64,000 bases of DNA. Source: an uncultured delta proteobacterium. Lineage in GTDB: Bacteria; Desulfobacterota; Desulfobacteria; Desulfobacterales; B30-G6. The stretch is taken from contig CAWGLD010000007.1 in NCBI GenBank assembly GCA_963823335.1, positions 345,409 to 409,408 of the forward strand, written 5' to 3'. Made by a program: the position numbers and the translations under genes. The notes beneath the pieces are model-generated. The model searched no databases, was not told the origin of the DNA, and worked only from the letters and a program-made list of their open reading frames with translations. Shown here piece by piece: positions 1 to 64,000 of the stretch (within the stretch, counting starts at the first letter, position 1; the number at the start of each line of letters is the position of its first letter).

Positions 1-1
1 T

Positions 2-841
2 GCCAATGAACGGCTCAAACAAAAATGGATACCCAGATGCATAAGCGGGGAAAGCATACTCGCCCTTGCCATGACGGAACCCGAGGTGGGTTCGGATATC
101 GCCCGACTGACGACTTCCGCCCGGCGAGAGGGCGACCATTATGTTGTCAATGGAAGCAAAACCTTTATCAGTAACGGCCAGTTGGCCGATGTATGTATCG
201 TGGCGGTACGAACCGCCGAAACCGATCGAGCCCATGATGGCATCAGTCTGTTACTTGTCGAGACAGATAGAAAAGGCTTTCACAAGGGCGCGAACCTGAA
301 AAAAATCGGTCTGCATGCTCAGGATACGTCTGAACTGTTTTTTAATGACTGCCGGGTTCCAATTGAAAACCTTCTGGGCGTTGAAGGATGCGGTTTCAAA
401 TACCTGATGGAAAACCTGCAACAGGAGCGGCTCTTATTGGCCATCGGCGCATGCGCTGCGGCCAGGGGTGCTTTCGATTTAACCTTAAAGTATGTCAAAA
501 AGCGCCGGGCTTTCGGGCAATCGCTTGGTGAATTTCAGAATACCCGCTTTAGCATGGCAGAGATGCTCACCAAAATTCAACTGGCCCAATCCTTCCTGGA
601 TGATTTGATCCCGAGACATATGGCGGGTGAAGACATCGTCAGTGAAGTCAGTATGGCCAAGTACTGGATAACGGATTTGCAGTTCGACGTGGCCCATCGT
701 TGCCTGCAGTTTTTTGGTGGTTACGGATACATGAAGGAATTCCCCATTTCACGGCATTTTGTTGACGCCCGGGTCCAAAGCATTTATGGAGGAAGCAATG
801 AAATCATGAAAGAGCTCATTGCGCGTCGGATGGGTCTATGA
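2..841 (+). CDS. Acyl-CoA dehydrogenase (5'-truncated by window edge)
   Basis: Frame is open from position 2. Motifs AMTEPEVGSD, NGSKTFISNG, FFGGYGYMKEFPI and IYGGSNEIMK are typical of ACAD. Confidence 0.95.
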   Translation, partial: ANERLKQKWIPRCISGESILALAMTEPEVGSDIARLTTSARREGDHYVVNGSKTFISNGQLADVCIVAVRTAETDRAHDGISLLLVETDRKGFHKGANLKKIGLHAQDTSELFFNDCRVPIENLLGVEGCGFKYLMENLQQERLLLAIGACAAARGAFDLTLKYVKKRRAFGQSLGEFQNTRFSMAEMLTKIQLAQSFLDDLIPRHMAGEDIVSEVSMAKYWITDLQFDVAHRCLQFFGGYGYMKEFPISRHFVDARVQSIYGGSNEIMKELIARRMGL

Positions 842-985
842 ATTTCCATCAGACATGACGATACAAAATTCTCGTATGCGGCCGCTGAAACCCGGTGTTA
901 TAAAACTTTAAAGGATAAATTAATTTGGATGCTTGTTTGGTTAATTATTAGAACCCATCTGAAAAATCGATCCGGCACCGCTTCG

Positions 986-2014
986 TTATTGCCCGCCGGA
1001 AAGCGATTTCACACCCAGTGTTTCGATCAAGCGGTTGATGTTTGTGGTTTTGAGATTCATTCCACCCTCCGAGACCGGCAACAGTATAATACGCTTTCCT
1101 TGAATCGCCTCGGCAATTCTCAGTTTTACAATCGCCTCGCCACCTGATCCGGCAAGCGCATTGTTCATTTCCTGGATTCCGGTCGCTTCTGCAATGCCTT
1201 CTGCCTGGATGGCTTTGGCGAGAAGCTGTTGCTGTTCCTGGTATACATCTGCCTCGATCTTGTCCTTGAGGTATTGACCGTCGGCATCCGCCACCATCTT
1301 GTTGACTTCGCCACGGGCTTCTTCCAGTTTTCGCTTGTATTCCTCTGCAGCGGCGTGCTGGGCCGACTTGTTCTTCTCCACCTGCTGATCAGCCACTTTC
1401 TTGTCCTCGATGGCTTTCTGATACTCGGGGTTGAAACGATAATCATTGGTCAGCACTTTCTCCACGACGATACCCATGGGCCCTAAGATCTCCTGAAGCG
1501 CCTCCTTGGCCTTGATCGCCTGGGCCTCCCGAGCATCGGCCACATAGAAGGCTTCCGTTTTAAGTTCGCCGAAAATGTCTCTCGGCTTGCTGCGGGCCAC
1601 GGTTCGGACAATTTTATCCCGCAGGGTTGCGTCATTGCGGGCCACGTACTGGAGGATGTGGGGAGCCATCTTCGCATCGATGCGGTAGGCGATGATCACA
1701 TCCAGGCTGATGTCGTTGCCGTCAATGGTTTTGAGTACCAGATCATCTCTGGATTTGCGGTCTCCCCGCACTTGCGAATATGTCATCTCAAGATTCTGCA
1801 GTTTGGTGTCAAAAACATCCCAGTCATTGATAAACGGCAGAAAAAAATAGGTGGCTCCCGGAGCGTAGGACCGGTCCTCAACGCCCTTTGGTCCGAAAAA
1901 AGCCATTTTACGGGTCCTGACCCCCACCTCTGTCTCCCCGGTGGTATGGGGGACACAACCGGCCACGGTTAACAGGGCCAGCAATATCACAATCCAGTAA
2001 AAAAAGTGTTTCAT
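986..2014 (-). CDS. SPFH (band 7/prohibitin) domain protein, probable lipoprotein
   Basis: Hydrophobic N-terminus ending VAGC (lipobox-like), SPFH-like core (LKTIDGNDISLDVIIAYRI), Ala/Glu-rich coiled coil. Overlaps the upstream SPFH gene by ATGA. Confidence 0.8.
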   Translation of the reverse strand: MKHFFYWIVILLALLTVAGCVPHTTGETEVGVRTRKMAFFGPKGVEDRSYAPGATYFFLPFINDWDVFDTKLQNLEMTYSQVRGDRKSRDDLVLKTIDGNDISLDVIIAYRIDAKMAPHILQYVARNDATLRDKIVRTVARSKPRDIFGELKTEAFYVADAREAQAIKAKEALQEILGPMGIVVEKVLTNDYRFNPEYQKAIEDKKVADQQVEKNKSAQHAAAEEYKRKLEEARGEVNKMVADADGQYLKDKIEADVYQEQQQLLAKAIQAEGIAEATGIQEMNNALAGSGGEAIVKLRIAEAIQGKRIILLPVSEGGMNLKTTNINRLIETLGVKSLSGGQ

Positions 2015-3111
2015 TTGCCGTCTCCTTTGCGAACATCGAATAATTGCAGGGTGTTGTCCAAATTCAGCGGGTTGACCCCGTCCGGACCGTCACTGGGCAG
2101 GATGATCACCTCGAGCCCCTGGTAGGCATCGGCCATTTTCAGACCCACCATCCGTTCGGAGCCGATCCCTTTCAGGGCCTCGTTTTTAAGGCGTACGCGT
2201 TCCGCTTCTGCCAGCTTCACCAGAAGGTCGGCTTCTGCTTTTTTCTTGCGAACGTAAAAATCCTTTTCAGCCATCTTGCGGGTGACATAGGCTTTGCCCT
2301 TTTCGAGCTCAACAGCGGCGATGACCATACCTTCTTGCACGATTTTCTTCAATTCGGCTTCTTCCTTGGCCGCACGGGCCGCCGCCTGATTGGTGAACAC
2401 CATCTGGTCCTGGAGTTTTTTTTCTTCGATGTTTTTCTGGATTTCTTTACTGTATATAAAATAGCGAACCAGCACCTGGTCTACCTCGAGACCTTTTAAA
2501 TTCAATTCTTTGTTGAGCCGTTGCTTGGCCTCTTCCGCTTTTTGGACTCGCATGGGGCTGTTATAAAATTCCTCGGTGGTCAGCTTACCCAGGGTCTCCT
2601 TGAGAGCCGGCTCTGCCTTGGGAATAATGCCGTTGTCTTCAAAAAGGGTTCCAGGACCGATGGTGGTAAAAACCATGTAGGGGTCCTTGATGTGGTAAAG
2701 AAAAGAAACGTCCACATCGACAAAAAAGCCATCCGATGTCTGAATGTGTGCCGCCCGGTCTTTGCGCGCCATCGCTGCGGCAGTATCGGGAAAATTGGTC
2801 AACTCCAGCACCTGAATGCCCTTGGGGAGCTGGTACATCTGCTGCAGCCCGAAGGGTAAAACAAACGTCAGGCCCGCCGGATAGATCTTTTTCTGAACGC
2901 CGCGGTTTATTCCGACTCTGGCCACCTTGATCCCGTATTTGTCCGGCTGCACATAAACGAAAAAGAGATTAAAGCCGATAACTATCAGCACGATCACCAC
3001 AATGAAGATCTTAACGCTGCCGGCCAGCCGGAGATTGAGCCGGGGAAACTTGAATCTTCCTATCCATTCATTGATGTTCGATGACATCTTGTCCATCGGG
3101 TCATTCTCCAT
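2011..3111 (-). CDS. SPFH (band 7/prohibitin) domain membrane protein
   Basis: Single TM helix, IQTSDGFFVDVDVSFLYHI SPFH core, coiled-coil tail. Confidence 0.8.
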   Translation of the reverse strand: MENDPMDKMSSNINEWIGRFKFPRLNLRLAGSVKIFIVVIVLIVIGFNLFFVYVQPDKYGIKVARVGINRGVQKKIYPAGLTFVLPFGLQQMYQLPKGIQVLELTNFPDTAAAMARKDRAAHIQTSDGFFVDVDVSFLYHIKDPYMVFTTIGPGTLFEDNGIIPKAEPALKETLGKLTTEEFYNSPMRVQKAEEAKQRLNKELNLKGLEVDQVLVRYFIYSKEIQKNIEEKKLQDQMVFTNQAAARAAKEEAELKKIVQEGMVIAAVELEKGKAYVTRKMAEKDFYVRKKKAEADLLVKLAEAERVRLKNEALKGIGSERMVGLKMADAYQGLEVIILPSDGPDGVNPLNLDNTLQLFDVRKGDGK

Positions 3112-3301
3112 GATCCATTTCTCCTTTCAAATCGTATCGCCTCGACTGACGAGGTTGATGGGTGTCTTATCGTTTGTTTCTCCTGAGGGAATGCGCTCGC
3201 TGTTTCGGTTCATTTCTTGATGGATTGATAGGATCATACAAGATGCATCGGGATCGATCAATAGCGTAACGTGACATCATTGCACGATAGAGCAGCCATG
3301 G

Positions 3302-4168
3302 CTACCCGAGTATCGGCCGGATCCATGCCGTCACCAACACAACGACCACACAGGCGAGCGCTCCAAACTGAATTCGCCACGCGAAGGGATATCGGACCAA
3401 CCGGTAATAGACGAGCCCCAGAGCCACACCCGACAAAAAGCCGAACAGATGGGCCATGATGTCCGTGTGGCTGGACGACCCTAAAAATGCCAGGAGAGCC
3501 AGACCGGCCCCCAAGGGCAGCAGGACCTGAAATCGGGAAAACGGTGTGTGTATTTTTTTCAGGAACTGGTAGGAAGACAGAAGACCCAGGGCGCCGAAAA
3601 CGGCGGTGGATGCACCGATGGAGCTGTGGCCGTACCCATACGCATAGGCATTGATGAGATTGCCGGATATGCCGGAGGCAAGAATCAGCAGCCACCCCAC
3701 CCCCCATCCAGTAATGGAACAGACCGCCGTGGCAAAAATTGCCATTCCCGCCAGATTCCCTGCCAGGTGCAGACTGTCTGCGTGAAGAAGCAGTGCTGTG
3801 GCGCAGCGGTACCATTCACCATTGACAACAAGGCCTGCGGACGATCCATACAACCTGTGCAACAGACCGGCATCATTCCCCGCCAGCGTAAGGCCTATAT
3901 GCAGGACCAGCAGAACGAACACACCCCCTGCACCTGACCAGGTTCTTGGGTACGTCTCCCCAAGAGATTTTTTTGAGGTTTTGAAGCCCTTGTTCTCCTC
4001 CAGATAGGTTTTCAACAGGCTTTCAGCCACTTCCGATGCATCTTCCGCAACCCACAGTGCCCAGTCCTTTTCCCCTCGCCGGATCTCATGGTCTATCCCC
4101 GAGGACAAAAGAACGAGTCCAAAAGTGTCTGCCTGTTCTCTGCTTAGATTGCCGAGAAGGATCTGCAT
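3302..4168 (-). CDS. Rhomboid-family intramembrane serine protease
   Basis: WYR, HADSLHLAGN, catalytic GAS (SIGASTAVFG) and AHLFGFLSG. Start placed at ATG 4168 after a GAGGGG RBS. Confidence 0.9.
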   Translation of the reverse strand: MQILLGNLSREQADTFGLVLLSSGIDHEIRRGEKDWALWVAEDASEVAESLLKTYLEENKGFKTSKKSLGETYPRTWSGAGGVFVLLVLHIGLTLAGNDAGLLHRLYGSSAGLVVNGEWYRCATALLLHADSLHLAGNLAGMAIFATAVCSITGWGVGWLLILASGISGNLINAYAYGYGHSSIGASTAVFGALGLLSSYQFLKKIHTPFSRFQVLLPLGAGLALLAFLGSSSHTDIMAHLFGFLSGVALGLVYYRLVRYPFAWRIQFGALACVVVVLVTAWIRPILG

Positions 4169-4205
4169 GCCGCTCCCCTCTTCGCACTGCTTCAGCACTT
4201 CGATA

Positions 4206-4257
4206 TTGAAGAACCTCGCAGTAAGCTACGAGGAATGTGCTCGCTTTTTCGGTTCAA
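4206..4257. repeat. 52-bp dispersed element (family E, TTGAAGAACCTCGCAG...CGGTTCAA)
   Basis: Similar copies at 48201-48252, 30711-30762 (inverted), 16834-16912 (inverted, with insert) and a partial copy at ~3185-3212. Ends are TTGAA/TTCAA. Confidence 0.8.
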
Positions 4258-4305
4258 TATTCCTTGTTCGACATTCTGCGGTTCAATAAAATATCCAACT
4301 GCCGA

Positions 4306-5289
4306 TTATAGACCGTGTCCTTCATTCAACCAGCAAGCCACCCTATGACCCACAGCAATTTCGACAAGTTTTGGCCGCTCCACCCGACAGCGGTCAAAAC
4401 AATACGGGCATCGCGTATGAAACAAGCAGCCGGAAGGCGGGTCCACCGGGCTGGGAATCTCTCCCTCCAGAGCAACGGGTAACTGTTTTCGGTGTGGATC
4501 CGGTATGGGGACTGCGGAAACAAGCGCCGCTGTATAGGGGTGCCGCTGGTTGCTGTCGAACATGCTGGACGACGCCATCTCCACGATAACACCCAGATAC
4601 ATGACGGCAACACGTTCACACATGTGACTGACGACACTCAAATCATGGGAAATGATCAGACTGGAAAAATCGAATGACGTCTTGAGGTCTGCCAGAAGAT
4701 TCAACACCTGGGCCTGAATGGACATATCGAGGGCGCTCACCGGTTCATCGGCAACAATCAGACTCGGGTTGAGACAAAGAGCCCTGGCAATACCGATACG
4801 TTGCCGCTCACCGCCTGAGAAAGCATGGGGGTACTTATCCAGATCAGCCGCCTTCAGACCGACCTTTTCCAGCAGGTTCACCGCCCTGGCGCGAAGTTCC
4901 TGCCTGCCGACCTTCTGAAACGCGCGCAGGGGCTCCGTAACGATCGACGCCACCGTCATCCTTGGATCCAGGCTCGCGTGGGGATCCTGAAAAACCATCT
5001 GTACATCCCGGCGAAGAGGTCGCATCTCTCTTCGATTCAACCGGGTAATTTCAACACCATTGAGCCGGATTTCACCGGAAGTAGGCTCCAGCAACCGGAG
5101 TATGATGCGCCCCAAGGTGGTTTTACCGCAGCCGGATTCCCCCACCAGACCGAAATTTTCACCTTTGTGTATCTGGAAAGAGACACCATCGATGGCTTTT
5201 ATCCAGGATTTCGGCTTTGACCAGAGACCCGTCGCCACAGGAAAGTATTTAACGATATCCTGAACGTCAAGTAGGGGCTTTTGTGGCAT
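4306..5289 (-). CDS. Oligopeptide/dipeptide ABC transporter ATP-binding protein (OppF/DppF-like)
   Basis: GESGCGKT, FSGGERQR, IVADEP and C-terminal HPYT...CxFHTRC...C...VACW. Confidence 0.95.
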   Translation of the reverse strand: MPQKPLLDVQDIVKYFPVATGLWSKPKSWIKAIDGVSFQIHKGENFGLVGESGCGKTTLGRIILRLLEPTSGEIRLNGVEITRLNRREMRPLRRDVQMVFQDPHASLDPRMTVASIVTEPLRAFQKVGRQELRARAVNLLEKVGLKAADLDKYPHAFSGGERQRIGIARALCLNPSLIVADEPVSALDMSIQAQVLNLLADLKTSFDFSSLIISHDLSVVSHMCERVAVMYLGVIVEMASSSMFDSNQRHPYTAALVSAVPIPDPHRKQLPVALEGEIPSPVDPPSGCLFHTRCPYCFDRCRVERPKLVEIAVGHRVACWLNEGHGL

Positions 5290-5413
5290 GTCAGTTATGT
5301 TCCTTCCTATAACATATAGCCTTTTAGGGGGTTGGACTGTAGGCTATAGGCCGCTTATTGCCGATAGATTTTTACTCTCGAACCCTTGTATCACCCTCGG
5401 ACCCTGGACCCTG

Positions 5414-6397
5414 TCATACACCATAAAGCCAGCACCGCGCCTGCTGGCCATCCTGAACACGTAACAGGACAGGTCTTTTTTGCCTGCAGGGTTCGAAGAC
5501 CTCAGGGCATCTGTCTGCAAACCTGCACCCGTATATGGGTTTGTCCAGGGACGGCAGCGAACCCCGTATCTCCTGCAAGCGCGCTCCAGGTCCATCTGCG
5601 GACCGCCCCATACGGGGTATGGATTTCAGCAAACCCTTTGTATATGGATGCGCAGGTCTGTCAAATATGTCGATAACCGTCGCCGTCTCTACAACCTGTC
5701 CGGCATACATTACCACCACCCGATTGGCCGTCTGGGCCACGATGCCCAGGTCGTGTGTTATGAACAGTACCGACATCTTGAGCTCTGTCTTGAGATTCTC
5801 GATAAGGGTGAGTATTTGGGCCTGCGTACTCACATCCAGCGCAGTGGTGGGTTCGTCCGCAATCAGCAGAGCGGGTCTGCAGATCATGGCCATGGCTATC
5901 ATCACACGCTGCCGCATACCCCCGGAAAGCTGGAAGGGATATTCCCTGATCCGCCTCCCGGCCATGGGTATGTTGACACGTTCCAGCCATGCCTCTGCCG
6001 AAATGTAGGCTTCGGTTTTTGACAGCCCCTGGTGAACCATGAGGGGTTCGGCGATCTGTCTACCCACAGGCAGAATCGGATTGAGAGATGTCATAGGCTC
6101 CTGAAAAACCATGGAGATCTCATTACCCCGCAACCGACGCAGTGCTTGCGGGCTGATGTTCAGAAGATCTTGCCCTCTGAACAGAATACGCCCTGAGTCC
6201 ACGACACCCGTTGACCTATCCACCAAGCCGAGAATACTCAGAGCGGTTACACTTTTGCCACATCCGGATTCGCCCACAAGCCCCAGGGTCTCTCCTTCTT
6301 GCAGGGAGAAGGAGACATGCTCCACCGCACCCTTAACACCTTGCGGTGTATGAAAGGAAACCGACAGATCCTGGATTTCCAGAAGCGTTGCGGGCAT
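5414..6397 (-). CDS. Oligopeptide/dipeptide ABC transporter ATP-binding protein (OppD/DppD-like)
   Basis: GESGCGKS, YPFQLSGGMRQR, LIADEPTTALD, HPYT and C-terminal Cys motif. Confidence 0.95.
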   Translation of the reverse strand: MPATLLEIQDLSVSFHTPQGVKGAVEHVSFSLQEGETLGLVGESGCGKSVTALSILGLVDRSTGVVDSGRILFRGQDLLNISPQALRRLRGNEISMVFQEPMTSLNPILPVGRQIAEPLMVHQGLSKTEAYISAEAWLERVNIPMAGRRIREYPFQLSGGMRQRVMIAMAMICRPALLIADEPTTALDVSTQAQILTLIENLKTELKMSVLFITHDLGIVAQTANRVVVMYAGQVVETATVIDIFDRPAHPYTKGLLKSIPRMGRSADGPGARLQEIRGSLPSLDKPIYGCRFADRCPEVFEPCRQKRPVLLRVQDGQQARCWLYGV

Positions 6398-6576
6398 GGT
6401 GATTATCCTTTTAGCGGTAAGTTTTAGGTTTTAAGTAGCTTACAGCTTAGTGCTTAGTGCTCAACTTTCGGGTTTCACCGCAGATAGAGCAAAATGGGTG
6501 ATCCAATGGCGATTTGCGCTGTTTGAGCCAATTAGGGGATGATTCATTTCGCGTTTCCTGAATCCCGAAAGTTGAG

Positions 6577-7392
6577 TTATAGCATATACGGATCCAGATT
6601 GTCCCGGATACCATCGCCCAGCAGGTTGAAACCGAGCACGGTCCAGGCAATGGCAATACCCGGAAATATGGACATCCAGGGTGATATTTCCATGAATGTT
6701 TGAGCTTCGTAGAGCATTCTGCCCCACGAGGCATGCGGTGGTTGGGTACCGAGCCCCAGATAACTCAAACCAGCCTCGGCCAAAATAGCGACGGCAAATT
6801 GAATGGTGGCCTGGACAATCAGAGGGGACATTAAATTGGGCAGTACATGCCGGACGGTGATATCCCAGTCACTGGCACCGCTGGCCCGGGCAGCATCGAT
6901 AAATTCCCGCCCCCACAGGGTCAGGGCCACAGCCCTGGTGAGTCTGGCAAAAACAGGAATGTAAAAAATACCGATGGCCACCATGACATTGCCCACAGAA
7001 GGCCCCCATATGGCGGAAATAAGTATGGCTGTCAGAACGGCGGGGAACCCGAAAAGAAGGTCGGAAAAGCGCATAATGGACTCGTCCGCCCATTTCCCGA
7101 AATAGGCCGCGATCAAACCCAGAACAACACCTGCCATCATACCGATGGCAACAGTGGCCAGTCCCACAAGAATCGAATTGACGGAACCTACCATGACACG
7201 GGACATAATATCCCGTCCGTACTGATCCGTACCCAGCAGATACTGGAAAGACGGCGCCTCCAGTCGGTGGCCGGGATTCATTGTGTTGGCCTCGTAAGGC
7301 GTCCAGACAAGGCTGATGGCTGCTGTCAAAAGAACCACGGCAGTTAAGACAACACCACATCTGAAGTTAAACTTTTTGAAATGCTTCTTCAT
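6577..7392 (-). CDS. Peptide ABC transporter permease (OppC/DppC-like)
   Basis: LLGTDQYGRD, EAA loop (EFIDAARASG), AGLSYLGLG, FNLLGDGIRD. Confidence 0.95.
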   Translation of the reverse strand: MKKHFKKFNFRCGVVLTAVVLLTAAISLVWTPYEANTMNPGHRLEAPSFQYLLGTDQYGRDIMSRVMVGSVNSILVGLATVAIGMMAGVVLGLIAAYFGKWADESIMRFSDLLFGFPAVLTAILISAIWGPSVGNVMVAIGIFYIPVFARLTRAVALTLWGREFIDAARASGASDWDITVRHVLPNLMSPLIVQATIQFAVAILAEAGLSYLGLGTQPPHASWGRMLYEAQTFMEISPWMSIFPGIAIAWTVLGFNLLGDGIRDNLDPYML

Positions 7393-8336
7393 CTCTCGAG
7401 TCTTATTCTGGGGTCGATGAAAGCATATGCCAGATCCACGAGAAAGTGAACGATGACCACCGCCGCTGCCATAAACAGGACAATTTCCCTGACGACCGGC
7501 AAATCCCTTTGCCCGATGGCCTGGAACACCAGACGCCCAAGCCCGGGCAGGTAAAAAACATTTTCAATGATGATGGCACCGGCCAACAACTGACCCATCT
7601 GAAGACCCAGAATGGTCAGCACGGGTATAAGGGCATTCCTCAAGGCATGCACATACAGAACGGTTCTTTCCCTAAGCCCCTTTGCCCGTGCAGTGCGGAT
7701 ATAATCCTCCTGCAGCACATCCAGAACAGATGAACGCGTTACGCGGGTGAGAATGGATGCTCTAACAACCCCCAGGGCGAATGCGGGCAGGAGCAGGGAC
7801 TTGAAAGAACCCTGGAAATCCGCCAACCAGCCGGGGAAACCACCTGCCGGAAACACTCCCAGCTTAACGGAAAAAAAGAGTATCAACAAAATTCCCAGCC
7901 AGAATTCAGGTGTTGCCAGACCCAGCTGTGTAAATGTCATCACCGAAATATCACCGCTTCGATTCTGGTGACGCGCCGCAAATATCCCCAGGGGCAGAGA
8001 AATGGCCACGGCGATCAGCATGGCCATGAGTGCCAGTGGACCCGTGACGGCCAGGCGCGAAATGATCAGATCGAACACCGGTATGTCATAATGAATGGAG
8101 CGACTGCCAATACCGGAAAGGGTGCGACCGATCCAGTCAACATACTGAACCCGGAAGGGTCGGTCGAGCCCCAGCTCACTTCTCAGATTGGCCAGGGTTT
8201 CCGGCGTGGCATTGATGCCCAGCATAATCTGGGCCGGATCACCAGGCAGGATAAACAGGACCGCGAAAACAATCCATGACACCAGGAACAGAAGAATACC
8301 AAGGGTGAGGATTTTTTTAATGATATATTTAGACAT
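7389..8336 (-). CDS. Peptide ABC transporter permease (OppB/DppB-like)
   Basis: PGDPA, DYIRTARAKGL, HALRNA, DPRIR. Confidence 0.95.
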   Translation of the reverse strand: MSKYIIKKILTLGILLFLVSWIVFAVLFILPGDPAQIMLGINATPETLANLRSELGLDRPFRVQYVDWIGRTLSGIGSRSIHYDIPVFDLIISRLAVTGPLALMAMLIAVAISLPLGIFAARHQNRSGDISVMTFTQLGLATPEFWLGILLILFFSVKLGVFPAGGFPGWLADFQGSFKSLLLPAFALGVVRASILTRVTRSSVLDVLQEDYIRTARAKGLRERTVLYVHALRNALIPVLTILGLQMGQLLAGAIIIENVFYLPGLGRLVFQAIGQRDLPVVREIVLFMAAAVVIVHFLVDLAYAFIDPRIRLER

Positions 8337-8354
8337 ATCGAATTGATGAAACTT

Positions 8355-8531
8355 TAAATTCGAAAACCGAAATCCGTATGAAATATCCCGACGGGGATAA
8401 ACAAATTCTAATATGGAATGCTCAAATGACCAAAACTTGACTCAAGAATTATGATCTGAATGACTTGTTTAAAGCATTCGTGTTTAGGTCATTATAGATT
8501 GTTTAGGATTTGGAATTTCGTGCTTCGTATT
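8355..8531. repeat. Long imperfect inverted repeat, family C (AAATxCGAAA...CAAATGACCAAAAC / GTTTAGGATTTxGAATTTCGTGCTTCG)
   Basis: Same architecture at 52994-53148 and 55178-55338. Confidence 0.7.
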
Positions 8532-8854
8532 TACGGATCTTCTCCCAATAAGTTGGGAGAAAGGGTTCAAGGAGTCCAGGATTCAAGGATTCAAGTGTTT
8601 GTTTTCCAGGGATGTGATCATGGCTTTTAGCATTCTCTCTTCATCCCCAAGCGCCTCTCTTAATTCCTGAAGCTTTTCCTTGTTCATATAATCCAAATCA
8701 CCGGATATCATCGTCTGCGTTTCCAATTCACAACCTTTAACTCTTTATAATTTTTAAGTATTCAGCTGGTGCCTCACGTCATCTCACTCGAACCCTGGAC
8801 CCCTAGAATCCTTGAATCCTTAATTTGGATCAACTCTTTGGGAGATGATCCGTA
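8532..8854. mobile_element. MITE-like cassette carrying a four-helix-bundle relic
   Basis: Terminal inverted repeats TACGGATCTTCTCCCAA / TTGGGAGATGATCCGTA (16/17 match), TA at both ends, internal inverted octamer arrays. Confidence 0.65.
8583..8761 (-). pseudogene. Internally deleted four-helix-bundle protein gene (23S rRNA IVP/bAvd-like family)
   Basis: Minus strand reads (I)LKNYKELKV, then out of frame CELETQTMISGDLDYMNKEKLQELREALGDEERMLKAMITSLENKHLNP*. These match the family N- and C-termini with the middle missing. Confidence 0.75.
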
Positions 8855-8855
8855 T

Positions 8856-10352
8856 TTACTTCTTCAGCCACACCCGGGTACAATCCAGGGCCACGGTGGG
8901 ATAGTTCTCCCACCAGCCCATGACGTTGCTTTTCATGGTCGGCAACCCCGAGGCCGAAAACAGATAGCCGTTGACGGCATCATCGGCGATAATCTCCTGG
9001 CACCGGCCGAACCATTTGGCTTTCTCTGTTTCATTAGGAGCTTTCAGGGCCATTGCATAGGCATCCCTGAACGCCTGAGAGTCATACTGAAAGTAATAAT
9101 CCGGATTGGCATAGATGCCGATATCCCAGGCTTCCACATGACCGATCATGGTCAGCTGGTATTCTCTTTTCTTGAAAATCCGCTCAATCCACTGACCCCA
9201 TTCCACAATTTCGATCTTCAAACGGATACCGACCTTCCCGAGCATGTCCGCAATGACTTCCCCCGCTCTTTTGGAGTAGCTGTAGATGGCCGGCAGTTTG
9301 ATGGTGGCATCAAAACCATCCGGGAAACCTGCTGCGGCCAGCAATTCTCTGGCTTTTTCCGGGTTATAGGAAAACTTTTCCGTTAAATCGACATAATAGG
9401 GTGTCGACGGGGACCAGTGCGAACCAATAGGTGTGCCATAGCCGAACATCACCAGATCGACAACCGTCTGCCGGTCGATGGCATATGCCATGGCTTGTCG
9501 CACACGCACATCATCAAACGGTTTGGCTTTATTGTTGGTGGACATGATGACTTCGCCGGTGGTCGAGCCGGCAAAAACCTTGAACCGTGGATCCTTTGAA
9601 AGTGCCATCACCGACTCCGGAGCCCCGATATAACCGATGACATCGATATCACCGGCTTTAAGCGCCGCTATCTGAGCGCTGTCATCACCGATAAATTTGA
9701 AGACCACCCTGTCCAGATACGGAAGCGCCGGATCCCAGTAATCGTCAAACCGCTGCATTTCAACGCGATCTCCCCGCAGCCAGGTGACAAATCTGAAGGG
9801 TCCGGTTCCGATGGGGTTCGACTTGGCCGACGCGTAACCCTTCATGGGGAGCATCACGGCATCTCCTTCAGCCATGTGAGCAATGAAAAGGGCATCCACT
9901 TCCTTGAGTACGATACGAAGGGTATGGGTACCCATGATATCAATCTTCTGGATGCCCCTGAAATACTCCGGATGCGGATTGACGGTCCCCTCACCCATGG
10001 CACGTTCGAGATTCCATTTGGCTACCGGGGCATCGAACACTTCACCGTTGTGAAAGCGCACCTCTTTTCGAAGATTGAAATCATAGCTAAGCCCGTCCGC
10101 TGACACCGACCAGTCCGTGGCCAGTCCCGGTACAAACCGGCCGTTACTGTCAACTTTGATGAGCCCTTCAAAAATATTTGCATACACCACCCTGTCGATG
10201 GCGGCGGCTGTGTTGGCTGTCGGATCCAGACCCGGCGGTTCCGCAGGCTGGCAGACAGTCAGGCTGCCGCCCTTTTGGGGATCGGATGCCAGGGCATGCA
10301 ACACAGGAAGAACAAAAACCAGCAACAGAACGAGAAATGTAATTTTCTTCAT
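8856..10352 (-). CDS. ABC transporter substrate-binding protein, family 5 (peptide/nickel type)
   Basis: Signal peptide, LDP, PGLATDW...FHNG, PIGTGPF, DVRVRQAMAYAIDR. Confidence 0.95.
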   Translation of the reverse strand: MKKITFLVLLLVFVLPVLHALASDPQKGGSLTVCQPAEPPGLDPTANTAAAIDRVVYANIFEGLIKVDSNGRFVPGLATDWSVSADGLSYDFNLRKEVRFHNGEVFDAPVAKWNLERAMGEGTVNPHPEYFRGIQKIDIMGTHTLRIVLKEVDALFIAHMAEGDAVMLPMKGYASAKSNPIGTGPFRFVTWLRGDRVEMQRFDDYWDPALPYLDRVVFKFIGDDSAQIAALKAGDIDVIGYIGAPESVMALSKDPRFKVFAGSTTGEVIMSTNNKAKPFDDVRVRQAMAYAIDRQTVVDLVMFGYGTPIGSHWSPSTPYYVDLTEKFSYNPEKARELLAAAGFPDGFDATIKLPAIYSYSKRAGEVIADMLGKVGIRLKIEIVEWGQWIERIFKKREYQLTMIGHVEAWDIGIYANPDYYFQYDSQAFRDAYAMALKAPNETEKAKWFGRCQEIIADDAVNGYLFSASGLPTMKSNVMGWWENYPTVALDCTRVWLKK

Positions 10353-10462
10353 GGTGTCTCCTCATGGGCTCTGATGTGAACAATCTACAGCGCGTCAGCA
10401 GTCTTTTGACAATGACCGATGGACTATAGGGTATTTTTCGATGATATTCAAGGAGATAAGTC

Positions 10463-11470
10463 TTAAGCTCTATCCAGCAGATCCCTGAATGATGGAAAGT
10501 CACCCTGGGTTTCAGCGGCAAGAATTCCATGGATAATGGCTCTTGACATGCATTGGGCGGCCGCATGCCCCAAATCGTTAATGGCCTGGGCACAATTACC
10601 GGGCAGAATTCCCTGAATTTCCGGAAGCTCCTGCCTGCCCGTAGCCAGGCAAAAGATGGTATCCCCGTCAAACATGGTGTGGGATGGCCTGACGGCCCTT
10701 GCCAAACCGTCGTGAGCCATCTGGGCTATCTTACAGGCCTGGACCTTGGTCATCTTGGCATCGGTTGCGACAATACCGATGGTTGTATTGGCAATCGGCA
10801 AGGACGACGGTTGCTGAGGCAATTGGACCCTTCTTTTCCCCTGGTCACCATACTCATTGTTTATCTCTGTACCCCGCTCCCATATCATTCCCGTGTGAGG
10901 GTTTACCACCGAACCAAAGGAATTGACGGCTGCAACGGCTGCAACGGTAATCCCCGATGCCATCACAAGGCTCGCTGACCCCAATCCGCCCTTAATGGCA
11001 CCAGACACTGCCCCGGTGCCTGCGCCCAGGCAGCCATTCGGCAGGGGTCCAGAGTCGGCGGCCGCACACGCGCTGACACCCCAGTCTGCCTGAATCGGGG
11101 GAATAAAATCAGCGCCCCTCCCCAGATCACACAGGACCGCTGCGGGCACAATGGGTACGACATTGTTTTCACCCATGGGAAAGCCAAGCTGTCTATCCGC
11201 CAGCCAGCGCACAACCCCGTCCGCAGCCGCCAGGCCATAGACAGACCCACCGCAAAGCACCACTGCCTGTACGCTCTCTACCAGGTTGATGGGGTTCAGA
11301 AGATCGGTTTCGCGGGTACCGGGAGCAGACCCCCGAACATCAACCCCGGCAACGGCCCCTTGCTTACACAAAATGACCGTCACACCGCTGGCGGCCGCCT
11401 TGTCTGTGTAATTCCCGGCCCTTATTCCGGCTACGTCCGTAATCGAGTTATGCCTTCCCACTATCGCCAT
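10463..11470 (-). CDS. P1/S58 family (DmpA/NylC-like) Ntn peptidase
   Basis: SITDVAGI, GVDVRGSAPGTRETDLL, autocleavage-type NTTIGIVATDA, AHDGLARAVRPSHTMFDGDTIF. Confidence 0.9.
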   Translation of the reverse strand: MAIVGRHNSITDVAGIRAGNYTDKAAASGVTVILCKQGAVAGVDVRGSAPGTRETDLLNPINLVESVQAVVLCGGSVYGLAAADGVVRWLADRQLGFPMGENNVVPIVPAAVLCDLGRGADFIPPIQADWGVSACAAADSGPLPNGCLGAGTGAVSGAIKGGLGSASLVMASGITVAAVAAVNSFGSVVNPHTGMIWERGTEINNEYGDQGKRRVQLPQQPSSLPIANTTIGIVATDAKMTKVQACKIAQMAHDGLARAVRPSHTMFDGDTIFCLATGRQELPEIQGILPGNCAQAINDLGHAAAQCMSRAIIHGILAAETQGDFPSFRDLLDRA

Positions 11471-11791
11471 CGCAGATTCCTCACACAGCTTTTTTATTGA
11501 CAGCAGCCGGACGATCACCTAATTTTTGGTGTAAACGTCTCTGCCTGCCATTTATTTATACTCGAATCTATCGCCGTCCTACCATTTTCTTCACTCGATG
11601 AAAAGTCCTTTACATTGGGCTCAAGGTTCGAACACCCCGAAGATATTGTCCTGCGTGGCCTCTACAACCATATCAGCTCCCTGCCCTTCACGGACATGGA
11701 ATTTTTGTTAATACCTTAACTACTTGTAACATTTAAACATCTCACTCGACACCTTGGGTCCTTGACCCCTCGAACCCTAAATTTCTTAAAA

Positions 11792-11838
11792 ACACCACAT
11801 ATAGTACTACGTTGTTCTTGACACACTATATATATAGC
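11792..11838 (+). promoter_or_regulatory. Tandem NrdR-box-like operators
   Basis: ACACCACATATAGTAC (11792) and ACACTATATATATAGC (11823) start 31 bp apart, resemble acaCwAtATaTwGtgt, overlap a TTGACA (11818) and lie upstream of an NrdD-like gene. Confidence 0.7.
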
Positions 11839-11997
11839 GCTATACATTTTTATCGCTTGTAAAGAGGTTTGTCTCCCTGTTCTTTCTCAATCTAAATCCC
11901 ACACACTCCCCTGGCAAATATACCCCTGGTTCCAACCTGGGTTTTATTTATAAACAACTATTGACCTTATAAACAGAATGCAGAAAAAAGACGGAGG

Positions 11998-12354
11998 ATG
12001 TTTATGGCTACTATGACGATCAAAAGACTTCACGAACTATTGGATAACAATGCCGACAAAGATGTGCTGGCATGGGCAGGGGCCTGCCACGATTGCAGGA
12101 CCGAGGCCCAGGTTACGGCGATACCAAAAGAAGACGGCATCCATATCAATGGGGGAAGCGTGTACGAACCCGCCGCCAACAAGTTCATGATCAAGTGTGA
12201 TGCCTGTTTTGAAAAAGATCCTGTTCTGAGGGATTATCAGGATTGTGAGGTCTACAGCAGGGTGGTAGGATACCTGCGGCCCGTTGCCCAGTGGAATGAT
12301 GCCAAGCAGGCGGAGTTCAAGGACAGGAAACTGTATGATCCAAGTATCTGCTAA
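11998..12354 (+). CDS. Small protein with Zn-ribbon-like CxxC pairs and NrdD C-terminal glycyl-radical-type motif
   Basis: CHDC...CDAC followed by CEVYSRVVGYLRPVAQWNDAKQAEFKDRK, resembling the class III RNR C-terminus. Confidence 0.8.
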   Translation: MFMATMTIKRLHELLDNNADKDVLAWAGACHDCRTEAQVTAIPKEDGIHINGGSVYEPAANKFMIKCDACFEKDPVLRDYQDCEVYSRVVGYLRPVAQWNDAKQAEFKDRKLYDPSIC

Positions 12355-12429
12355 CCATTAAAATCACAGATCGATTCTAATGGATGTCTTGAAAAAGCAT
12401 GATCCGCCAGAGGTGATATCACTGGCGGA

Positions 12430-12588
12430 TCAGTTGTTTTCGGCATCCTGTGGTTTAGCTTCCGGTGGTTTGCTTGCCACCTGGCAAGCATTGCGAGCTC
12501 AGGTGGATATACCGAGTTTTGGGAGGATATATACCTGAAGTAATATCCAGACACCTACAACGATGAACAATATAATGGCTTCTTTCAT
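12430..12588 (-). CDS. Probable small membrane selenoprotein, 52 aa (UGA = Sec at codon 30)
   Basis: GGAAAGGA RBS; MKEAIILFIVVGVWILLQVYILPKLGIST-UGA-ARNACQVASKPPEAKPQDAENN*; one TM helix; UxxxxC motif; perfect hairpin starting 9 nt after the UGA. Absent from the ORF track. Confidence 0.7.
12471..12490 (-). promoter_or_regulatory. Bacterial SECIS-like hairpin
   Basis: TGCTTGCC-AGGT-GGCAAGCA with the loop 16 nt after the UGA at 12501-12499 and G in the second loop position. Confidence 0.7.
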
Positions 12589-12682
12589 GGGGTTCCTTTC
12601 CTGGCGCCGTTCAGCACAGGATCGTTATTAATTTATAAACATCAATATGGGATCAAATTAAGCCCCGAGACAACAATTGTCA

Positions 12683-14164
12683 ATGAAATACAAAAGAAAA
12701 CAATTCCCGATACTTTTTAGCGCTCTTTTCGGTACGATTTTTCTGTCTCTTCTCTTCACCCGCATGGGAGTATTTGACAGTCAGCCGGGACGGACGGAAA
12801 TCGCCGACATATCGTCATCGGAAATCATTGCAGATCGGGATACCTGGATGAATATCTTCCAGGACAAGAAAAAGATCGGCTTTTCCCATTCACACTATGC
12901 GCGACTGGACCAGGGATATCGTTTCAACGAAACCCTGTTTATGAGAATCAACACCATGGGGATGGTTCAGGACATCGGTCTCAACACCAGCGGTCTCCTC
13001 AACACGGATTTTTCGCTCAAGTCCTTTGATTTTGAAATTGCCTCCGGGCGTTTCAATTTCTCTGCGGCCGGCAGCATAACCAACAAAACCCTTGCTTTGA
13101 ACACCCAAAGCGCCGGTGCAGAACAGACCTACAAGTTGAGCCTGACCGATGATATCTACTTCACTTCCGGTATTGTTCAGGCAGCCAGCGCCGGCAAGTT
13201 GAAACCGGGAGACCAGCTTGCTTTGAAGGTCTTCGACCCCATTGCCATGGGCCAGGAATCGATTCTGCTGCATGTCCTGGAAGAAGAAGCGATCACCATC
13301 ATGGGACAGGTGAAAAAAGCGACCAAGATTTCACTGAAATTCAAAGGTGCCACCCAATTGGCGTGGATGGATGAAAAAGGAGATCTTTTAAGGGAAAAGG
13401 GCATGCTGGGGATTATTCTCGAGAAAACATCCCGTGAAGACGCCATGCACGGCCTCCCCATCCAGTCAAGTCAGGATCTCACAGAAGCCGCATCAATTCC
13501 ATCCAACATCGATATCCACAATCCAGGTGAACTGATGCAAATGCGATTCGAGATAACCGGTTCAGGTGATTTCGCAGAACAGCTTCAGGGTGGCAGACAG
13601 ACCTATGATTCCCCGGTTCTCTCGATCCAAAAGGAGTCCCTCGACGACCTTGGGCAACAAGATCCTCCTCTGGTTCCCACGGAAAATATCACGGCCTTTC
13701 TGGCACCCAGCCCCTTTATTCAGTCAGATCATCCTGCCATACACAGACTGGTATCCGATCTGCTTACCGACAAGACTCCCCCGCTTGAAAAAGCGCGTAA
13801 ACTGGTTGACTGGATGCAGGCACATATTCAAAAACGCCCGGTCATTTCTCTCCCCGATGCCCTGTCCACCCTTGAAAACCGCGTGGGGGACTGCAATGAA
13901 CATGCGGTGCTCTTTGCAGCCCTGGCAAGAGCTGCCGGAATCCCCACCAGGCTCGAAGCCGGTGTGGTCTTTCTACGAAAACGTTTCTTTTATCATGCAT
14001 GGAACAGTATTTATGTCGGCAGATGGATCACTGTCGATGCGCTGTTTGACCAGATACCGGCCGATGTCACCCACATTCGTCTTGCCAGCGGTATGCAGAA
14101 AGACCAGCTCGACATATTAGGACTCATCGGAAATTTGAAAATCCAGATCCTGAACGGAATATGA
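12683..14164 (+). CDS. Transglutaminase-like domain protein with N-terminal TM anchor
   Basis: Catalytic-triad motifs GDCNEHA, YHAW and WITVD. Confidence 0.85.
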   Translation: MKYKRKQFPILFSALFGTIFLSLLFTRMGVFDSQPGRTEIADISSSEIIADRDTWMNIFQDKKKIGFSHSHYARLDQGYRFNETLFMRINTMGMVQDIGLNTSGLLNTDFSLKSFDFEIASGRFNFSAAGSITNKTLALNTQSAGAEQTYKLSLTDDIYFTSGIVQAASAGKLKPGDQLALKVFDPIAMGQESILLHVLEEEAITIMGQVKKATKISLKFKGATQLAWMDEKGDLLREKGMLGIILEKTSREDAMHGLPIQSSQDLTEAASIPSNIDIHNPGELMQMRFEITGSGDFAEQLQGGRQTYDSPVLSIQKESLDDLGQQDPPLVPTENITAFLAPSPFIQSDHPAIHRLVSDLLTDKTPPLEKARKLVDWMQAHIQKRPVISLPDALSTLENRVGDCNEHAVLFAALARAAGIPTRLEAGVVFLRKRFFYHAWNSIYVGRWITVDALFDQIPADVTHIRLASGMQKDQLDILGLIGNLKIQILNGI

Positions 14165-14168
14165 TCAA

Positions 14169-14897
14169 ATGATAGAACTTAAACATCTCACCAAACGCTA
14201 CGGCGATGTCGTTGCGGTGAACGAGCTGAACATCCATATCCCCCAAGGTGAAATTTTCGGGTTCATCGGTCCAAACGGCGCTGGAAAAACAACCACCATC
14301 AAAATGATCGGGGGCATACTGGTGCCGACCTTCGGAGACATCCGGATCTGCGATATCGCCATGGCCGAAAATCCGGAAGCGGCAAAACTCAAGATCGGAT
14401 TCATTCCCGACCGCCCATACCTTTATGAGAAACTCACCGGTATGGAATTCTTGAAATTCATCGCCGATCTGTATCGGATGGACTCCCGTGATTTCCTGAA
14501 AAAAGCCCATGAAAAACTGGAACTGTTTACTCTCTCGGACTGGTCGGAAGAGCTCATCGAGTCTTACTCCCACGGTATGAAGCAGCGTTTGATCATGGCC
14601 TCGGCCCTCCTGCACGAACCAGAGGTCATCATTGTCGATGAGCCCATGGTCGGGCTCGATCCTCTGGGTATCAAACTGGTCAAGGATCTTTTCAAACATC
14701 TGTCCGAAAACGGCACCACTGTTTTTATCTCCACGCACACCCTCCAGGTAGCGGAGGATCTGTGCCATCGTGTTGGCATTATCAATAAAGGCGCCTTGAT
14801 CGCAATCGATTCCCCTGAAAAACTGAAACAGGACATGCAAGACGCCGATGCCGACCTGGAGGATGTGTTTTTAAGATTGACCAACCCGGGCATGTAA
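14169..14897 (+). CDS. ABC-2 type transporter ATP-binding protein
   Basis: GPNGAGKT, YSHGMKQR, IIVDEP. Confidence 0.95.
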   Translation: MIELKHLTKRYGDVVAVNELNIHIPQGEIFGFIGPNGAGKTTTIKMIGGILVPTFGDIRICDIAMAENPEAAKLKIGFIPDRPYLYEKLTGMEFLKFIADLYRMDSRDFLKKAHEKLELFTLSDWSEELIESYSHGMKQRLIMASALLHEPEVIIVDEPMVGLDPLGIKLVKDLFKHLSENGTTVFISTHTLQVAEDLCHRVGIINKGALIAIDSPEKLKQDMQDADADLEDVFLRLTNPGM

Positions 14898-15050
14898 AGA
14901 CGCTTCGCTGTCATTTGCTTCGCGTCATTAATAGTCATTTACTTCGTGTCATTTATTGTCGTTATCAGCTATAAGCTACAATTAATAACGCCCGCAGGGC
15001 AAATGTCGTCCGAAGGACAAATGACGCACGCAGTGCTAATGACCCCTGAA
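14898..15050. repeat. Short-hairpin repeat cluster, family D (AATGACGC..., AATGTCGTCCGAAGGACAAATGAC)
   Basis: Related cluster at 48345-48430. Confidence 0.6.
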
Positions 15051-15115
15051 GAACAGCTATTTATTTCTTGGTCCCTATTGTCTTCTACGAATTGTCAAAA
15101 AATGACGAGTTAATT

Positions 15116-16807
15116 ATGAATGACATCCTCACCCTTGTCAGACCCAGGCTCTTGAGTTTCAAGAACGCCTCATTTTTCCGGGGTAAAAAACAGGGCAGCC
15201 TCATGAAACTGCTGCTGTTTGGTGGTATCGGATTCGCTTTCTGGGGGACTATTTTTGGGGTATCGTTCCGAGTTCTACGTTATTTTAAAGGGGTTGAAGA
15301 ACTGGGCCACCTCCTCGCATTCAAACTTTTGTCCATGATACTGATCACGCTCCTGTCTCTGCTCATTTTCAGCAGTATTCTCACATCCCTGTCAAAACTT
15401 TTCTTGAGCAAAGATCTGAATCTGGTACACGCCATGCCGGTTTCCACTTACCGGATCTTTCTGGCCAGATGGATCGAAAGTACGCTGGACAGCTCCTGGA
15501 TGGTCGTCGTCTACCTGCTGCCGGTTTTTCTGGCCTATGGAATCGTGTTTAATGCGGGTCTGTTTTATTACCTCACCGTTGGATCGGCGATTCTCTCCCT
15601 GGCTGTCATCGCTTCCTGCTTGAGTGCCATGATCGTAGTGTCCGCCGTCGTCTTAATACCGGCCAATCGAATTCGAAATCTCTTCGTCTTTCTGGGTCTG
15701 TTGCTTTTTGTTATCCTTTTTATTGCTTTCCGGCTCCTGAAACCCGAAAGGCTGGTCAATCCGGAAGTCTTTTCAACGGCGCTGATGTACCTTTCGGCGC
15801 TTAGGACACCGAATCTGCCCTACCTTCCCAGTACCTGGGCCTTTGATGGTATCCAAGCCGCAATCAATGGATCCATTTCTGAAACCCTCTTTCATATGGG
15901 TCTTTCTTGGTCATGCGCCGGCATGATGGTATTCCTGATGATCCTCATGGCCGACCGGCTCTATCTGACAGGCGTGTCCAAAGCCCAGACGTCACCGGCC
16001 AGGCTTTTGAAGCATAAACTTTCGGGCGACAAAATCCTCCGCTTTCTGCCGGCGCCTCTGAAAGCGTTTGTGGTAAAGGAGATAAAATCGTTTTTTCGAG
16101 ATCAGACCCAATGGTCCCAGATATTCCTCATTGGTGGCCTGGTGCTGATTTATATCTTCAATTTCAAGGCACTTCCCCTTGATAAAGCCCCCATCAAAAC
16201 CGTATATCTGCAGAATCTCCTGTCTTTTCTAAATGTAGGCCTGGCATCATTTGTCCTGATCGCCATTGCCGGGCGTTTTGCCTACCCGGCCATCAGTAAC
16301 GAGAACGAAGCTTTCTGGATTGTCAAATCGTCACCCATCTCCCTGGGGCAGTTTTTATGGGTGAAATTCTTCATCTACCTGCTGCCGCTCCTCATCCTAA
16401 CCGAAATTCTCATCGTGGTCACGAATATCTTTTTGAATGTCACGCCTTTTATGATGTGTCTATCCACCATAACGATCTTTTTCATGGTGCCCGGTGTGGT
16501 AGGCATCGGCATCGGGTTCGGGGCGGCTTATCCGAATTTCAAATCGGAAAACCCGGCTCAGTCGGTCACAAGTTTTGGCGGACTGCTTTTTATGATTTTT
16601 TGCGCCGCGTTTGTCGGCGGGATCGTCATGCTGGAAGCCGGGCCTGTCTATAATCTGTTCATGGCCGGCTTTCATCAAAGAACACTGTCCATTCTGGAAT
16701 GGGTGTGGATCATTGGATCCTTTTTGCTGTCTTTGGTAATTTGCATACTGGCGCTGATCCTGCCCATGCGTTTCGGTGAGAAACGCCTGACAGAGCGCGT
16801 CATCTAA
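15116..16807 (+). CDS. Putative ABC transporter permease (~12 TM)
   Basis: Highly hydrophobic, follows the ABC ATPase, two permease halves (SKDLNLVHAMPV, KEIKSFFRD). Confidence 0.85.
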   Translation: MNDILTLVRPRLLSFKNASFFRGKKQGSLMKLLLFGGIGFAFWGTIFGVSFRVLRYFKGVEELGHLLAFKLLSMILITLLSLLIFSSILTSLSKLFLSKDLNLVHAMPVSTYRIFLARWIESTLDSSWMVVVYLLPVFLAYGIVFNAGLFYYLTVGSAILSLAVIASCLSAMIVVSAVVLIPANRIRNLFVFLGLLLFVILFIAFRLLKPERLVNPEVFSTALMYLSALRTPNLPYLPSTWAFDGIQAAINGSISETLFHMGLSWSCAGMMVFLMILMADRLYLTGVSKAQTSPARLLKHKLSGDKILRFLPAPLKAFVVKEIKSFFRDQTQWSQIFLIGGLVLIYIFNFKALPLDKAPIKTVYLQNLLSFLNVGLASFVLIAIAGRFAYPAISNENEAFWIVKSSPISLGQFLWVKFFIYLLPLLILTEILIVVTNIFLNVTPFMMCLSTITIFFMVPGVVGIGIGFGAAYPNFKSENPAQSVTSFGGLLFMIFCAAFVGGIVMLEAGPVYNLFMAGFHQRTLSILEWVWIIGSFLLSLVICILALILPMRFGEKRLTERVI

Positions 16808-16833
16808 CCCGGGCAGCTCAAAGCATAACGAAG

Positions 16834-16912
16834 AACCGAAATAGCGAGCGCACTCTCCGTGGGTTCTGCCGTACGGCAGAACATTCCTCGCAGTTTGCTG
16901 TGAGGTTCTTCA
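16834..16912. repeat. Family E copy with inserted perfect 20-bp palindrome
   Basis: Inverted family E element containing GTTCTGCCGTACGGCAGAAC at 16863-16882, between convergent genes. Confidence 0.65.
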
Positions 16913-16930
16913 ATTCTTTCTATAAATGCG

Positions 16931-17401
16931 CTACTTGATAATGAAAATCGAAACATTCCTGGCTGCGTTAAGAACCTTTTGCGATGTGCTCCCGAAAAAG
17001 AAATCCTTTATTCCGGAATTCCCCCCCCTGCCGATAACCACTACATCATAGCCGTCTTCAGCCTCGTGAATGATATCCCTGGCAACCCCATCTTTCAGGT
17101 TTTCGTGTTTGATGCTGATGTTTTTTTCCTCGAAACCTTTGTTCATGAGCGTCTCTTTGGCCTGCTGTATGGCGGTCTCCACAAGCTCCTTATTTTTGTC
17201 TGCCATGCTGCAAAAAGCACTCTGCTGGGATTTAAAATAGGGTATCAGGGCAGGACTGTTCATTTTACACAGGGCTTCTGTATCCATGGCTACGCTGAAC
17301 AGAGTGATGTGCGAGTCCCTGGTAAATGTTTCTGCTACTGCGTTCACTGCCCTTTGTGCATTTTCCGAGTCGTCAAGTGCGATCAAGATCTTTTTGCTCA
17401 T
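16931..17401 (-). CDS. Universal stress protein (UspA family)
   Basis: KKILIALDDSENA, YDVVVIGRGG...FFGSTSQKVL. Confidence 0.9.
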   Translation of the reverse strand: MSKKILIALDDSENAQRAVNAVAETFTRDSHITLFSVAMDTEALCKMNSPALIPYFKSQQSAFCSMADKNKELVETAIQQAKETLMNKGFEEKNISIKHENLKDGVARDIIHEAEDGYDVVVIGRGGNSGIKDFFFGSTSQKVLNAARNVSIFIIK

Positions 17402-17555
17402 GGGGTGTCTCCTTTCGATTCCAGGTTAAAACAAATATAAACGTATTACTTTACTGAAAAATGCCTCATGCATCAACTCTGTTTTTCAAACTGTTTGACA
17501 TGCATAACATCTTAATGATTTTATTAGAAGTCATCTCAAAAAAGGAGTCGATATT

Positions 17556-17996
17556 ATGCTGTCCGGTAAGTATCCCCAGCAACCTGTCATTGCGGTCGGT
17601 GCTGTCGTGGTGCGTCAAAACCGCATATTACTGATTCGTCGGGGTAAGGAACCGGCCATGGGGGAATGGGCCATACCCGGAGGGCGGGTTGAATTAGGGG
17701 AAACCATGCATGAAGCAGCGGCAAGGGAAGTTATGGAAGAAACCTGTGTTTCCATCCGTCCAGGGGAATTGGTATATTTCTTTGAAACGATTCTGCCCGA
17801 CCCGGACGGCAGAATTCAGTTTCACTACGCCATCTTCGATTTCATGGCCGAATACCTGGCAGGTGAACCCAATCCCCGGGACGATGCCATGGATGCCAGG
17901 TGGGTATCGGCCGAAGACGCCGACACCTACAACCTGAACACCAGAACCCGGGAGCTTCTGAACCGTATCGAATTTATCGACAGAACTGGTTTATAG
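17556..17996 (+). CDS. NUDIX hydrolase
   Basis: Nudix box GGRVELGETMHEAAAREVMEET. Confidence 0.95.
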   Translation: MLSGKYPQQPVIAVGAVVVRQNRILLIRRGKEPAMGEWAIPGGRVELGETMHEAAAREVMEETCVSIRPGELVYFFETILPDPDGRIQFHYAIFDFMAEYLAGEPNPRDDAMDARWVSAEDADTYNLNTRTRELLNRIEFIDRTGL

Positions 17997-18091
17997 ATAT
18001 ACGTGCCTATAACCACTGCAAAAGTAAGGCCCTAGGGCCGATGGGTGATCCTTGAGCGACCGTGAAACGAGTCTGCCCGTTATCTTTTCCC

Positions 18092-18703
18092 TTACGATGT
18101 CAGCTTGGATGCAATGCTGGCCACATGCCGTCCCTGAAATCGGGCTGCTTCCAGTTCGTTAGCGCTCGGCATTCTCTCACCGGACCCACCGGCAATCGTG
18201 GAAGCACCATAGGGAGATCCACCTGTTATCTCGTCGATTCTCATCTGACCCTGAAAGGTATATGGCAGCCCCACAACCACCATACCATGATGCAGTAGCG
18301 TTACATGAAAGGTCAGGGCAGTCGATTCCTGCCCCCCATGCTGGGTAGCGGTACTTGTAAACACACTGCCGGCCTTGCCCACCAGCGTCCCCTCGGCCCA
18401 CAATTGCCCGGTGGCATCCAGGAACTGACGCATCTGGCCACACATATTGCCAAAGCGGGTCGGTGTACCAAAAATTACGGCATCCGCCGATGCCAGGTCT
18501 TCCACCGTGGCCACCGGCACATCCGCCTGTGCTTTTTGGGCATCCAGGGCACCCATTTTTTCAAGAACCGCTTCCGGGAGTGTTTCCGGTACGCGCCGCA
18601 GAACAGCTTCTGAATGCGGCACCGAATCAACACCGGCTGCCACCGCCTCTGCCATTTGGCGAACATGTCCATAGGTCGAATAATATAAAACGAGTACTTT
18701 CAT
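18092..18703 (-). CDS. wrbA: NAD(P)H:quinone oxidoreductase WrbA
   Basis: [35 protein letters not shown]. Confidence 0.95.
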
Positions 18704-18887
18704 GTCGTTGTCCTCCTTTTTGGGTCATATTTACAATGCAATTTCAGGATTTGTCACACCCATTGCATTTTTTTTATTGCATGTTTTTTGTTTCTGGTTA
18801 TCATGGAGTATGGTTCGTTCATATACAATTCGGACCTGTCATTACGGGTCCGATCGAAACAGGTGACTTGGCAAGGGAGATTAGGTC

Positions 18888-19118
18888 ATGAAAGAACTCA
18901 TCAGTAAAATTGCGCAGGCGCTAGTTGACAAACCCGAAGTTGTGTCGGTTGATGAAGTACATGGCGAGCATACAACGGTTCTTAAACTGACTGTGGACAA
19001 ATCAGACCTGGGAAAAATCATTGGTAAAAAGGGCAACACCGCCCGGGCCATCCGGACACTTTTGAGCGCCGCTTCCGGAAAAGTGCAACGACGGCATTTC
19101 CTTGAAATAGTTGAGTAA
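18888..19118 (+). CDS. khpA: KH-domain RNA-binding protein (KhpA/YlqC family)
   Basis: 76 aa; ALVDKPE, DLGKIIGKKGNTARAIRTLL. Confidence 0.85.
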   Translation: MKELISKIAQALVDKPEVVSVDEVHGEHTTVLKLTVDKSDLGKIIGKKGNTARAIRTLLSAASGKVQRRHFLEIVE

Positions 19119-19261
19119 AAAAATAATTACCCGATTATATTGAGCCTTTTAACGCCTTGCTCAGGGCTGGGATATGCAGCCACTGCTGCAGTGGGCCACT
19201 CTTCTGAGCATAAATCGTTTGCTAATCATAATCTCACCTCCCTTCTTTCTGTTCGTCCATC

Positions 19262-19528
19262 TCAAATGAATTTTGCGCCAAAAACACCCTCTTCAGACCA
19301 CATAACGTTGGCATCCCGGGTGTTTTCCTGGTCATCACATGATATGGCGAGACGGATTCTCATTCCCTTTTCCACGCAACCAGGGGTCTCCGCATGTATA
19401 CTGGCACCATAGTTGCTCATATTTTCAATGGCGCCGTTGTAGGTTCTCTCACCCACAATAAACGTCACATCCCTCTTACAGACAGCTCTATCAGCAAATC
19501 TTTTGTCGTTCATATTGTCACCCCTCAT
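19262..19528 (-). CDS. PilZ-domain protein
   Basis: KRFADR and NMSNYGA fit the c-di-GMP-binding motifs RxxxR and (D/N)xSxxG. Confidence 0.8.
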   Translation of the reverse strand: MRGDNMNDKRFADRAVCKRDVTFIVGERTYNGAIENMSNYGASIHAETPGCVEKGMRIRLAISCDDQENTRDANVMWSEEGVFGAKFI

Positions 19529-19707
19529 TATTTTTCACTGCCCTGCCATGGGGGCACCTGTATATGTTATTTTACCTGGTATATACTACATCGTGGTATA
19601 GATTTGTCAAGATCAATTGAAAATCAAATTTGCAGATTTGTGGGTTTGAAACAAGAGCCCAACACAGGATTTTGAGCAAAAGACATTTTTGGGATGGGTT
19701 TTAACGA

Positions 19708-21303
19708 TCAATCGTCTTCCCAGTCATATGCCCTGCCGTCCTCATGGCACGCAATATTTCCGACACTTCTGACCCCACAGCTTCGAGCACCGGAGGCGTA
19801 ATCTAAATTGTCCTGAATCGTCTGACTGGGGGCTTGCTCGAACCTGGCCGTATCCAGGCCCACAAAATGTCCGACAGCCAGTTTTTGCGTAGCATGACAG
19901 ATCGTGCAGAAGATGTCTTTCTCCTCCACGTGCTTTCTGTGCTCGCCGGAATTGAAACTGTTATACTGGTCGTTTCCACGCTCGTGGCATTCCAGACAAT
20001 CCGTATCCACATTGATGGTACCGTCGACCCAACTCCGGGTGGATTGGCCGCCATGGCAACGCACCCCGCTACAGGATGCATTGCCGGAATTATAACTGAA
20101 CCCACCCGTTTCCGCACGGTAGTTAGCCGATAGTGCTACATTGGCCGGTGAATCATCATCAAAATGAACCTCTGTGTCGGTACCGGAACCATTGTGACAG
20201 GCGCTGCACTGCCCGGTGACCCGGTTGAGAGCGTTGTGAAGCACATGGGCTCCCGATCGATTGGGTCGCTGATCTCCAACCGGAAGCAGGGCGTCGGGTG
20301 GATCGTTGTGACAGGTAACACAGTTTTGATCCACCAGGGGGTCTCCGGTCAGATGACAGCCGCCGCAGGCCGTTCCGACACCCCCTTCCGCAGCTCCCAA
20401 CAGGTTTGCGCCATGACACAGCGTACAGGCAGTCTCAAAATTATCGGCTGCCTTGTGACTGTTGCCAACAGCTCCCATCCAGGGCAGGGGATGGGCGGTT
20501 CGTTTCGAATGACAGTCTTCACACCCTTCTGCCAGCTCTCCGACAAGAAGGTCGAAGCGGGGGTTGCTGCCCGGACCGCCGTCAAAGGGGCGGGCATGAC
20601 ATCTCTGGCAATAGGTCAGGTCGGCTCTGGCCTCCGGCCCATGAAGATCCGGGTCTGTAAAAGGAATGTCGTGCGGCTTGGCAGGACCATCAGCGTGGCA
20701 CCCGGATAGAATATTATCGGTGTTCCTGAACGTGTCGCTAAAGCAACTGGGCGCCTCTGAATTGGGTGCTGGACGGTTCTTTGTAAAATCGTGACAGATG
20801 CTGCAGGTAATGCTCTGTCTGCCGGCATTGCGGTGACTCGACAAGTAGTCCGGGGTCACGTCCGTGCTGCCCTGCCATCGTACAGGATGGGCGCCTGCCT
20901 CCGGGTGGCATCCAATTGCCGAACATCCCGTCGTAGCAAAGCCACCGTCGAATCGTATGGTCCCTGGTTCACCATGGCATTCCTGGCAATAATAAAGATC
21001 TGCCTTGGCGGCAGGCCCGTGGTCAACGGCGTCTGTAAACGGTAGGGCATGCATGCTGAAAGGAGGTCCGGCCGGATGACATTCCAGACAACTGGGGGAC
21101 TTCCCGGCACCTTTAAAATCAATACCGTGACACACTTGGCATCCGGACAAATCATCGTTGGCCACTTCTCCGTGCTCCTCAATGTACTTGGCCGGATGTG
21201 ACGCACGGGGTCCCGGCGCTTCCGGGTTGCTTGTGGAACAGGCCAGCAGACCGCTGAAGATCAGCGTCAATACGATCAGAAGGGATGTTTGTCTGATGGC
21301 CAT
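19708..21303 (-). CDS. Multiheme c-type cytochrome lipoprotein (CxxxxCH/CxxCH type)
   Basis: Lipobox LLAC; 12 CxxCH, 2 CxxxxCH and 2 longer C-Xn-CH motifs. Confidence 0.9.
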   Translation of the reverse strand: MAIRQTSLLIVLTLIFSGLLACSTSNPEAPGPRASHPAKYIEEHGEVANDDLSGCQVCHGIDFKGAGKSPSCLECHPAGPPFSMHALPFTDAVDHGPAAKADLYYCQECHGEPGTIRFDGGFATTGCSAIGCHPEAGAHPVRWQGSTDVTPDYLSSHRNAGRQSITCSICHDFTKNRPAPNSEAPSCFSDTFRNTDNILSGCHADGPAKPHDIPFTDPDLHGPEARADLTYCQRCHARPFDGGPGSNPRFDLLVGELAEGCEDCHSKRTAHPLPWMGAVGNSHKAADNFETACTLCHGANLLGAAEGGVGTACGGCHLTGDPLVDQNCVTCHNDPPDALLPVGDQRPNRSGAHVLHNALNRVTGQCSACHNGSGTDTEVHFDDDSPANVALSANYRAETGGFSYNSGNASCSGVRCHGGQSTRSWVDGTINVDTDCLECHERGNDQYNSFNSGEHRKHVEEKDIFCTICHATQKLAVGHFVGLDTARFEQAPSQTIQDNLDYASGARSCGVRSVGNIACHEDGRAYDWEDD

Positions 21304-21465
21304 TTTTTTGGAATTCCTTGTAAAATTGGATGCGTGATATTTATTTACACGTTGTTCCTGCTGATTGTCAAGAAAGTCGCACCGGACTTAGCGAAAGATC
21401 CACTAGATGGTTTGAATATTTTAACTGTCAATGATAACAAGAATAGAATTATAGGAACGATTTAT

Positions 21466-22944
21466 ATGAAAAAATCAAAAGCCGTCATCGCGACCCCTTC
21501 CTTTTCCGACTTCTACACCACCACCCATCGCCTGTCGGCTCTGGGCGAAAAAATCGTTGAAAAAATTCTGCGCCGCCGGGCATGGGACACCCGCTTGCTG
21601 CATTTTCCCAGGACGGGAAAACAGACCCTGCCACTACCAGCGGCCCTCTCCCATCTGAAAACCTGTCTGGTTCCAGGTGAGTTCGGTCCCACCGCATTCT
21701 TTTCCAAATATCAGCGTTTTGGGCCCTCTGCCGAAGACAGTGCCGCCGTCATTCTGACGGAAAATCCCGATGCTGTTTTCCTATCCTGTTTTGCCTTCGC
21801 CTACGCCGACGACACCCTGTCTCTTGCCAGACATCTCAAGGCGCAACGCCCATCCGTGCCCGTCTATGTGGGGGGGGCCGGGGTCAGCGTACTCCCGGGA
21901 TATTTTCAAGCCGAAAAAAGTATCGATGCGGTTATTGCCGGTGAAGCAGAATGGGCCCTGGCAAATTTTCTGGGAGAAGATACAGCCCCGGATGACAGTA
22001 TCGATCCTCACCTCGATAGCCCGGTCCGTATCGACGTCGCCATTGCAAGCACACAGTCTGCCAAAACCGGACAGTGGCTGACAACGGCCCTCAGTCGGGG
22101 ATGCCCCCGAAAGTGTCGTTTCTGCGCCAATCACCTGACCCATGGCAGGGTCTTTCGAACCGTCCCCATCGAGGCGTTTTTAGCGGCCCTCCAGACCTTT
22201 TCCAGGGACGTTCCCCTGCACATCAACTTTGAAGACGACAATCTTCTCTTGGGCAAGGACTATTTCTTTGCCCTGCTGGAAGCCATCCGAAACCGATTCC
22301 CCCGGGTGGATTTCAGCGCAGAAAACGGCATGGACTACCTATTGCTCGACGTCAGCACACTGGACAGGCTCATTGCCCTAGGTTTCAGACAGTTCAATCT
22401 TTCCATGGCATCCCTGTCCCCATCCATTCTGAAGGAATCGCACCGTCAGGGAAACCCGGAACACCTGCAGGAGATTCTTTCTTACCTGAGGCACAAAAAT
22501 ATCCCGTCCATCACCTATTTCATTTGCGGTCTGAAACAGGACACACCCGATTCCGTACTTGAAAACCTACGCTTTCTATCCAGACAACCGACGCTTATCG
22601 GCATATCGCTGTTTTATCCGGTACCGGGTCTGCCGGGATTCAGGGACACCCGACCCTTTTTCGAATCCGACTCCCATCTCTGCACCGGAAGCGCTGCGTT
22701 TCCATGGTCAGGATCCCTCACCACGGCCCAGATGATCACCGCCTTCCGTTTGGCCCGTTTTGTCAATTTCATCCAAAAAAAAGAATACCAGTCACACGAG
22801 GGCGATCTGTTGACACGTATTAAAAATGAAAGAAAACTCTATACCTTCCAGCGCAAGGGAAGGCAAAAATGGATGCTGCGACCGCCGGGTCTGGATAAAG
22901 ACATGGAAAAGGCGTTTTTTGAAAATATATATTTTCAGTTTTAG
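21466..22944 (+). CDS. B12-binding-domain radical SAM protein
   Basis: SRGCPRKCRFC, FEDDN, and N-terminal VYVGGAG...GEAE typical of cobalamin-binding radical SAMs. Start moved to ATG 21466. Confidence 0.85.
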   Translation: MKKSKAVIATPSFSDFYTTTHRLSALGEKIVEKILRRRAWDTRLLHFPRTGKQTLPLPAALSHLKTCLVPGEFGPTAFFSKYQRFGPSAEDSAAVILTENPDAVFLSCFAFAYADDTLSLARHLKAQRPSVPVYVGGAGVSVLPGYFQAEKSIDAVIAGEAEWALANFLGEDTAPDDSIDPHLDSPVRIDVAIASTQSAKTGQWLTTALSRGCPRKCRFCANHLTHGRVFRTVPIEAFLAALQTFSRDVPLHINFEDDNLLLGKDYFFALLEAIRNRFPRVDFSAENGMDYLLLDVSTLDRLIALGFRQFNLSMASLSPSILKESHRQGNPEHLQEILSYLRHKNIPSITYFICGLKQDTPDSVLENLRFLSRQPTLIGISLFYPVPGLPGFRDTRPFFESDSHLCTGSAAFPWSGSLTTAQMITAFRLARFVNFIQKKEYQSHEGDLLTRIKNERKLYTFQRKGRQKWMLRPPGLDKDMEKAFFENIYFQF

Positions 22945-23197
22945 GTGTTACGTTTTAGGTTTTAGGTTCAGGTTGGACTTGCTCGCTGGGATTCTGGAAG
23001 CGGGAGGCTGCATATAACATGGCGTTCTATACTAAGGACGACCCCTCAAACCCTCCAAACCTCCAACCCTAAAACCCTGCTCTTCCATCCCTCGGACCCT
23101 TGAATCCTTGATCCCTTGAATCCTCTGCCCAACCAGTCGGAAGAAGATCTACCAATAAAGATTTTGACAGATCTGACACACTCGGCAGGATGCAACA

Positions 23198-24673
23198 TCA
23201 CGCCTCCATATGCTCATTCTTCAACGTTTCCAATGCCCTTTCTCGTATCTGATCCAGGGATTGCTGAACATCGGCAGGCAATTTCAGCGGCCGGTGGTTT
23301 TCGAGAATGTCCATGGCCTTACTGACCGCTTTTTGGCCCCATGTTTTTTGCCCCTGGGCCATCCAGGGTTCAAGGGTTTCACGGTTGCAGAGCTGGGGTT
23401 GCCAATGTTCCTGTTTAAAATATTTCATGGTCTGTTCGGTTGAAATAAAGGCGCCCTGGGGACCCACCTGGCGGATCACATCCATGCCGATATGCTCCGG
23501 GTCGATGTCAAAACCGCGAATAACACGCCTCACGTAGCTGATGATCTCCGCATTCATTACAAGTGCCGCCGGAGACCCCACCAGGCCCTGTCCCAGATAT
23601 CCAATGTCATGAATCAGATTGGCACCGTCCAGTCCGGCCATGAGTAAAGAGATAGACCATTCCATGCCGGCCTGCTCATCAGGCACGTGTGCGTCGCTGA
23701 CCCCGGCTGTTCCCCACATGGGAATGCCGTAATAATGATACAGATCCGCGCAGGCCGACAGAGCCAGCCTGTATTCCGGACAACCATATACACATGCAGA
23801 TGTCTTCATATCCAGGGTGGACATACCGAACCCGGAAATGATCGGCGCACCTTTGGCCCTTAACTGATGAAGGACGATGCCACTCAAGGCTTCGGCATTT
23901 CCAACGGTAATGGCACCGGCCAGGGTCACCGGTGCGCTGGCCCCGGACATCATACCGGGTGTATAGTTTACCGGGACCGCATTGTCGGCACAAAAAAAGA
24001 GTTTTTTGATGGCCCCCGATGAGTGCATCAACGGCGTCAGTGGCTCAGCATAATGGATATGAATCGGCTTTTCCCTCAAGACATCTTTTCCGCCAACGAC
24101 AGCCGCAGCCATCTCATTGATGATGGCGATGTCTTTGGTTCCGGCCGCAGTAAAAAAAATGGGCTTTATGGCGTTTTCCAACTGGGTCTTGAAGGAATCG
24201 ATGTACATCAGGTTGGTGGGTGAGTCATATGGCAGGGCATAGGATCCCAAAAAATCGATCTCTTCGAGGGAATCGGCTATCCTGGCGGCATTTGCCACAT
24301 CCGCCAGTCTCGACTCTCTCAACACGCCGGACACCAGGTCATAGGTTTTGATCAAATCCGTCCCCATACCGAAATAGGATTTATTGCCTTCCAGGAGCAT
24401 GGCCTCCTGACCTAAGCGGTTATAGATGGTGATCCGTGAAGGCGCACTGCGGATGCAGTCTTCAACCAGCCAGTTGGGAATCTGGACGATGTTGTCTGGT
24501 TTTATCCGGCAACCGGCATGGGCCATCATATCCAGGGCCTCCGGATGCATCACCTTGACACCCACCGTTTCCAGGAGTTCCAGGGTGGCACAATGAATAT
24601 GTTCGATCTGATCCCGGGTCAGCACCCGATAGACCGGCAGACATTGTGATTTAAAGCCTGTGTTCATTACCAT
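23198..24673 (-). CDS. MttB-superfamily corrinoid methyltransferase, pyrrolysine-free (copy 1)
   Basis: IHCATLELLETVGV, GASAPVTLAG, GNAEALSG, DEQAGME, IRQVGPQG-F. No in-frame stop. Confidence 0.92.
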   Translation of the reverse strand: MVMNTGFKSQCLPVYRVLTRDQIEHIHCATLELLETVGVKVMHPEALDMMAHAGCRIKPDNIVQIPNWLVEDCIRSAPSRITIYNRLGQEAMLLEGNKSYFGMGTDLIKTYDLVSGVLRESRLADVANAARIADSLEEIDFLGSYALPYDSPTNLMYIDSFKTQLENAIKPIFFTAAGTKDIAIINEMAAAVVGGKDVLREKPIHIHYAEPLTPLMHSSGAIKKLFFCADNAVPVNYTPGMMSGASAPVTLAGAITVGNAEALSGIVLHQLRAKGAPIISGFGMSTLDMKTSACVYGCPEYRLALSACADLYHYYGIPMWGTAGVSDAHVPDEQAGMEWSISLLMAGLDGANLIHDIGYLGQGLVGSPAALVMNAEIISYVRRVIRGFDIDPEHIGMDVIRQVGPQGAFISTEQTMKYFKQEHWQPQLCNRETLEPWMAQGQKTWGQKAVSKAMDILENHRPLKLPADVQQSLDQIRERALETLKNEHMEA

Positions 24674-24748
24674 CTGTTTCTCCTCCCAACATCCGTTTCA
24701 CCCTCGACAGAGCGAAATGGGTGATCCTATGGCGATTTGCCATGTTGT

Positions 24749-26899
24749 TTATGCAAATTTAGGGTTCATCCGTTTGCATGCCCCGCACACATGTATTGTT
24801 TCCGGCGCAACCCCATATGGTTTGACCTGTTTTTCCATATACGAAATGTATCTGCCTGCTCCCAGTTCTTTGCCGCATCCATGACAGTATACCAGGATAT
24901 CCCTGCAGAGGGTGATACCGCAAAGCCTGAGAACACACTGACCGTTTTCATGGGTCATGGTCATGGCGCCGGTGGGGCAGCTGTTGACACAAGCACCGCA
25001 CAGGATGCACCTTCCGGCGGTTAACTCGAAATCGGTCGGCCCCGGAGCCTGGTGATCAAAATAACCGAGACCCAGTGCTTGAAAACCCAATTTTTCATGA
25101 CATGCGTCCACGCATCTGCCGCACTGAATGCACACATCGCACCTGAGGCACCGTAAAGCCTCTGTCCTGGCTGCCTGCGGTGCAAGCGTCAATTCCACCT
25201 GTTCGAAAGTCTTTTTCCTTTTCTCTATATCAAGCAGGGGCAACGATGGTCTGGTTAGCGTTGTTTTCTGAGATGCCGTTGTTTCAAGAAAAGCTGTCTG
25301 TGTCCTGCGGGCCGAAAGATATCGTGTTTTCAGCAAAGGCTGTCCCTGGAAGTATCGATGGACGTTCTCCGCCGCTAGTTTTCCAGCCGCAATGGCCTCG
25401 ATAATGGTGGCCGGACCTGTAACCAAATCGCCGCCTGCAAAAACACCTTTTGCTCCTGTCTGCCCCGTCAAAGGATCCGCGACGATGGTGTTGTGTTCCG
25501 TCCACGTCAGACCATTAAAGGCCGAAAGCCCTTCCCGGTCAGACCACTGCCCTATGGCATGAAGAACAGCATCGGTCTTGAGCTCATGCATGCTCCCCTG
25601 GATGGGGATGGGTCTTTTTCTGCCGTTTTCATCGGCCTCCCCGAGCCTGGCGTCCACACAACAAATACCGGACACCTTGCTCTGGGACCCCGATATCTCC
25701 ACAGGAATCTTCAAAAAGGACACCCGGACACCCTCCTGCTCCGCCTGGATGACATCCTCCTTCAGGGCCGGCATTTCACTCCGGGTCCGTCGGTACAGAA
25801 CCGTAACATCGCTGCTACCCAAACGCAGTGCCGTTCGGGCGGCATCCAGCGCGACATTACCTCCCCCCACAACTGCCACACGAGAACCAATGGAAGGTGC
25901 ATGCCCCAGACCGGCCTGATGTAAATACGTAATGGCATCCATGACCGGTGAAAAATCATTTTCACCTTTTATACCCATTCGCAGCCCTTTGTGGGCTCCC
26001 GTTGCAACATAGAAGGATTCAAACCCTTCCTGTCGCAACGCTTCAACCGTTATGTCCTTTCCCATACGCGTGTTGAAACGAAAGACAACACCCAGTTCTT
26101 GAATCAAAGAAATCTCTCTTTCGAGAACGGACAGGGGCAGCCGGTATCTTGGGATGCCAACACGCATCATCCCGCCGGCCCACGGCAGAGATTCGATGAC
26201 GGTTACACCATAGCCCTTGAGGGATAAATAGTAGGCCGCGCTGAGTCCGGATGGTCCGGCACCCACAATACAGACTTTGTGACCGTTGTCCTGTGCCCTG
26301 GCAGGGTTTTTAAAGCCATCACCCTCAAGGACAATTTTGGATGAAAAGGCTTTGAGGGCCTTGATGGCAACAGGTGTGTCGATGTTTTTCCTCAGGCAGG
26401 CTGTTTCACACGGATGTGTACAGGTCAGGCCGCACACCCATGGGAAAGGGTTGGCTTCCCGAATCAGCGCTATTGCTTCATGATCTCTACCCTGCCCGAT
26501 CAAGGTCACGTAGCTTGCCACATCGATACCGGCTGGGCAGGCACATTGACACGCTGCCGGTGACAAAATTTCGCAATCACCCGTCAGACAGACATGATCC
26601 CTCATATGGGTCTCAAAACAGACACCTTCTGAAAACAGTACCGCTGCAATGGTTTTGCCCAAGAATGCGACCATTTCATTTTGTGAGGATTCAAGATATT
26701 TCCCCAGAGATTCGACCCTGGACAGGTCTTGGGGAAGTGCTTTTCCAAGAGAGATTTTTTCCAGGCTGGCACACAGCGATAAAAGCGCTTTTATTAAATG
26801 AGGGGCGAGTTGTTTCTGTGATAAACAGGTGCAATCCGAGAGTAGTCGGAACACCGGGCATGAAGGACGTTTTCCTTTCTCAACACTTGTAACTTTCAT
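24749..26899 (-). CDS. FAD/NAD(P)-dependent Fe-S oxidoreductase (GltD/SudA/NfnB-like) with extra C-terminal ferredoxin
   Basis: CQCACP, CGLTCTHPCE, VGAGPSG, VGGGNVA, FAGGD, CIQCGRC, CILCGACVNSCP. Confidence 0.9.
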   Translation of the reverse strand: MKVTSVEKGKRPSCPVFRLLSDCTCLSQKQLAPHLIKALLSLCASLEKISLGKALPQDLSRVESLGKYLESSQNEMVAFLGKTIAAVLFSEGVCFETHMRDHVCLTGDCEILSPAACQCACPAGIDVASYVTLIGQGRDHEAIALIREANPFPWVCGLTCTHPCETACLRKNIDTPVAIKALKAFSSKIVLEGDGFKNPARAQDNGHKVCIVGAGPSGLSAAYYLSLKGYGVTVIESLPWAGGMMRVGIPRYRLPLSVLEREISLIQELGVVFRFNTRMGKDITVEALRQEGFESFYVATGAHKGLRMGIKGENDFSPVMDAITYLHQAGLGHAPSIGSRVAVVGGGNVALDAARTALRLGSSDVTVLYRRTRSEMPALKEDVIQAEQEGVRVSFLKIPVEISGSQSKVSGICCVDARLGEADENGRKRPIPIQGSMHELKTDAVLHAIGQWSDREGLSAFNGLTWTEHNTIVADPLTGQTGAKGVFAGGDLVTGPATIIEAIAAGKLAAENVHRYFQGQPLLKTRYLSARRTQTAFLETTASQKTTLTRPSLPLLDIEKRKKTFEQVELTLAPQAARTEALRCLRCDVCIQCGRCVDACHEKLGFQALGLGYFDHQAPGPTDFELTAGRCILCGACVNSCPTGAMTMTHENGQCVLRLCGITLCRDILVYCHGCGKELGAGRYISYMEKQVKPYGVAPETIHVCGACKRMNPKFA

Positions 26900-27014
26900 A
26901 CCTGCACCATATATATACGCTCTATTTAAACCAGGGGTCGCGGAGTTTTTCCACCAAACCTTTCGTTGGAGCGGGAGGGGTGATCAGCAGCGAAAGCGGC
27001 ACTGTCTGAATGTA

Positions 27015-28085
27015 TTAGGCTCTATCCAGATTTTCCTCTATATTCTCGAAATCAAAGCCTTCAGGATACTTGGAATAATACTCATGGTACCATTCCCTTG
27101 CCTCATAAGCCTGGATCAGATGTTCCGCCGGAACACCGAATGGGAGATCTCAGCCGGGGGCAAATGTGAACCCCTGGGTACCGCCTGCCGCAAGACTGAT
27201 CAGGGCATCTTCTCTGGGTGACAGAAGTCCCAGGCCGAGGGCAAGGGTCAACTTCAGATTTCCACCAAACCCTTTACCGTATTTTCTTGCGATATCACGG
27301 ACAAAATTCAGGTTCATCTGTTCATCGATGGCAAATCCGTGGGTACCGACCTTGCAGACATCTTCAATGACCTTTGTGCAGTCACCACAGATGAAGAAGC
27401 TGGAAGTCTTGCCGGCATCATGTATGGCTGTTACGGCTTCCTGGCAGTTGGGTGTCACATATTCCTGAAAAGTCTCAGGTCGAATCTGCGACGCTACCGG
27501 ATCCACGATAGCGATGATATCACACCCCATTTGCGTATAAAACCGGGCAGACTCGGCACAGAGTTTACCGGCATAGGCTATAATGGCATGAGCGAAATCC
27601 TTCTTTTTTTTCAATGCCGTAAAAATACGCACACCGGCCAGATGAGAAGCCAGGGTCAGGGGTCCGGTCACCAGGCCGAGCATGGCGCAGTCCATTTCGT
27701 CGAGTTGCGGTTTGACCTTGGCTGCCGCCTGGAAAATGATCGGCCACCTTCCGGATGTTTTTGTAAACACCCCCAGCCCGAGTTCTTCGGGTGTCAACTT
27801 TTCACAGGGATGGGTCTTCACCGAAGGCACATTGTCTTCCCAGTATTCCAGTTCACAACCAATGGATTCCGCTTCCAGGGAGAGATCGAACAAGAGGGGG
27901 ATGCCATCCGCATGATAGGTTTTGGCGGCATGGACAACTCCCCGGGAAAGGATATCCGCATCCTTGAGATACCTGTCTGCTTTTTCATTGATAAGATAGG
28001 CACAGTTGACACCGGCATACGGAACCCAGGGGGCCTTGTCCGTTTCTTTCCCCCGTGTGGCGTCGATGAGCATCTGTTTGGCCAT
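27015..28085 (-). CDS. MtaA/CmuA (URO-D family) methylcobamide methyltransferase-like selenoprotein, 356 aa, UGA at codon 312
   Basis: URO-D family motifs (DLSLEAESIGC, GPLTLA, DPVAS, FICGD, GGNL). The ORF track stops at FTFAPG-TGA, but the frame continues DLPFGVPAEHL...RA-TAA, matching the family APGC(D/E)LP motif. A hairpin follows the UGA. Confidence 0.85.
27114..27149 (-). promoter_or_regulatory. Bacterial SECIS-like hairpin
   Basis: After the UGA: GATCTCCCATTCGG-TGTTCC-GGC-GGAACA-TCTGATC. The G-led loop is ~20 nt downstream; core at 27121-27135. Confidence 0.7.
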
Positions 28086-28135
28086 GAAATGCCTCCTTTA
28101 TGATTTTTTAATTACCTCAGGATTCCCAAAACCTC

Positions 28136-28246
28136 TTTTCTTCAATACTGCTCGGTGATATTCGATGGTAAGGCAAGCGTTGATCCTCTGATTTTTAAGG
28201 TCAAGAAGGTCACTCGAACCCTCGACCCCTTGAATCCTTGAACCCT
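28136..28246 (-). pseudogene. Four-helix-bundle gene relic with octamer repeats
   Basis: 28195-28136 translates KIRGSTLALPSNITEQY*RK (family motif QIRRSAVSIPSNIAEGYGR), next to a CACTCGAACCCTCGACCCCTTGAATCC array. Confidence 0.5.
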
Positions 28247-28996
28247 TTATTTTTCTCGTATAGATCTGAACTGGCAGTGTTTCATCGCGCATTGCAGGCA
28301 TTTACTGCCCACGGGCTTTTGCTGCGCCGAATCACTGTATATGACAAAACCGGATATGGATTTTGCCGGTTGCATGACAAACGCATCATTCAGGTGCACA
28401 CCGGCTGTGTCTTGTCCCAACAGATCGAATATCAGGGTCTGGCTTTCCAGGGCCACGCCATTCAGACCCGGTCCCATCCGACATCCGGAAAAAAGACCCA
28501 TCCGTTGTGCATGCATCTCAATCATGTCATTGCATATCAACCCCATGGCATCCAGCATGGCTGTGCCAACAGCATCCAGCAGCAGGGATTGGTATATGCT
28601 GTTGCGTTTTGCAAGATCCCGGCACATGGTCTCGAGGGCACTGCCCAGGCTGCCGACAAAAACAGCAACATACCGGGCATCACTCTCCCACCTGTCAGGA
28701 AGCATGTCAGCATATGCGCCCCTTGACAAAACGATTCCGTATACTTCTTCAATCATGTCCATCGGAATCGCTCGATAACAAATAACCGCCTGTATCATCC
28801 CGACAGTCTGCCGGATGCCCTGGCATACCTGTTGACGTGTCTCCGGGGTCATGGGATAGTCCGGCCCCCCGAAGTAGCGGGCAACAGCCTCTGGTGACGG
28901 CCTGACATCTTCCGGGTCGACGTCAATTCTCACCGTCGATGAATCACCTGCCCCGAATATATCGGCAGTTATGAGTTTTTTCGGTTTGACAGTCAT
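28247..28996 (-). CDS. Stand-alone MetH activation-domain-like protein
   Basis: LLLDAVG, RMGPG, GVHLNDAFVMQPAKSISG and C-terminal CLQCAMKHCQFR. Confidence 0.8.
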   Translation of the reverse strand: MTVKPKKLITADIFGAGDSSTVRIDVDPEDVRPSPEAVARYFGGPDYPMTPETRQQVCQGIRQTVGMIQAVICYRAIPMDMIEEVYGIVLSRGAYADMLPDRWESDARYVAVFVGSLGSALETMCRDLAKRNSIYQSLLLDAVGTAMLDAMGLICNDMIEMHAQRMGLFSGCRMGPGLNGVALESQTLIFDLLGQDTAGVHLNDAFVMQPAKSISGFVIYSDSAQQKPVGSKCLQCAMKHCQFRSIREK

Positions 28997-29113
28997 TCCA
29001 TAAAAAACCGTTTTACGGTCACCACAGGAGTGTTCAACGACCGAAACACGAAAGATCCGACCATGCTTGAGAAAGGTCGTAATTTGGCTTTAAAAAAGCG
29101 GCGCAGCCGCGTC

Positions 29114-29140
29114 AAATAAAATCGCCCGGCGATTTTATTT
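29114..29140 (-). terminator. Hairpin directly after mtmB-like gene
   Basis: AAATAAAATCGCC-C-GGCGATTTTATTT, perfect inverted repeat with A/T tails. Confidence 0.55.
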
Positions 29141-30522
29141 TAGTAGGGAAACTCAATTCCCATGTCTGCGATTTCATCTTTGATTCTGCGGTACATATCG
29201 TAATGTTCCTGGGTCGGCACCGCTTTGGCGACATCGTAGCATTCATGGTACTCACTCCCGATGGGCGCATCTGCGGCATGGTCCTCGTATTTTGCCAGCA
29301 ATTTCTTGGCAATCGCATTGACTTCGGCCCGGGACAAGCCCTGGCACGCGACAGCATGGCCCACTTCCATGCCGATTCTGGCTTCCAGCGGTGTTGCACG
29401 ATTCTTGTATTTGTTGCGGGTCGAAGCCATCTCCCACAGGTGCCATCCAGTGACCGTCGAGACCATGGCGTGAACCGCGGTTTCCCGAAACAGCATCTCC
29501 GTCATGGGACCGGCATTGGCGAATCCATTGGAAGTATGCAGCAGTTTACTGTTTCTGGCCAGCGCCTGCCCTGCCATGGCGATGGCCCACAGCAACTCCC
29601 GGGTGGTGTTGGAACCGTAATTCAAATGAAATGGAAAGTGCTGATTGAAAACAGCACCGTGAATCACCAGACCGATAAGACTGTAGGCGACCGTGGTCAC
29701 CGCCGTTCCCTCTGAGCCGCCGCACCATCCACCGTAAATCGCCCCGGTCAGGTTCCCGGTATAGCAGCCATACTGGGCATAATGAAGGGAGCGATTGAGA
29801 AGTGTGTCGGCGGTCTTGAACTCGGTCAGGGACCCTACAAGCCGTGCATCTGATTTTTGAACGCCCCACTCCTGGTTTGATACGGCGATTTGACCGCTGT
29901 CGTGCTCCGCGGTCCCCACGGCAACCATAAATGTTCCCGGCCGTCCCAGCAGTCTTGCCGCCAGCTTCTGATTGGTGATGTGCTGGATACAGCCGCTGAT
30001 TTCAGAGGGACCCGAAGATTCGATCAGATGACCAAAGGTCTCTTCCAGGATCGGCCCGCAAATGCCGTCCAGAAGTGGTTCCTTGAGATAGGCCATGCAC
30101 ATGGACTGGTGGTACTGCTCGTCACAGGTGATGTCCGGGCTCATGATACAGAATGGGGGGGCCGTGTCTTCCACCTGCCGGTGTTTCCACAGGACAGCGT
30201 CTTTTCCGGCACCCACCCAATATTGATCATGGGCCATATACAGCGCTTCCCGAATCTCTTCATCGGTGACCTGGATCAGCCGGTGGGAATCGGTATTGTA
30301 ATACCCCACATCCCGGAACAGCTCCCAGGCAGCCTGCCAGATTCTGTCAGCCATGGCATCGTCTGTGGGGCACGGGTTTTCCGGGTCATATTTTATTTCA
30401 TATTTTTTGATAAGTTTTTTCAGGGTCGGTGTAAAGTGCTTGGGAAGAAAATCATCCTCCTCCATAAAAGGACCGGTCTGGGATCGTTCGAGAATCTCCC
30501 AGTGCCTGTAGGCTGTTGTCAT
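29140..30522 (-). CDS. MtmB-family (monomethylamine-type) corrinoid methyltransferase, pyrrolysine-free
   Basis: 460 aa; ERSQTGP, DDAMADRIW, GRPG, AGPMTEML, TPLEARI, ECYD. No amber codon. Confidence 0.88.
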   Translation of the reverse strand: MTTAYRHWEILERSQTGPFMEEDDFLPKHFTPTLKKLIKKYEIKYDPENPCPTDDAMADRIWQAAWELFRDVGYYNTDSHRLIQVTDEEIREALYMAHDQYWVGAGKDAVLWKHRQVEDTAPPFCIMSPDITCDEQYHQSMCMAYLKEPLLDGICGPILEETFGHLIESSGPSEISGCIQHITNQKLAARLLGRPGTFMVAVGTAEHDSGQIAVSNQEWGVQKSDARLVGSLTEFKTADTLLNRSLHYAQYGCYTGNLTGAIYGGWCGGSEGTAVTTVAYSLIGLVIHGAVFNQHFPFHLNYGSNTTRELLWAIAMAGQALARNSKLLHTSNGFANAGPMTEMLFRETAVHAMVSTVTGWHLWEMASTRNKYKNRATPLEARIGMEVGHAVACQGLSRAEVNAIAKKLLAKYEDHAADAPIGSEYHECYDVAKAVPTQEHYDMYRRIKDEIADMGIEFPY

Positions 30523-30599
30523 GTCACTCCTCCTTATCTTTCCTGGCAGTTACTCAGGGTATTCATTCTATGGCTCTTCTTCAATTTCATTGGTAAAAA

Positions 30600-30787
30600 A
30601 GGGTCCGAGGGGTCAAGGGGGTCACGTGTTTGATTACCAGGTATTTGACCATCGTTTGGGTTTCCAATTTTCCAAAACATTTAACGATTGATGGCCCGCC
30701 ACCATTTCACTTGAACCGCGACAGCGAGCGCATTCCCCGTAGCTTGCTGCGAGGTTCTTCAATCCTGGAACCCTTGAATCCTTGAAC
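30600..30787. repeat. Inverted octamer arrays with four-helix-bundle relic and a nested family E element (30711-30762)
   Basis: Minus strand reads KLETQTMVKYLVIKHVTP. The family E copy is 51/52 identical to the reverse complement of 48201-48252. Confidence 0.65.
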
Positions 30788-30797
30788 TTTGATCATC

Positions 30798-31433
30798 TCA
30801 TTTTGAGATGATCAAGTTTGCTAAAAGTTCAGGCGCACTCTTGGCGTCCTTACAGTAAAGGTCGGCACCGATCTGGTCGGCCCAAAGCTGGGAAGTGGGC
30901 GCACCACCGATAACAACCTTATATTGATCCCTTATCCCTTTTGAATTTAAAATCTCTATGATTTCTTTCTGACGTGGCATGGTGGTGGTCATCAGCGATG
31001 AAGCGCCGATGAAATCAGCACCCATGGCCTCGGCCTCCTTGATAAAGGTCAGCGGATCCACGTTGTATCCCAGATCCTTCACCACGAAACCATTGGTTTC
31101 CAGGATGAGCTTGACGATATTTTTGCCGATTTCATGCAGGTCCCCTTTGACCACGCCGATCACGATCTTGCCTTTGACTTCCTGTCCGCCGACCTCGTCC
31201 AGATAGGGCGCCATTACCTCGACCACAGCGGACAAGGCCTCTCCGGCCAGCATGATCTCGGGAAGGAAAATTTCCAGTTTTGAAAACAGGTCCCCCACAT
31301 GTGCCATGGTCCTGGTCATGGCCGCTATCATTTCCAGAGGGTTTGCACCGTCCTTGAGAAGCCTTTCGGCAAGCTCCCGGGCCTCCTCTGCTTCACCGTC
31401 TTCCACAAATTTGCTCAATTCCTCCAACGACAT
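30798..31433 (-). CDS. Corrinoid (B12-binding) protein, MttC/MtmC-like
   Basis: FLPEIMLAG, GDLHEIGKNIV, SSLMTTT, VIGGAP. Start moved to ATG 31433 after AGGAGG. Confidence 0.95.
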   Translation of the reverse strand: MSLEELSKFVEDGEAEEARELAERLLKDGANPLEMIAAMTRTMAHVGDLFSKLEIFLPEIMLAGEALSAVVEVMAPYLDEVGGQEVKGKIVIGVVKGDLHEIGKNIVKLILETNGFVVKDLGYNVDPLTFIKEAEAMGADFIGASSLMTTTMPRQKEIIEILNSKGIRDQYKVVIGGAPTSQLWADQIGADLYCKDAKSAPELLANLIISK

Positions 31434-31639
31434 GTCAGGCCTCCTTGCTATCAGCTCTTTTAGGATAATAATATAGATTGTTATAATAACGCATTTCACC
31501 TTGCCCTGAAGCAAGATGTTGCCGTAAAAAATCAGAAATTCCGGAGAACTAGATGAACATCGAATCCCGTCACGGCGGGAAACGTTCAGCATCCAACGTC
31601 GAATACGACAGGTCTCCGCATTTTGTACGGCTTCCTAAG

Positions 31640-31690
31640 GTTGTATATACAACTTCTGTGTCTATAAAATAGGATTTTGCTTTTTGTCAA
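31640..31690 (-). promoter_or_regulatory. Promoter with HutC-type operator for the methyltransferase operon
   Basis: Perfect palindrome GTTGTATATACAAC (31640-31653) just downstream of a minus-strand TTGACA (31690-31685) and a TATAGA-like -10. Confidence 0.8.
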
Positions 31691-31712
31691 GGCATAACAT
31701 GGCACTACGATG

Positions 31713-32459
31713 TTATGGGGTCATGTTTTCCTGTTTAAAGAAATCGGCTGGGTCGAACTGGGGCGAGAAGGTATCCCGGAAAGCCATCTCACCGCGCATG
31801 TAATACTCCACATAGGTAACCGGATCGTCAAATGAATAGATCGTCCGCTTGATATGGAACACAGGATAACCCGGTTTTACACCAAAGATGGGGGCGGTCT
31901 CTTCTGAAAGAACGATCGCCTCCATACTCTGGCTGATCCTGGTAAGCTGCAGTTTGTATTTATTGATCAGAATGCTGTGAATGGATTCGTTTTTGAGATC
32001 CTCCCAGAGAATACCGGCACAGATATCAGGCCGTAGGTACCGTATTTCGTAACGCACCGGCTTTTGATCGAAATACCACAGACGGCTGATAAGAATCAAC
32101 TGCTCCCCGGTTTCCAGCTGTTTTGAAACATCGGCCGGAGGGTCTACCACCTGTGCCTTTTGAACATCCGTTGTCAGAACCACGTTCAGATCGTCAGCCC
32201 ACTTCTGAAACGGTCTGACCCGGAAAAATCCGGTGGTGTAATGCTTCTTCTTCACGAAGGTACCCTTGCCCGGCACGCGCTCAACAAACCCTTCCCTCTC
32301 TATGGCATCGATGGCTTTTCTGGCCGTCATGCGGCTGACACCAAAGGTTTCCGCCAGCCTGTTTTCCGAAGGCACAACATCCAAAAAATTTCGTGCCTTG
32401 ATGCCTTTGATGACATACTCCTTTATCTTTTCGTATTTCGGAATCTTTTTTTGCATCAT
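31713..32459 (-). CDS. hutC: GntR/HutC-family regulator (wHTH + UTRA)
   Basis: PSENRLAETFGVSRMTARKA...GKGTFV plus UTRA domain. Divergent from hutU. Confidence 0.85.
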   Translation of the reverse strand: MMQKKIPKYEKIKEYVIKGIKARNFLDVVPSENRLAETFGVSRMTARKAIDAIEREGFVERVPGKGTFVKKKHYTTGFFRVRPFQKWADDLNVVLTTDVQKAQVVDPPADVSKQLETGEQLILISRLWYFDQKPVRYEIRYLRPDICAGILWEDLKNESIHSILINKYKLQLTRISQSMEAIVLSEETAPIFGVKPGYPVFHIKRTIYSFDDPVTYVEYYMRGEMAFRDTFSPQFDPADFFKQENMTP

Positions 32460-32487
32460 ACATCCCCGTTTCACGGTCTGAAAACCC

Positions 32488-32597
32488 TGTATATACATCT
32501 GGCACACTATAGCCCCACCCGTTTGGATTGTCGAGAGCAAATTCCGCTTGACAAGTCCGGGAACGATGGTCATAACTACTCTTTGATTGTATATACA
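32488..32597. promoter_or_regulatory. Two HutC-type boxes and hutU promoter
   Basis: TGTATATACA at 32488-32497 and 32588-32597; TTGACA(32548)-17bp-CATAAC promoter between them. Confidence 0.8.
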
Positions 32598-32654
32598 GGT
32601 CTGGCTCGTCTCCGCCTGGCTTTATAGAACCTTTCAGGGTGCAAAGGAGGTCCC

Positions 32655-34688
32655 GTGACAACCCATCCCCTTGCTGGTGATACCATGATGATCGAACCGG
32701 ACCAAAATCTCCCCGAACTGCCTGAGTTTGAAAGAGATATTCGCCGGGCCCCGGACCGCGGCTTTCGTCTGACACCCCAACAGGCTGAAATATCGCTGAA
32801 AAATGCCCTGCGCTATATTCCCGTAAAATGGCACGAAACCCTGGCATCCGAATTTCTGAATGAGTTGATGACACGTGGGAGGATCTATGGTTACCGGTAT
32901 AGACCCGCAGGGCCCATCAAGGCCAGGCCGGTTCATTCCTACACAGGCAGATGTCTTGCCGGAAAAGCCTTCCAGGTGATGATCGACAACAACCTTGATT
33001 TTGACGTCGCCCTCTATCCTTATGAACTGGTGACCTATGGAGAAACCGGGTCTGTCTGCCAGAACTGGATGCAGTATCGCCTGATAAAAAAATATCTGGA
33101 AGTACTCACCGAGGACCAGACTCTGGTGGTGGCATCCGGTCATCCCCTGGGGCTTTTTCAATCAAGACCGACCAACCCCCGGGTCATCATTACCAACGGA
33201 TTGATGGTTGGCAGATATGACAACCTGGATGATTGGGAAATTGCCGCCCAGATGGGAGTGGCAAGTTACGGCCAGATGACGGCTGGAGGATGGATGTATA
33301 TCGGTCCCCAGGGTATTGTGCATGGGACCTACAATACACTCCTGAACGCAGGTAGAATAAGATTCGGTCTGAGCAAGGAAGCCAATCTTGCCGGACGACT
33401 GTTTGTCTCTTCAGGCCTGGGGGGCATGAGCGGCGCTCAACCAAAAGCCGCAGAGATCGCCGGAGCCGTATCCATTATCGCCGAGGTTGATGGCTCCAGG
33501 ATACTGACCCGGCACCAGCAGGGCTGGGTAAAACATGTCTCTGACGATCTGGAAGAAACCTTTGCCCTGGCGGCTCAGGCCACTCAGAAGGGGGAACCGC
33601 TCTCCATCGCTTTTGCCGGGAACATCGTCGATCTGCTGGAGTACGCGGTGGACCACAACATAAAAATCGACCTGCTTTCGGATCAGACGTCATGCCATGT
33701 GGCCTATACCGGCGGGTACTGCCCCCAGGGCATCACCTTTGAAGAAAGAACCCGGCTCCTGGCAGAAAACAGAGGGACATTCTGTAAGCTTGTGGATAAA
33801 AGCCTCCGTCGCCACTTTGAATTGATCAAGATTCTCACGTCCAGGGGTGTCTATTTTTTTGATTACGGCAATGCGTTTCTAAAAGCGGTTTTCGACGCAG
33901 GCGTAACCGAAATTTCCAACAATGGCCTCGACGAAAAGGACGGGTTCATCTTTCCATCCTACTTTGAGGACATCATGGGACCCCATATTTTTGATTTCGG
34001 ATACGGCCCGTTCCGCTGGGTCTGTTTGAGCGGTGATCATAATGACCTGGTAAAGACCGACAAGGCAGCCATGGACTGCATCGATCCCCTTCGCAGGTAT
34101 CAGGACAGGGACAACTGGACCTGGATCAGGGATGCGGAAAAGTACCATCTCGTAGTGGGAACCCAGGCCAGGATCCTGTATCAGGACGCGGAAGGCAGAA
34201 TCAGGATCGCACTGAAATTCAACGAGATGGTAAGAAAGGGAGACGTGGGCCCCATAATGATCGGCCGGGATCACCACGATCCCGGCGGGACGGATTCACC
34301 CTTCCGGGAAACAGCCAATATAAATGATGGCAGCAATGTGATGGCCGACATGGCCACCCACTGTTTTGGTGGAAACTGCGCCAGGGGTATGTCCATGGTC
34401 GCTCTGCACAACGGTGGCGGGACAGGGATAGGAAATGCCATAAACGGCGGGTTTGGCCTGGTGCTGGACGGCAGTCAGAGAGTGGACGACACCATCCGGT
34501 CCGCTATTTCCTGGGATGTCATGGGCGGTGTGGCCAGACGGAACTGGGCCCGCAATACCAATGCCATGGAGGTCTGCCGAACCTTCAATGAGGCGAACAA
34601 GGGTGTGGGTCATGTCACCATTCCCTATCTGCCGGAAGAAAGCCTGGTTAAGGATATCGTGTCCAACGCTTTTAAGAAAAGGTCCTGA
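32655..34688 (+). CDS. hutU: Urocanate hydratase, long form, canonical
   Basis: YGQMTAGGWMYIGPQGIVHGT, GLGGMSGAQP, SDQTSCH, GRDHHD, HNGGG. GTG start after AAGGAGG. Confidence 0.95.
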   Translation: MTTHPLAGDTMMIEPDQNLPELPEFERDIRRAPDRGFRLTPQQAEISLKNALRYIPVKWHETLASEFLNELMTRGRIYGYRYRPAGPIKARPVHSYTGRCLAGKAFQVMIDNNLDFDVALYPYELVTYGETGSVCQNWMQYRLIKKYLEVLTEDQTLVVASGHPLGLFQSRPTNPRVIITNGLMVGRYDNLDDWEIAAQMGVASYGQMTAGGWMYIGPQGIVHGTYNTLLNAGRIRFGLSKEANLAGRLFVSSGLGGMSGAQPKAAEIAGAVSIIAEVDGSRILTRHQQGWVKHVSDDLEETFALAAQATQKGEPLSIAFAGNIVDLLEYAVDHNIKIDLLSDQTSCHVAYTGGYCPQGITFEERTRLLAENRGTFCKLVDKSLRRHFELIKILTSRGVYFFDYGNAFLKAVFDAGVTEISNNGLDEKDGFIFPSYFEDIMGPHIFDFGYGPFRWVCLSGDHNDLVKTDKAAMDCIDPLRRYQDRDNWTWIRDAEKYHLVVGTQARILYQDAEGRIRIALKFNEMVRKGDVGPIMIGRDHHDPGGTDSPFRETANINDGSNVMADMATHCFGGNCARGMSMVALHNGGGTGIGNAINGGFGLVLDGSQRVDDTIRSAISWDVMGGVARRNWARNTNAMEVCRTFNEANKGVGHVTIPYLPEESLVKDIVSNAFKKRS

Positions 34689-34689
34689 A

Positions 34690-36255
34690 ATGCAATCCAT
34701 TGTTATCGACAAGGAAAATTTGACCATTGAGGATGTGGTGGCCATCGCCCGAAAAGGTGTGCGGGTCGATGCCTCCAGCCAGGGCGTGCTGCGGGTCGAA
34801 AAAGCCCGTGAGCTGATCGCCAAATGGGTCAGTGAAAAAAAAGTGATCTATGGAATCACCACCGGGTTTGGCGCCTTGTGCAATGTTCCCATTTCGGAAT
34901 CCGACACCCGGTTGCTGCAGAATAAAATCATCATGAGCCACGCCTCGGGCGTGGGGTCACCCCTTCCCGAAGATGTTGTTCGGGCTGTAATGGCCGTCCG
35001 GCTGCATGACCTGTTCATGGGATACTCCGGCTGTTCAATCACGACCCTGCGGTACTTGATGGCCTTTCTCAACCAGGGGCTGACACCGGTCGTGCCTGAA
35101 AAGGGATCGGTGGGATCCAGCGGAGACCTGGCACCCATGGCTCACCTGGGTCTGGTTCTGTTAGGAAAAGGCGAGGCTTTTTATAAGGGCGAACGCCTCA
35201 GCGGTGCCAGGGCACTGGAAAAGATCGGACTTTCCCCCATCAGCCTTGCAGCCGGGGAAGGTCTGGCCCTTATCAACGGTACCCAGGTAATGACCGGCAT
35301 CGCCACCCTGGTGGTTCACGATGCCATCCGCCTGGCAAAAATGGCTGACATCGCCTGCGCCATGAGCCTGGAAGTGCTCATGGGAAGCAATTCTGAATTC
35401 GACCCGCGAATTCATCAGATACGACCTCATCCGGGGCAGATTGCGTCAGCCGAAAATATGCTGCGACTGACCAGTGAAAGTGAAATCATTCTCTCCCACG
35501 AAGGATGCGCCCGTGTTCAGGATGCCTATACCCTGCGATGTTCGCCCCAGATTCACGGTGCCAGTAAGGATGCCGTCGTACATGCTCAAAATGTTGTGAA
35601 GATTGAAATCAATGCATCCACCACCAACCCGTTGATCTTCACCGACACCCAGGAGATCCGCCTGGGAGGAAATTTTCACGGCCAGCCCATCGCCATGGCA
35701 GCCGATTACCTCTCCATGGGGATTGCCGAATTAGGGAATGTGTCCGAACGTCGCATCGAAAGGCTGGTCAACCCGCAATTGAGCGAACTGCCCGCCTTTC
35801 TGGTAAAAAACGGCGGACTCAATTCAGGATTCATGATAGCCCAGTACACGGCCGCCGCCCTGGTTTCCGAAAACAAAGTGCTGGCACATCCAGCTTGTGT
35901 GGACTCGATTCCCACTTCTGCGAACAAGGAAGACCATGTCAGCATGGGCACCATCGCTATTCGACAGTGCCGGGAAATTCTGGATAATGTAGAGCATGTT
36001 CTTGCCGTGGAGATGCTGTGCGCTGCTCAGGCCTATGATCTCCTGAATGAAAAGAACAAAATGATGGGAGGCAGGGGCACTCGGGTAGCCCACCAGGTAA
36101 TTCGAGAAACAATTTCCTATCTTGAAGAAGACCGGGAGCTGTTCATAGATATCGAAAAGATGGTGGCCCTGATCCGCTCAGGTAAAATAATACACGCAGT
36201 GGAAAAGGCTGTGGGTAAGCTCGATCTGGTCAGCTTTGATAAACAGAGCTGCTGA
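34690..36255 (+). CDS. hutH: Histidine ammonia-lyase, canonical
   Basis: YGITTGFG, SHASGVG, MIO triad SSG, QDAYTLRC, GGNFHGQP, EDHVSMG. Start moved to ATG 34690. Confidence 0.93.
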   Translation: MQSIVIDKENLTIEDVVAIARKGVRVDASSQGVLRVEKARELIAKWVSEKKVIYGITTGFGALCNVPISESDTRLLQNKIIMSHASGVGSPLPEDVVRAVMAVRLHDLFMGYSGCSITTLRYLMAFLNQGLTPVVPEKGSVGSSGDLAPMAHLGLVLLGKGEAFYKGERLSGARALEKIGLSPISLAAGEGLALINGTQVMTGIATLVVHDAIRLAKMADIACAMSLEVLMGSNSEFDPRIHQIRPHPGQIASAENMLRLTSESEIILSHEGCARVQDAYTLRCSPQIHGASKDAVVHAQNVVKIEINASTTNPLIFTDTQEIRLGGNFHGQPIAMAADYLSMGIAELGNVSERRIERLVNPQLSELPAFLVKNGGLNSGFMIAQYTAAALVSENKVLAHPACVDSIPTSANKEDHVSMGTIAIRQCREILDNVEHVLAVEMLCAAQAYDLLNEKNKMMGGRGTRVAHQVIRETISYLEEDRELFIDIEKMVALIRSGKIIHAVEKAVGKLDLVSFDKQSC

Positions 36256-36341
36256 AAAGTATAGTCTTGTGTATTGATAGCCGTTAGATTATAGCGCTTT
36301 CTTTAAATCCGAATGTTCAAATGACAATAGAAGAGTGCTGA

Positions 36342-36833
36342 ATGAATGTTGTATTTGTTGAACTTGATCGGTGCATTGCCTGCTTGAGTTGTGAAAAGGC
36401 ATGTCTGTTTCAACAGGCAGCCAGAAACACAGAGGCAAGCCCGAATATCTTTGTTCGCGTGGACCTGGACCGACGCCGGATTTATGCCGGCACATGCCTG
36501 CAGTGTGAAACCGCTCTCTGCCTGGAAGTATGCCCGATCAAAGCCATAACACGAGATCCGGAAACGTCGGCCGTTATCGTCGATCAGAAGATTTGTCTCG
36601 GGTGTGGTATGTGCGTATCGGCCTGCCCTTTTGGATACATGTACCTGGAAGACTCCTGCCAAAAGGCAACCAAATGCGACCTGTGCGGCGGTACGCCGAA
36701 GTGCGTTCAGATGTGCATGGCCAGGGCCTTACATTTCGGCAGCATCAATTCTCTTGCCGAACGCAAACGTAAACAGACCGATTTGCGCCTGAGTCTTAGG
36801 GCCGTCCCAATCCATACGGGTGAAGAAAAATGA
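36342..36833 (+). CDS. 4Fe-4S dicluster electron-transfer subunit (DmsB/HydN-like)
   Basis: CIACLSCEKAC, CLQCETALCLEVCP, CLGCGMCVSACP, KCDLC. Confidence 0.92.
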   Translation: MNVVFVELDRCIACLSCEKACLFQQAARNTEASPNIFVRVDLDRRRIYAGTCLQCETALCLEVCPIKAITRDPETSAVIVDQKICLGCGMCVSACPFGYMYLEDSCQKATKCDLCGGTPKCVQMCMARALHFGSINSLAERKRKQTDLRLSLRAVPIHTGEEK

Positions 36834-38890
36834 CGGGCAGGACCTTTGTTGAAAACGCGGTCGTAAAAACCCTGTGCCGCATGTGCAGCAACCGCTGCAG
36901 CATCGATGTACACGTCCAGGATGGCCGTATGGTTGAAATCACACCCGGGCAGGGAAACCCCTGCAACCAGGGCAGGATGTGCCCCCGGGGAGGTGCTGCG
37001 CTGGATATGTTTTATCACCCCGACCGTATCCGCACACCCTTGAAGAGACTTGACGACGGCTCATTTGTGAAAATCAGCCGCGAAACAGCCATTGCTGAAA
37101 TTGCCGAGAAGATGATGCAGATTAAGCATCGCTATGGTGCCCGGTCCATGGGGGTATGGAAAGGCGAGGCGATCGGTTTCCTTCAGCAGGAGGAGTATGC
37201 CCGCAGGTTTGCCCACGCATTCGGCACACCCAATTATTTTTCCAACGATTCTGCCTGTTACAATGGCCGATTTCTGGGGCACATGCTGGTAAACGGTTTC
37301 TGGAATCCCTTTTCCTACTATGCCAAGGCGGACCTGATTCTGATTTTCGGCACCAACCCACCTGTGTGCCACCCGCCTTTCATGGCCGAATTTGCCGATG
37401 CCAAGGCAAACGGTGCCAATCTGGTGGTGATCGATCCGAGACTGAATCCCATTGCCTGCTACGCCGATGTTTTTGCCCAGCCCCTGCCGGGCACCGATGG
37501 TGCCATAGCCTGGGGTCTGATTCGTTATATTGTCAAGGCCGGTGAATATGATCACGAGCTGATGGATCGCTACAGCATCGGATTTGAGGAAGTAGTCGCC
37601 TACGCGGAAAAATTCAGCCCTGATTATGTCGAAGAACAAACCGGTGTCTATGCCGATGTTGTGGTCAAAATCGCTCAACTGATTGTTGAGAACCGTCCCA
37701 AGATCAGTTTTTATATGGGTGCCGGTCTGGAGCACCACGACAACGGCGTCGACAACATCCGTGCCCTGGTGATCCTGTCCTGCATTACGGGTGCCTTTGA
37801 TATGGATTGCGGGCTTTACTGGCCCGACGACATGCCCAGGAACGCCTTGACTCTGTATGACGAACTGCCTCTGGAAAAGGAAAAACCCATCGGTGCCGAC
37901 CGCTTCCCGGTGCTTTACGAGCTTCGCAAGGAGTGCCATTCCATGACCGCCATGGATTATATGCTCGGCAAGGGCGAGTATCCGTTGAAGGGACTCATCG
38001 TCACCGCCGCCAATCCAGCCGTCACCAATCCCAACACCCGCAAGGTGGAAGCGGCCCTGGGATCTCTGGACCTCCTGGTGGTCAATGACCTGTTTCTGAC
38101 GAAGACCGCCCGGCTGGCACATTATATCCTGCCCGCCGCCTCCTTTTTGGAACGTTCCGAAATCCACATCGACCCTAAATATCAACGTGTCTATCTCACC
38201 AGCAAGGTGGCGGAAATTCCGGGAATAAAAGACGAATACATGCTCTGGCACGACCTGGCCCATGTCCTGGGCTTTGGTGAGCGCTACTTCCCGTGGGAAA
38301 ACGAGACCCAGGTCAACCAGTTTATACTGGAGCCTTCCAATATCCGGCTCGAACAGCTGCAGGCCCATCCGGAAGGGATTCAGTATAAACCACTGACGTT
38401 CCAGAAACATCTCTCGCGACCCCTGCCGACAGCCTCAGGAAAAATCGAACTGGCTTCCTCTTACTTAAAAAAGCTCGGTTTTTCAGCAATCCCCGAATAC
38501 GTGCCGCCCTATCACCTGCGCGAGAAGTCAGAGGACTACCCTTTCATTCTCACCACAGGTGCACGCAAGACCCTGTTGTATCACTCCAGACATCAGAACT
38601 TAGAGCATTTCCGGAAGATACATCCCAACGCGCGGGTGGAAATTCACCCCGACGATGCTGCAGCGCTGGAAATCAGCGACGGAAACCCGGTTCGAATCGT
38701 TTCAAGTATCGGAGAACTGGTGGTGGAGGCAAACATCGTGCACAAAAACGAGCTTCTCCGGGGTGTTATAGAGATGTATCACGCCTGGGAAGATTGGCGC
38801 ATCAATTTCACCACTTTCGACAGTGTCAACGATCCCATCAGCGGATTCCCCCTCCTGAAGGGTGTACCTGTACGGTTGGAAAAAATATGA
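36830..38890 (+). CDS. Mo/W-bisPGD oxidoreductase catalytic subunit, cytoplasmic (copy 1)
   Basis: CRMCSNRC...CPRG, NDSAC (putative Cys ligand), ILPAASFLE, VEIHPDDAAAL. No Tat signal. Confidence 0.9.
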   Translation: MTGRTFVENAVVKTLCRMCSNRCSIDVHVQDGRMVEITPGQGNPCNQGRMCPRGGAALDMFYHPDRIRTPLKRLDDGSFVKISRETAIAEIAEKMMQIKHRYGARSMGVWKGEAIGFLQQEEYARRFAHAFGTPNYFSNDSACYNGRFLGHMLVNGFWNPFSYYAKADLILIFGTNPPVCHPPFMAEFADAKANGANLVVIDPRLNPIACYADVFAQPLPGTDGAIAWGLIRYIVKAGEYDHELMDRYSIGFEEVVAYAEKFSPDYVEEQTGVYADVVVKIAQLIVENRPKISFYMGAGLEHHDNGVDNIRALVILSCITGAFDMDCGLYWPDDMPRNALTLYDELPLEKEKPIGADRFPVLYELRKECHSMTAMDYMLGKGEYPLKGLIVTAANPAVTNPNTRKVEAALGSLDLLVVNDLFLTKTARLAHYILPAASFLERSEIHIDPKYQRVYLTSKVAEIPGIKDEYMLWHDLAHVLGFGERYFPWENETQVNQFILEPSNIRLEQLQAHPEGIQYKPLTFQKHLSRPLPTASGKIELASSYLKKLGFSAIPEYVPPYHLREKSEDYPFILTTGARKTLLYHSRHQNLEHFRKIHPNARVEIHPDDAAALEISDGNPVRIVSSIGELVVEANIVHKNELLRGVIEMYHAWEDWRINFTTFDSVNDPISGFPLLKGVPVRLEKI

Positions 38891-40896
38891 AAACAGCCAT
38901 GGTTATTTTTCAACCTTCGGGCAGGCGGGGACAGGTGCCCCTGGGGATTTCCATCGTGGAAGCATCCCGGCGTCTGGGCGTGGATATCGAAGCTCCCTGC
39001 GGTGGAAAGCAGATCTGTGGCAAATGCAAGATCCGCATCGAACAGGGCTCGTTCCAGAAACTGAACATCGAATCAACCTGTCTGCACGCCGGTCCCTGGC
39101 AGGCCGGGGAAGAAAACTATATCTCACTTGAAGAAAAAGAAATGGGCTATCGTATGGGTTGTGTGGCCACCGTGGAAGGGGACCTGCTGGTTTTCGTTCC
39201 GGAAGCGGCAAGGGCCGGCAAGCAGGTGGTAAGCAAAGCCCCAAGACCCCTTGATATAAAGCTTAACCCTGCTGTGAAACAGTACCCTGTCGAACTGGTG
39301 CCGCCCTCTCTCAAAGATCCTGCCGGAGATTTTGAAAGAGTCTGTGCCGCCCTGGACAAACAGCACGGTCTCAAATCCCTTAGCATCGACCTATCCGTGC
39401 TGCGTGGTCTCCATGACATCCTGGAGGCGGGTCAATGGAAGGCCACTGTCTCGGTCTGGATGGATAAGGAAATCATCCATGTCCAGTCCGGAACAGGATC
39501 AGGAATATTCGGACTGGCCATCGACGTCGGCACCACCACCGTGGCCGCCTATCTGTGTGATCTGGCTTCCGGTCAGGTGATAGACACACTTTCCATGATG
39601 AATCCGCAGGTCAAGTACGGTGAGGACGTGGTCTCCCGGATCTCTTTTCACATGGAAAACCCCGACGGCTTGAAACGCATGAGTGCCGATATGGTGGCAG
39701 GTCTGAACAGCCTGGTGGAACAGGCATTGTCCCGGGAATATAGCCTGTCTTCACCAAATGGAACTGATCCCGTCAAAGATCAGGTCATTCGCATTCAGCC
39801 TGAGAATATTCTGGATGTGAGCATTGCCGGTAACACGGCCATGCACCACATTCTACTGCAACTGAACCCGGAACCTCTGGGTGTCATCCCTTTCACTCCT
39901 TCGGTACACCACAGTCTTGACATCAAAGCCCATGAATTAGGCCTGAAAGTCAATCCTGCGGCCCACATTTTCATTCTACCCAATGAAGCCGGATTTGTGG
40001 GTGGCGACAACGTGGGTGTCATTCTGGCAGAGGAACCACACCGTCAGGACCAGATTCAGCTGATTATCGACATCGGTACCAACGGCGAGCTGGTGCTGGG
40101 AAATAAAGACCGCCTGATCTGCTCATCCTGTGCCACAGGACCGGCCCTGGAAGGCGCCCAGATCGAATTCGGCATGCGGGCGGCCCCAGGAGCCATCGAA
40201 CGGGTAGCCATCGATCCTGAAACCCACGATGTGGACTTCAAAGTCATCGGCAGAGATCCCTGGCGAAGCTACTCCACGCCCAAGGACATGAAAACCAAGG
40301 GTATCTGCGGGTCCGGCATCCTGGATGCCATCGCCCAGCTGTTTCTGGCCGGTATCGTGGATAAAAGCGGCGCTTTCAGCAAGCATCAATTTTCGAATCG
40401 TTTTCGAACACACCCCGAAACCGGTATGAAGTCATTTGTATTGGCCTGGGCGGAAGAAACCAGTATTGAAAAGGATATCGTCGTGACACAACAGGATGTC
40501 CGGCAGATTCAGCTGGCCAAAGCATCCATTTATACCGGATGCAAACTCATGATGAGAAAACTGGGCGTCGACAGTGTGGACAGCGTCAAGATAGCCGGCG
40601 CTTTTGGATCCCACATTGACTGCAGACTTGCGCTGGTTATCGGCATGTTCCCGGATTGTGCCCTGGATAAAATCGTTTCCGTGGGCAATGCCGCCGGGGA
40701 CGGGTGCAGGATAGCGCTGCTGAACCGGGACAAGCGGGTTGAAGCCGACTGGATTGCCGACAATGTTCAGTATATGGAGCTGACCCTGGAGGAAAACTTT
40801 CAATGGCAGCTCATGGAGGCCATTCACCTGCCCCACATGACCGATACCTTTGATCATCTAGTGGGTGTACTTCCCGAGCCGGCACCAAAAAAATGA
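38887..40896 (+). CDS. ASKHA-domain corrinoid reductive activator (RamA/RACo-like) with N-terminal 2Fe-2S
   Basis: CGGKQICGKC, AIDVGTTT, DIGTNGE, GPALEG, GICGSG, AGAFG, VGNAA. ATGA-coupled to the Mo enzyme. Confidence 0.92.
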   Translation: MKTAMVIFQPSGRRGQVPLGISIVEASRRLGVDIEAPCGGKQICGKCKIRIEQGSFQKLNIESTCLHAGPWQAGEENYISLEEKEMGYRMGCVATVEGDLLVFVPEAARAGKQVVSKAPRPLDIKLNPAVKQYPVELVPPSLKDPAGDFERVCAALDKQHGLKSLSIDLSVLRGLHDILEAGQWKATVSVWMDKEIIHVQSGTGSGIFGLAIDVGTTTVAAYLCDLASGQVIDTLSMMNPQVKYGEDVVSRISFHMENPDGLKRMSADMVAGLNSLVEQALSREYSLSSPNGTDPVKDQVIRIQPENILDVSIAGNTAMHHILLQLNPEPLGVIPFTPSVHHSLDIKAHELGLKVNPAAHIFILPNEAGFVGGDNVGVILAEEPHRQDQIQLIIDIGTNGELVLGNKDRLICSSCATGPALEGAQIEFGMRAAPGAIERVAIDPETHDVDFKVIGRDPWRSYSTPKDMKTKGICGSGILDAIAQLFLAGIVDKSGAFSKHQFSNRFRTHPETGMKSFVLAWAEETSIEKDIVVTQQDVRQIQLAKASIYTGCKLMMRKLGVDSVDSVKIAGAFGSHIDCRLALVIGMFPDCALDKIVSVGNAAGDGCRIALLNRDKRVEADWIADNVQYMELTLEENFQWQLMEAIHLPHMTDTFDHLVGVLPEPAPKK

Positions 40897-40992
40897 GGAT
40901 CTTCTTCCAACAACTTGGGAGAAAGGGTTCAACCCTTTGGGAGATACTCCTAAAAATAAAAAGCCTTGACCCGGAATTTTCACTCCCGGTCG

Positions 40993-41958
40993 TCACTGGA
41001 TGCGTGTCTTGAGCCATGCAGCCAGTTTTGAATAGGGGTTGAAGCCCAGAAAGTCGGCGGCTTTGGGGTGATAGGTGGACACCGGGTTGATGTCGAAAAA
41101 ACAGGGGCTCGATTCTCCTTTGGGAATCAGATACTCGACACTGCCCACTTCCATGTGGGTTAGCCTGCAGATGTGGGCCAAAGAACCCCTCAGCAGGGTG
41201 TCCGGCACCTGGTCCAAAGTGACCGGATCATCAGGGAGTCCAGGGCCTGTTAAACTGCCCGCATTTCCCAAACAGTTGTTGAAGCTATGCGGTTCAACAG
41301 GCACCCTGGCTCGGTAAAGTACCTCACCACCCAGCAGTTCCACCCGGTAAATAACCCCATCCCGGGGGTTATATCGTCGCTGCCACACGGCCATGCCGTC
41401 TGCCGCGAAAGCCGCACTTAAAACCGCAGGCGGCACCTCCTGGTCGGGTGACTCAGGCGCCCAGACACCCGCACCAAAGCCACCCACATTGGATTTCAGC
41501 ATGCCGTCCGGCATTTGTTTTCGAGCGTCTGCAAGCATGGCCTTGTCATGCATCACCAGCGTTTTGGGGCTCATCACGCCGGCGTGCTCAAAAACCAGTG
41601 CCTGCAGGGCTTTGCTGGAACCCACATGATGGCAGTGGCGGTTGTTGATGATGTGCTTGCCCTGTAATTGGAGGGCCGACAGCAGATCTCTGACCAGGGA
41701 GACAAGTCCCGGAGACCCCATGGCCGTACGAATGGCCACACGATTGAAGATCACTTCAGGATAGGCACCTCCATCAAATTCGGTGAACGACGGATGGGAC
41801 AAGGGGATGATTCGGTTTGGAACTCCGGCCGCGTCCATCGCCCGTGCCAGAGGCTGGACCCAATTTAGGTTGTCGCTCAACAGGCCGATGGGCTGCTGCA
41901 TAACGAGCTCCGTATTTTTGCGCTGATTTAAGGAGATTGTTTCTATCATTTTCTGCAA
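40993..41958 (-). CDS. ATP-grasp (RimK-like) protein
   Basis: SKALQ...SPKT, LKSNVGGFGAGV, VEYL...FFDINPVS. Start uncertain. Confidence 0.75.
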   Translation of the reverse strand: MQKMIETISLNQRKNTELVMQQPIGLLSDNLNWVQPLARAMDAAGVPNRIIPLSHPSFTEFDGGAYPEVIFNRVAIRTAMGSPGLVSLVRDLLSALQLQGKHIINNRHCHHVGSSKALQALVFEHAGVMSPKTLVMHDKAMLADARKQMPDGMLKSNVGGFGAGVWAPESPDQEVPPAVLSAAFAADGMAVWQRRYNPRDGVIYRVELLGGEVLYRARVPVEPHSFNNCLGNAGSLTGPGLPDDPVTLDQVPDTLLRGSLAHICRLTHMEVGSVEYLIPKGESSPCFFDINPVSTYHPKAADFLGFNPYSKLAAWLKTRIQ

Positions 41959-42013
41959 CGCATGTCAATTATATGGAACCGATTGAAATGCTATGGAAAT
42001 TGTTCATTTAATT

Positions 42014-43441
42014 TCAATAAACTGAAGGCTTAATGTTTTGATTCATGTGAAATCGATTTTCCGGATCCCACTTGTTTTTAACTTCCACCAATCGATTCCA
42101 TACCTTATCTGTGTAGGCATCCTTGATTCTGTCCTCACCCTCCTCACTCAGAAAATTTACATAAACCCCGCTGGCGTACGCCTGGGTTTTTGCGTGAAAT
42201 TCTCTGGCCCATTTAAAACACTTTTCATCATTTTCAGTTTCCTGCCAGCGTGTGTGAATGTTGAGCACAAAAGGCGTGCTGCGGTGGGAAAATGCGGTGT
42301 TGTTTTCGGGGATGCGGCTCGGGGCACCCTCCATGTGCGGGATGAAGACCTCACATTCCTCAGAAGGCAACCTGCCGGCAAAATCAACTACCTGATCGAT
42401 GCAGGCATCACTGAGATTCTTCAGATGATGCGACTTCCAGTAATTACGGGCACCGTGGCCAACGAGCCCATCGAAACCGGACTGCCAGCCGACCCAGGAA
42501 TTCATACCGAAACCTTCACCCAGAGACTTGGTTGCCGCTCGAATAGGCGCGATGAATTTTTCGCCCTCCTCCGGCTCACCCAGCCACACAAAGGGTACGA
42601 TAACCACCATTTTTCCATGTACGTCCTCCGGCAGAAACGGCAGTGGGGGTGCGTGGCGTGCAACCATCCATACGGTCATTTCATCCGGCAATGTTCTCAC
42701 ATAGTCGCGATGGAATTGCATGTATTTTCGGGCATCGGTGAAATCCTTGACAATCAGACCGGAATAGACCTCTCGGCCGATATCCGCGCACTTGAATTCA
42801 AAGGAGGTGACAATACCGAAGTTTCCCCCGCCGCCACGGATACCCCAGAACAGATCCGGGTTTTTCTTTTCACTTGCCGTAACCACCTTTCCTTCAGCAG
42901 TGACCACTTCGGCCGAAATCAGATTGTCCACGGAGAGACCGTACTTGCGGCTGATCCAGCCGAAGCCGCCACCCAGGGCAAGTCCACCCACACCTGTATG
43001 AGACACGATGCCGGCCGATACGGCCAGACCATAAAGCTGGGTTTCGGTATCAACGTCACCAAGCAAACAGCCCCCGTCAACCCTGGCTGTTTGCTTCTGC
43101 TGGTTCACGGTAACCCGCCGCATGAGTGACAGGTCAATCATCAAACCGTCATCGCAGACAGCAGTACCGGCCGAGTTGTGGCCACCGCCCTTGACCGAGA
43201 TTTCTAAATCATTGCGGCGCGCAAAATTGACCGCCTGTATGACGTCACTTGTCCCAACGCAACGGGCGATGAGCGCCGGTCTTCTGTCGAACATGCCATT
43301 CCATATTTTACGAGCCTGATCATATCCATGTGTACCTGCTGGAAGTAGACTGCCGCGAAAGTTGATTTTAAGTTCTTCAATTTTGCTCTGTTCGATATTA
43401 TTTTGGGCACCATCGGTGCTTTTCGTATTTGTGGAATTCAT
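42014..43441 (-). CDS. FAD-binding oxidoreductase, VAO/berberine-bridge-enzyme family
   Basis: RRPALIARC, KGGGHN (covalent-FAD His), DLFWGIRGGGGNFG, YVNF...KWDPENRF. Confidence 0.92.
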   Translation of the reverse strand: MNSTNTKSTDGAQNNIEQSKIEELKINFRGSLLPAGTHGYDQARKIWNGMFDRRPALIARCVGTSDVIQAVNFARRNDLEISVKGGGHNSAGTAVCDDGLMIDLSLMRRVTVNQQKQTARVDGGCLLGDVDTETQLYGLAVSAGIVSHTGVGGLALGGGFGWISRKYGLSVDNLISAEVVTAEGKVVTASEKKNPDLFWGIRGGGGNFGIVTSFEFKCADIGREVYSGLIVKDFTDARKYMQFHRDYVRTLPDEMTVWMVARHAPPLPFLPEDVHGKMVVIVPFVWLGEPEEGEKFIAPIRAATKSLGEGFGMNSWVGWQSGFDGLVGHGARNYWKSHHLKNLSDACIDQVVDFAGRLPSEECEVFIPHMEGAPSRIPENNTAFSHRSTPFVLNIHTRWQETENDEKCFKWAREFHAKTQAYASGVYVNFLSEEGEDRIKDAYTDKVWNRLVEVKNKWDPENRFHMNQNIKPSVY

Positions 43442-43519
43442 TATTTTACCCTCCTTCTCCGGTTCATAAATTGTATTGGATCAAGACCCAAACTAACCAC
43501 AAGGTGGCATGCTGTCAAA

Positions 43520-45637
43520 CTATCGTAACTGGAAATTGGACAGATGAAGAACCTCGCAGCATGATGACAGGCATGATATTTTTTCGATGCGCACCGGTAC
43601 GATCTTTAGATTGGGAAATCCGCCTACAGGGTCCACGTCCCGGTCATCCGTGAGACAGTTGACATTGGGTTCGTTCCAGCCATGAGGAATTTCAATAAAT
43701 CCTTTTAATATCTTGTCGCTTTCCATTACTTTTACCGGGATGGAGATCTCCCCGGTCCTGGATACGATCCGGACAATCTCACCGTCCTGGATGCCCAACG
43801 CGGCCGCATCGTCGGCATGTATTTCGGCCTGGGCACCTGGGATCGCCTTTTTGAATTTTTCGATCTCATGGAACCGTGAGTGATAGAAAATCGCTTTTCT
43901 GGTACCACTGATCATCCGTAGAGGAAACTGAGACTCAAGCGCGGTCAAATAATCGGGCGGTTTGTATATCGGATGCGCTGAACAGCCCAGCGGTTCCAGC
44001 TTGGCCGAGACGAATTCGAATTTTCCTGAAGGTGTTGGAAATGGCCGGGTTTTGAATTTTTGATGCGTGACCCTGTCATTGATGACCCGTCCCTGCGGGT
44101 TGGCTATCAAATCTTCCAGAGAGATTCCGGTCGGTTCCAGAAGCCATCGGTTGACAGCACGTTCGTCCTCCCAGGGGAAATATGTTTGCCCAAAACCGAG
44201 TCTGTGTGCCAGATCATGCCAGAAGGTATACTCATCCCACACGCCTTCCACTTTCAGGACTTTTTGTGAAAGCGCCACCCGCTGTGCATCCGCATAAAAA
44301 TGAAGTTCAGAGCGCTCTAAAAAGGAGGCCGCCGGAATGATGTAGTGGGCCAGTCTGGCACTTTCCGTCATGAAAAGATCTCTTGCCACAAGAAGATTCA
44401 GGTTTGAAAAAGCCTTGGCCACTTTATTGGCGTTGGGGTTGGTCAACACAGGATTGGTACCGGAAAAGATCAAACCCTCGATGGGATATTCCCCCTTGCC
44501 GAGCATACAATCGATGCCGGGAAGCGAATGACACTTGCGCATGACATCGTAAAATAGCGGATAGCGCGCATAGCCTGCCGGGGTCATCTCTTTGAACTGC
44601 CTGTCACTCAAGGGGTTGAGCGGGTTGACCTGTATGTCCCCGTTCCAGGGCTCACCGCCCTGGATGTCGATGGCTCCGCACAAAGCACTCAAAGAGGCAA
44701 TGGCCCGGATGGTGTTGAACCCGTTGGTCTGGTGTTCCAGGGAGATTCCCGTAAAGCTGACACACCGGGGAAGGCTTTGCAGCATCATGTCCTGCATTTG
44801 ACCGAGAATCTGTTCTGAAACACCTGTCTGCCGTGCCACGTAAGACAAGCTGAATCTTTCCGCATATGCGGCCAGTTCTTCAAACCCGAGGCTGTATGAT
44901 CTGACAAATTCCTGATCATAGGCTTTCTCATGAATGAGAAACCGGATCAGGCAAAGGGCCAGGGCCGCGTCAGTGCCGGGACGCACCTGTAAAAAGAGAT
45001 CCGCTTTTTTAGCTGCCAAAGAACGCCGGGGGTCCACCACCACCAGTTTGCCACCCTGGCGTCTGGATCGATTGATGCGTTGCATGAACGGCGGATGAGA
45101 ATAGGCAGGGTTAGTCCCCCACAAAATGATCATTGCGGCCTTTTCGAAATCAGGCGGGTAAGACCAGTATCCCTGACAGGCCTGATAGGCCATGAGACGC
45201 AGTGCAAAACAAACGGAATCCGCGGTAAAAAAATTGGGCGAGCCAAAGGCGTGGATGAAGCGCTGGGCATAAGCCTCCTGCTGAAGAAAACCTATGGCCT
45301 CGCCGGTCCAGGCGCTCATGGCACGAGCACCGGACCTATCTCTGATATCCAGCATCTTCCACGCAATTTCATCCAGCGCATCATCATAGGAGATGGCCTC
45401 AAAACCGCCCTTTGCCGTCCTCTTGAGACAGCCGCTCAAACGCTCTGAATGATATACCCATTGCGGTGCTTCGCGCCCCTTGGGACATACCATGCCCCGA
45501 TTTTCGTGATGACATTTATTGCCCGAGACCGTTGCCACCCGTCCGTCTTTAACGTGCACGTATATCCCGCAATGGTGGGCACACTGCCGACAAAGGGTGT
45601 GGATGGCACCGTTATGGATGATGGTTTTGGACTGCAT
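43520..45637 (-). CDS. Mo/W-bisPGD oxidoreductase catalytic subunit, cytoplasmic (copy 2)
   Basis: CRQCAHHC...CPKG; WTGEAIGFLQQEAYA shared with copy 1; ADSVC; IIPAASFLE. Confidence 0.9.
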   Translation of the reverse strand: MQSKTIIHNGAIHTLCRQCAHHCGIYVHVKDGRVATVSGNKCHHENRGMVCPKGREAPQWVYHSERLSGCLKRTAKGGFEAISYDDALDEIAWKMLDIRDRSGARAMSAWTGEAIGFLQQEAYAQRFIHAFGSPNFFTADSVCFALRLMAYQACQGYWSYPPDFEKAAMIILWGTNPAYSHPPFMQRINRSRRQGGKLVVVDPRRSLAAKKADLFLQVRPGTDAALALCLIRFLIHEKAYDQEFVRSYSLGFEELAAYAERFSLSYVARQTGVSEQILGQMQDMMLQSLPRCVSFTGISLEHQTNGFNTIRAIASLSALCGAIDIQGGEPWNGDIQVNPLNPLSDRQFKEMTPAGYARYPLFYDVMRKCHSLPGIDCMLGKGEYPIEGLIFSGTNPVLTNPNANKVAKAFSNLNLLVARDLFMTESARLAHYIIPAASFLERSELHFYADAQRVALSQKVLKVEGVWDEYTFWHDLAHRLGFGQTYFPWEDERAVNRWLLEPTGISLEDLIANPQGRVINDRVTHQKFKTRPFPTPSGKFEFVSAKLEPLGCSAHPIYKPPDYLTALESQFPLRMISGTRKAIFYHSRFHEIEKFKKAIPGAQAEIHADDAAALGIQDGEIVRIVSRTGEISIPVKVMESDKILKGFIEIPHGWNEPNVNCLTDDRDVDPVGGFPNLKIVPVRIEKISCLSSCCEVLHLSNFQLR

Positions 45638-45688
45638 GGGAGATATTTTCCTTTTATCGATTATGAACCGAAAATATCAAAAATAATT

Positions 45689-45845
45689 TGAACGTCGAAC
45701 ATCGAACGTCCAACATCCAACTTCGAATGTGGCTGTCAGTCACACAGCGTAAAAGAATGCGCCGCGTGTCGCTTTGTCTCATTTATCAAAGAGATAGAAT
45801 TCCACATTCGATGTTCAGCGTTCGATGTTCGATGTTGGACGTTCA
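45689..45845. repeat. Inverted heptamer arrays, family B (AACATCG/AACGTCC)n
   Basis: ~44-bp arms at 45689-45732 and 45802-45845. Related copies at 31554-31603, 53187-53345 and 59590-59635. Confidence 0.8.
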
Positions 45846-45852
45846 TCTTTTC

Positions 45853-47322
45853 TCAGACGGAAAGCTGTTCACCGGCCAGTCTGTCTGCTGCCTTATCTAC
45901 TATGGCGTCGAGTCGTTCAATGGATCCATGGGACAAGCGCTCGGGTTTATGGTTGGCCAGAATCTCCAGTGCCTTTTCAACCACCACCTCGCTGTACCGT
46001 TTTCCGCCGTTCTTTTTCCAGATTTCCGGACTCTGGCGGTTGACAAAATGCGGGGTCCAGTGTTCCTCCCTGCAATACTTGAGGGTCTGCCCATGGGCCA
46101 GGAAATTGCCCCCCGGTCCCACTTCGTGGATAACGTCCAGACCAATCCGGTTGCGGGAGATCTCAAAACCGCGCTGGATTCTGCGGACATAACTGATAAT
46201 CTCACTGCACATGACCACCGAAGCTACAGACCCCACCAGACCCTGCCCGAGATAACCCACATCGTGCACCAGATTGCAGCCATCCAGGGTCGCCATCATG
46301 ATGGAGGCCATGCATTCCAGGGCAGCCTGCTCGTCCAGAGTTCCGGCATCGCTGCAGCCAGCCTCACCCCAGACCGGAAGCCCGTAGTAATGGTAGAGAT
46401 CACAACAGGCAGAATGGGTCAGCCGCTCATCTGGACTGGCATAGACGGTGGTACCGGTACGCATATCCATGGGCGTAGCTGAAAATCCGGTAATCGCAGG
46501 GGCACCTTTGGCTCTCAGTTGCTGGATGACGAGACCGCTGAGCGCTTCGGCATTAGCCACGACAATCGCACCGGCCAGGGTGACCGGTCCACTGCCGCCT
46601 GACAGAAGGGCGGGCGAGTAGTTCAGGGGGATACCCTTGTCCGCACACATGAACAGCTTGTCCACAGCACCGCAAGAATGGACCAGGGGGCTGATAGGCT
46701 CGGCATAGTGGATGATAAATGGCTTTTCCCGCAAGCGGTCTTTACCACCCAGAACATCTGAGGCCATCTCCAGGATCACACCCAGATCATGGGAGCCTGC
46801 GGATGTAAAATAGATGGGCTTGGGCGAATTTTCCATCAGGGCCTTGAATTCCATCACAAAAGCCAGGTGTCCGGGCACGTCCAGGGGAAAAGCGTTGGAG
46901 GCGATAAAATCGATCTCTTCGCAGTAATCGCCCACAACCGCGGAATCGATGACATCCTGCAGGCACGAGGGTCTCAGCTGGCCTGTTTTAAGATCCCATG
47001 TATTGAGAAGGTCGGTTCCCATACCAAAACAGACATTGGTTCCCCCCAGTTCCATGGCGGGCTCACCCTTGCGGTTATACACGGTAACATGCGAGGGTGC
47101 CCACTGTATGCTCTCTTCCACCAACCCGGCAGGAATCTTGACGATGGTTTCATCAACGATTCTGCACCCGGCATGCTTTAAAAGCTGAAGCGCCTCTTTA
47201 TTCAGAACCTTTATCCCGGTTTTCTCCAGAAGCGCAAGGGTGGCCTGGTGGATCTCCTGGATCTGTTCTTCCGTCAACAGACGGTAGTCGGGAATACATT
47301 GTGTTTTAAAACCTGTTTGCAT
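45853..47322 (-). CDS. MttB-superfamily corrinoid methyltransferase, pyrrolysine-free (copy 2)
   Basis: Close paralog of copy 1 (FGMGTDL, IIHYAEPISPL, NLVHDVGYLGQGLVGS). Start moved to ATG 47322. Confidence 0.92.
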   Translation of the reverse strand: MQTGFKTQCIPDYRLLTEEQIQEIHQATLALLEKTGIKVLNKEALQLLKHAGCRIVDETIVKIPAGLVEESIQWAPSHVTVYNRKGEPAMELGGTNVCFGMGTDLLNTWDLKTGQLRPSCLQDVIDSAVVGDYCEEIDFIASNAFPLDVPGHLAFVMEFKALMENSPKPIYFTSAGSHDLGVILEMASDVLGGKDRLREKPFIIHYAEPISPLVHSCGAVDKLFMCADKGIPLNYSPALLSGGSGPVTLAGAIVVANAEALSGLVIQQLRAKGAPAITGFSATPMDMRTGTTVYASPDERLTHSACCDLYHYYGLPVWGEAGCSDAGTLDEQAALECMASIMMATLDGCNLVHDVGYLGQGLVGSVASVVMCSEIISYVRRIQRGFEISRNRIGLDVIHEVGPGGNFLAHGQTLKYCREEHWTPHFVNRQSPEIWKKNGGKRYSEVVVEKALEILANHKPERLSHGSIERLDAIVDKAADRLAGEQLSV

Positions 47323-47414
47323 ACCTGTTCCTATTGTGATTTGTGATTTTAGTGTTTCACTCGAATCCTCGAATCCTCGAACCCTGGAATCCTTGATCAA
47401 CTTTTTTGCGTTGA

Positions 47415-48050
47415 TCAGAAGATATTTTCTTTAATCACCGTACTGAAGTGATCGATGTGCCGCTCCATGATCTCTCTGGCATCCTTGTGTTTTCTTTTTT
47501 TAATGGCCATCAGGAGTTCCGCCAACTCCTCAAACTGTTCACGAAACTCGGCGGCCGAAAATCCAACCTGGAACCAGTACATGGACATCTTGTAAAGGAG
47601 TGATTCGATCATTTCCTTGAGCTGTCTGTTTCCCGAAGCATCATATAAAATCCCATGGAACTCCATGTCGATATCCGACATTTTTTTTAGATCATCCATG
47701 GTGTTGGTTTTTACCTGGGCGGTCAATTCGAGCAGGTGCTGCAGTCTCTGAAACTGATCGGGTTCCATATTCAGCGCGGCCAGCTCTGCAGCCAGACCTT
47801 CCAGTTCCCGGCGCAACTGGATTGTATCGCGTAATGTCCGCATATCCAGGCTGATTACACGCGTTCCCAGTTTGGGTATAATCTCGATGAGACCGTTTCG
47901 CTGAAGTTCCTGAAAGATTTCCCGCAGGGGTGTCCTGCCGATCTGATATTCATGCATCAACACCTTTTCATACAGCTGTTGACCGGCATGAAATTCATTG
48001 GTTATAATCCGGTATCGCAAGTTCTCATATATTTTCTTTTTCGGAGACAT
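47415..48050 (-). CDS. GntR/FadR-family regulator (wHTH + FCD)
   Basis: IGRTPLRE HTH; DMEFHGILYDASGN; MERHI. Confidence 0.9.
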   Translation of the reverse strand: MSPKKKIYENLRYRIITNEFHAGQQLYEKVLMHEYQIGRTPLREIFQELQRNGLIEIIPKLGTRVISLDMRTLRDTIQLRRELEGLAAELAALNMEPDQFQRLQHLLELTAQVKTNTMDDLKKMSDIDMEFHGILYDASGNRQLKEMIESLLYKMSMYWFQVGFSAAEFREQFEELAELLMAIKKRKHKDAREIMERHIDHFSTVIKENIF

Positions 48051-48102
48051 CCTCCCCTCCCAACCCGTTATTGATCTCCCTCAAAGTATGCTGTAATAAT
48101 GC

Positions 48103-48154
48103 TTGACAGATCGATGCGCTACTTATATATGTCTTATATATAACATGTATATCA
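48103..48154 (+). promoter_or_regulatory. Putative promoter/operator of the second hut operon
   Basis: TTGACA at 48103, direct repeat CTTATATAT x2 and TGTATATCA in the divergent gntR intergenic region. Confidence 0.45.
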
Positions 48155-48200
48155 GAAGATTTGCAAGACCTTTTTTCCGATCACCTCCAGATTGAGTTGA

Positions 48201-48430
48201 TTGAAGAACCTCGCAGCAAGCTACGGGGAATGCGCTCGCTGTTGCGGTTCAACATAAGGGTTCGTGGGGATTAAGACCTTGGTTGGAGGGTGACCGAAAG
48301 CTATTAGCAGTAAGCAGTTTATGGCTATTAGCTCACCGCTAAAAGCAACAATAAATGACGCGCGAAGCGCTAATGTCGTCCGATAGGACAAATGACAGCC
48401 GAAGGCTAAATGTCGCCCACAGGGCAAAAG
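48201..48430. repeat. Family E element (48201-48252) and family D cluster (48345-48430)
   Basis: Matches to the copies at 30711, 4206 and 14898-15050. Confidence 0.75.
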
Positions 48431-48484
48431 GCACCCAACAGCCTACAGCCTAAATTCCTAAAAAGCTAAAAATGGAGCCTCCTC

Positions 48485-49048
48485 ATGCAAGAAAACATCA
48501 ATGCCTTTTTACGTGTCCTGGATGCCACCGACAATTCCACCGGCGGCGGGACCGCCTCGAGCATTGCGGGCGCCATGGCCGCTGGACTGGCAGCCATGGT
48601 GGCGCGCCTATCCATGGACAAAAAAAACCTTGCACCCACACAGACCTATCAATCCATAGCAGCAGAAGCGGAAATACTTTCTGCAGAACTTTTTAATGGC
48701 GGTCAAGAGGATGCCGCCGCCTTTGACCGGGTCACCAGGACCTATAAGATGCCAAAGGATACCACAGCCGCCAAAGACGCGCGGACCCAGGCCGTTCAAG
48801 AGGCCATGCAGCACGCGGCAGAAGTACCCCTCTCAAACGCTGCACGATGTAAGCGGGTTCTGGAAATCTGCCAGCGTCTGGGAAAAAGCTACAACACCAA
48901 TGCGGCCTCTGATCTCGAATGTGCCCTCCACCTGGCAACAGCCGGCCTGAAAGGATGTGCCGCCAATGTCAGAATCAATCTGCCCTATATAAAAGATGAG
49001 AGCATTCGCAAAGATATCGAGGAAAAATTGGAAGCGATTCTGCAGTAA
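48485..49048 (+). CDS. Formiminotetrahydrofolate cyclodeaminase (FTCD C-terminal family)
   Basis: GGGTASSIAGAMAAGL, DAAAFD, NAASD, NVRINL. Confidence 0.9.
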   Translation: MQENINAFLRVLDATDNSTGGGTASSIAGAMAAGLAAMVARLSMDKKNLAPTQTYQSIAAEAEILSAELFNGGQEDAAAFDRVTRTYKMPKDTTAAKDARTQAVQEAMQHAAEVPLSNAARCKRVLEICQRLGKSYNTNAASDLECALHLATAGLKGCAANVRINLPYIKDESIRKDIEEKLEAILQ

Positions 49049-49138
49049 ATCGTGTAACAATCACTTGAACCCTTGAGTCCTTGACCCCTTGAACCCTTTC
49101 TCCCGAAAAACGGGCAGAAACACAAAGGAGAACCTGGA

Positions 49139-50044
49139 ATGAAAGCTTTAATGTGTGTCCCCAACATCAGTGAGGGTACCGATCTGTCTGTCGTGGAAAA
49201 AGTGGTGGACTCCGTTCGGTCTGCTCCCGGCGTCATGCTCCTCGACTACTCATCCAACCCAGACCATAACCGATCCGTAATTACCTATATCGGCCGTCCC
49301 GAACCCGTGGCGCTCGCCACAAGGAAACTGGCCGAAACCGCTCTGGAACTCATCGACATGACCTGCCACAAAGGGTCACACCCCCGCCAGGGTGCCGTGG
49401 ATGTGGTTCCCTTTATCCCCATCCGGGGAATCACCGAGGAAGCGTCTATCTCCATTGCAAAGGACTTTGGCCGATACGTTGGAAACACCTTGGGTGTTCC
49501 GGTCTATTTTTATGAGGATGCAGCCACGCGACCCGAACGACAGAATCTTGCCAAAGTCAGGAAAGGCCAATACGAAGCCCTGGCCCAGAAGCTTGAAGAT
49601 CCGGCCTGGGTACCTGATGAAGGTCCCTGTCAGTTCATACCCAGAAGCGGATCCATGCAGGTATCCTCCCGCTTTCCCCTGGTGGCGTTCAATGTCAACC
49701 TCGCCACCACCGATCTTGACATTGCCCAGAACATTGCCGAAAGCGTCCGTTTTATCAATGGTGGTTTCAGGAATGTTCGAGCCATCGGGCTCTCCCTGAA
49801 AGAGGCAGGTATGGTTCAGGTATCCATGAACCTGACCCACTATGAAAAAACACCCATTCCCATGGTTGCAGAGGCGGTAAAGCGTGAAGCCGCGCGTTAT
49901 GGGGTCAGCGTGGTGGGCACGGAACTGGTGGGGCCGGTACCTTTGGGCGCCATGGGGCAGATCTTTCGCTACTATCTCCAGGCGCATGATTTCCGCGTGG
50001 ACCAGATCATCGAAAATTCACTGATCGGGTGGACAGGCGAATAA
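49139..50044 (+). CDS. ftcD: Glutamate formiminotransferase
   Basis: CVPNISEG, DHNRSV, HPRQGAVDVVPF, VQVSMNL, ELVG. Confidence 0.93.
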   Translation: MKALMCVPNISEGTDLSVVEKVVDSVRSAPGVMLLDYSSNPDHNRSVITYIGRPEPVALATRKLAETALELIDMTCHKGSHPRQGAVDVVPFIPIRGITEEASISIAKDFGRYVGNTLGVPVYFYEDAATRPERQNLAKVRKGQYEALAQKLEDPAWVPDEGPCQFIPRSGSMQVSSRFPLVAFNVNLATTDLDIAQNIAESVRFINGGFRNVRAIGLSLKEAGMVQVSMNLTHYEKTPIPMVAEAVKREAARYGVSVVGTELVGPVPLGAMGQIFRYYLQAHDFRVDQIIENSLIGWTGE

Positions 50045-50170
50045 AATCGTTTCACGATTTTTTTCGTGCTTTCGTCGTTTCGTGATTTCGTGATAAAAGA
50101 GCTGTTTTCTTTCCCGGCTTGTCCGAATAGACGCCAGTAATTAGACAATCAGACTTTCAGAGGTTGAACA

Positions 50171-51430
50171 ATGCAAAAACCCAAAGCAGATCTGTTAATC
50201 GACAATACCACCGAGCTCATCACCTGTATTCCAACGGGAAGCGATCCCCTGGGAAGAATTCAAAACGGTGCCGTTGCCGTGGCGGGTGGGCGGATACTCG
50301 CAACAGGCTCACGGGCTGATCTGGAGCAGCGCCTGGATCTGACCGGGACCCAAGTCCTGGACACCCAGGGAAAGATTGTAGCGCCCGGCTTTGTGGATTG
50401 CCACACCCATCTGATATTCGGTGGATCACGGGTTAAGGAGTATGCCCTCAAGATGACCAGGAGTCTTGCTGAAATAGAGGCCATGGGGCTGAAAACCGGT
50501 ATTCCCGCCTCCATTGCCATGACCAGGGAAGCCAGTGAGGAGGATCTCTTTCTCGGTGCGCTGGATCGCCTGGGGCGGATGCTCCACTACGGAACCACCA
50601 CCGTTGAAAGCAAGAGTGGTTACGGCATCAGCTGGCCCGCCGAGCTTAAGATGCTGCGGGTCAATCAACGACTCGCCCAGGCCCAGCCGGTTGATGTGGT
50701 ATCCACGTTTCTCGGGGCGCACGATTTTCCGCCGGAAATGGACCGTGAAGATCCAAATCAGCGTAAGGCCTATATTCGTGAACTGACCCAGGAGATGATC
50801 CCCCGGGTGGCACAAGACAACCTGGCAGCATTCTGCGACATCTACTGTGATGTGGGTTACTACACGGCCGGAGAATCGGAAATCGTGCTCAGGGCAGGCA
50901 TGGACCATGGCCTGGCACCCAGGATTCACACCGATGCTTATGCCAACATCGGCGGCAGCACACTGGCGGCAACACTTCCGGCGGTATCTGCCGATCATCT
51001 CAACTATACGTCTGAAAACGAAATGCGTCGTTTGGCACAAAACAATGTGGTGGGTGTGGTGTTGCCGGCCCTAGACTTCGCCGTGGCCCATCCAGACCCG
51101 TTTGATGCACGGCCCATGCTGAAAGCCGGCATGACCCTGGCACTGGGTACCAATTTAAACCCCGGCAACTGGACCGAATCCATGCAGCTCGTCATGCAGC
51201 TGGCTTGCAGAAACCACGGGATGGCTCCGGAAGAAGCCATGCTGGCGGCTACCACCGGCGCAGCGCGTGCCATCCAGCGCCACCATCAGATCGGATGCCT
51301 TGCCGAGGGATATGCGGCTGATATTCAGATTTGGGATCTGCCTTGTTTTGAAGATGTCATTTACAGAATCGGCAACAACGCTGTCTGGATGGTCATCAAG
51401 AACGGTAAGATCATTGTGAGGAACAGATGA
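50171..51430 (+). CDS. hutI: Imidazolonepropionase-like amidohydrolase, divergent
   Basis: PGFVDCHTH, GTTTVESKSGYG, TFLGAH and SADHL are conserved; HTDA and TNLNPG are atypical. Confidence 0.85.
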   Translation: MQKPKADLLIDNTTELITCIPTGSDPLGRIQNGAVAVAGGRILATGSRADLEQRLDLTGTQVLDTQGKIVAPGFVDCHTHLIFGGSRVKEYALKMTRSLAEIEAMGLKTGIPASIAMTREASEEDLFLGALDRLGRMLHYGTTTVESKSGYGISWPAELKMLRVNQRLAQAQPVDVVSTFLGAHDFPPEMDREDPNQRKAYIRELTQEMIPRVAQDNLAAFCDIYCDVGYYTAGESEIVLRAGMDHGLAPRIHTDAYANIGGSTLAATLPAVSADHLNYTSENEMRRLAQNNVVGVVLPALDFAVAHPDPFDARPMLKAGMTLALGTNLNPGNWTESMQLVMQLACRNHGMAPEEAMLAATTGAARAIQRHHQIGCLAEGYAADIQIWDLPCFEDVIYRIGNNAVWMVIKNGKIIVRNR

Positions 51431-52995
51431 GAATAACAGAAATTGAAATTTCAGGGAAAGCGCTGACCATCGAGGAGGTCAATGCGGTAGCCAACAACAG
51501 GGCAACGGTAAAGCCTCTCAGCCCGGAGACAAGATCCCGCATGAACGCCACATACCAGTGGTTGAATCAGGCTATTCAAAAGCGGGATACCGTGTTTTAC
51601 GGTATCAACACCGGCTTCGGGTCCCATGCCAACGAGACCATTCATCCGGACCAGGCCGGTATCCTGTCCAGAAATGTCATTCTTGCGGATGTAGCCGGTA
51701 TCGGCAAGCCTTTGCCCGAACCCATCGTCCGGGCCATGATGGTTATCCGGGCCAACACCATGGCCGGAGGACCATCCGGTATCCGGCCGGTGGTGGTTGA
51801 AACCCTTGTGAATATGCTCAACAAGGGGGTTATCCCTTTTGTCCCGGAAAAGGGCTCCCTGGGGGCCAGTGGTGATCTGGTGCCCCTGGCCACCATTGCG
51901 TCTGTTGCAACCTGCGATGCCGACGGTGGAGGATACAGCGGCAAGGCCTGGTACAGGGGTGAATTGATGAGTGGTGAAGAGGCCATGCGTCAGGCCGGCA
52001 TCCCCAGGCTCAAACTGGTGGCCAAGGAAGGAAATTCCATGATCAACGGCACAGCTTTCATGGCTGCCGTGGGTTGCCTGGCTGTTGAAAGATGCGAAAA
52101 ACTGATTCGCCATTCTGAAATCGCCGCAGCCATGAGTCTCGAAGCCCTGCTGGCAGTGTCGTCTGCCTTTCACCCGTCTCTGCACCAGGCTGCAAACCAG
52201 AAAGGGCAGATATCCGTGGCCAAAAACTTGAGAAGTCTGATCAAGGGCAGTCGGCTGGTGGATTCCACGGACAAGGTTCAGGATGCCTACTGTCTGCGGT
52301 GTATCCCTCAGGTATTGGGACCGGTCAAAGACACGGTCGCATTTGCCCGGGGCTACATTGAAAGGACATTGAACGCCGGAATCGACAACCCGCTGATCCT
52401 TGATTCCAATGAGGACGAGCCTTATGTCTGCATATCCGGCGGAAACTTTCACGGGGAAGGCCTGGCATTCATAATGGATTTTTTGTCCATCGTGATGTCC
52501 GAAGTGGCCAATATTTCCGATAGACGTTCATTCGCCCTGCTCACACCCGCCCTGAATTTCGGACTGCCCTCCATGTTGATACCTGCAAACGGTCTCAACA
52601 CCGGGTTAATGGTTGCGCAATATGCCGCCGCTGCGCTGGTATCGGACAACAAGACCCTTGCCCATCCGGACAGCGTCGATTCCATTCCCACCAGCGCAAA
52701 TCAGGAGGATCATGTGAGCATGGGGGCCAACGGGGCCCGTCATCTATGGGAGATCCTTGAAAATGTTACCAACGTTATCGCCATCGAATTTCTCTGTGCG
52801 GCCCAGGCTGTGGATCTACGGGAAGAAGGCCCCAAGCGTCTGGGAGAGGGGTCCCACATCGCCCATACTGTGATCCGACAACATGTGGACTTCTATGACA
52901 AGGACAAGGAGATGTCGCCGGATATCGCCCGGCTGGCGCAGTTGATCAAGGAAGAGGAGCTGCTGGAGAAAATTGATGGCAGCGAGAAATCCTAA
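51427..52995 (+). CDS. Aromatic amino-acid ammonia-lyase (HutH paralog) with altered specificity residues
   Basis: YGINTGFG, MIO triad ASG, QDAYCLRC, GGNFHG, NQEDHVSMG. The HAL SH motif is replaced by AD. Confidence 0.9.
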   Translation: MRITEIEISGKALTIEEVNAVANNRATVKPLSPETRSRMNATYQWLNQAIQKRDTVFYGINTGFGSHANETIHPDQAGILSRNVILADVAGIGKPLPEPIVRAMMVIRANTMAGGPSGIRPVVVETLVNMLNKGVIPFVPEKGSLGASGDLVPLATIASVATCDADGGGYSGKAWYRGELMSGEEAMRQAGIPRLKLVAKEGNSMINGTAFMAAVGCLAVERCEKLIRHSEIAAAMSLEALLAVSSAFHPSLHQAANQKGQISVAKNLRSLIKGSRLVDSTDKVQDAYCLRCIPQVLGPVKDTVAFARGYIERTLNAGIDNPLILDSNEDEPYVCISGGNFHGEGLAFIMDFLSIVMSEVANISDRRSFALLTPALNFGLPSMLIPANGLNTGLMVAQYAAAALVSDNKTLAHPDSVDSIPTSANQEDHVSMGANGARHLWEILENVTNVIAIEFLCAAQAVDLREEGPKRLGEGSHIAHTVIRQHVDFYDKDKEMSPDIARLAQLIKEEELLEKIDGSEKS

Positions 52996-53345
52996 ATCCT
53001 AATATCGAAATACGAAACAAACTCAAATTTCAAATGTTCAAATTATCAAGACATAGCAATTTGGCTCGGATGGCTTCACTTGTTTCGGTCATTGGGATTT
53101 ATATCATTTGGTATTGTTTAGGATTTCTTATTTCATGCTTCGAATTTAGTTGGGCTTCGATATCTGCAAAGTTCACAGACACTAACATGAACGTCCAACA
53201 TCGAACGTCCAACATCGAATTTTGAATGGGTAGAAAGGAAGAAATAGAAATTAGCTCATAGGGCTTGATCAGGTAACAGCTATCACCTATCAGCTATTAG
53301 TGTGTTTTCATTCGACGTTGGACTAGTTCGATGTTCGATGTTCAT
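52994..53345. repeat. Family C (52994-53148) and family B (53187-53345) inverted-repeat elements inside the operon
   Basis: Two stacked long hairpin-forming elements between the hutH-like and hutU-like genes. Confidence 0.75.
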
Positions 53346-53441
53346 CTTTTTAAAATTTTAAATACCTCCGAAGGCTTGGGGTTCAAGGATCCAAAATATT
53401 ATACCTTTAATGTGCATACAATAATGAAGGAGGCTCAGACT

Positions 53442-55175
53442 ATGAAACCGGAAATCTTATATGAAGTGAAAGCCCAGCGCGGGGATACCCTGCGCTGCAA
53501 AGGGTGGAAACAGGAAACCCTTTTGAGAATGCTGGAAAACAATATGGAAAACGCCGAAGCACCGGAATACCTCGTAATCTACGGGGGTATCGGCAAGTGT
53601 GCCAGAAACTGGGAATCCTACCACGCCATCGTGGATTCTCTCAAAAATATGGAAAATGACGAAACCCTGGTGGTACAGTCGGGCATGCCCGTTGCCATAT
53701 TCAAAACCCACAAGCTGGCACCCCGGGTGGTCATGGCAACCACGAACATCATGAAAGCAACCTGGCCCACATTCTACGATCTTCAGGATAAAAATCTCAC
53801 CATGTTTGCACAGTATACGGCAGCACCCTGGGAATATATCGGAACTCAGGGGGTTATCCAGGGCACGTTCGAGACCCTGGGCGCCATCGCAGACCAGCAC
53901 TTCAACAGTTCTTTGGTGGGGAAAATTCTCCTGACCGCCGGCCACGGCGGCATGGGGGCCAATCAGCCCCGGGCCATGAACATGCACGGCGGTGTGTGTA
54001 TCGACGTGGATGTCAACGAAGCCACCATCGACAAACGCATCAAGATCGGGTTCACCGATGTCAAGGCGGAAAGTCTGGATGCAGCCTTTGACATGGCCAA
54101 ACAGGCCGCCGCAGAGAAAAAGGCCCTTGCCATCGGTGTCGTTGGGAATGCCGCCACCCTGTTCTGGGAAGCCTATGACAAGGGCTTTAAACCCGACATC
54201 GTCACTGAAATGTGTCCCTGTCACGATCCCCTCTCATACATACCCGAAGGATATTCCCCGGCGGAAGCCGAAGACCTCAGGGTTGCAGACCGCGATGGCT
54301 ATCTTGAAAAAGCGCGTCAGTCCATGGTCAAACAGTTGAGAGCCATGAATGCTTATTCCAAAAAAGAGGGCATCCAGGTATTTGAATATGGCACCTCCAT
54401 TCGCAAGGAGTGCCGTGATGCCGGTATGCCTGAAGAAGAGGCCATGACCATACCGGGCTTTGTGGCGGAGTATATCCGGCCCCTTTTCTGTGAAGGCCGG
54501 GGCCCATTCCGCTGGACCTGCATCTCCGGAGATGAGGGCGATCTTAAACGCCTGGACGACCTGGTGCTGGACATGTTTCCGGAAGACAAACTGACCGTCA
54601 AATGGATCAACCTGGCCCGCAAAACACTGCCCATCGAGGCACTCCCTGCCCGGGTGTGCTACCTGGGTTTCGGGGAAAGAAAGGCCTTCGCCCTCAAAGT
54701 CAACGCGCTCATCAAAAAGGGTGAGGTGAAAGGCCCGGTTGCTTTTTCACGGGATAACCTGGACTCCGGCTCCATCGTGAACCCCACCTTTGAATCGGAG
54801 AAAATGAAGGACGGCGGGGACCTGATATCCGACTGGCCCATGCTCAATGCGCTTTTAAACTGCGCGGCCATGTGTGACCTCATCGCCATTCAGGCCAACT
54901 ACTCCATGGGGGAAGCTGTCCATACCGGTGTGACCATGATCGCCGATGGCAGCGATGAAGCTGATTTCCGTCTGGATGCATGCATGACCACCGACTCCGG
55001 TATCGGTGTGGTACGGCATGCCCAGGCAGGCTATGAAACAGCCCGGGAAACCGCAGAAGGGCGTGGAAAGCTGACAAGTGAAAGCATAAAAGTGCCTCTC
55101 TGGTGGAGTCCTGTGGCAACCTTCGGACCCGAAGGCGGCCGGCAGTTGCGACGAAGTGCGCATACGAAAGAATAA
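53442..55175 (+). CDS. Urocanate hydratase paralog, divergent subfamily
   Basis: LVIYGGIGKCARNW, YIGTQGVIQGT, GPFRW, LPARVC, GIGVVRHAQAGY, with several active-site motifs altered. Start moved to ATG 53442 after AAGGAGG. Confidence 0.9.
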   Translation: MKPEILYEVKAQRGDTLRCKGWKQETLLRMLENNMENAEAPEYLVIYGGIGKCARNWESYHAIVDSLKNMENDETLVVQSGMPVAIFKTHKLAPRVVMATTNIMKATWPTFYDLQDKNLTMFAQYTAAPWEYIGTQGVIQGTFETLGAIADQHFNSSLVGKILLTAGHGGMGANQPRAMNMHGGVCIDVDVNEATIDKRIKIGFTDVKAESLDAAFDMAKQAAAEKKALAIGVVGNAATLFWEAYDKGFKPDIVTEMCPCHDPLSYIPEGYSPAEAEDLRVADRDGYLEKARQSMVKQLRAMNAYSKKEGIQVFEYGTSIRKECRDAGMPEEEAMTIPGFVAEYIRPLFCEGRGPFRWTCISGDEGDLKRLDDLVLDMFPEDKLTVKWINLARKTLPIEALPARVCYLGFGERKAFALKVNALIKKGEVKGPVAFSRDNLDSGSIVNPTFESEKMKDGGDLISDWPMLNALLNCAAMCDLIAIQANYSMGEAVHTGVTMIADGSDEADFRLDACMTTDSGIGVVRHAQAGYETARETAEGRGKLTSESIKVPLWWSPVATFGPEGGRQLRRSAHTKE

Positions 55176-55177
55176 AT

Positions 55178-55338
55178 TTTAAATTCGAATAGCGAAATAC
55201 GAAACAAATCCAAATAGCGAATGCTCAAATGACCAAAACATAACTCTTGGACTTGAATGCAATACGATTTGTTTTGATCGTTCGATATTTGTGTCATTTG
55301 ATATTGTTTAGAATTTCGAATTTCGTGCTTCGGATTTG
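55178..55338. repeat. Family C inverted repeat
   Basis: Similar to 8355-8531 and 52994-53148. Confidence 0.75.
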
Positions 55339-55363
55339 AAACTTGAATGTAAGGAGATTCAAA

Positions 55364-56821
55364 ATGCCCCACAACCCACGTCTTCGATTCCTCACCGAAA
55401 ACGAAGAAGGTCTGATTTTTGAAAAGTGCCTCTATATTCTTTCGAATAAGGGTGTGAAAATAGACTATCCAAAGGCACTGGCCCTGCTGAAAAAAGCAGG
55501 TGCCGATGTCAATGAGAAGACCGAACAGGTTTGTTTCAGCCGCAATATGATCGAAACAGCCCTGAAAACAGTACCCCGTGAATTCACGGTCAAAGGCAGC
55601 CAAGCGAAACACGATTTTGTGGTCCCCCATCCCGAGGGATCCTTTTATACCAGCACCTGTGTTCAGACCATGCAGTATCACGACCCGGATATCAACGGGT
55701 TCGTGGCTGTCACCAGGCAAAACCTGGCCGAGTGGACGCAGCTCGCTGACGGGCTGGACAACATCCACAAAATCGCCATGCAGACACCCACAGATGCTCC
55801 CCATGAAACAGCCGATGTACATTCTCTGAGCATTCATCTGCAGAATACAACCAAACCCTTGATGGTGCTTGCATACTGCCCGGAAACCGTTCCGTTTCTA
55901 TTTGAACTGATGCTTGCCAGGGCTGGCAGCGTCGAAGCGTTGCAGGAAAGACCGATGCTCCTCACCTACCCTACCTCTTTGTCGCCGCTGCAATTCAAAG
56001 CCATGGATATGGAAACCATCCTTCAGTCATGCCGGTACGGCGTCCCCGTAGTGGCGAACTCTCTGGCCATATCAGGGGCCACAGCACCGGTAACCGTGGC
56101 CGGAACCGTTCTACTGGCCAGTGTCGAGATTCTGGCCATGCTGGTGATGACTCAGATTTTTCAGCCTGGATTGCCGGTAATCGGTTCTGTTTACACCACC
56201 AGTATGGACATGGCCACCGGCAACGCGCTGCTGGGAAATGCGGAGAGCATGCTGGGTCGGGCGGCATCGTCCCAGTTCATCAAGAGCAGATTCCACATCC
56301 CTGTTGAAACGTTTTCCTTCATGACCGATTCTTTTCTGTCGGATGGGCAGGCCATGGTTGAAAAATCCTTAATGCCGGCTCTTCTGGATCTGGCAGGGAG
56401 TGACATTCAATACGGCGCCGGAAGACTGGGCGGTGCAACGGCAGCCAGTCCGATTCAGTTGATCATCGATGATCAGTTGTTCACCATCATCCAGAAATGC
56501 AACAGCGGCGTGGTGGTAAACGATGACACCCTGGCGTTGCAGGATATTCTGGAAAATGCACCCCAGGGTAATTTTATTACCAGCGGGCACACTCTGCGAT
56601 ATTGCAGGGAAAACATCCGCCCCAGCCTGTTCGTCGCCGATAATTTGGACAACTGGCAATCAAAAGGTGCCAAAAGTCTTTACGAACGCGCCGTGGAAAG
56701 GTATAAGGAACTTCGATCGCAACTGTCCCCGCCATCTTTACCCGATGAGATTCTGCGGGATATGAGCAGCGTCGTAAAAAAAGCCGATGACCATCTGGTG
56801 GGAAAACTGGGATCCAAGTAA
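55364..56821 (+). CDS. MttB-superfamily corrinoid methyltransferase, pyrrolysine-free (copy 3, divergent)
   Basis: SPLQF, SGATAPVTVAG, MDMATG, TDSFLSDGQAMVEK, GNFITSGHTL. Start moved to ATG 55364. Confidence 0.9.
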   Translation: MPHNPRLRFLTENEEGLIFEKCLYILSNKGVKIDYPKALALLKKAGADVNEKTEQVCFSRNMIETALKTVPREFTVKGSQAKHDFVVPHPEGSFYTSTCVQTMQYHDPDINGFVAVTRQNLAEWTQLADGLDNIHKIAMQTPTDAPHETADVHSLSIHLQNTTKPLMVLAYCPETVPFLFELMLARAGSVEALQERPMLLTYPTSLSPLQFKAMDMETILQSCRYGVPVVANSLAISGATAPVTVAGTVLLASVEILAMLVMTQIFQPGLPVIGSVYTTSMDMATGNALLGNAESMLGRAASSQFIKSRFHIPVETFSFMTDSFLSDGQAMVEKSLMPALLDLAGSDIQYGAGRLGGATAASPIQLIIDDQLFTIIQKCNSGVVVNDDTLALQDILENAPQGNFITSGHTLRYCRENIRPSLFVADNLDNWQSKGAKSLYERAVERYKELRSQLSPPSLPDEILRDMSSVVKKADDHLVGKLGSK

Positions 56822-56825
56822 GCTT

Positions 56826-57626
56826 ATGATACATTCAATCTATCGATTTGTTAAACGGATGCACCTTTTTGATATATCGGCATACCTGTTTCTTATGATC
56901 GGTGGGGGCATCCTCCTTTTAAAAGGCGCTGAAGACCAGGGATATTACTGGCAGTGGTTTCGGATTCCCAAATATCTATATGAAATCGATGACGGCCGAT
57001 TTATTGCCGGGCCCATTTTAAAGGGGCTCAAGATAACCCTGAACCTCACCTGGATCAGTCTTATTCTGACCTACATCATCGGGCTGGTCACCGCCCTGAT
57101 GCGGCTTTCCAACTCGCTGCTGGCAAGAGGTATTGCCCGGGTCTATCTTGAGATTACACGCAATACGCCCTTACTGGTGCAGATATTTTTCATGTACTTC
57201 GTTGTGGCGCCGATTCTGGACATCGACCGGTTTGTTGCGGGTGTGCTGGCACTGAGCCTTTTTGAAGGGTCCTATGCGTCGGAAATTTACCGCTCCGGCA
57301 TCGTCGCCGTCAACAAGGGACAATGGGAAGCCTCCTACACCCTGGGTCTGAGCACCTACCAGAACTATCGCTATATCGTTCTGCCCCAGGCCATACGGCG
57401 GATACTTCCGCCCTTGACCAGCCAGGCCGTTTCCCTGATCAAGGACTCATCCCTGGTCAGCGTTATCGCCATATACGAGATGACCATGCACGCCAATGAA
57501 ATCGCCTCGGAAACTTTTCTGGTTTTTGAGATATTCTTTACCATCGCCGCGATTTATCTGGCACTGACCATCACCTTGTCACAGATCGTGGCTTATTTTG
57601 AAAAGCGATACAGGGTAATATCTTGA
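56826..57626 (+). CDS. Polar amino-acid ABC transporter permease
   Basis: RNTPLLVQ, GQWEAS, PQAIRRILPPL, LIKDSSL. Confidence 0.95.
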   Translation: MIHSIYRFVKRMHLFDISAYLFLMIGGGILLLKGAEDQGYYWQWFRIPKYLYEIDDGRFIAGPILKGLKITLNLTWISLILTYIIGLVTALMRLSNSLLARGIARVYLEITRNTPLLVQIFFMYFVVAPILDIDRFVAGVLALSLFEGSYASEIYRSGIVAVNKGQWEASYTLGLSTYQNYRYIVLPQAIRRILPPLTSQAVSLIKDSSLVSVIAIYEMTMHANEIASETFLVFEIFFTIAAIYLALTITLSQIVAYFEKRYRVIS

Positions 57627-57685
57627 CACCCCAAGCATTTAGGCTGATAGGCTGTTAGACTGTAGGCTGTAGGAGAGGAACACAC

Positions 57686-58438
57686 ATGAGTGCCAAAGAG
57701 TTTGGTGATTACATTGTCCGCGTTGACGGTATTGGCAAGACCTTTTCCAACGGAGTCGTGGCGCTAAAGGATTTTTCCACGAACATTCGCCGCAGAGAAG
57801 TGGTGGTTCTCATAGGGCCGTCAGGATCCGGAAAATCGACTTTTTTACGCTGTCTGAACGGACTGGAGGAGATCGATTCCGGCACCATCACCATCGACGG
57901 CATTCCCCTTGACGACAACAAGAAGAACCGTCTGGAAATCCGCAAGGAAGTGGGTATGGTGTTCCAGCATTTCAATTTATTCCCACACCTGACGGTTTTT
58001 AGAAACATTACTCTGGCGCAGATGCTCGTGCGCAAAAAATCCAAGAATGACGCCCAGGATGAAGCCATGCAGCTGCTGAAAAAAGTGGGCATTTCAGAAA
58101 AAGCGGACGCATTCCCGAGCCAACTCAGCGGCGGACAGCAGCAGCGCGTGGCCATCGCCAGAGCGCTGGCAATGAAACCCAAGGTGATGATGTTCGATGA
58201 AGCCACCAGTGCTCTTGACCCGGAAATGATCGGTGAGGTATTGGAAGTGATGAAGGCGCTTGCCATAGAGGGCATGACCATGGTCGTCGTTACCCACGAA
58301 ATGGGATTTGCCCGGGAGGTGAGCGACTGGGTTATTTTTATGGAGGACGGTATGAAGGTGGAAGAAGGAACGGCAGAACACTTTTTTACCGATCCCAAAA
58401 AAGATCGTACCAAGCTGTTTCTGAGTCAGATACTATAA
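57686..58438 (+). CDS. Polar amino-acid ABC transporter ATP-binding protein (GlnQ-like)
   Basis: [28 protein letters not shown]. Confidence 0.95.
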
Positions 58439-58473
58439 AATTTGGATCATCTTCAAAAGAGATGATCCAAATT
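58439..58473. repeat. Perfect 14-bp inverted repeat related to the MITE ends at 8532/8854
   Basis: AATTTGGATCATCT-7nt-AGATGATCCAAATT. Confidence 0.7.
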
Positions 58474-58699
58474 GAGGGTTCACGGGGCGGAGGGTGATAC
58501 AAGGGTCCGAGGGTAGCTGACAGCAATAAGCGGACAGCAGCATCACAGCTTCCTATCATCCTAGCGTCCCAGCATATCAGGGGTCAAGGGTTGCTGAAAG
58601 CAATCAGCAATAAGCAACTAACAGCCTATAGTCTATACCCCTAAAAGGCTAAACAACTGTTGTTTCAATTCACCAACCTTAGAAAAGGAGACCAAGACA

Positions 58700-59548
58700 A
58701 TGAAGAAAATGATCGTGGGAAAAAAAAGAGTCTTAACGATGGTCACGGCAGTCATGCTGGCACTGATGTTCTGCATTGCAGGGACGGTTGTCGCCGATGA
58801 CATCAACCAGGAACTTGCCAAATCCAGCATCATCGACAAGGTCATGCGCAAAGGCACACTGCGGGTGGGTCTCTCTTCATTTGTGCCCTGGGCAATGCAG
58901 GATAAAAAAGGTGAGTGGGTTGGTTTTGAGATCGATGTCGCCAAACAACTGGCCGAGGATATGGGTGTCAAAATTGAATTTGTGCCCACCAAGTGGGAAG
59001 GCCTCATCCCCTCGCTCCTGACTGGTAAGTTCGACATGATTATCGCCGGCATGACCGGAACACCCCAGCGGGCCCTGAAAATCAACTTCACCAATCCTTA
59101 TGACTATTCGGGTATGAATGTCGTGGTCCACAAAGATTTTTCAGCAGGTGTCAGCGACTATATGGATCTGGACAAGAAGGGCAACACCATTGTAGCACGT
59201 CTAGGCACCACCGGCGCCGCATTAGCCAAGGAAACATATAAAAATGCCACGGTCCGCCTGTTTCCCGACGAAGGCCCCATGGTGCAGGAGCTTCTGAACG
59301 GCAAAGCCGCCGCATTTTTGGGTTCGGCACCTCAGCCGGCCCAGCTGGCTGCCAAGTATCCAGATACCCTGGTGTTCCTGGACAAGAACCTGGTCCAGCA
59401 GCCCATCTGTATGGGTGTCCCCAAAGGCGACCCGGATACCCTGGCCTATCTGAACAACTGGATCACGACGGTCCGCAACAATGGCTTCATCCAAAAGAAA
59501 GTCGATTACTGGTGGAAGAGCCTCGAATGGGAGTCCTTACTGCAGTAA
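58700..59548 (+). CDS. Polar amino-acid ABC transporter substrate-binding protein (family 3)
   Basis: Signal peptide, GFEIDVAKQLA, WEGLIPSLLTGKFD, FTNPY. Confidence 0.95.
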   Translation: MKKMIVGKKRVLTMVTAVMLALMFCIAGTVVADDINQELAKSSIIDKVMRKGTLRVGLSSFVPWAMQDKKGEWVGFEIDVAKQLAEDMGVKIEFVPTKWEGLIPSLLTGKFDMIIAGMTGTPQRALKINFTNPYDYSGMNVVVHKDFSAGVSDYMDLDKKGNTIVARLGTTGAALAKETYKNATVRLFPDEGPMVQELLNGKAAAFLGSAPQPAQLAAKYPDTLVFLDKNLVQQPICMGVPKGDPDTLAYLNNWITTVRNNGFIQKKVDYWWKSLEWESLLQ

Positions 59549-59664
59549 CGTCGCTCATAATGCCAGTCATTTGGTTGTCACAGAAACGAGTCAACATCGA
59601 ATCCCGCAGCTGCGGGATTCGATGTTGAGCGTTCATTATTGAAATATCGCAGAGTGAAGCTGGT

Positions 59665-60549
59665 ATGTACAAAAGAAATCTCCGCTTGAAAACATCTGAT
59701 GTCATTGCCGGCGCCATTCTCTTGGCCGTCGCCGTGGCCATCTATTACCGGGTGGAAATCGGGCTCAATTACAAATGGAACTGGGATAAAATCCCCCAGT
59801 TCCTGTACCGCTTTGACGATGAGAGTGGCAAGTGGGTATCCAACGTGTTGATGTGGGGCCTTTTCAACACCATCCGCCTCAGTATCTTCGGCACCATCCT
59901 GGCCATCGTCCTGGGTACGATCATGGGTATCTGCCGGTCTTCAAAGGTGGTGTTCCTCAGGCTCGTCAGCGGCACCTATGTTGAAACCATGCGCAACCTC
60001 CCGCCCCTTGTAATCATCTTTATCGTCTATTTTTTCATCGGAAACCATCTGTTGCCCTACAGCGGCATCGGGGCCGCTCTGGAAGGCCGGGACAACTTCC
60101 TGGTAACCCTCGTGACTTTCTGCTTTTCTCGGCCGGAGCACCTCACCACGTTCCTGTCCGCGCTCTTCACCCTGGCGATCTTCGAAGGCGCCTATATCAC
60201 CGAAATTGTCAGGGCCGGGATCCAGTCCATTCACAGGGGCCAGTGGGAAGCCGCCCACTCCCTGGGAATGACAAAATACCAGATGATGCGTTACATCATT
60301 CTGCCTCAGGCCTTTCAGCGAATATTACCACCAATGGCCGGGCAGTTTGTTTCCCTGATCAAGGATTCCTCCATCGTTTCGGTCATTTCCATACCCGAAC
60401 TCTCCTTCAGGGCCAATGAGCTCATGACCGGCACGCTCCTCACCATGGAGATCTGGATTACGGTAACGATACTATACCTGATGCTGACGCTGCCCTGCTC
60501 GATCGCTATCCAGAAACTGGAGGATCGTGTCTCCAGGGGATTGCGCTAA
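59665..60549 (+). CDS. Polar amino-acid ABC transporter permease
   Basis: RNLPPLV, AYITEIVRAGIQS, GQWEAA, LIKDSS. Confidence 0.95.
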   Translation: MYKRNLRLKTSDVIAGAILLAVAVAIYYRVEIGLNYKWNWDKIPQFLYRFDDESGKWVSNVLMWGLFNTIRLSIFGTILAIVLGTIMGICRSSKVVFLRLVSGTYVETMRNLPPLVIIFIVYFFIGNHLLPYSGIGAALEGRDNFLVTLVTFCFSRPEHLTTFLSALFTLAIFEGAYITEIVRAGIQSIHRGQWEAAHSLGMTKYQMMRYIILPQAFQRILPPMAGQFVSLIKDSSIVSVISIPELSFRANELMTGTLLTMEIWITVTILYLMLTLPCSIAIQKLEDRVSRGLR

Positions 60550-60601
60550 GGACTAAGGATAAAAACCCAGGTCAGGTCAATTTGTTGGATTATGTGGGTC
60601 C

Positions 60602-61645
60602 AAAAGGGGTCAAGTCTACATTTGACTTTTTCTAATTTTTTCCTTTAAAATCTGGATCTCTTTTCCAATTTTTCCATCTGTTTTGGTAAGATGTGATATT
60701 TTATGAACGATACTGCTCACAGTACTGTAAGCGTTAATTTTAAATACTTTTTTTATACTGTTAAGGTCATCTCCGCGCATTTGGCGCATCAAATAGATTG
60801 CAACATTTCTCGGCATATTAAATACACCCCTCCGGGAAATCAATAAATCCTTATGGTAAACGTTGTAATACTTACAAACAGCATCGATTATCACGTCGGG
60901 TGTTGGTGCTAAGCACTTTGATTCCGGAACCTCATACCTGGTTTTATTGAGATAATATTTTTCCTTTATTTGAGAGATGAAACTTTCTGGCCCGAACAAT
61001 GATGGTAAGTTCTTTTTTGAAAACAACAGGGTGACATCCGATGAATCATCTTCCTGCATAAATGCTATGAATTCTTTCGTTCGTCCCTGCTTTTTTGGCG
61101 TGATCATTTCAAATATGTGCTCTTTATATAGCCAGTTCCATTTTTTGGCAAAAGACAGATATCCCTGATAGCTGCTCCAAGGATATTTCTGTATACTTTT
61201 AACAATCCCGGCTTTAACCGGGTTTTTATGTATGTACCTTACCAATTGAAGTAGATAATTGTCATCGGAAACCAAAATTGACTTATACCGTCCCCGAAAA
61301 AGCGGCCCGTCATATCCATGTCGTCGATTGTATTTTTGAGTATAAACGCCGTTCAGGTGTCTCATGCATCTTGAAATATTGCCTTCCGGGGTTTGAAGAA
61401 GAATATGGTAATGATTGTTCATCAAACAATAAGCTGCGATATGGACGTTCCACAGCTCTGATATTTCAATCAATAGATCGATAAAATGATCATAATCCTG
61501 CTTGTCTGAAAATATGGTTTCAGATCTGCGTCCTCGATTGATAACATGATACCATGCATCTGGATATGCTATTCTTAGTGGGCGCGACATAGTTGTTTCA
61601 TATCATTAAAAACAATAAAGGTCAAATATAGACTTGACCCCTTTT
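60602..61645. mobile_element. RAYT-like element bounded by 29-bp inverted, hairpin-forming ends
   Basis: AAAAGGGGTCAAGTCTACATTTGACTTTT (60602-60630) matches the reverse complement of 61617-61645 at 27/29. The interior is AT-rich relative to neighbours. Confidence 0.8.
60616..61590 (-). CDS. HUH Y1 (IS200-like/RAYT) transposase with C-terminal DnaA_C-like HTH
   Basis: MSRPLRI...YHVINRG, YCLMNNHYH (HUH), LFRGRYKS, YIHKNP, WSSY; C-terminal PRNVAIYL...YSTVS. Confidence 0.9.
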   Translation of the reverse strand: MSRPLRIAYPDAWYHVINRGRRSETIFSDKQDYDHFIDLLIEISELWNVHIAAYCLMNNHYHILLQTPEGNISRCMRHLNGVYTQKYNRRHGYDGPLFRGRYKSILVSDDNYLLQLVRYIHKNPVKAGIVKSIQKYPWSSYQGYLSFAKKWNWLYKEHIFEMITPKKQGRTKEFIAFMQEDDSSDVTLLFSKKNLPSLFGPESFISQIKEKYYLNKTRYEVPESKCLAPTPDVIIDAVCKYYNVYHKDLLISRRGVFNMPRNVAIYLMRQMRGDDLNSIKKVFKINAYSTVSSIVHKISHLTKTDGKIGKEIQILKEKIRKSQM

Positions 61646-61664
61646 CTGCACTTTACCTTCCGGC

Positions 61665-62514
61665 TCATTCAACTTTGTAGGTCACTGTAATCATCCAGGA
61701 AGTATAATTCTCATGGAACCTTTTGAGCACCTCGACCACTCTTTCTTTGAATGTCTCCTCGATGATCTTTGTCTGCCCGGGCCAGAGCTTGATCTTGATA
61801 CGCAGATAGCGCCATTGACCCTCTTTGGCATCCTTGATTCCAAAGATTTCCGGCAAGGCAAGAATGATCGATGTGTGTTGGTAATACATTCCCCGGGCAA
61901 TTGACTGGATCGCCTGGGACATCTCCTTTTCATCGATACCCCGGGGCAGTTGAATGTCCACGTAGGCACGGATACAGCCGCCACGAAACTGGCTGATCAC
62001 GGCAATATTTCTGTTGGGGATTAAGATCCGCTGGCCGTGCAGGTTAATCAGTGTGGTGAATCTGAGCCCGATGGTATCGACCCTGCCGATTTCATCACCC
62101 AGTTTGACCACTTCCCCGATATTGAGTGCATCCGAAAAAATCAGCGTCAGCCCAATCACCACATCCTGTACAAATCCCTGCAGGCCAAAACCGACCGCTA
62201 ACCCAATGACCGTTGCACTGGCAAAATAGGCTGTCAGCGAAATTTTAAATTCGCGCAGAATCATGCCAACGGCCACAAAGTAGATCGTAAACGTCGCCGC
62301 ACTGACCAGGAGGGTGACGATGGTGGCAAGCTTCGGATATCTGCGGGCCAGGCTCGCTTCGGTATGTTGCTTTGCTGTCGACCTTCATCATCAGCAAATA
62401 TTGGCTGAACTGGCGGATACCCTTGACGGCAAAGTGTGCGACCAGCGTTAAAGCGACAATGAGAAAAATTCTCAAAACCGGATGAATGTCTGCCAAAATG
62501 TTCACAAGCTTCAT
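61665..62514 (-). pseudogene. MscS-family mechanosensitive channel, frameshifted
   Basis: The N-terminus MKLVNILADIHP... (ATG 62514) and the MscS core (GLAVGFGLQ...IGLRFT...IPN) are in different frames; shift near 62360-62375. Confidence 0.75.
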
Positions 62515-62531
62515 TCTGTTGCCTGCACTTC

Positions 62532-62703
62532 TAGAAGCCATCTCAAAAAAAGGATTTTGGCTCAAGTTCAAGGCGGGCCCGAACTTCAACCCGCAGGTGC
62601 CCGCAGGAAATGCCCTTGGGGTGCATACTCAAGTATTCCGAGGAGTTGAAGCAAGGGACCAACACAGAAATTGGGCTAAAAAACTTTTTTGAGATAGCTT
62701 CTA
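62532..62703. mobile_element. MITE (~170 bp)
   Basis: TIRs TAGAAGCCATCTCAAAAAA / TTTTTTGAGATAGCTTCTA (18/19), TA at both ends, no coding capacity. Confidence 0.8.
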
Positions 62704-63216
62704 ATCTTTTTTAGGCTTTTGCTTACGCAGCCATGCCGCCTGAAACCAGATTCCAGCGGCTATCAAGACCAAAAAGAGAACCACCTCCGCTTGCGGATTC
62801 CAAACCAAGACCTGAACGACGAGAATGGAACCGACAATCGATGACAGCACAATGAGCGCACCGTCGAACAATACATATAGCAGGATCGCTCCTAATAGGC
62901 CCCCCAAAATATTGATCACGGGAACGGATGTAAATCCCATCAGGACCGTGAGATATGCGCCGACAGCACTTCCGGCTGCAAAACCGCCCAAGATGATGGC
63001 CAGGGTCTGAAAAAAAACGGCTACCAATGCGCCTCCCAGCCCGCACAGCAATGCACCTGTCCAAGCCACCCAGGAGGGCTGCAACCCCAGATACTGATGC
63101 GCCACCTGATATCCGGCCACAAAGCCCACGCATCCAACAAACACCCAGAACAGCCTGCGGCCCAGTGTCAGAAGCACGACGCCGATCACACCATGTAGCA
63201 ATTCAATCATGTTCAC
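62701..63216 (-). CDS. Gly-rich multi-TM membrane protein (DUF4203-like)
   Basis: LLTLGRRLFWVFVG, several TM helices, GIWFQ C-terminus. Confidence 0.75.
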   Translation of the reverse strand: MNMIELLHGVIGVVLLTLGRRLFWVFVGCVGFVAGYQVAHQYLGLQPSWVAWTGALLCGLGGALVAVFFQTLAIILGGFAAGSAVGAYLTVLMGFTSVPVINILGGLLGAILLYVLFDGALIVLSSIVGSILVVQVLVWNPQAEVVLFLVLIAAGIWFQAAWLRKQKPKKD

Positions 63217-63293
63217 CTTTTCATTGAATCCATTCCATGTTTTCTGCCAACTACAACCGAAGCAAAAACCACCAAGGTCATGGTCGCATAAAA

Positions 63294-63938
63294 TCAGGCC
63301 TCACGATCCAGGCGATACAGAATGGCAATTATTATCAGACTGCCGATTAGCATCCAGACCGGACCGAACAACCACAGGGCTATCGGCACAGACAGATAAA
63401 ACCCCCGCATACCGATGGTGTAATGCAGCGCCCCGTGATTGAGCACCTGGGTAACGGCTTTCTCGGAAACAGTGGCATCGTTGTGTTCAAAGGTATTGAT
63501 CATGAACCCGGCGTGATTGTAATAACGGATTGATAAGGTAAAGTTAAAAAAGGTGAAAAAGAACACTACACCCAGCAGCATCAGTTTGAACATCCACACT
63601 GCTTCGGTTTTGGTTCCGAGCAGATTGAGCGCATGGGATAGTTCACTGAACACACCCGTTCGAAAGGCTGCGCTGAACGAGCCGAGGCTGATGAGAATCG
63701 CTGTAGACGCCAAAAATGTGGAGGCCATGACCTGGTTGCGCAATGTCTGTACCACCAGGAGGTCGTGTTTGTCTCTTATGACCCCTTTGACCCACATCTG
63801 TCGTGCATGATTCGTAATACCGACACTCGTTGTCAACGGCTTTCGCCGAATCTGTATATAGAGATGCGTGTGATACCCTATAATAATGAGCGCAGTTAAC
63901 ACCACGAGCAGGATTTCCGGCAACAATACCACGGGCAT
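63294..63938 (-). CDS. DUF599-family membrane protein
   Basis: VQTLRN...STFLAST, SIRYYNH, GMRGFY...LWLFGP. Confidence 0.85.
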   Translation of the reverse strand: MPVVLLPEILLVVLTALIIIGYHTHLYIQIRRKPLTTSVGITNHARQMWVKGVIRDKHDLLVVQTLRNQVMASTFLASTAILISLGSFSAAFRTGVFSELSHALNLLGTKTEAVWMFKLMLLGVVFFFTFFNFTLSIRYYNHAGFMINTFEHNDATVSEKAVTQVLNHGALHYTIGMRGFYLSVPIALWLFGPVWMLIGSLIIIAILYRLDREA

Positions 63939-64000
63939 GTTGAGCTCCTAAGTAGAACGTAAAAGGTCGCTTAGAATACTGCTGCAACTGTATATCAGAT

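Follow-up and report, generated by a model that had tools for sequence, protein, structure and literature searches.

Gene neighbourhoods suggest methylhistidine demethylation by a pyrrolysine-free MtmB homologue

The window, by which we mean the whole 64,000-nucleotide stretch of DNA analysed here, encodes an MtmB homologue without pyrrolysine (MtmBh), and its conserved neighbours suggest that it demethylates a methylated derivative of histidine in anoxic marine mud by a hitherto undescribed pathway. The more specific assignment, in which MtmBh would be an N-methylhistidine:corrinoid methyltransferase in a hercynine-type demethylation pathway, has in our estimation an even chance of being correct.

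The MtmBh gene is open without interruption from ATG to TAA, with a Shine-Dalgarno sequence AGGAGG 6 nt upstream of the ATG. The earlier note had described the reading frame and its length correctly but had left out the strand, which is the minus strand. The protein, which includes LLGRPGTFMVAVGTAEHD, is a real MtmB homologue: residues 8-456 match positions 4-450 of the 450 positions of the Pfam MtmB profile PF05369 (292 bits, E 9.4e-87), which corresponds to full-length membership and is well above chance expectation. In a search of NCBIfam, no family matched MtmBh. Using phmmer against the PDB, we found the M. barkeri MtmB structures 1L2Q and 1NTH (E 1.9e-51), and a profile built from our alignment A1 scored 476 bits against 1L2Q. 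An AlphaFold2 run on the single sequence was unusable (pLDDT 38) and was replaced by a run with alignment A1. The model obtained from the 77-sequence alignment (pLDDT 96, pTM 0.94) superimposes on 1L2Q with a TM score of 0.95 and an rmsd of 1.4 A over 454 columns at 28% identity, and MtmBh is thus predicted to have the TIM-barrel fold of 1NTH/1L2Q.

In the alignment to Methanosarcina MtmB that the earlier note had proposed as a check, the segment GRPGMGVX of M. barkeri MtmB, in which X is Pyl202, lies opposite GRPGTFMV of MtmBh without any gap, and Val200 therefore occupies the pyrrolysine position, within a predicted beta-strand (E198-200). No in-frame UAG is found there, in agreement with the earlier reading that no amber codon follows GRPG. 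Internal stops were likewise absent from all 14 close orthologues (at least 77% identity) and from 20 of 20 genomes of another search. The loop behind GRPG is hypervariable over the MtmB family as a whole. The MtmBh clade retains the motif GRPG[TV]F[MF]VAVGTAEHD, and Val200 with the VAVGTAEHD block is present in all 63 orthologues of the motif alignment (65 rows, two of them paralogues). Glu229 and Glu259 of M. barkeri MtmB, which we take to be pyrrolysine contacts (the paper searched gave no confirmation), lie opposite Leu228 and Leu258 by a hand count on the phmmer alignment, to which we give no weight.

The clade comprises 80 loci with 71-97% identity in Desulfobacterota, Spirochaetota, and one Gemmatimonadota, and 12 of the 14 other genomes of the host's own family carry orthologues of 92-97% identity. 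A cultured carrier is Desulfocicer vacuolatum DSM 3385 (locus L028). Among the 985 representatives at the 50% identity level in the MtmB family search, the nearest one outside the clade is 53% identical and belongs to an Aminicenantes cluster, and the full-length remainder reaches 37% at most. Judged by these comparisons, the clade is tight and isolated, and MtmBh appears to be under strong purifying selection. In four estuary metatranscriptome runs, contigs with a likeness of at least 95% covered 29-30 of the 30 bins of positions 22500-41500. The evidence is weak, since carry-over of DNA is possible, and differences in contig-based RNA depth as well as the single uncovered bin were set aside. 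As the earlier note said, pyrrolysine-free MtmB homologues remain largely uncharacterised, apart from MtqB/MtqC of Methanococcoides methylutens Q3c, a tetramethylammonium/choline:corrinoid methyltransferase characterised in 2026 (PMC13044021). No Methanococcoides name appeared among the 10 MtmB-family clusters that were looked up in a search for MtqB.

Table 1. Features of the window around the MtmBh gene.
Feature	Position	Strand	Basis or remark
MttB1, non-Pyl MttB-superfamily methyltransferase	23198..24673	-	PF06253, 327 bits; no internal stops
GltD-like NAD(P)H Fe-S flavoprotein	24749..26899	-	Pyr_redox_2, Fer4_20, Fer4; NF009410 at 501 bits
MtaA/CmuA-like URO-D family methyltransferase, candidate MT2, non-canonical	27150..28085	-	PF01208, 132 bits
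MetH activation-domain-like protein (Met_synt_B12)	28247..28996	-	PF02965, 36.5 bits
Terminator-like hairpin with T-run	29098..29110	-	30 nt past the MtmBh stop; consensus scan
MtmBh, Pyl-free MtmB homologue, putative substrate:corrinoid methyltransferase (MT1), 460 aa	29140..30522	-	PF05369, 1L2Q, translation
Corr, corrinoid protein (B12-binding_2 and B12-binding)	30798..31592	-	PF02310, PF02607
GntR/UTRA (HutC-type) regulator	31713..32573	-	Pfam GntR and UTRA; divergent from hutU1
HutU1, long-form urocanate hydratase	32655..34688	+	TIGR01228, 435 bits, over the 375 cut-off
HutH1, histidine ammonia-lyase	34453..36255	+	TIGR01225, 667 bits; likely start about 34693
4Fe-4S dicluster ferredoxin-like subunit	36342..36833	+	Pfam Fer4_11
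Mo1, cytoplasmic bis-MGD molybdo/tungsto-pterin enzyme, acetylene-hydratase/FdhF-like branch	36830..38890	+	Pfam domains
RACo-type corrinoid reductive activase	38794..40896	+	RACo_C_ter, Raco_middle, RACo_linker; NF040756 at 460 bits
Second module, Mo2 and MttB2	43520..47400	-	Mo2 43520-45637; MttB2 45853-47400
Second hut operon: FTCD_C, FtcD, HutI, HAL2, HutU2, then MttB3	48485..56821	+	
Polar-amino-acid-type ABC importer (two permeases, ATPase, SBP_bac_3)	56787..60549	+	

A complete three-component corrinoid system is encoded together around MtmBh (Table 1), consisting of MtmBh and MttB1 as putative MT1 enzymes, Corr, the MtaA-like URO-D protein as a non-canonical MT2 candidate, and RACo. 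The adjacent corrinoid protein noted before was recovered by Pfam and TIGRFAM matches, the one to TIGR02370 being under the cut-off (180 versus 215 bits); it likely starts at Met54 (about 31433), which gives 211 aa and matches the orthologues. The MtaA-like protein is also under the cut-off of TIGR01463 (121 bits) and has FICG opposite the HICG of MtaA (4AY7), the histidine of which is presumably a zinc ligand. MttB1 scored 228 bits against MtgB (2QNE) and 221 bits against MttB (7XCL). The hutU1, hutH1, ferredoxin, Mo1, and RACo genes form one tight same-strand block that is divergent from gntR-Corr-MtmBh. In the RACo frame the family match starts at residue 37, and the GntR/UTRA regulator is under the cut-off of TIGR02018 (120 versus 220 bits). 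HutU1 is an ordinary long-form urocanase that matches 6UEK over its full length (566 bits), and we rejected the view that it is a divergent hydratase of a modified urocanate. Mo1 scored 212 bits against 7QV7 and 211 bits against 2E7Z, and an Atlas look-up led to clusters named no more specifically than 'acetylene hydratase family' and 'anaerobic dehydrogenase'. Its Cys ligand aligns, but the next residue is Tyr where FdhF has His, and at 316 bits versus a cut-off of 666 a formate dehydrogenase was rejected. The hairpin behind MtmBh is a weak call, because the consensus scan gave 16 sites where 10.6 +/- 3.4 were expected. An Rfam scan of positions 19000-61000 at gathering thresholds gave no match, and this region therefore contains no annotated riboswitch.

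The window holds a second set of such genes. Mo2 is 46% identical to Mo1 and MttB2 55% identical to MttB1, and a third non-Pyl MttB paralogue, MttB3 (55343-56821), follows HutU2 in the second hut operon. In a metagenome scan that yielded 12 MttB3 loci, the hut-MttB3 gene order was present in all six that reach upstream of MttB3, and a sample of 150 genomes from the class yielded no orthologue, the best identity being 36%. A HAL homologue without the MIO-forming Ala-Ser-Gly, as in ergothionase and HBTL, was not found in the window: HAL2 has Ala-Ser-Gly (GASGDL) and scored 336 bits against HAL 7TQR versus 195 bits against ergothionase 6S7J, and HutH1 has Ser-Ser-Gly (GSSGDL) at the MIO position. 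Based on motifs and similarity, we rejected both as ergothionase or HBTL. As both HALs of the window retain a MIO-type motif, they should require a free alpha-amino group.

We counted the genes near MtmBh in those 31 loci whose flanks are complete to 10 kb. A corrinoid protein lies beside MtmBh in all 31, an MttB-family gene and an SBP_bac_3 importer of the window's type are each found in 20, a Mo enzyme in 19, a MetH-activation-like gene in 16, and a histidine-catabolic marker in 10; a ferredoxin with the Mo enzyme, an MtaA-like protein, and RACo are further common neighbours. In three additional genomes a HAL lies 10-16 kb from MtmBh. Histidine catabolism near MtmBh takes two unrelated forms: Desulfobacterota have hutU/hutH, and spirochaetes a HisC-like transaminase accompanied by IOR and ACD. 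In the latter, the transaminase (337 bits versus the hisC cut-off of 276.55) is directly upstream of Corr-MtmBh with IOR and ACD alongside, and it is one of at least two such paralogues in three of the four genomes checked. Ferredoxin, MtaA-like, and MetH-activation-like genes were found in none of the 16 spirochaete loci, and a Mo enzyme in only one (L083). The earlier note had proposed as substrate an N-methyl amino acid (N-alpha-methylhistidine or N-methylglutamate) or a ring N-methyl group. For histidine this is supported, because hutU and hutH are co-operonic with the activase and two unrelated kinds of histidine catabolism lie near the orthologues, whereas nothing points specifically to N-methylglutamate.

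In the scheme that we propose, and in which we infer what the substrate and the methyl acceptor are, how the steps follow one another, and what the Mo enzyme does, MtmBh would be the substrate-specific MT1 of a corrinoid-dependent, pyrrolysine-independent demethylation system for an N-methylated histidine-type compound. Candidate substrates are N-alpha,N-alpha-dimethyl- or N-alpha-methyl-histidine, formed after a non-Pyl MttB has removed the first methyl group of hercynine, or alternatively N-pi- or N-tau-methylhistidine. MtmBh would transfer the methyl group to the Co(I) of the adjacent corrinoid protein, from which the MtaA-like enzyme would take it, while RACo, possibly with the MetH-activation-like protein, would hold the cofactor at Co(I). 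The resulting histidine would be consumed by HutH/HutU in Desulfobacterota, and spirochaetes would use the HisC-like transaminase, IOR, and ACD for it. A hercynine-first route is not self-contained at those spirochaete loci, L066 among them, that lack an MttB within 10 kb. Dipeptide-type transporters near the spirochaete copies in L088, L091, and L092 and an M20 peptidase in L083 speak rather for anserine-like dipeptides as the source of a ring-methylated histidine. Literature searches for hercynine with MttB, histidine betaine with corrinoid, and hercynine demethylation with cobalamin returned no papers, and those for methylhistidine with corrinoid and for mtmB with Desulfobacterales returned nothing relevant.

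A wider version, which we consider doubtful, is that enzymes of the island convert ergothioneine or hercynine all the way to free histidine in anoxic sediments, with no release of trimethylamine. The stand-alone, acetylene-hydratase-like Mo/W-pterin enzyme would reductively desulfurise ergothioneine in a reversal of the MES half-reaction, with electrons supplied via the ferredoxin and the NAD(P)H flavoprotein, and the non-Pyl MttB paralogues and MtmBh would then move the three N-alpha methyl groups to one shared corrinoid protein. If so, MtmBh would be the first known pyrrolysine-free enzyme that demethylates a secondary or tertiary amino-acid amine.

The most probable alternative, though we regard it as rather unlikely, is that MtmBh acts on another N-methylated amino acid or amine, such as a methylated aromatic amino acid, tryptophan betaine, methylated lysine or arginine, sarcosine, or dimethylglycine, and that the hut linkage is merely lineage-specific gene order. 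In its favour, the histidine marker is missing within 10 kb in 21 of the 31 loci, a HisC-family transaminase with IOR is the classic route for aromatic amino acids and fits these equally well, the importer is of a generic polar-amino-acid type with best family scores to cystine and Lys/Arg/Orn binders, and the Gemmatimonadota locus has PLP decarboxylases and an M24 peptidase instead. However, the unrelated Hut and HisC-like modules lie beside near-identical active-site motifs in distant phyla, and only histidine suits both. Moreover, hutUH is co-operonic with RACo in the window, and its two hut operons are flanked by three non-Pyl MttB paralogues with a conserved hut-MttB3 link.

The host itself decodes pyrrolysine, as it has PylD (251 bits versus a cut-off of 150) together with six full-length mttB genes, each of which contains a single in-frame TAG, and five mtbB genes that likewise contain one TAG each; MtmBh, without TAG, is its single MtmB-family gene. 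As the host has Pyl-type methyltransferases for trimethylamine (TMA) and dimethylamine (DMA) but no Pyl MtmB, there is room for a monomethylamine (MMA) role, in which MtmBh would finish the path from TMA via DMA and MMA to ammonia independently of pyrrolysine. The occurrence of mtbB in all 14 other genomes of the family, 12 of which have an MtmBh orthologue, and a small MMA activity reported for MtqB (PMC13044021) agree with this. Nevertheless, we consider it highly improbable. An MtbB homologue is found in the flanks of just one of the 80 loci, and a close relative of Pyl MttB (>36% identity) in none. MtmBh occurs without detected mtbB in G041 (a complete chromosome), G042, and G043, and also in G017 and G022 (60% complete), and conversely five mtbB-positive relatives (G005, G008, G009, G016, and G024) have no MtmBh orthologue. 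The genes conserved around MtmBh are for the import and catabolism of amino acids, and avoiding pyrrolysine would serve no evident need in a host that decodes it.

Desulfobacterium vacuolatum reportedly demethylates glycine betaine and DMSP, and the gene order Corr-MtmBh-MtaA-like-CobW-MttB1 at D. vacuolatum L028 would, like this reported activity, suit an MtqB-like methyltransferase for quaternary amines or sulfonium compounds, with choline, tetramethylammonium, a betaine, or DMSP as substrate. This is very unlikely even though the sole characterised pyrrolysine-free MtmB uses quaternary amines (PMC13044021), given that full-length relatives outside the clade reach 53% identity at most, that choline, ethanolamine, and betaine-type (OpuA/BCCT) genes are absent from the conserved neighbour clusters, and that the usual quaternary-amine MT1, of the MttB family, is already alongside in 20 of 31 loci.

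Pyrrolysine-free MtmB homologues form a large orphan family with one characterised member in the literature, and the MtmBh clade offers a concrete substrate prediction together with a cultured carrier. If the methylhistidine assignment is true, it would extend the known chemistry of the MtmB fold, and marine and estuarine sediments would prove to have a corrinoid-dependent sink for hercynine, ergothioneine, or methylhistidines, in competition with the TMA-releasing lyase routes. It would also bear on the need for pyrrolysine with small methylamines versus larger methylated amines, within an organism able to make pyrrolysine.

Among known systems, the Desulfitobacterium hafniense MtgB/MtgC/MtgA system (2QNE) resembles the island in combining MT1, corrinoid protein, MT2, and activase for methylated ammonium substrates and in its non-Pyl MttB relatives, of which the island has MttB1-3. 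In contrast, the sequence family of MtmBh is unrelated to MtgB, with a similar fold class only (TM about 0.5), and one corrinoid protein in the island appears to serve two families of MT1. Like MES of Caldithrix abyssi (PMC9516567), Mo1 is a cytoplasmic, Cys-ligated bis-MGD module of the acetylene-hydratase-like branch with an N-terminal Fe4S4 domain, but it differs in having no cysteine desulfurase domain and in going together with a ferredoxin and NAD(P)H flavoproteins. The MIO-less HAL homologues ergothionase and HBTL (Shewanella woodyi), which release trimethylamine (bioRxiv 10.1101/2025.08.13.670108), act on histidine betaines of the hercynine type in anoxic marine settings and lead into urocanate, as the proposed route would, whereas the HALs of the window keep MIO-type motifs and the proposed route would remove methyl groups stepwise without TMA release. 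MtqB (PMC13044021) is likewise a pyrrolysine-free MtmB-family member with an adjacent corrinoid protein, but its context is methanogenesis and that of MtmBh bacterial amino-acid and histidine catabolism. With M. barkeri MtmB (1NTH/1L2Q), finally, MtmBh shares the full-length Pfam family, the TIM-barrel fold, GRPG, and the adjacent corrinoid protein gene. It differs in being 28% identical, in having no UAG, Val at the Pyl202 position, and a clade-specific VAVGTAEHD block, and in its bacterial host, where its neighbours are genes for amino-acid import and histidine catabolism and not those of Pyl-type methylamine methyltransferases.

The pyrrolysine-free MtmB homologue of the window, MtmBh, is best read from its sequence and surroundings as the substrate:corrinoid methyltransferase (MT1) of a corrinoid system that would demethylate an N-methylated histidine-type compound to histidine. 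An earlier note had described the gene as an uninterrupted 460-aa reading frame without pyrrolysine and proposed an alignment to Methanosarcina MtmB. Translation confirmed the frame, which lies 6 nt 3' of a strong AGGAGG Shine-Dalgarno sequence and is followed, 30 nt after its stop, by a terminator-like hairpin (a weak match in a consensus scan). The entire Pfam MtmB profile PF05369 matched (292 bits, E 9.4e-87), and the alignment with M. barkeri MtmB (1L2Q/1NTH; E 1.9e-51) was gapless, with GRPGTFMV of MtmBh on GRPGMGVX (X = Pyl202), which places Val200 at the pyrrolysine position. AlphaFold2 reached a pLDDT of 38 from the sequence alone; the model used was built on a 77-sequence alignment (pLDDT 96, pTM 0.94) and superposed on 1L2Q with TM 0.95 and an rmsd of 1.4 A at 28% identity. 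Its Val200 lies on a predicted beta-strand, in agreement with Pyl202 being anchored to a barrel strand, as passages of PMC9842639 describe it.

Features of the window, with coordinates
Feature	Coordinates	Strand	Remarks
Dpp/Opp-type ABC transporter (SBP_bac_5, two permeases, two ATPases) and adjoining Peptidase_S58 (DmpA/BapA family)	4306-11518		about 18 kb from MtmBh
Multihaem c-type cytochrome (531 aa) and B12-binding radical SAM protein (551 aa)	19708-22944		flank the cluster
MtaA-like protein	27150-28085	minus	short, 311 aa
MtmBh	29140-30522	minus	ATG-to-TAA ORF, 460 aa
Corr-MtmBh spacer	30523-30797		275 nt; Rfam searched, no family match
HutH1, histidine ammonia-lyase (HAL)	34453-36255	plus	listed ORF 80 codons longer 5' than likely start, overlaps hutU1
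Mo1, Mo/W-pterin enzyme	36830-38890	plus
Mo2, then FAD/BBE-type oxidoreductase, then 321-aa protein	40993-45637	minus	oxidoreductase 42014-43441; 321-aa protein 40993-41958, Pfam and NCBIfam searched, no match
Second hut operon and MttB3	48485-56821	plus	FTCD_C-FtcD-HutI-HAL2-HutU2 complete, MttB3 directly after, then polar-amino-acid ABC importer
IS200/Y1-type transposase domain fused to DnaA C-terminal helix-turn-helix domain	60616-61590		island end

The absence of pyrrolysine from MtmBh is not forced by the genetic code of the host, since the host decodes this residue. Outside the window its genome encodes PylD (G000:C2:77134-77955; 251 bits vs 150 cut-off); among its 26 MTTB matches, six full-length ones each carried a single in-frame TAG, at least 13 full-length paralogues carried none, and all five MtbB matches had one TAG each. 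Outside the window, these matches were spread over contigs C1, C2, C6, and C7. Judged from its genes, the host specialises in methylated amines and uses pyrrolysine.

The same genome (4.37 Mb, 11 contigs) holds a single MtmB-family gene. Orthologues of 92-97% identity were present in 12 of the 14 other genomes of the host's family, copies of 77-79% occurred in two further families of the order, and 16 of 41 genomes were matched, a count that takes in paralogues and the own genome. A search of 5.8 billion proteins gave 541 matches at E <= 1e-20, from sources labelled Desulfobacula, Desulfococcaceae, Desulfobulbaceae, and similar; identity was 73-95% in the best 120, of which 102 had exactly 460 aa. 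Carriers among the best 80 of 86 confirmed loci from a genome-collection scan (71-97% identity) were Desulfobacterales, Desulfobulbaceae, the cultured Desulfocicer vacuolatum DSM 3385, and the Olavius Delta-1 symbiont; the Spirochaetota contributed 16 records and the Gemmatimonadota one. When 1.84 billion cluster representatives were searched (985 at E <= 0.001, 197 at E <= 1e-30), the nearest relative, from Aminicenantes, was 53% identical and all other full-length matches were at most 37%. GRPG was conserved and the segment after it hypervariable across 123 full-length family representatives; in an alignment of 63 orthologues and two paralogues, almost every one of the 63 retained Val200 and the VAVGTAEHD block. 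At the level of sequence, the MtmBh clade is therefore a subfamily that stands apart and is under strong constraint, and the Pyl-free MtmB homologues to which it belongs are a large family. Three spirochaete loci (L080, L083, L092) hold, next to the MtmBh pair, one more Pyl-free MtmB paralogue (30-38% identical) that comes with a corrinoid protein of its own; in L092 this is followed by a pterin-binding MT2, the type of methyltransferase that unloads the corrinoid. Such a run of MT1 enzymes would suit a stepwise demethylation.

Estuary metatranscriptomes gave a weak sign that the MtmBh region is transcribed: eight runs held 26-47% of the words sampled from 27150-32573, and in four of these, contigs of at least 95% likeness covered 29-30 of the 30 bins of 22500-41500. 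The sign is weak because the contigs were assembled from RNA libraries, in which DNA carry-over is possible. At about 30710-30766, contigs of several runs break or diverge (loose ends); in other loci, L028 (D. vacuolatum) and L061 among them, the spacer between MtmBh and the corrinoid protein Corr measures about 65-95 nt.

On the minus strand, the order is a GntR/UTRA regulator, Corr, MtmBh, a MetH-activation-domain-like protein, an MtaA-like URO-D protein, a GltD-like NAD(P)H Fe-S flavoprotein, and MttB1, one of three non-Pyl MttB-family genes. In the MtaA-like protein, Phe aligned with the His of HICG in MtaA 4AY7, which we take to be the residue for a zinc-dependent thiol methyltransferase role; this function may be missing here. 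Divergently and tightly packed on the plus strand are HutU1 (a long-form urocanase; 6UEK at 566 bits, full length), HutH1, a ferredoxin, Mo1, and the corrinoid activase RACo, beyond which lies a Mo2-MttB2 module (46% identical to Mo1 and 55% to MttB1, respectively). The B12-binding radical SAM gene also adjoins MttB1 in L016 and L081.

We clustered all ORFs of the best 80 of 86 loci and the window blind to annotation and counted neighbours in the 31 loci with a full 10 kb on each side (tblastn E <= 1e-15, >= 30% identity, >= 60% of the query). Corr accompanied MtmBh in all 31, an MttB-family gene and an SBP_bac_3 importer in 20 each, a Mo enzyme in 19 (all Desulfobacterota-type), a ferredoxin in 18, MtaA-like and MetH-activation-like genes in 16 each, and RACo in 10. 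Any histidine-catabolic marker was near in 10/31 (HAL 6, urocanase 3, HutI 3, HisC-like 3), and in three more genomes HAL lay on the same contig, 10-16 kb from MtmBh. Spirochaetes had the order IclR, a transaminase passing the hisC cut-off (337 bits vs 276.55), Corr, and MtmBh. Behind these came an MttB-like gene or an SBP of dipeptide type, an indolepyruvate-type ferredoxin oxidoreductase, and an ADP-forming acyl-CoA synthetase. The one spirochaete chromosome that is complete gave no match when searched for HAL; two HisC-family genes on it pass the cut-off, and one of the two adjoins MtmBh. Thus, in distant phyla, two unrelated, putatively histidine-consuming modules go with MtmBh proteins whose active-site motifs are nearly identical.

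The MttB paralogues of the window lie inside or beside hut operons, and the characterised non-Pyl MttB enzymes covered in passages of PMC13044021 all act on quaternary amines, which would make hercynine the natural entry compound. It would enter first via a non-Pyl MttB, and MtmBh would then remove the remaining N-alpha methyl groups, a step order that we infer. MttB3, with which a complete hut operon ends, is by itself a candidate hercynine methyltransferase: its orthologues (55-87% identity) lay directly 3' of HAL2-HutU2 in all six metagenome loci reaching upstream (L103, L105, L109-L112), and the three most divergent of these also had MttB2 orthologues, one with a Mo2-like gene and one with an MttB1 orthologue. 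HutH1 carries Ser-Ser-Gly (GSSGDL) at the MIO-forming position, where Ala-Ser-Gly is usual, and HAL2 has GASGDL and scored 336 bits to HAL vs 195 to ergothionase. Because both keep a MIO-type motif, in contrast to ergothionase and histidine betaine trimethylammonia-lyase as described in parts of bioRxiv 10.1101/2025.08.13.670108, they would need a free alpha-amino group.

The substrate may equally be ring N-methylhistidine from anserine/balenine-like dipeptides or muscle protein, in line with dipeptide-type transporters near spirochaete copies, an M20 peptidase in L083, some spirochaete loci without MttB within 10 kb, and the Dpp-type transporter and S58 peptidase of the window, which could matter if the substrate arrives as a beta-alanyl dipeptide. 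MtmBh may instead act on another methylated amino acid, or, like MtqB, on a quaternary amine. A role as Pyl-free monomethylamine methyltransferase is attractive in a host with Pyl-type TMA and DMA enzymes and without Pyl MtmB (passages of PMC8318568 on such Deltaproteobacteria mention TMA and DMA methyltransferases alone), but among the best 80 of 86 loci just one had an MtbB homologue and none a close Pyl-MttB relative, some MtmBh carriers, one complete chromosome included, gave no mtbB match, and five mtbB-positive relatives lack an orthologue.

Demethylation of a histidine-type compound could also be preceded by a reductive step. Mo1 is cytoplasmic and Cys-ligated, is co-operonic with the ferredoxin, NAD(P)H flavoproteins, hutUH, and RACo, and scored 211 bits to acetylene hydratase 2E7Z and 212 bits to FdhF, the enzymes with which it groups. 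Formate dehydrogenase was ruled out by family score and by the residue next to the retained Cys ligand, Tyr instead of the His of FdhF. At Desulfobulbaceae-type loci, a PadH-like NADH flavoprotein lies 5' of the ferredoxin-Mo pair. As passages of PMC9516567 describe the metallopterin module of ergothioneine synthase (MES of Caldithrix abyssi) as acetylene-hydratase-like, reduction of ergothioneine to hercynine by Mo1 is conceivable by analogy.

Our literature search found no paper on corrinoid-dependent hercynine demethylation, and subscription journals and supplements may hold more. Pyl-free MtmB homologues as such are already known: according to passages of PMC13044021, one function was published in 2026, that of MtqB with tetramethylammonium and choline, and the others have none assigned. 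Beside these, the MtmBh clade is a real, conserved, uncharacterised Pyl-free MtmB subfamily with a specific substrate hypothesis.

Follow-up and report, generated by a model that had tools for sequence, protein, structure and literature searches.

A GntR/UTRA-type regulator encoded in the window (the whole 64,000-nucleotide stretch analysed here, from an uncultured delta proteobacterium of the Desulfobacterales) is, judging from sequence comparison, very probably an autoregulated repressor, with three copies of a palindromic site beside its gene as its operators and with a regulon that joins hutU and hutH to a corrinoid methyltransferase system. An exact motif search of the 64-kb window located the 10-mer TGTATATACA at 31642-31651, 32488-32497 and 32588-32597, and no further exact copy. 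The original prediction had placed two copies 100 bp apart in the spacer between the regulator gene (31713-32459, minus strand) and hutU, at 32488 and 32588, and an extended perfect palindrome at 31640; both positions in the spacer proved exact, and the third copy lies at the centre of a perfect 14-bp palindrome, GTTGTATATACAAC, which spans 31640-31653. The exact 100-bp spacing was considered as a designed feature and rejected, as the corresponding spacing is 114-215 bp in seven relatives.

With up to one mismatch allowed, the window contained 5 matches against 0.48 expected, a number reached in none of 100 shuffles. Across the whole genome (4,367,180 bp, 48.8% GC), the 4 exact copies compare with 4.8 expected by base composition and with 3 occurrences of a reversed control word, so the 10-mer is not enriched genome-wide, and these totals are what would be seen if the three copies in the window were chance AT-rich palindromes without function. 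However, three of the genome's 4 exact copies fall inside 960 bp, all of them flanking the regulator gene, with a probability of about 2e-10 per given kilobase and about 2e-6 genome-wide; all three also lie downstream of promoter-like hexamers, and the sites are conserved across families. A chance origin is already contradicted by this clustering and conservation, and we regard it as scarcely credible.

All three sites lie 7-11 bp downstream of a consensus match to a sigma-70-like promoter. For the corrinoid/MtmB unit, which comes immediately after the regulator gene and is read in the same direction, the predicted promoter read from the sequence (31661-31690, minus strand) consists of a -35 hexamer TTGACA (31685-31690), an 18-bp spacer and a -10 hexamer TATAGA (31661-31666), followed after 9 bp by the 10-mer, so that the predicted operator O_C (31640-31653) would cover about +1 to +14; the promoter scan omitted this promoter because its -10 hexamer lacks the final T. 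The predicted promoter of the regulator gene itself, which the scan did return (32506-32534, minus strand; TCGACA-17-TATAGT, 10 of 12 consensus matches), lies 8 bp upstream of the predicted operator O_R (32488-32497), an arrangement that would provide autoregulation. On the plus strand, the predicted promoter of the hutU operon (32548-32576, read from sequence) combines TTGACA (32548-32553), 17 bp and CATAAC (32571-32576), and this -10 hexamer is followed after 11 bp by the predicted operator O_U (32588-32597).

The -35 hexamer at the corrinoid/MtmB promoter recurs in relatives: among 10 close relatives, 8 have TTGACA 33 bp ahead of the 10-mer, and among 40 distinct orthologous corrinoid/MtmB promoters, in whose selection the hexamer played no part, 37 have it 30-37 bp ahead of the site; hutU-side sites have it 29-39 bp upstream in 13 of 13 cases. 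The promoter originally claimed just upstream of 31640 is thus present as a consensus match with a conserved -35 hexamer. This conservation bears on the possibility that O_C has no promoter of its own and instead works by roadblock or attenuation on transcription that reads through from the regulator gene to the corrinoid gene. Such read-through would fit two genes on the same strand, between which a sequence scan found no terminator-like site, and the weak -10 hexamer, but TTGACA occupies its usual place even in loci without a regulator gene upstream (L052, L054, L071 and L103), and we consider a roadblock highly improbable.

Between O_C and the corrinoid start codon lies a long 5' leader of 206 nt (31434-31639, minus strand) that is unique to the source genome; four close relatives have only 28-41 bp between the site and the corrinoid start. 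The leader contains a weak promoter-like match from the promoter scan (31499-31470; GTGAAA-18-TATATT), which could bypass O_C. Its interpretation as a repeated or mobile element was rejected, since a second copy is absent from the genome and from all fetched loci. Rfam returned no match at the gathering score, and hence no riboswitch or other known RNA, for the whole window, and the sole match for 31350-32750 was a meaningless lncRNA (E 0.61). Contigs from four estuary RNA libraries match parts of the two gene sets with 95-100% identity, which is not proof of transcription, as these four runs exist as contigs in which starts, strand and level are not readable and coverage gaps prove nothing.

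The hutU-side operon begins with a 677-aa urocanase-family protein of the long form (32655-34688, plus strand), which has three urocanase Pfam domains and scored 434.9 bits against a cut-off of 375 for hutU (TIGR01228), and a histidine ammonia-lyase family protein (34690-36255, plus strand; hutH TIGR01225, 668 bits against a cut-off of 539). These genes are followed on the same strand by those for a 4Fe-4S ferredoxin (36342-36833) and a cytoplasmic molybdopterin oxidoreductase (36830-38890), both assigned by Pfam, which in relatives accompany either hutU/hutH or the MtmB unit. The last gene encodes a RACo-type reductive activator of corrinoid proteins (38887-40896, plus strand; three RACo Pfam domains), whose start was inferred from tblastn alignments beginning at residue 31 of the listed open reading frame; a corrinoid activator at the end of the hutU-side operon ties the two gene sets together independently of the operator. 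A second hut set in the window (ftcD, hutI, a second hutH and hutU; 48485-55175) has no upstream site at up to two mismatches, so the regulon does not span the whole histidine pathway in the source genome.

On the minus strand, the first gene after O_C encodes a corrinoid (B12-binding) protein (30798-31433; Pfam and NCBIfam), followed by an MtmB-family methyltransferase homologue (29140-30522), which matches Pfam MtmB with 292 bits over positions 4-450 of 450 in an uninterrupted 460-aa open reading frame and matched no family in the NCBIfam search. Pfam assigned the next genes on this strand to a Met_synt_B12-like protein (28247-28996), a URO-D/MtaA-like protein (27150-28085), whose frame grows by 44 codons when the TGA at 27150-27152 is read as Sec, a Pyr_redox/Fe-S protein (24749-26899) and an MTTB family protein (23198-24673). 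The gene order from corrinoid protein to mttB therefore agrees with the operon that had been proposed, although the six genes may not form a single operon, given a terminator-like hairpin and T-run 30 bp after the MtmB stop (29098-29110, minus strand; GCGGCTGCGCCGC then TTTTTT, a consensus match only), which may limit direct O_C control to the first two genes. In encoding MtmB-family, MttB-family, cognate-type corrinoid, MtaA-like and RACo proteins, these genes resemble the MtmBC, MttBC, MtgBC and MtqBC systems, but, unlike pyrrolysine-dependent MtmB and MttB, neither homologue here has an in-frame stop (UAG in the case of MtmB) for pyrrolysine, which makes the MtmB protein a non-pyrrolysine homologue. 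As described in the accessible portion of the source, the sole function demonstrated for a non-pyrrolysine MtmB homologue is that of a methanogen protein, MtqB, whose substrates are tetramethylammonium and choline (PMC13044021). A preprint on mlp gene clusters was set aside, as the part available deals with selenium-linked clusters in Firmicutes and has no bearing on this locus (PMC10418091).

The presumed repressor is a 248-aa protein of the HutC subfamily, in which Pfam recognized an N-terminal GntR winged-helix domain (PF00392, 52.6 bits against a cut-off of 27, residues 9-69) and a C-terminal UTRA effector domain of chorismate-lyase fold (PF07702, 100.1 bits against a cut-off of 23.8, residues 93-224). 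Its best NCBIfam match among 9 families was HutC (TIGR02018) at 121.1 bits, below the 220-bit equivalog cut-off, so a response to urocanate is an assumption for this protein. That HutC binds TGTA-N2-TACA and responds to urocanate, on which the original prediction relied, is borne out for Pseudomonas HutC in the accessible text of one study, where HutC binds this palindrome and urocanate releases it (PMC12977541). Features shared with HutC of Pseudomonas and enterobacteria are a GntR plus UTRA domain pair, a divergent hutU/hutH and a TGTA-N2-TACA palindrome overlapping the promoter (PMC12977541); the regulator gene adjoins hutU/hutH, and their promoter carries such an operator.

The closest solved relatives of the regulator are the GntR/HutC-subfamily repressors NagR/YvoA and DasR (E 3e-16 and 4e-13, respectively). 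The operator fits the 14-bp palindrome frame of the idealised dre site, GTGGTCTAGACCAC, and the portion available of the NagR-DNA structure report names Arg38, Arg48 and Gly69 as contact residues on a 14-bp palindromic operator, with Arg38 reading G-5 (PMC4333415). In our alignment to NagR/YvoA, Arg48 and Gly69 are kept, whereas Arg38 is replaced by Asn and the operator carries T, not G, at the position contacted by Arg38, the half-site being TGGT there and TTGT here. The pathways also differ, as NagR and DasR control amino sugar genes and the genes here are those for hut and methyl transfer.

Searches of 60 related genomes recovered 15 regulator orthologues, and all 15 have a site with at most one mismatch upstream of their gene. 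A site past the 3' end of the regulator gene was found in 9 of 10 same-family loci, the tenth being cut by a contig end, and corrinoid and MtmB genes follow the regulator in all 6 long loci. From the MtmB side, 80 of 86 orthologous loci were kept, 69 of which have a corrinoid gene and at least 150 bp upstream; the site was present within 400 bp in 39 of these 69 promoters, including 27 of 27 that adjoin a regulator gene, against a chance rate of about 0.7% per 400 bp for a match with at most one mismatch (78 such matches in 4.37 Mb). The other 30, from Spirochaetes and part of the Desulfobacterales, lack both the site and an adjacent regulator, and in one genome (G017) the corrinoid/MtmB unit is instead accompanied by an FCD-type GntR gene of its own. 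The sites in relatives were found by motif matching, so their internal invariance is circular, and it is their frequency, position and link to the regulator that count as evidence. The original prediction had staked its reading on the site being present in orthologous promoters, and on these counts that reading stands.

The association also holds where the genes have come apart. In 4 of 4 genomes with the site at the corrinoid promoter and no regulator next to it, an orthologue is encoded elsewhere (59-63% identity), each with its own exact site, beside hutU (two genomes), RACo (one, Desulfocicer vacuolatum DSM 3385) or the ferredoxin/Mo oxidoreductase genes (one); in D. vacuolatum the genes that the exact corrinoid-promoter site precedes run corrinoid-MtmB-MtaA-MttB. 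Of 5 genomes that lack the site, just 1 encodes an orthologue. These unlinked cases, with the promoter counts and the conserved TTGACA, support the claimed operator and regulon common to hutU and the methyl-transfer genes, whereas the description as direct regulatory evidence does not hold, since what is observed (that the sites exist, where they lie relative to the promoter hexamers, that they are conserved and that they co-occur with the regulator gene) is comparative and in silico.

The same cases weigh against the 31640 site being bound by one or more other HutC-subfamily paralogues, such that a common 10-mer would not signify co-regulation with hutU. The 10-mer core is generic for HutC-subfamily regulators and not specific to the 31713-32459 protein, and paralogue binding or cross-talk at it may occur. 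In the source genome, the fourth copy precedes a transketolase-like/GntR-UTRA/transaldolase operon, the regulator of which shares 28% identity with the 31713-32459 protein, another cluster (HAL-GntR/UTRA-MttB-MttB in genome G063) carries the 10-mer as well, both operons having their own distant GntR/UTRA genes, and our first regulator search scored 8 candidate stretches in the source genome (G000). Yet the site tracks this regulator family perfectly, in the regulator-adjacent promoters as in the unlinked ones, and the nine genomes searched (five in which the regulator adjoins MttB/RACo and corrinoid/MtmB, and the four with unlinked sites) have one match each at E<=1e-20, which leaves a paralogue very unlikely as the explanation for O_C. 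A further 16 exact sites in five related genomes were considered as regulon members and rejected, as the neighbouring genes are mostly unrelated (Usp, ClpB-like, TPR, hydrolases, a sigma-54 activator); the G063 cluster above and a Peripla_BP_6 binding-protein gene in the same genome were the only ones that looked related.

A different question is what the regulator senses. Even with real operators, it is possible, if rather unlikely, that the protein is a dedicated regulator of methylated-amine demethylation and not a histidine/urocanate sensor, with a methylated substrate or its first product as effector and with hutU/hutH as accessories in some lineages. This would suit 11 Desulfobulbaceae-like loci in which the regulator is flanked only by MttB-RACo and by corrinoid-MtmB-activation-like-ferredoxin-Mo oxidoreductase genes, with no hutU or hutH within 6 kb of it, as well as the invariable corrinoid/MtmB link in regulator-adjacent promoters and the score below the HutC equivalog cut-off. 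A tree of 37 regulators (the fragmentary L060 row left out) branches from a polytomy, with an outgroup at great distance (branch 3.8), and therefore gives no order for hut-first or methyltransferase-first and no support for a hut-first origin. In five genomes of this Desulfobulbaceae-like type that were examined, however, each with only 4-9 exact sites in all, exact sites precede the hutU orthologue in 5 of 5, even though four of these genomes have that gene on a separate contig or at a distance of 64-90 kb. Moreover, two orthologues reside in purely canonical hut loci without methyltransferase genes (hutU-ftcD-hutI-hutH in G016; hutU plus ABC transporter-ftcD-hutI in G032), where the same motif covers hutI and ftcD, and HutC is the best-scoring named family.

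For a repressor shared by the hut and methyl-transfer genes, we infer the following mechanism, in which the predicted promoters are taken as real start sites. With sites at roughly +1 to +16 of sigma-70-type promoters, a bound dimer would block initiation at three places: the regulator's own gene, the hutU-hutH-ferredoxin-Mo oxidoreductase-RACo operon and the corrinoid protein/MtmB-homologue unit. A small-molecule effector on the UTRA domain would release the repressor, and histidine-type catabolism and corrinoid-dependent demethylation would be switched on together. By analogy with HutC, urocanate or a closely related imidazole pathway product is a plausible effector, to which we would give slightly less than an even chance.

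Such a regulon departs from those surveyed so far. In the available part of a published regulon survey, HutC orthologues are reported in alpha-, beta- and gammaproteobacteria only, and the regulon members are hut genes and transporters, with no methyltransferases (PMC5343134). Compared with that account, the host here belongs to the Desulfobacterales, and the regulon adds a corrinoid protein, MtmB/MttB homologues, RACo and a Mo oxidoreductase and, in the source genome, omits the window's hutI/ftcD set; HutC-type regulation would thereby extend to a lineage and to target genes outside the survey as available (PMC5343134).

Our literature search did not find corrinoid methylamine or quaternary-amine methyltransferase systems linked to hut genes, hercynine, ergothioneine or methylhistidine, nor MttB together with hercynine, nor methylhistidine together with corrinoid and demethylation. 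We know of no substrate for the bacterial non-pyrrolysine MtmB homologues. As the conserved operator ties the methyltransferase system to hutU/hutH in dozens of sulfate-reducer genomes, even where the genes are unlinked, the search for a substrate narrows to histidine-related methylated compounds. Tentatively, and with the balance of probability against it, the regulon might represent a new anaerobic route for a methylated histidine derivative (hercynine/ergothioneine, or ring- or N-alpha-methylhistidine), in which the non-pyrrolysine MtmB/MttB homologues would move methyl groups to a RACo-maintained corrinoid protein, the product would pass to HutH and HutU, the Mo oxidoreductase may act on a substituent containing sulfur or oxygen, and one HutC-like repressor would switch on the whole route. 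If this is true, bacterial non-pyrrolysine MtmB homologues would gain their first substrate class, with the operator as the handle that revealed it, and Desulfocicer vacuolatum DSM 3385 is a cultured carrier in which the idea is testable. Overall, the shared sites hint at what an uncharacterised vitamin-B12-dependent methyl-transfer system works on.

The 10-mer TGTATATACA occurs in three exact copies in the window, starting at 31642, 32488, and 32588, and the first is the core of a perfect 14-bp palindrome, GTTGTATATACAAC (31640-31653), as the original prediction had described. All three copies flank a single gene (31713-32459, minus strand) that encodes a 248-aa regulator combining a GntR winged helix with a UTRA domain, and each lies downstream of a predicted sigma-70-like promoter. 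At the corrinoid/MtmB promoter (minus strand; TTGACA at 31685-31690, 18 bp, TATAGA at 31661-31666) the 14-mer follows after 7 bp, at the regulator-gene promoter (32534-32506, minus strand; TCGACA-17-TATAGT) the site follows after 8 bp, and at the hutU-side promoter (plus strand; TTGACA at 32548-32553, 17 bp, CATAAC) after 11 bp; given these positions, the operators would span about +1 to +16. With up to one mismatch, the window has 5 matches where 0.48 were expected, a count that no shuffle out of 100 attained. Across the whole genome (4,367,180 bp, 48.8% GC), the 4 exact copies are close to the 4.8 expected from composition and to the 3 occurrences of the reversed word used as a control, so the motif is not enriched genome-wide; the probability of 3 copies falling inside 960 bp is about 2e-6 genome-wide. 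With one mismatch allowed, the chance rate in this genome is about 1 site per 56 kb (78 in 4.37 Mb).

The plus-strand operon contains, in order, genes for a urocanase-family protein (677 aa), a histidine ammonia-lyase, a ferredoxin, a cytoplasmic molybdopterin oxidoreductase, and a RACo corrinoid activator, with the urocanase and lyase scoring above the NCBI hutU and hutH cut-offs. The minus-strand genes beyond 31640 start with those for a corrinoid protein and an MtmB homologue that has no in-frame stop; genes for Met_synt_B12-like and MtaA-like proteins, an Fe-S flavoprotein, and an MttB homologue come next. The MtaA/URO-D-like gene (27015-28085, minus strand) ends at a TGA (27150-27152) that, read as selenocysteine, would add 44 codons (...APG-U-DLPFG...); the position of this TGA appears conserved among relatives, because their tblastn matches also end at residue 311. 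The family has a zinc-ligand cysteine in this region. A terminator-like GC-rich hairpin with a T-run (29098-29110, minus strand) stands 30 bp past the MtmB stop, so that only the first two genes can safely be placed under direct control of the 31640 site. A second such hairpin with a T-run (29006-29020, minus strand) follows before the next gene begins, and the genes following MtmB differ among relatives. A B12-binding radical SAM gene (21289-22944, plus strand), convergent with the MttB homologue, is found in the same place at 82% identity in one related locus (L021).

The 206-nt leader between operator and corrinoid start (31434-31639, minus strand) was found in the window's genome only and has a strong predicted fold (-57.9 kcal/mol, a single value without shuffle control); the operator-to-start-codon distance is 28-41 bp in four close relatives and 338 bp in locus L038. 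Contigs from four estuary RNA libraries cover parts of both gene sets and are evidence for neither transcription nor start sites. In two of these runs, summed contig depth over the corrinoid-MtmB intergenic bin (30242-30875) was 115-137 vs 1.5-25 elsewhere, and contigs joined ~28239 to ~30768, omitting the genes for MtmB and the activation-like protein; variation between strains or a small, abundant transcript may account for this, and the contig data do not decide between them.

Orthologues of the regulator were detected in 15 of 60 related genomes, including 10 of 14 from the same family (76-91% identity) and 5 from other families of the order (48-53%). A site with up to one mismatch lies upstream of the regulator gene at all 15 loci and downstream of its 3' end at 9 of the 10 same-family loci, the tenth ending 99 bp past the match. 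All six long same-family loci have corrinoid and MtmB genes after the site and divergent hutU/hutH. Among the distant orthologues, this motif goes with ordinary histidine utilisation: in G016 the site precedes hutU-ftcD-hutI-cyclodeaminase-hutH, in G032 an ABC transporter-ftcD-hutI-cyclodeaminase operon is preceded by two sites on the downstream side of the regulator, and the downstream site in G049 precedes a polar-amino-acid ABC transporter. In G017, where a corrinoid/MtmB unit lies near the regulator, that unit lacks the site and comes with an FCD-type GntR gene of its own. The regulator tree lacked resolution at its base and gave no order for hut-first versus methyltransferase-first targets.

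The site was also sought at orthologous corrinoid/MtmB promoters, where its absence would have spoken against the original prediction. An MtmB-homologue search returned 80 loci (71-97% identity) from Desulfobacterales, Desulfobulbaceae, and Spirochaetes genome bins and Desulfocicer vacuolatum DSM 3385, a few contigs being shared with the regulator search, and 69 of them had a corrinoid gene and at least 150 bp upstream. The site (up to one mismatch, within 400 bp upstream) was present in 39 of the 69, comprising every locus with an adjacent regulator gene (27/27) and 12 with no regulator in view, 7 of which had less than 600 bp of upstream sequence; the other 30 had neither. Sites were chosen by motif matching, which makes their internal invariance circular; the -35 hexamer TTGACA, free of that circularity, precedes the 10-mer by 30-37 bp in 37 of 40 distinct promoters.

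Genomes in which these genes are unlinked bear on regulation in trans. At 11 Desulfobulbaceae-like loci, the regulator has MttB-RACo on one side and corrinoid-MtmB-activation-like-ferredoxin-Mo oxidoreductase genes on the other, with no hutU/hutH within 6 kb. All five genomes of this type examined for unlinked hutU encode an orthologue of the 677-aa urocanase (69-75% identity). In one genome it lies ~7.5 kb past the locus, and in the others it is on another contig or 64-90 kb away; in all five, exact sites precede it in the spacer that separates it from a HAL-family gene. Each of the five has one regulator match (E<=1e-20) and 4-9 exact sites in total, vs 0-3 for the reversed control. In all of four further genomes with the site at the corrinoid promoter and no regulator nearby, the orthologue is encoded elsewhere; it has an exact site of its own and adjoins hutU in two genomes, RACo in D. 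vacuolatum, and ferredoxin/Mo oxidoreductase in one. Among five genomes lacking the site at this promoter, one has an orthologue, which adjoins hutU just outside the fetched locus on its upstream side; in another the sole match is a paralogue of 29% identity, and the remaining three gave none at E<=1e-20. As a comparison of gene and site positions, this pattern fits the prediction of a trans-acting regulon. A second urocanase-like match in L123 (G064:C12:2379-7349; 53% identity, 16 in-frame stops, three exact 10-mers nearby) may be a decayed copy or poor assembly.

The best named family for the regulator is HutC, at 121 bits vs a curated cut-off of 220, which places it in the HutC subfamily and not in HutC proper. 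Pseudomonas HutC is reported to bind TGTA-N2-TACA and to be released by urocanate (PMC12977541); for the window's regulator, the labels "HutC" and "urocanate-responsive" are assumptions. Among regulators with solved structures, NagR/YvoA and DasR are its closest relatives. Arg48 and Gly69 of NagR are kept, whereas Arg38, which in NagR is reported to contact guanine -5 of the operator (PMC4333415), is replaced by Asn, and the window operator has T in place of that guanine. The 10-mer core is not exclusive to this regulator, and cross-talk between paralogous regulators is possible, as the 10-mer also fronts operons with distant GntR/UTRA paralogues. The fourth exact copy in the genome (G000:C6:71348-71357; 1501-1510 of fetched locus L001, 10348 of L032), 29 bp after a TTGACA, precedes a transketolase-like gene, a paralogue 28% identical to the regulator, and a transaldolase-family gene, after which alanine dehydrogenase, two aminotransferase, and alanine racemase genes follow. 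In L140 (G063:C11:360573-370644), which encodes a HAL-family lyase, a distantly paralogous GntR/UTRA regulator, and two MttB homologues, exact sites stand before the lyase and the second MttB gene; here too, a histidase-type lyase goes together with corrinoid methyltransferases.

A second histidine-type gene set lies within 43520-60549 of the window. Its minus-strand members are a second Mo oxidoreductase, an MttB homologue, and an FCD-type GntR gene divergent from the plus-strand genes, which are cyclodeaminase, ftcD, hutI, second copies of hutH and hutU, a third MttB homologue (two of the three are in this set), and a polar-amino-acid ABC transporter. The second hutU scores 630 bits on the hutU model and 649 bits on the S-methyl-thiourocanate hydratase model, the latter under that model's cut-off. 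A window scan found no TGTATATACA with up to two mismatches upstream of this set.

Overall, the claim that methyl-transfer genes share a regulon with hutU is supported by comparative evidence, namely conserved sites and unlinked genes, and the regulon supported by these sequence comparisons joins the hutU side to the corrinoid/MtmB unit. Operator and repressor are of a known kind, and the regulon content is new: a published HutC regulon survey found orthologues in alpha-, beta-, and gammaproteobacteria alone, with hut genes and transporters as the listed members (PMC5343134). In literature outside subscription journals and supplements, we found no link of these methyltransferases to hercynine, ergothioneine, or methylhistidine. 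Among non-pyrrolysine MtmB homologues, a function has been shown only in a methanogen, where it is the demethylation of tetramethylammonium/choline (PMC13044021). The most useful outcome of the shared regulon is a testable lead on what the MtmB/MttB system acts on, probably a methylated derivative of histidine.

Follow-up and report, generated by a model that had tools for sequence, protein, structure and literature searches.

Beliaeva, Atac and Seebeck are said to have reported in ACS Chem Biol in 2022 how Bacillus terra degrades N-tele-methyl-L-histidine, the 3-methylhistidine of the biochemical literature. A lyase, a urocanase-like hydratase and an imidazolonepropionase-like enzyme reportedly form a series parallel to hut; the route is said to be aerobic and to release N-methylformamide. 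Our literature searches on methylurocanate and on methylhistidine/N-methylformamide returned no open description of the Bacillus terra enzymes. Also within the Bacillaceae, the cluster of Psychrobacillus comprises an AD-type lyase (P0274), two genes of the hydratase type called HutU2 below, HutI, an M20 hydrolase and an amino-acid ABC transporter, and the [AS]D motif is found in 120/120 of the closest listed Bacillaceae relatives of this lyase.

The canonical histidine ammonia-lyases (HALs) are represented by HutH of P. putida (1B8F/1GKM) and the enzyme of T. acidophilum (7TQR). According to 10.1101/2025.08.13.670108, position 83 of HAL contacts the N-tele atom of the imidazole and Glu414 contacts N-pi. 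PMC11432326 gives His at this site as needed in two studied HALs: Geobacillus HAL is inactivated by H82L, and kcat of P. putida HAL active-site mutants falls 1,000- to 20,930-fold. Other members of the superfamily are tuned to modified histidines, namely ergothionase and the histidine-betaine trimethylammonia-lyases (6S7J of T. denticola; SO_3057, SO_3299 and Swoo_3913 of Shewanella), which act on trimethylammonium substrates and are without the Ala-Ser-Gly triad.

Here we analyse a lyase, HutH2, that is encoded in a window of 64,000 nucleotides from an uncultured, sulfate-reducer-like relative of the Desulfobacterales. Table 1 lists the features of its gene cluster.

Table 1. Features of the HutH2 gene cluster and their positions in the window.
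Feature	Position	Strand	Remarks
Molybdopterin oxidoreductase, adjoins the cluster, possible member	43520..45637	-	homologue in 5/11 D-clade loci
MttB_b, non-pyrrolysine MttB-superfamily methyltransferase	45853..47400	-	TIGR02369 397 bits (cut-off 525)
GntR/FCD regulator, divergent	47415..48050	-	in 9/11 D-clade loci
FTCD_C-type cyclodeaminase/cyclohydrolase-like	48485..49048	+	PF04961 170 bits; NCBIfam FchA below cut-off
Glutamate formimidoyltransferase	49139..50044	+	TIGR02024 398 bits
HutI2, imidazolonepropionase homologue	50171..51430	+	TIGR01224 373 bits
HutH2 (P0001, 522 aa)	51427..52995	+	MIO-type lyase; predicted N-tele-methylhistidine ammonia-lyase
HutH2-HutU2 spacer, 446 bp	52996..53441		14-nt tandem repeat and inverted repeats
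HutU2, re-tooled urocanase homologue, 'N(tele)-methylurocanate hydratase' type	53442..55175	+	GGAGG upstream of start 53442
MttB_c, second MttB-superfamily methyltransferase	55343..56821	+	directly downstream of HutU2
Polar-amino-acid-type ABC transporter: permease, ATPase, SBP_bac_3 binding protein, permease	56787..60549	+	profile matches

Sequence and active site of HutH2

The ATG of HutH2 overlaps the stop codon of HutI2 (ATGA), with GAGGA upstream. The protein matches the Pfam profile PF00221 over its full length (554.7 bits, profile positions 1-465 of 466), and phmmer comparisons with canonical HALs gave E-values from 1e-91 to 1e-99. On the NCBIfam hutH equivalog TIGR01225 it scored 546.8 bits, marginally over the cut-off of 539.15; the score of HutH1, the other lyase compared in the window (true start at 34690), was 668.2. 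The AF2 model has a pLDDT of 96.4. Foldseek confirmed the HAL/TAM fold for HutH2, with a TM of 0.88 and 37% identity to 1b8f, so that HutH2 has the same fold as the canonical enzymes.

An earlier sequence-only reading had listed the changes from HutH1 to HutH2 as IIMSHASG to VILADVAG, FGALC to FGSHA and FHGQP to FHGEG. All of them are present in the translations, where NTGFGSHA, NVILADVAG, GSLGASGDL and GGNFHGEG of HutH2 correspond to TTGFGALC, IIMSHASG, GSVGSSGDL and GGNFHGQP of HutH1. The same reading held that the ASG triad and the catalytic Tyr loop are retained, and the intact GSLGASGDL and YGINTGFG bear this out; the MIO-forming triad is Ser-Ser-Gly in HutH1 and Ala-Ser-Gly in HutH2, and MIO formation in the latter is predicted. 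In the alignment HutH2 also keeps Y53, N195, Q277, Y280, R283, F329 and E414 (P. putida numbering), together with the residues that bind the carboxylate and the Glu that contacts N-pi. With MIO and the catalytic residues in place, the substrate would be expected to have a primary amine. HutH2 is related to ergothionase and the trimethylammonia-lyases (194.6 bits to 6s7j) but, unlike them, has the ASG triad.

HutH2 differs from canonical HAL at other sites. It has Asp88 (at the His83 site, the N-tele ligand of canonical HAL), His67 after TGFG, Asn203, Thr314, Gly345 and Met383, and of these His67 and Asn203 are new in its clade. In terms of the canonical enzyme, His83 has become Asp, the Glu306 equivalent Thr, Pro333 Gly and Phe370 Met; the MIO helix is followed by an insertion. 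Glu occupies the Thr314 site in 128/128 aligned sequences with both Ser-His at 82-83 and an x-Ser-Gly triad; because His83 was used to select this group, the finding of His in 128/128 is uninformative.

Phylogeny of the lyases

After 12 of 272 sequences with lengths outside 440-700 aa were removed, the alignment contained 260 homologues of HutH2. Asp occupies the His83 position in 71 of them, and in 69 of these it is accompanied by the His two residues after TGFG. The 71 sequences form a single clade with a support of 0.975 (the D clade), and therefore the combination of Asp88 and His67 is not a matter of chance. No HutH2 orthologue was found in a 400-genome sample of the phylum, in which the top match was 46% identical. 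Pattern scans of genomes and metagenomes were swamped by the universal NQEDHVSM and gave two D-clade loci only; the remaining loci came from further genome searches.

The sister clade of the D clade has Cys at position 83. Its lyase lies beside a canonical urocanase in five loci and is the only PF00221 gene in four of the five genomes checked, so loss of His83 alone does not exclude histidine as the substrate, and we rejected this loss by itself as proof of a new one. We likewise rejected Asp83 as a feature unique to the D clade; it is found in other lyase lineages too, where it recurs independently without His67. In a tree of 226 lyases, the non-His83 enzymes fall into five clades that are separate from one another, and HutU2-type neighbours occur in every one. 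The tree has 189 His83 tips, not one of which is beside a HutU2-type gene; 86 adjoin a canonical urocanase and 103 have no urocanase in reach. As read from this tree, the pattern shows that the same putative ligand swap at position 83 arose several times. The worry that AD variants might be common among proven HALs is not borne out: AD and SD lyases are common, for example in Fusobacterium and Clostridia copies, and none of them is a proven HAL; each one with a visible urocanase neighbour lies next to the HutU2 type.

The urocanase partner

HutU2 shares 444/565 residues (79%) with P0356, a protein whose UniRef name is N(tele)-methylurocanate hydratase (source annotation). The fetched loci contain 96 urocanase homologues, of which a group of 21, HutU2 among them, forms a clade with a support of 1.0 and a stem length of 1.03. 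Identity to HutU2 is 66-100% within this clade and at most 49% for the other 75 urocanases, and the clade carries substitutions at sites that are invariant in those 75. The two groups also differ in their lyases. Position 83 of the nearest lyase is D in 14, C in 3, N in 3 and not visible in 1 of the HutU2-type cases, and H in 69, C in 4, S in 1 and none in 1 of the others. The partner of HutH2 is therefore not a canonical urocanase but a member of this separate clade. In relatives, the lyase-urocanase spacer measures 56-420 bp.

The top NCBIfam match of HutU2 is S-methyl thiourocanate hydratase NF058531 (648.7 bits, cut-off 880), followed by hutU with 629.9 bits; thiourocanate hydratase NF058530 gave 606.4 bits against a cut-off of 930. 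Like HutU2, these hydratases are urocanase homologues re-tooled around the ring, but HutU2 is far below both curated cut-offs and carries substitutions of its own. As in 7ned, there is no Arg in HutU2 at the R455-equivalent position.

These observations bear on the alternative that HutH2 is an ordinary HAL isozyme, in which His67 (Cys in the sister clade) replaces His83, within a folate-dependent hut operon. Its retained MIO and catalytic residues and its score above the hutH cut-off agree with this, and the marginal pass of that cut-off counts against a methylhistidine substrate. The strict covariation of His67 and Asp88 could represent a relocated ligand, but Asp83 also recurs without His67, always with a HutU2-type urocanase where the neighbour is visible. 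The Cys-83 sister enzymes serve as sole lyases in full hut operons with canonical urocanase; the D-clade lyase, however, was never the sole lyase of its genome, and a canonical lyase (652-668 bits) is also kept in 11/11 genomes checked, this one and 10 others. Finally, the only FTCD_N gene found in the genome is the formimidoyltransferase of the HutH2 cluster, and plain histidine may therefore be degraded through this cluster as well. Against the isozyme explanation, the partner HutU2 is altered at otherwise invariant sites and closely resembles the hydratase named for N(tele)-methylurocanate. On balance we regard the isozyme explanation as unlikely.

Conservation of the gene cluster

The gene order of the cluster is conserved across 11 loci, down to 72% lyase identity. 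MttB_b is present in 8/11 D-clade loci and MttB_c in 10/11, the contig end cutting the 11th. The ABC transporter is conserved in loci L204, L205, L209 and L211, and a similar one occurs in the Psychrobacillus cluster. The other partners also follow the lyase: a 26-tip HutI clade contains HutI2 and all 17 HutU2-linked HutI, and the formimidoyltransferase of HutU2-type loci clusters apart as well. The HutI and formimidoyltransferase next to non-His83 lyases thus belong to separate lineages confined to such loci, though to a lesser degree than the urocanase.

The MttB genes flanking the cluster raise a second alternative, namely that it degrades hercynine or another N-alpha-methylated histidine, with MttB demethylating the quaternary amine and HutH2 eliminating methylamine or dimethylamine. 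The characterised non-pyrrolysine members MtgB, MtpB, MtcB and MtyB use quaternary amines as substrates, and MttB also adjoins HutU2-type loci in Anaerolineae (L003) and Thermoleophilia (L026), but in Fusobacterium, Acidaminobacter and Psychrobacillus lyase/urocanase pairs of this kind are found with no MttB. Moreover, the residue changes of HutH2 are at the distal ring side and not the amine side, an unmodified ring would need no re-tooling of the urocanase, and the transporter binding protein is of the polar-amino-acid type rather than the betaine type. A literature search on MttB and histidine derivatives found nothing relevant and no link of MttB to hercynine. We consider this explanation quite improbable.

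Proposed substrate and pathway

The sequence-only reading had proposed an MIO lyase for a ring-modified histidine, N-methyl or thio, rather than for His or a betaine. The ring-modified substrate is favoured by the residues, the separate partner lineages and the close match of HutU2, with the gene context as the decisive evidence; of the two options, N-methyl (tele) fits, and thio is disfavoured because the formimidoyltransferase and cyclodeaminase kept in the operon need an unsubstituted C2. It is indeed very unlikely that the substrate is a sulfur histidine with a free amine (2-thiohistidine, 5-thiohistidine/ovothiol A or the S-methyl form) and HutU2 a thiourocanate-type hydratase: the best-scoring profile, the missing Arg, the molybdopterin enzymes nearby and the marine-sediment-like setting would agree with it, but the score is far under the model cut-off, the conserved folate enzymes need a sulfur-free formimino carbon, and the UniRef name of P0356 indicates N-methyl.

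We therefore lean towards N-tele-methyl-L-histidine as the predicted substrate of HutH2, or else a histidine with a very similar N-tele substituent, rather than L-histidine. Asp88, being shorter and anionic, would make room for the N-methyl group and pair with the cationic N-methylimidazolium ring. The product N-tele-methylurocanate would then be hydrated by HutU2, and HutI2 would open the ring to give N-(N'-methylformimidoyl)-glutamate. In the last step, formimidoyltransferase and cyclodeaminase would pass the C1 unit to tetrahydrofolate and release methylamine. MttB_b and MttB_c probably capture or take off a methyl group, either within the route or ahead of it. Two further points count against the methylhistidine substrate: it is not evident that an Asp suits a neighbouring methyl group, and an N-methylhistidine route has no requirement for MttB enzymes. 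It is conceivable, but doubtful, that in these anaerobes the MttB enzymes demethylate an intermediate of methylhistidine breakdown, either an N-methyl-amidinium or an N-methyl-imidazolium. N-methylformimidoyl-glutamate is one candidate substrate; the other is a histidinium methylated twice on the ring, which would yield N-tele-methylhistidine.

When compared with the Bacillus terra pathway, the HutH2 cluster has the same parallel series of lyase, hydratase and imidazolonepropionase. HutH2 combines Asp88 with the MIO triad, as presumed for the Bacillus terra enzyme, whose own Asp motif is an assumption on our part, and it is encoded a short distance upstream of a hydratase of the UniRef N(tele)-methylurocanate type. 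The replacement of His83 by Asp is shared with the Bacillaceae lyases that lie beside a HutU2-type hydratase. On the other hand, there is no common descent: HutH2 belongs to the clade of D and C sequences, whereas the Psychrobacillus AD lyase branches among canonical-type sequences, and on this phylogenetic evidence the resemblance is convergent. HutH2 also adds His67, Asn203, Thr314, Gly345, Met383 and the loop insertion, the predicted last step is a formimidoyltransferase with a cyclodeaminase and not a hydrolase, the locus has two MttB methyltransferases and the GntR/FCD regulator as conserved components, and the host is an anaerobe-type relative of the Desulfobacterales. Judging by the UniRef name and the pathway reported in 2022, HutH2 is probably a convergent lineage of the Bacillus terra N-tele-methylhistidine lyase class.

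Significance

Databases label HutH2 and the 120 closest listed relatives of the Psychrobacillus AD lyase 'histidine ammonia-lyase' (one is labelled 'aromatic amino acid lyase'). A two-part signature, a non-His residue at position 83 and an adjacent HutU2-type urocanase, would split the methylhistidine route from true hut operons. It would extend the pathway of 2022 from a soil Bacillus to anaerobes, including Desulfobacterales, Fusobacterium, Clostridia, Anaerolineae and Thermoleophilia. The folate-dependent ending of the anaerobic route should release methylamine, and the conserved MttB genes point to a putative link between methylhistidine and corrinoid methyl transfer. If MttB demethylation of methylhistidine intermediates is true, the MttB superfamily would gain a new class of substrate, and sulfate reducers could pass both the methyl group of methylhistidine and its formimino carbon to tetrahydrofolate.

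Sequence and active site of HutH2

HutH2 (P0001) matches the Pfam profile PF00221 over its full length with 554.7 bits, and its AlphaFold model (pLDDT 96.4) superimposes on HAL and tyrosine aminomutase structures with TM values of 0.87-0.90. Its translation contains the motifs NTGFGSHA, NVILADVAG, GSLGASGDL and GGNFHGEG, and that of HutH1, the first lyase in the window (start 34690), contains TTGFGALC, IIMSHASG, GSVGSSGDL (a Ser-Ser-Gly triad) and GGNFHGQP, so all the substitutions between the two lyases that were listed in the sequence-only reading are real. It was also found from the alignment that Tyr53, Asn195, Gln277, Tyr280, Arg283, Phe329 and Glu414 (P. putida numbering) are retained in HutH2. 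The start codon overlaps the stop of the upstream imidazolonepropionase gene in ATGA, with GAGGA 5' of HutH2. The hutH equivalog cut-off is exceeded by a margin of 7.7 bits, which counts against N-methylhistidine as the substrate.

A Shewanella woodyi preprint (10.1101/2025.08.13.670108) describes binding of the imidazole N-tele by the His83 equivalent and of N-pi by the Glu414 equivalent. According to PMC11432326, H82L abolishes the activity of Geobacillus HAL and kcat drops 1,000- to 20,930-fold in P. putida HAL active-site mutants. By its sequence, HutH2 is an intact MIO lyase in which the N-tele ligand has been exchanged for Asp (Asp88). A Shewanella oneidensis preprint confirms that Ala-Ser-Gly is absent from ergothionase-type lyases; HutH2 retains it, and therefore a primary-amine substrate is expected.

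Gene neighbourhood

The cluster consists, in order, of a GntR/FCD regulator (reverse), FTCD_C, a formimidoyltransferase, HutI2 (imidazolonepropionase homologue), HutH2, HutU2 (urocanase homologue), MttB_c (an MttB-superfamily methyltransferase) and a polar-amino-acid ABC transporter. Upstream, the opposite strand encodes a second MttB homologue and a molybdopterin oxidoreductase. The genome search gave three lyase/urocanase sets, namely the HutH2 cluster, HutU1-HutH1 at a distance of 17 kb from it, and a set on contig 8. The module around HutU1-HutH1 contains methyl-transfer genes (MtaA-like, MetH-activation-like, a non-Pyl MtmB homologue, a corrinoid protein and a RACo activase) together with a HutC-type regulator, a ferredoxin and a molybdopterin oxidoreductase. 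HutU1 is a long, divergent urocanase that scores just 434.9 bits with the hutU model. The contig 8 set comprises a urocanase, an ABC transporter, an M20 peptidase, an SH-type lyase, HutI, an amidase and an MttB homologue. The sole FTCD_N gene detected in the genome is in the HutH2 cluster, which also counts against the N-methyl reading. The gap between HutH2 and HutU2 is 56-128 bp in more distant relatives.

Coordinates of HutH2 and of other features in the window and in fetched loci
Feature	Coordinates	Strand	Remarks
HutH2 (P0001)	51427-52995	+	ORF, 522 residues
HutH2-HutU2 spacer	52996-53441		446 bp
14-nt tandem repeat	53189-53216		in spacer
Inverted arms	53184-53206 vs 53326-53348		in spacer
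Methyltransferase-linked hut module	27150-40896		with HutU1-HutH1
MtmB homologue	29140-30522		no in-frame stop
Cytoplasmic-type molybdopterin oxidoreductases, two	36830-38890; 43520-45637		best NCBIfam matches far under cut-offs
IS200-type Y1 transposase domain + DnaA C-terminal helix-turn-helix domain, one ORF	60616-61590		just past ABC transporter
Third hut-like cluster, L215 (G000 contig 8)	3000-22900
Adjoining MTTB fragments, L215	308-901; 898-1509		different frames; resemble a frameshifted copy
Two HutU2-type genes, Acidaminobacter (L021)	3180-6904		one cluster
Two HutU2-type genes, Psychrobacillus (L250)	8055-13643		one cluster

Phylogeny and distribution

The homologue alignment was composed of 260 sequences, 12 of 272 having been removed for length. 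Asp occupies the His83 position in 71 of them, with His two residues past TGFG (His67 in HutH2) in 69. In the tree these 71 sequences form a single clade (D clade, support 0.975), and the sister C clade (n=50, support 0.987) has Cys, once Ser, at position 83 and Leu after TGFG; both unite with a support of 1.0. Relative to 128 canonical sequences, D-clade members have Asn203 for Leu191, Gly345 for Pro333, Met383 for Phe370, Thr314 for a Glu found in 128/128, and an insertion at 163-170. His67 and Asn203 occur in the D clade only and are missing from the other Asp83 lineages; they look like lineage-specific fitting rather than the core determinant.

Sampling 400 genomes of the phylum gave no HutH2 orthologue, the top match having 46% identity. 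Among 400 genomes sampled from the order, a D-type gene is present in 12 (73-92% identity); it is partial in one of them and contains an in-frame TGA in another, and one more genome gave a 59% match of the C type. At L201/L208 (G470:C115), a D-clade lyase has one in-frame TGA inside the match.

Synteny was evaluated in 11 D-clade loci (L001 and L204-L213). HutI2 and the formimidoyltransferase lie upstream of the lyase in 10, the eleventh being cut by the contig end; downstream, MttB_c is found in 10 (the eleventh cut) and HutU2 in nine. The GntR regulator is present in nine loci and MttB_b, another MttB-superfamily methyltransferase, in eight, while a molybdopterin enzyme adjoins the cluster in five. 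In two loci HutU2 does not adjoin the lyase: one of these genomes has a copy with 88% identity at another place, and in the other, which is 61% complete, no HutU2 was found. The operon is conserved, and the special hydratase is co-inherited with HutH2. All 10 other D-clade genomes tested have exactly one extra PF00221 gene (652-668 bits), frequently on the contig of the D-type gene at a distance of 18-32 kb, and therefore the D-type lyase is always additional to a canonical one. None of the five C-type genomes checked has a second full PF00221 gene; one also has a 50-residue fragment.

Association with a distinct urocanase type

Asp83 is not exclusive to the D clade, since it was found in other lineages. 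The Fusobacterium watanabei lyase reads NLIYSDACGVG, and SD or AD occurs in otherwise canonical backgrounds in Acidaminobacter, an Oscillospiraceae MAG and two further loci. These SD/AD lyases lie in complete operons (HutU, transporter, HutI, FTCD_C, lyase, formimidoyltransferase), and in genomes G830, G795 and G794 they are second copies alongside SH lyases. SN variants were found in Actinomycetota and Rhodospirillaceae, and SC variants in Thermoleophilia. The Acidaminobacter genome G794 (L224, L225) has five PF00221 paralogues, two of which have no Ala-Ser-Gly triad and are candidate trimethylammonia-lyases.

We then typed 96 urocanase homologues with at least 450 aligned residues from the fetched lyase loci. 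The identity to HutU2 is 66-100% for 21 of them and at most 49% for the other 75, and the 21 form one clade with a support of 1.0 and a stem of 1.03 substitutions per site. Position 83 of the nearest lyase is D in 14, C in three, N in three and not visible in one of the 21, versus H in 69, C in four, S in one and none in one of the 75. In the tree of 226 lyases, with two genes entered twice (L223 = L021, L218 = L054), five separate non-His83 clades each have HutU2-type neighbours; such a neighbour was found beside none of the 189 His83 tips. At sites invariant among the other 75, the HutU2 type changes, for example, GRDH to SRDN, TDQ to TEM and GGMGGAQP to GGMGANQP, and an invariant Arg becomes Phe (NPTFE); in PDB alignments, 7ned has Ile in place of this Arg, and it is at this residue that 8q9u and 8q9v differ.

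The other pathway enzymes of HutU2-type loci likewise group separately. All 17 HutU2-linked HutI copies fall inside a 26-tip clade (support 1.0) that takes in 3 of 54 canonical-linked copies, and all 13 HutU2-linked formimidoyltransferases fall inside a 19-tip clade with no canonical-linked member (weak support, 0.55). The substrate modification therefore seems to be kept along the entire route. Those members of the C clade that neighbour a canonical urocanase are probably genuine histidine lyases; His83 would therefore be dispensable in the D+C subfamily, and this counts against the N-methyl reading.

The HutU2-type loci with adjoining MttB homologues come from three phyla and are those of the D clade (10/11 loci), Anaerolineae (L003, where an MtaA-like gene is also present and a C-type lyase accompanies the HutU2-type urocanase) and Thermoleophilia (L026). 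None was found in the Fusobacterium, Clostridia and Bacillaceae HutU2-type clusters examined. The three copies in the window score 327, 397 and 428 bits (NCBIfam), all below the pyrrolysine-enzyme cut-off of 525.

Proposed link to N-tele-methylhistidine degradation

Beliaeva, Atac and Seebeck reportedly found in 2022 that N-tele-methylhistidine is turned into glutamate and N-methylformamide by soil bacteria, Bacillus terra among them, with enzymes said to be homologous to the first three of the hut pathway. When five Bacillales genomes were searched, two HutU2-type genes (71% identity) came from Psychrobacillus sp. L4, where they are clustered with a lyase (LLRADAVGVG and ASG), an M20 hydrolase, HutI, an SBP_bac_3 ABC transporter and a sigma-54 activator. 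The 120 closest relatives of this lyase, named histidine ammonia-lyase or aromatic amino acid lyase at source, all have [AS]D (AD 117, SD 3). UniRef gives the name N(tele)-methylurocanate hydratase, by annotation only, to P0356 from Crassaminicella thermophila, a relative of the Psychrobacillus urocanase; HutU2 is 79% identical to P0356.

The sequence-only reading proposed an MIO lyase for a ring-modified histidine, N-methyl or thio. Its N-methyl form is supported by the HutU2-type partner and the identity to P0356, while the thio form is disfavoured because the cluster has folate enzymes. For the N-methyl form, Asp88 would leave space for the methyl group and pair with the cationic ring, and the loss of the Arg and His in HutU2 would prevent repulsion of an intermediate that is permanently N-methylated. 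HutI2 would then yield N-methylformimidoyl-glutamate, from which the transferase and cyclodeaminase would produce methenyl-THF and methylamine. The proposed enzyme class is already known; HutH2 would be a convergent lineage of it, within a version of the pathway that belongs to anaerobes and is linked to folate enzymes and MttB.
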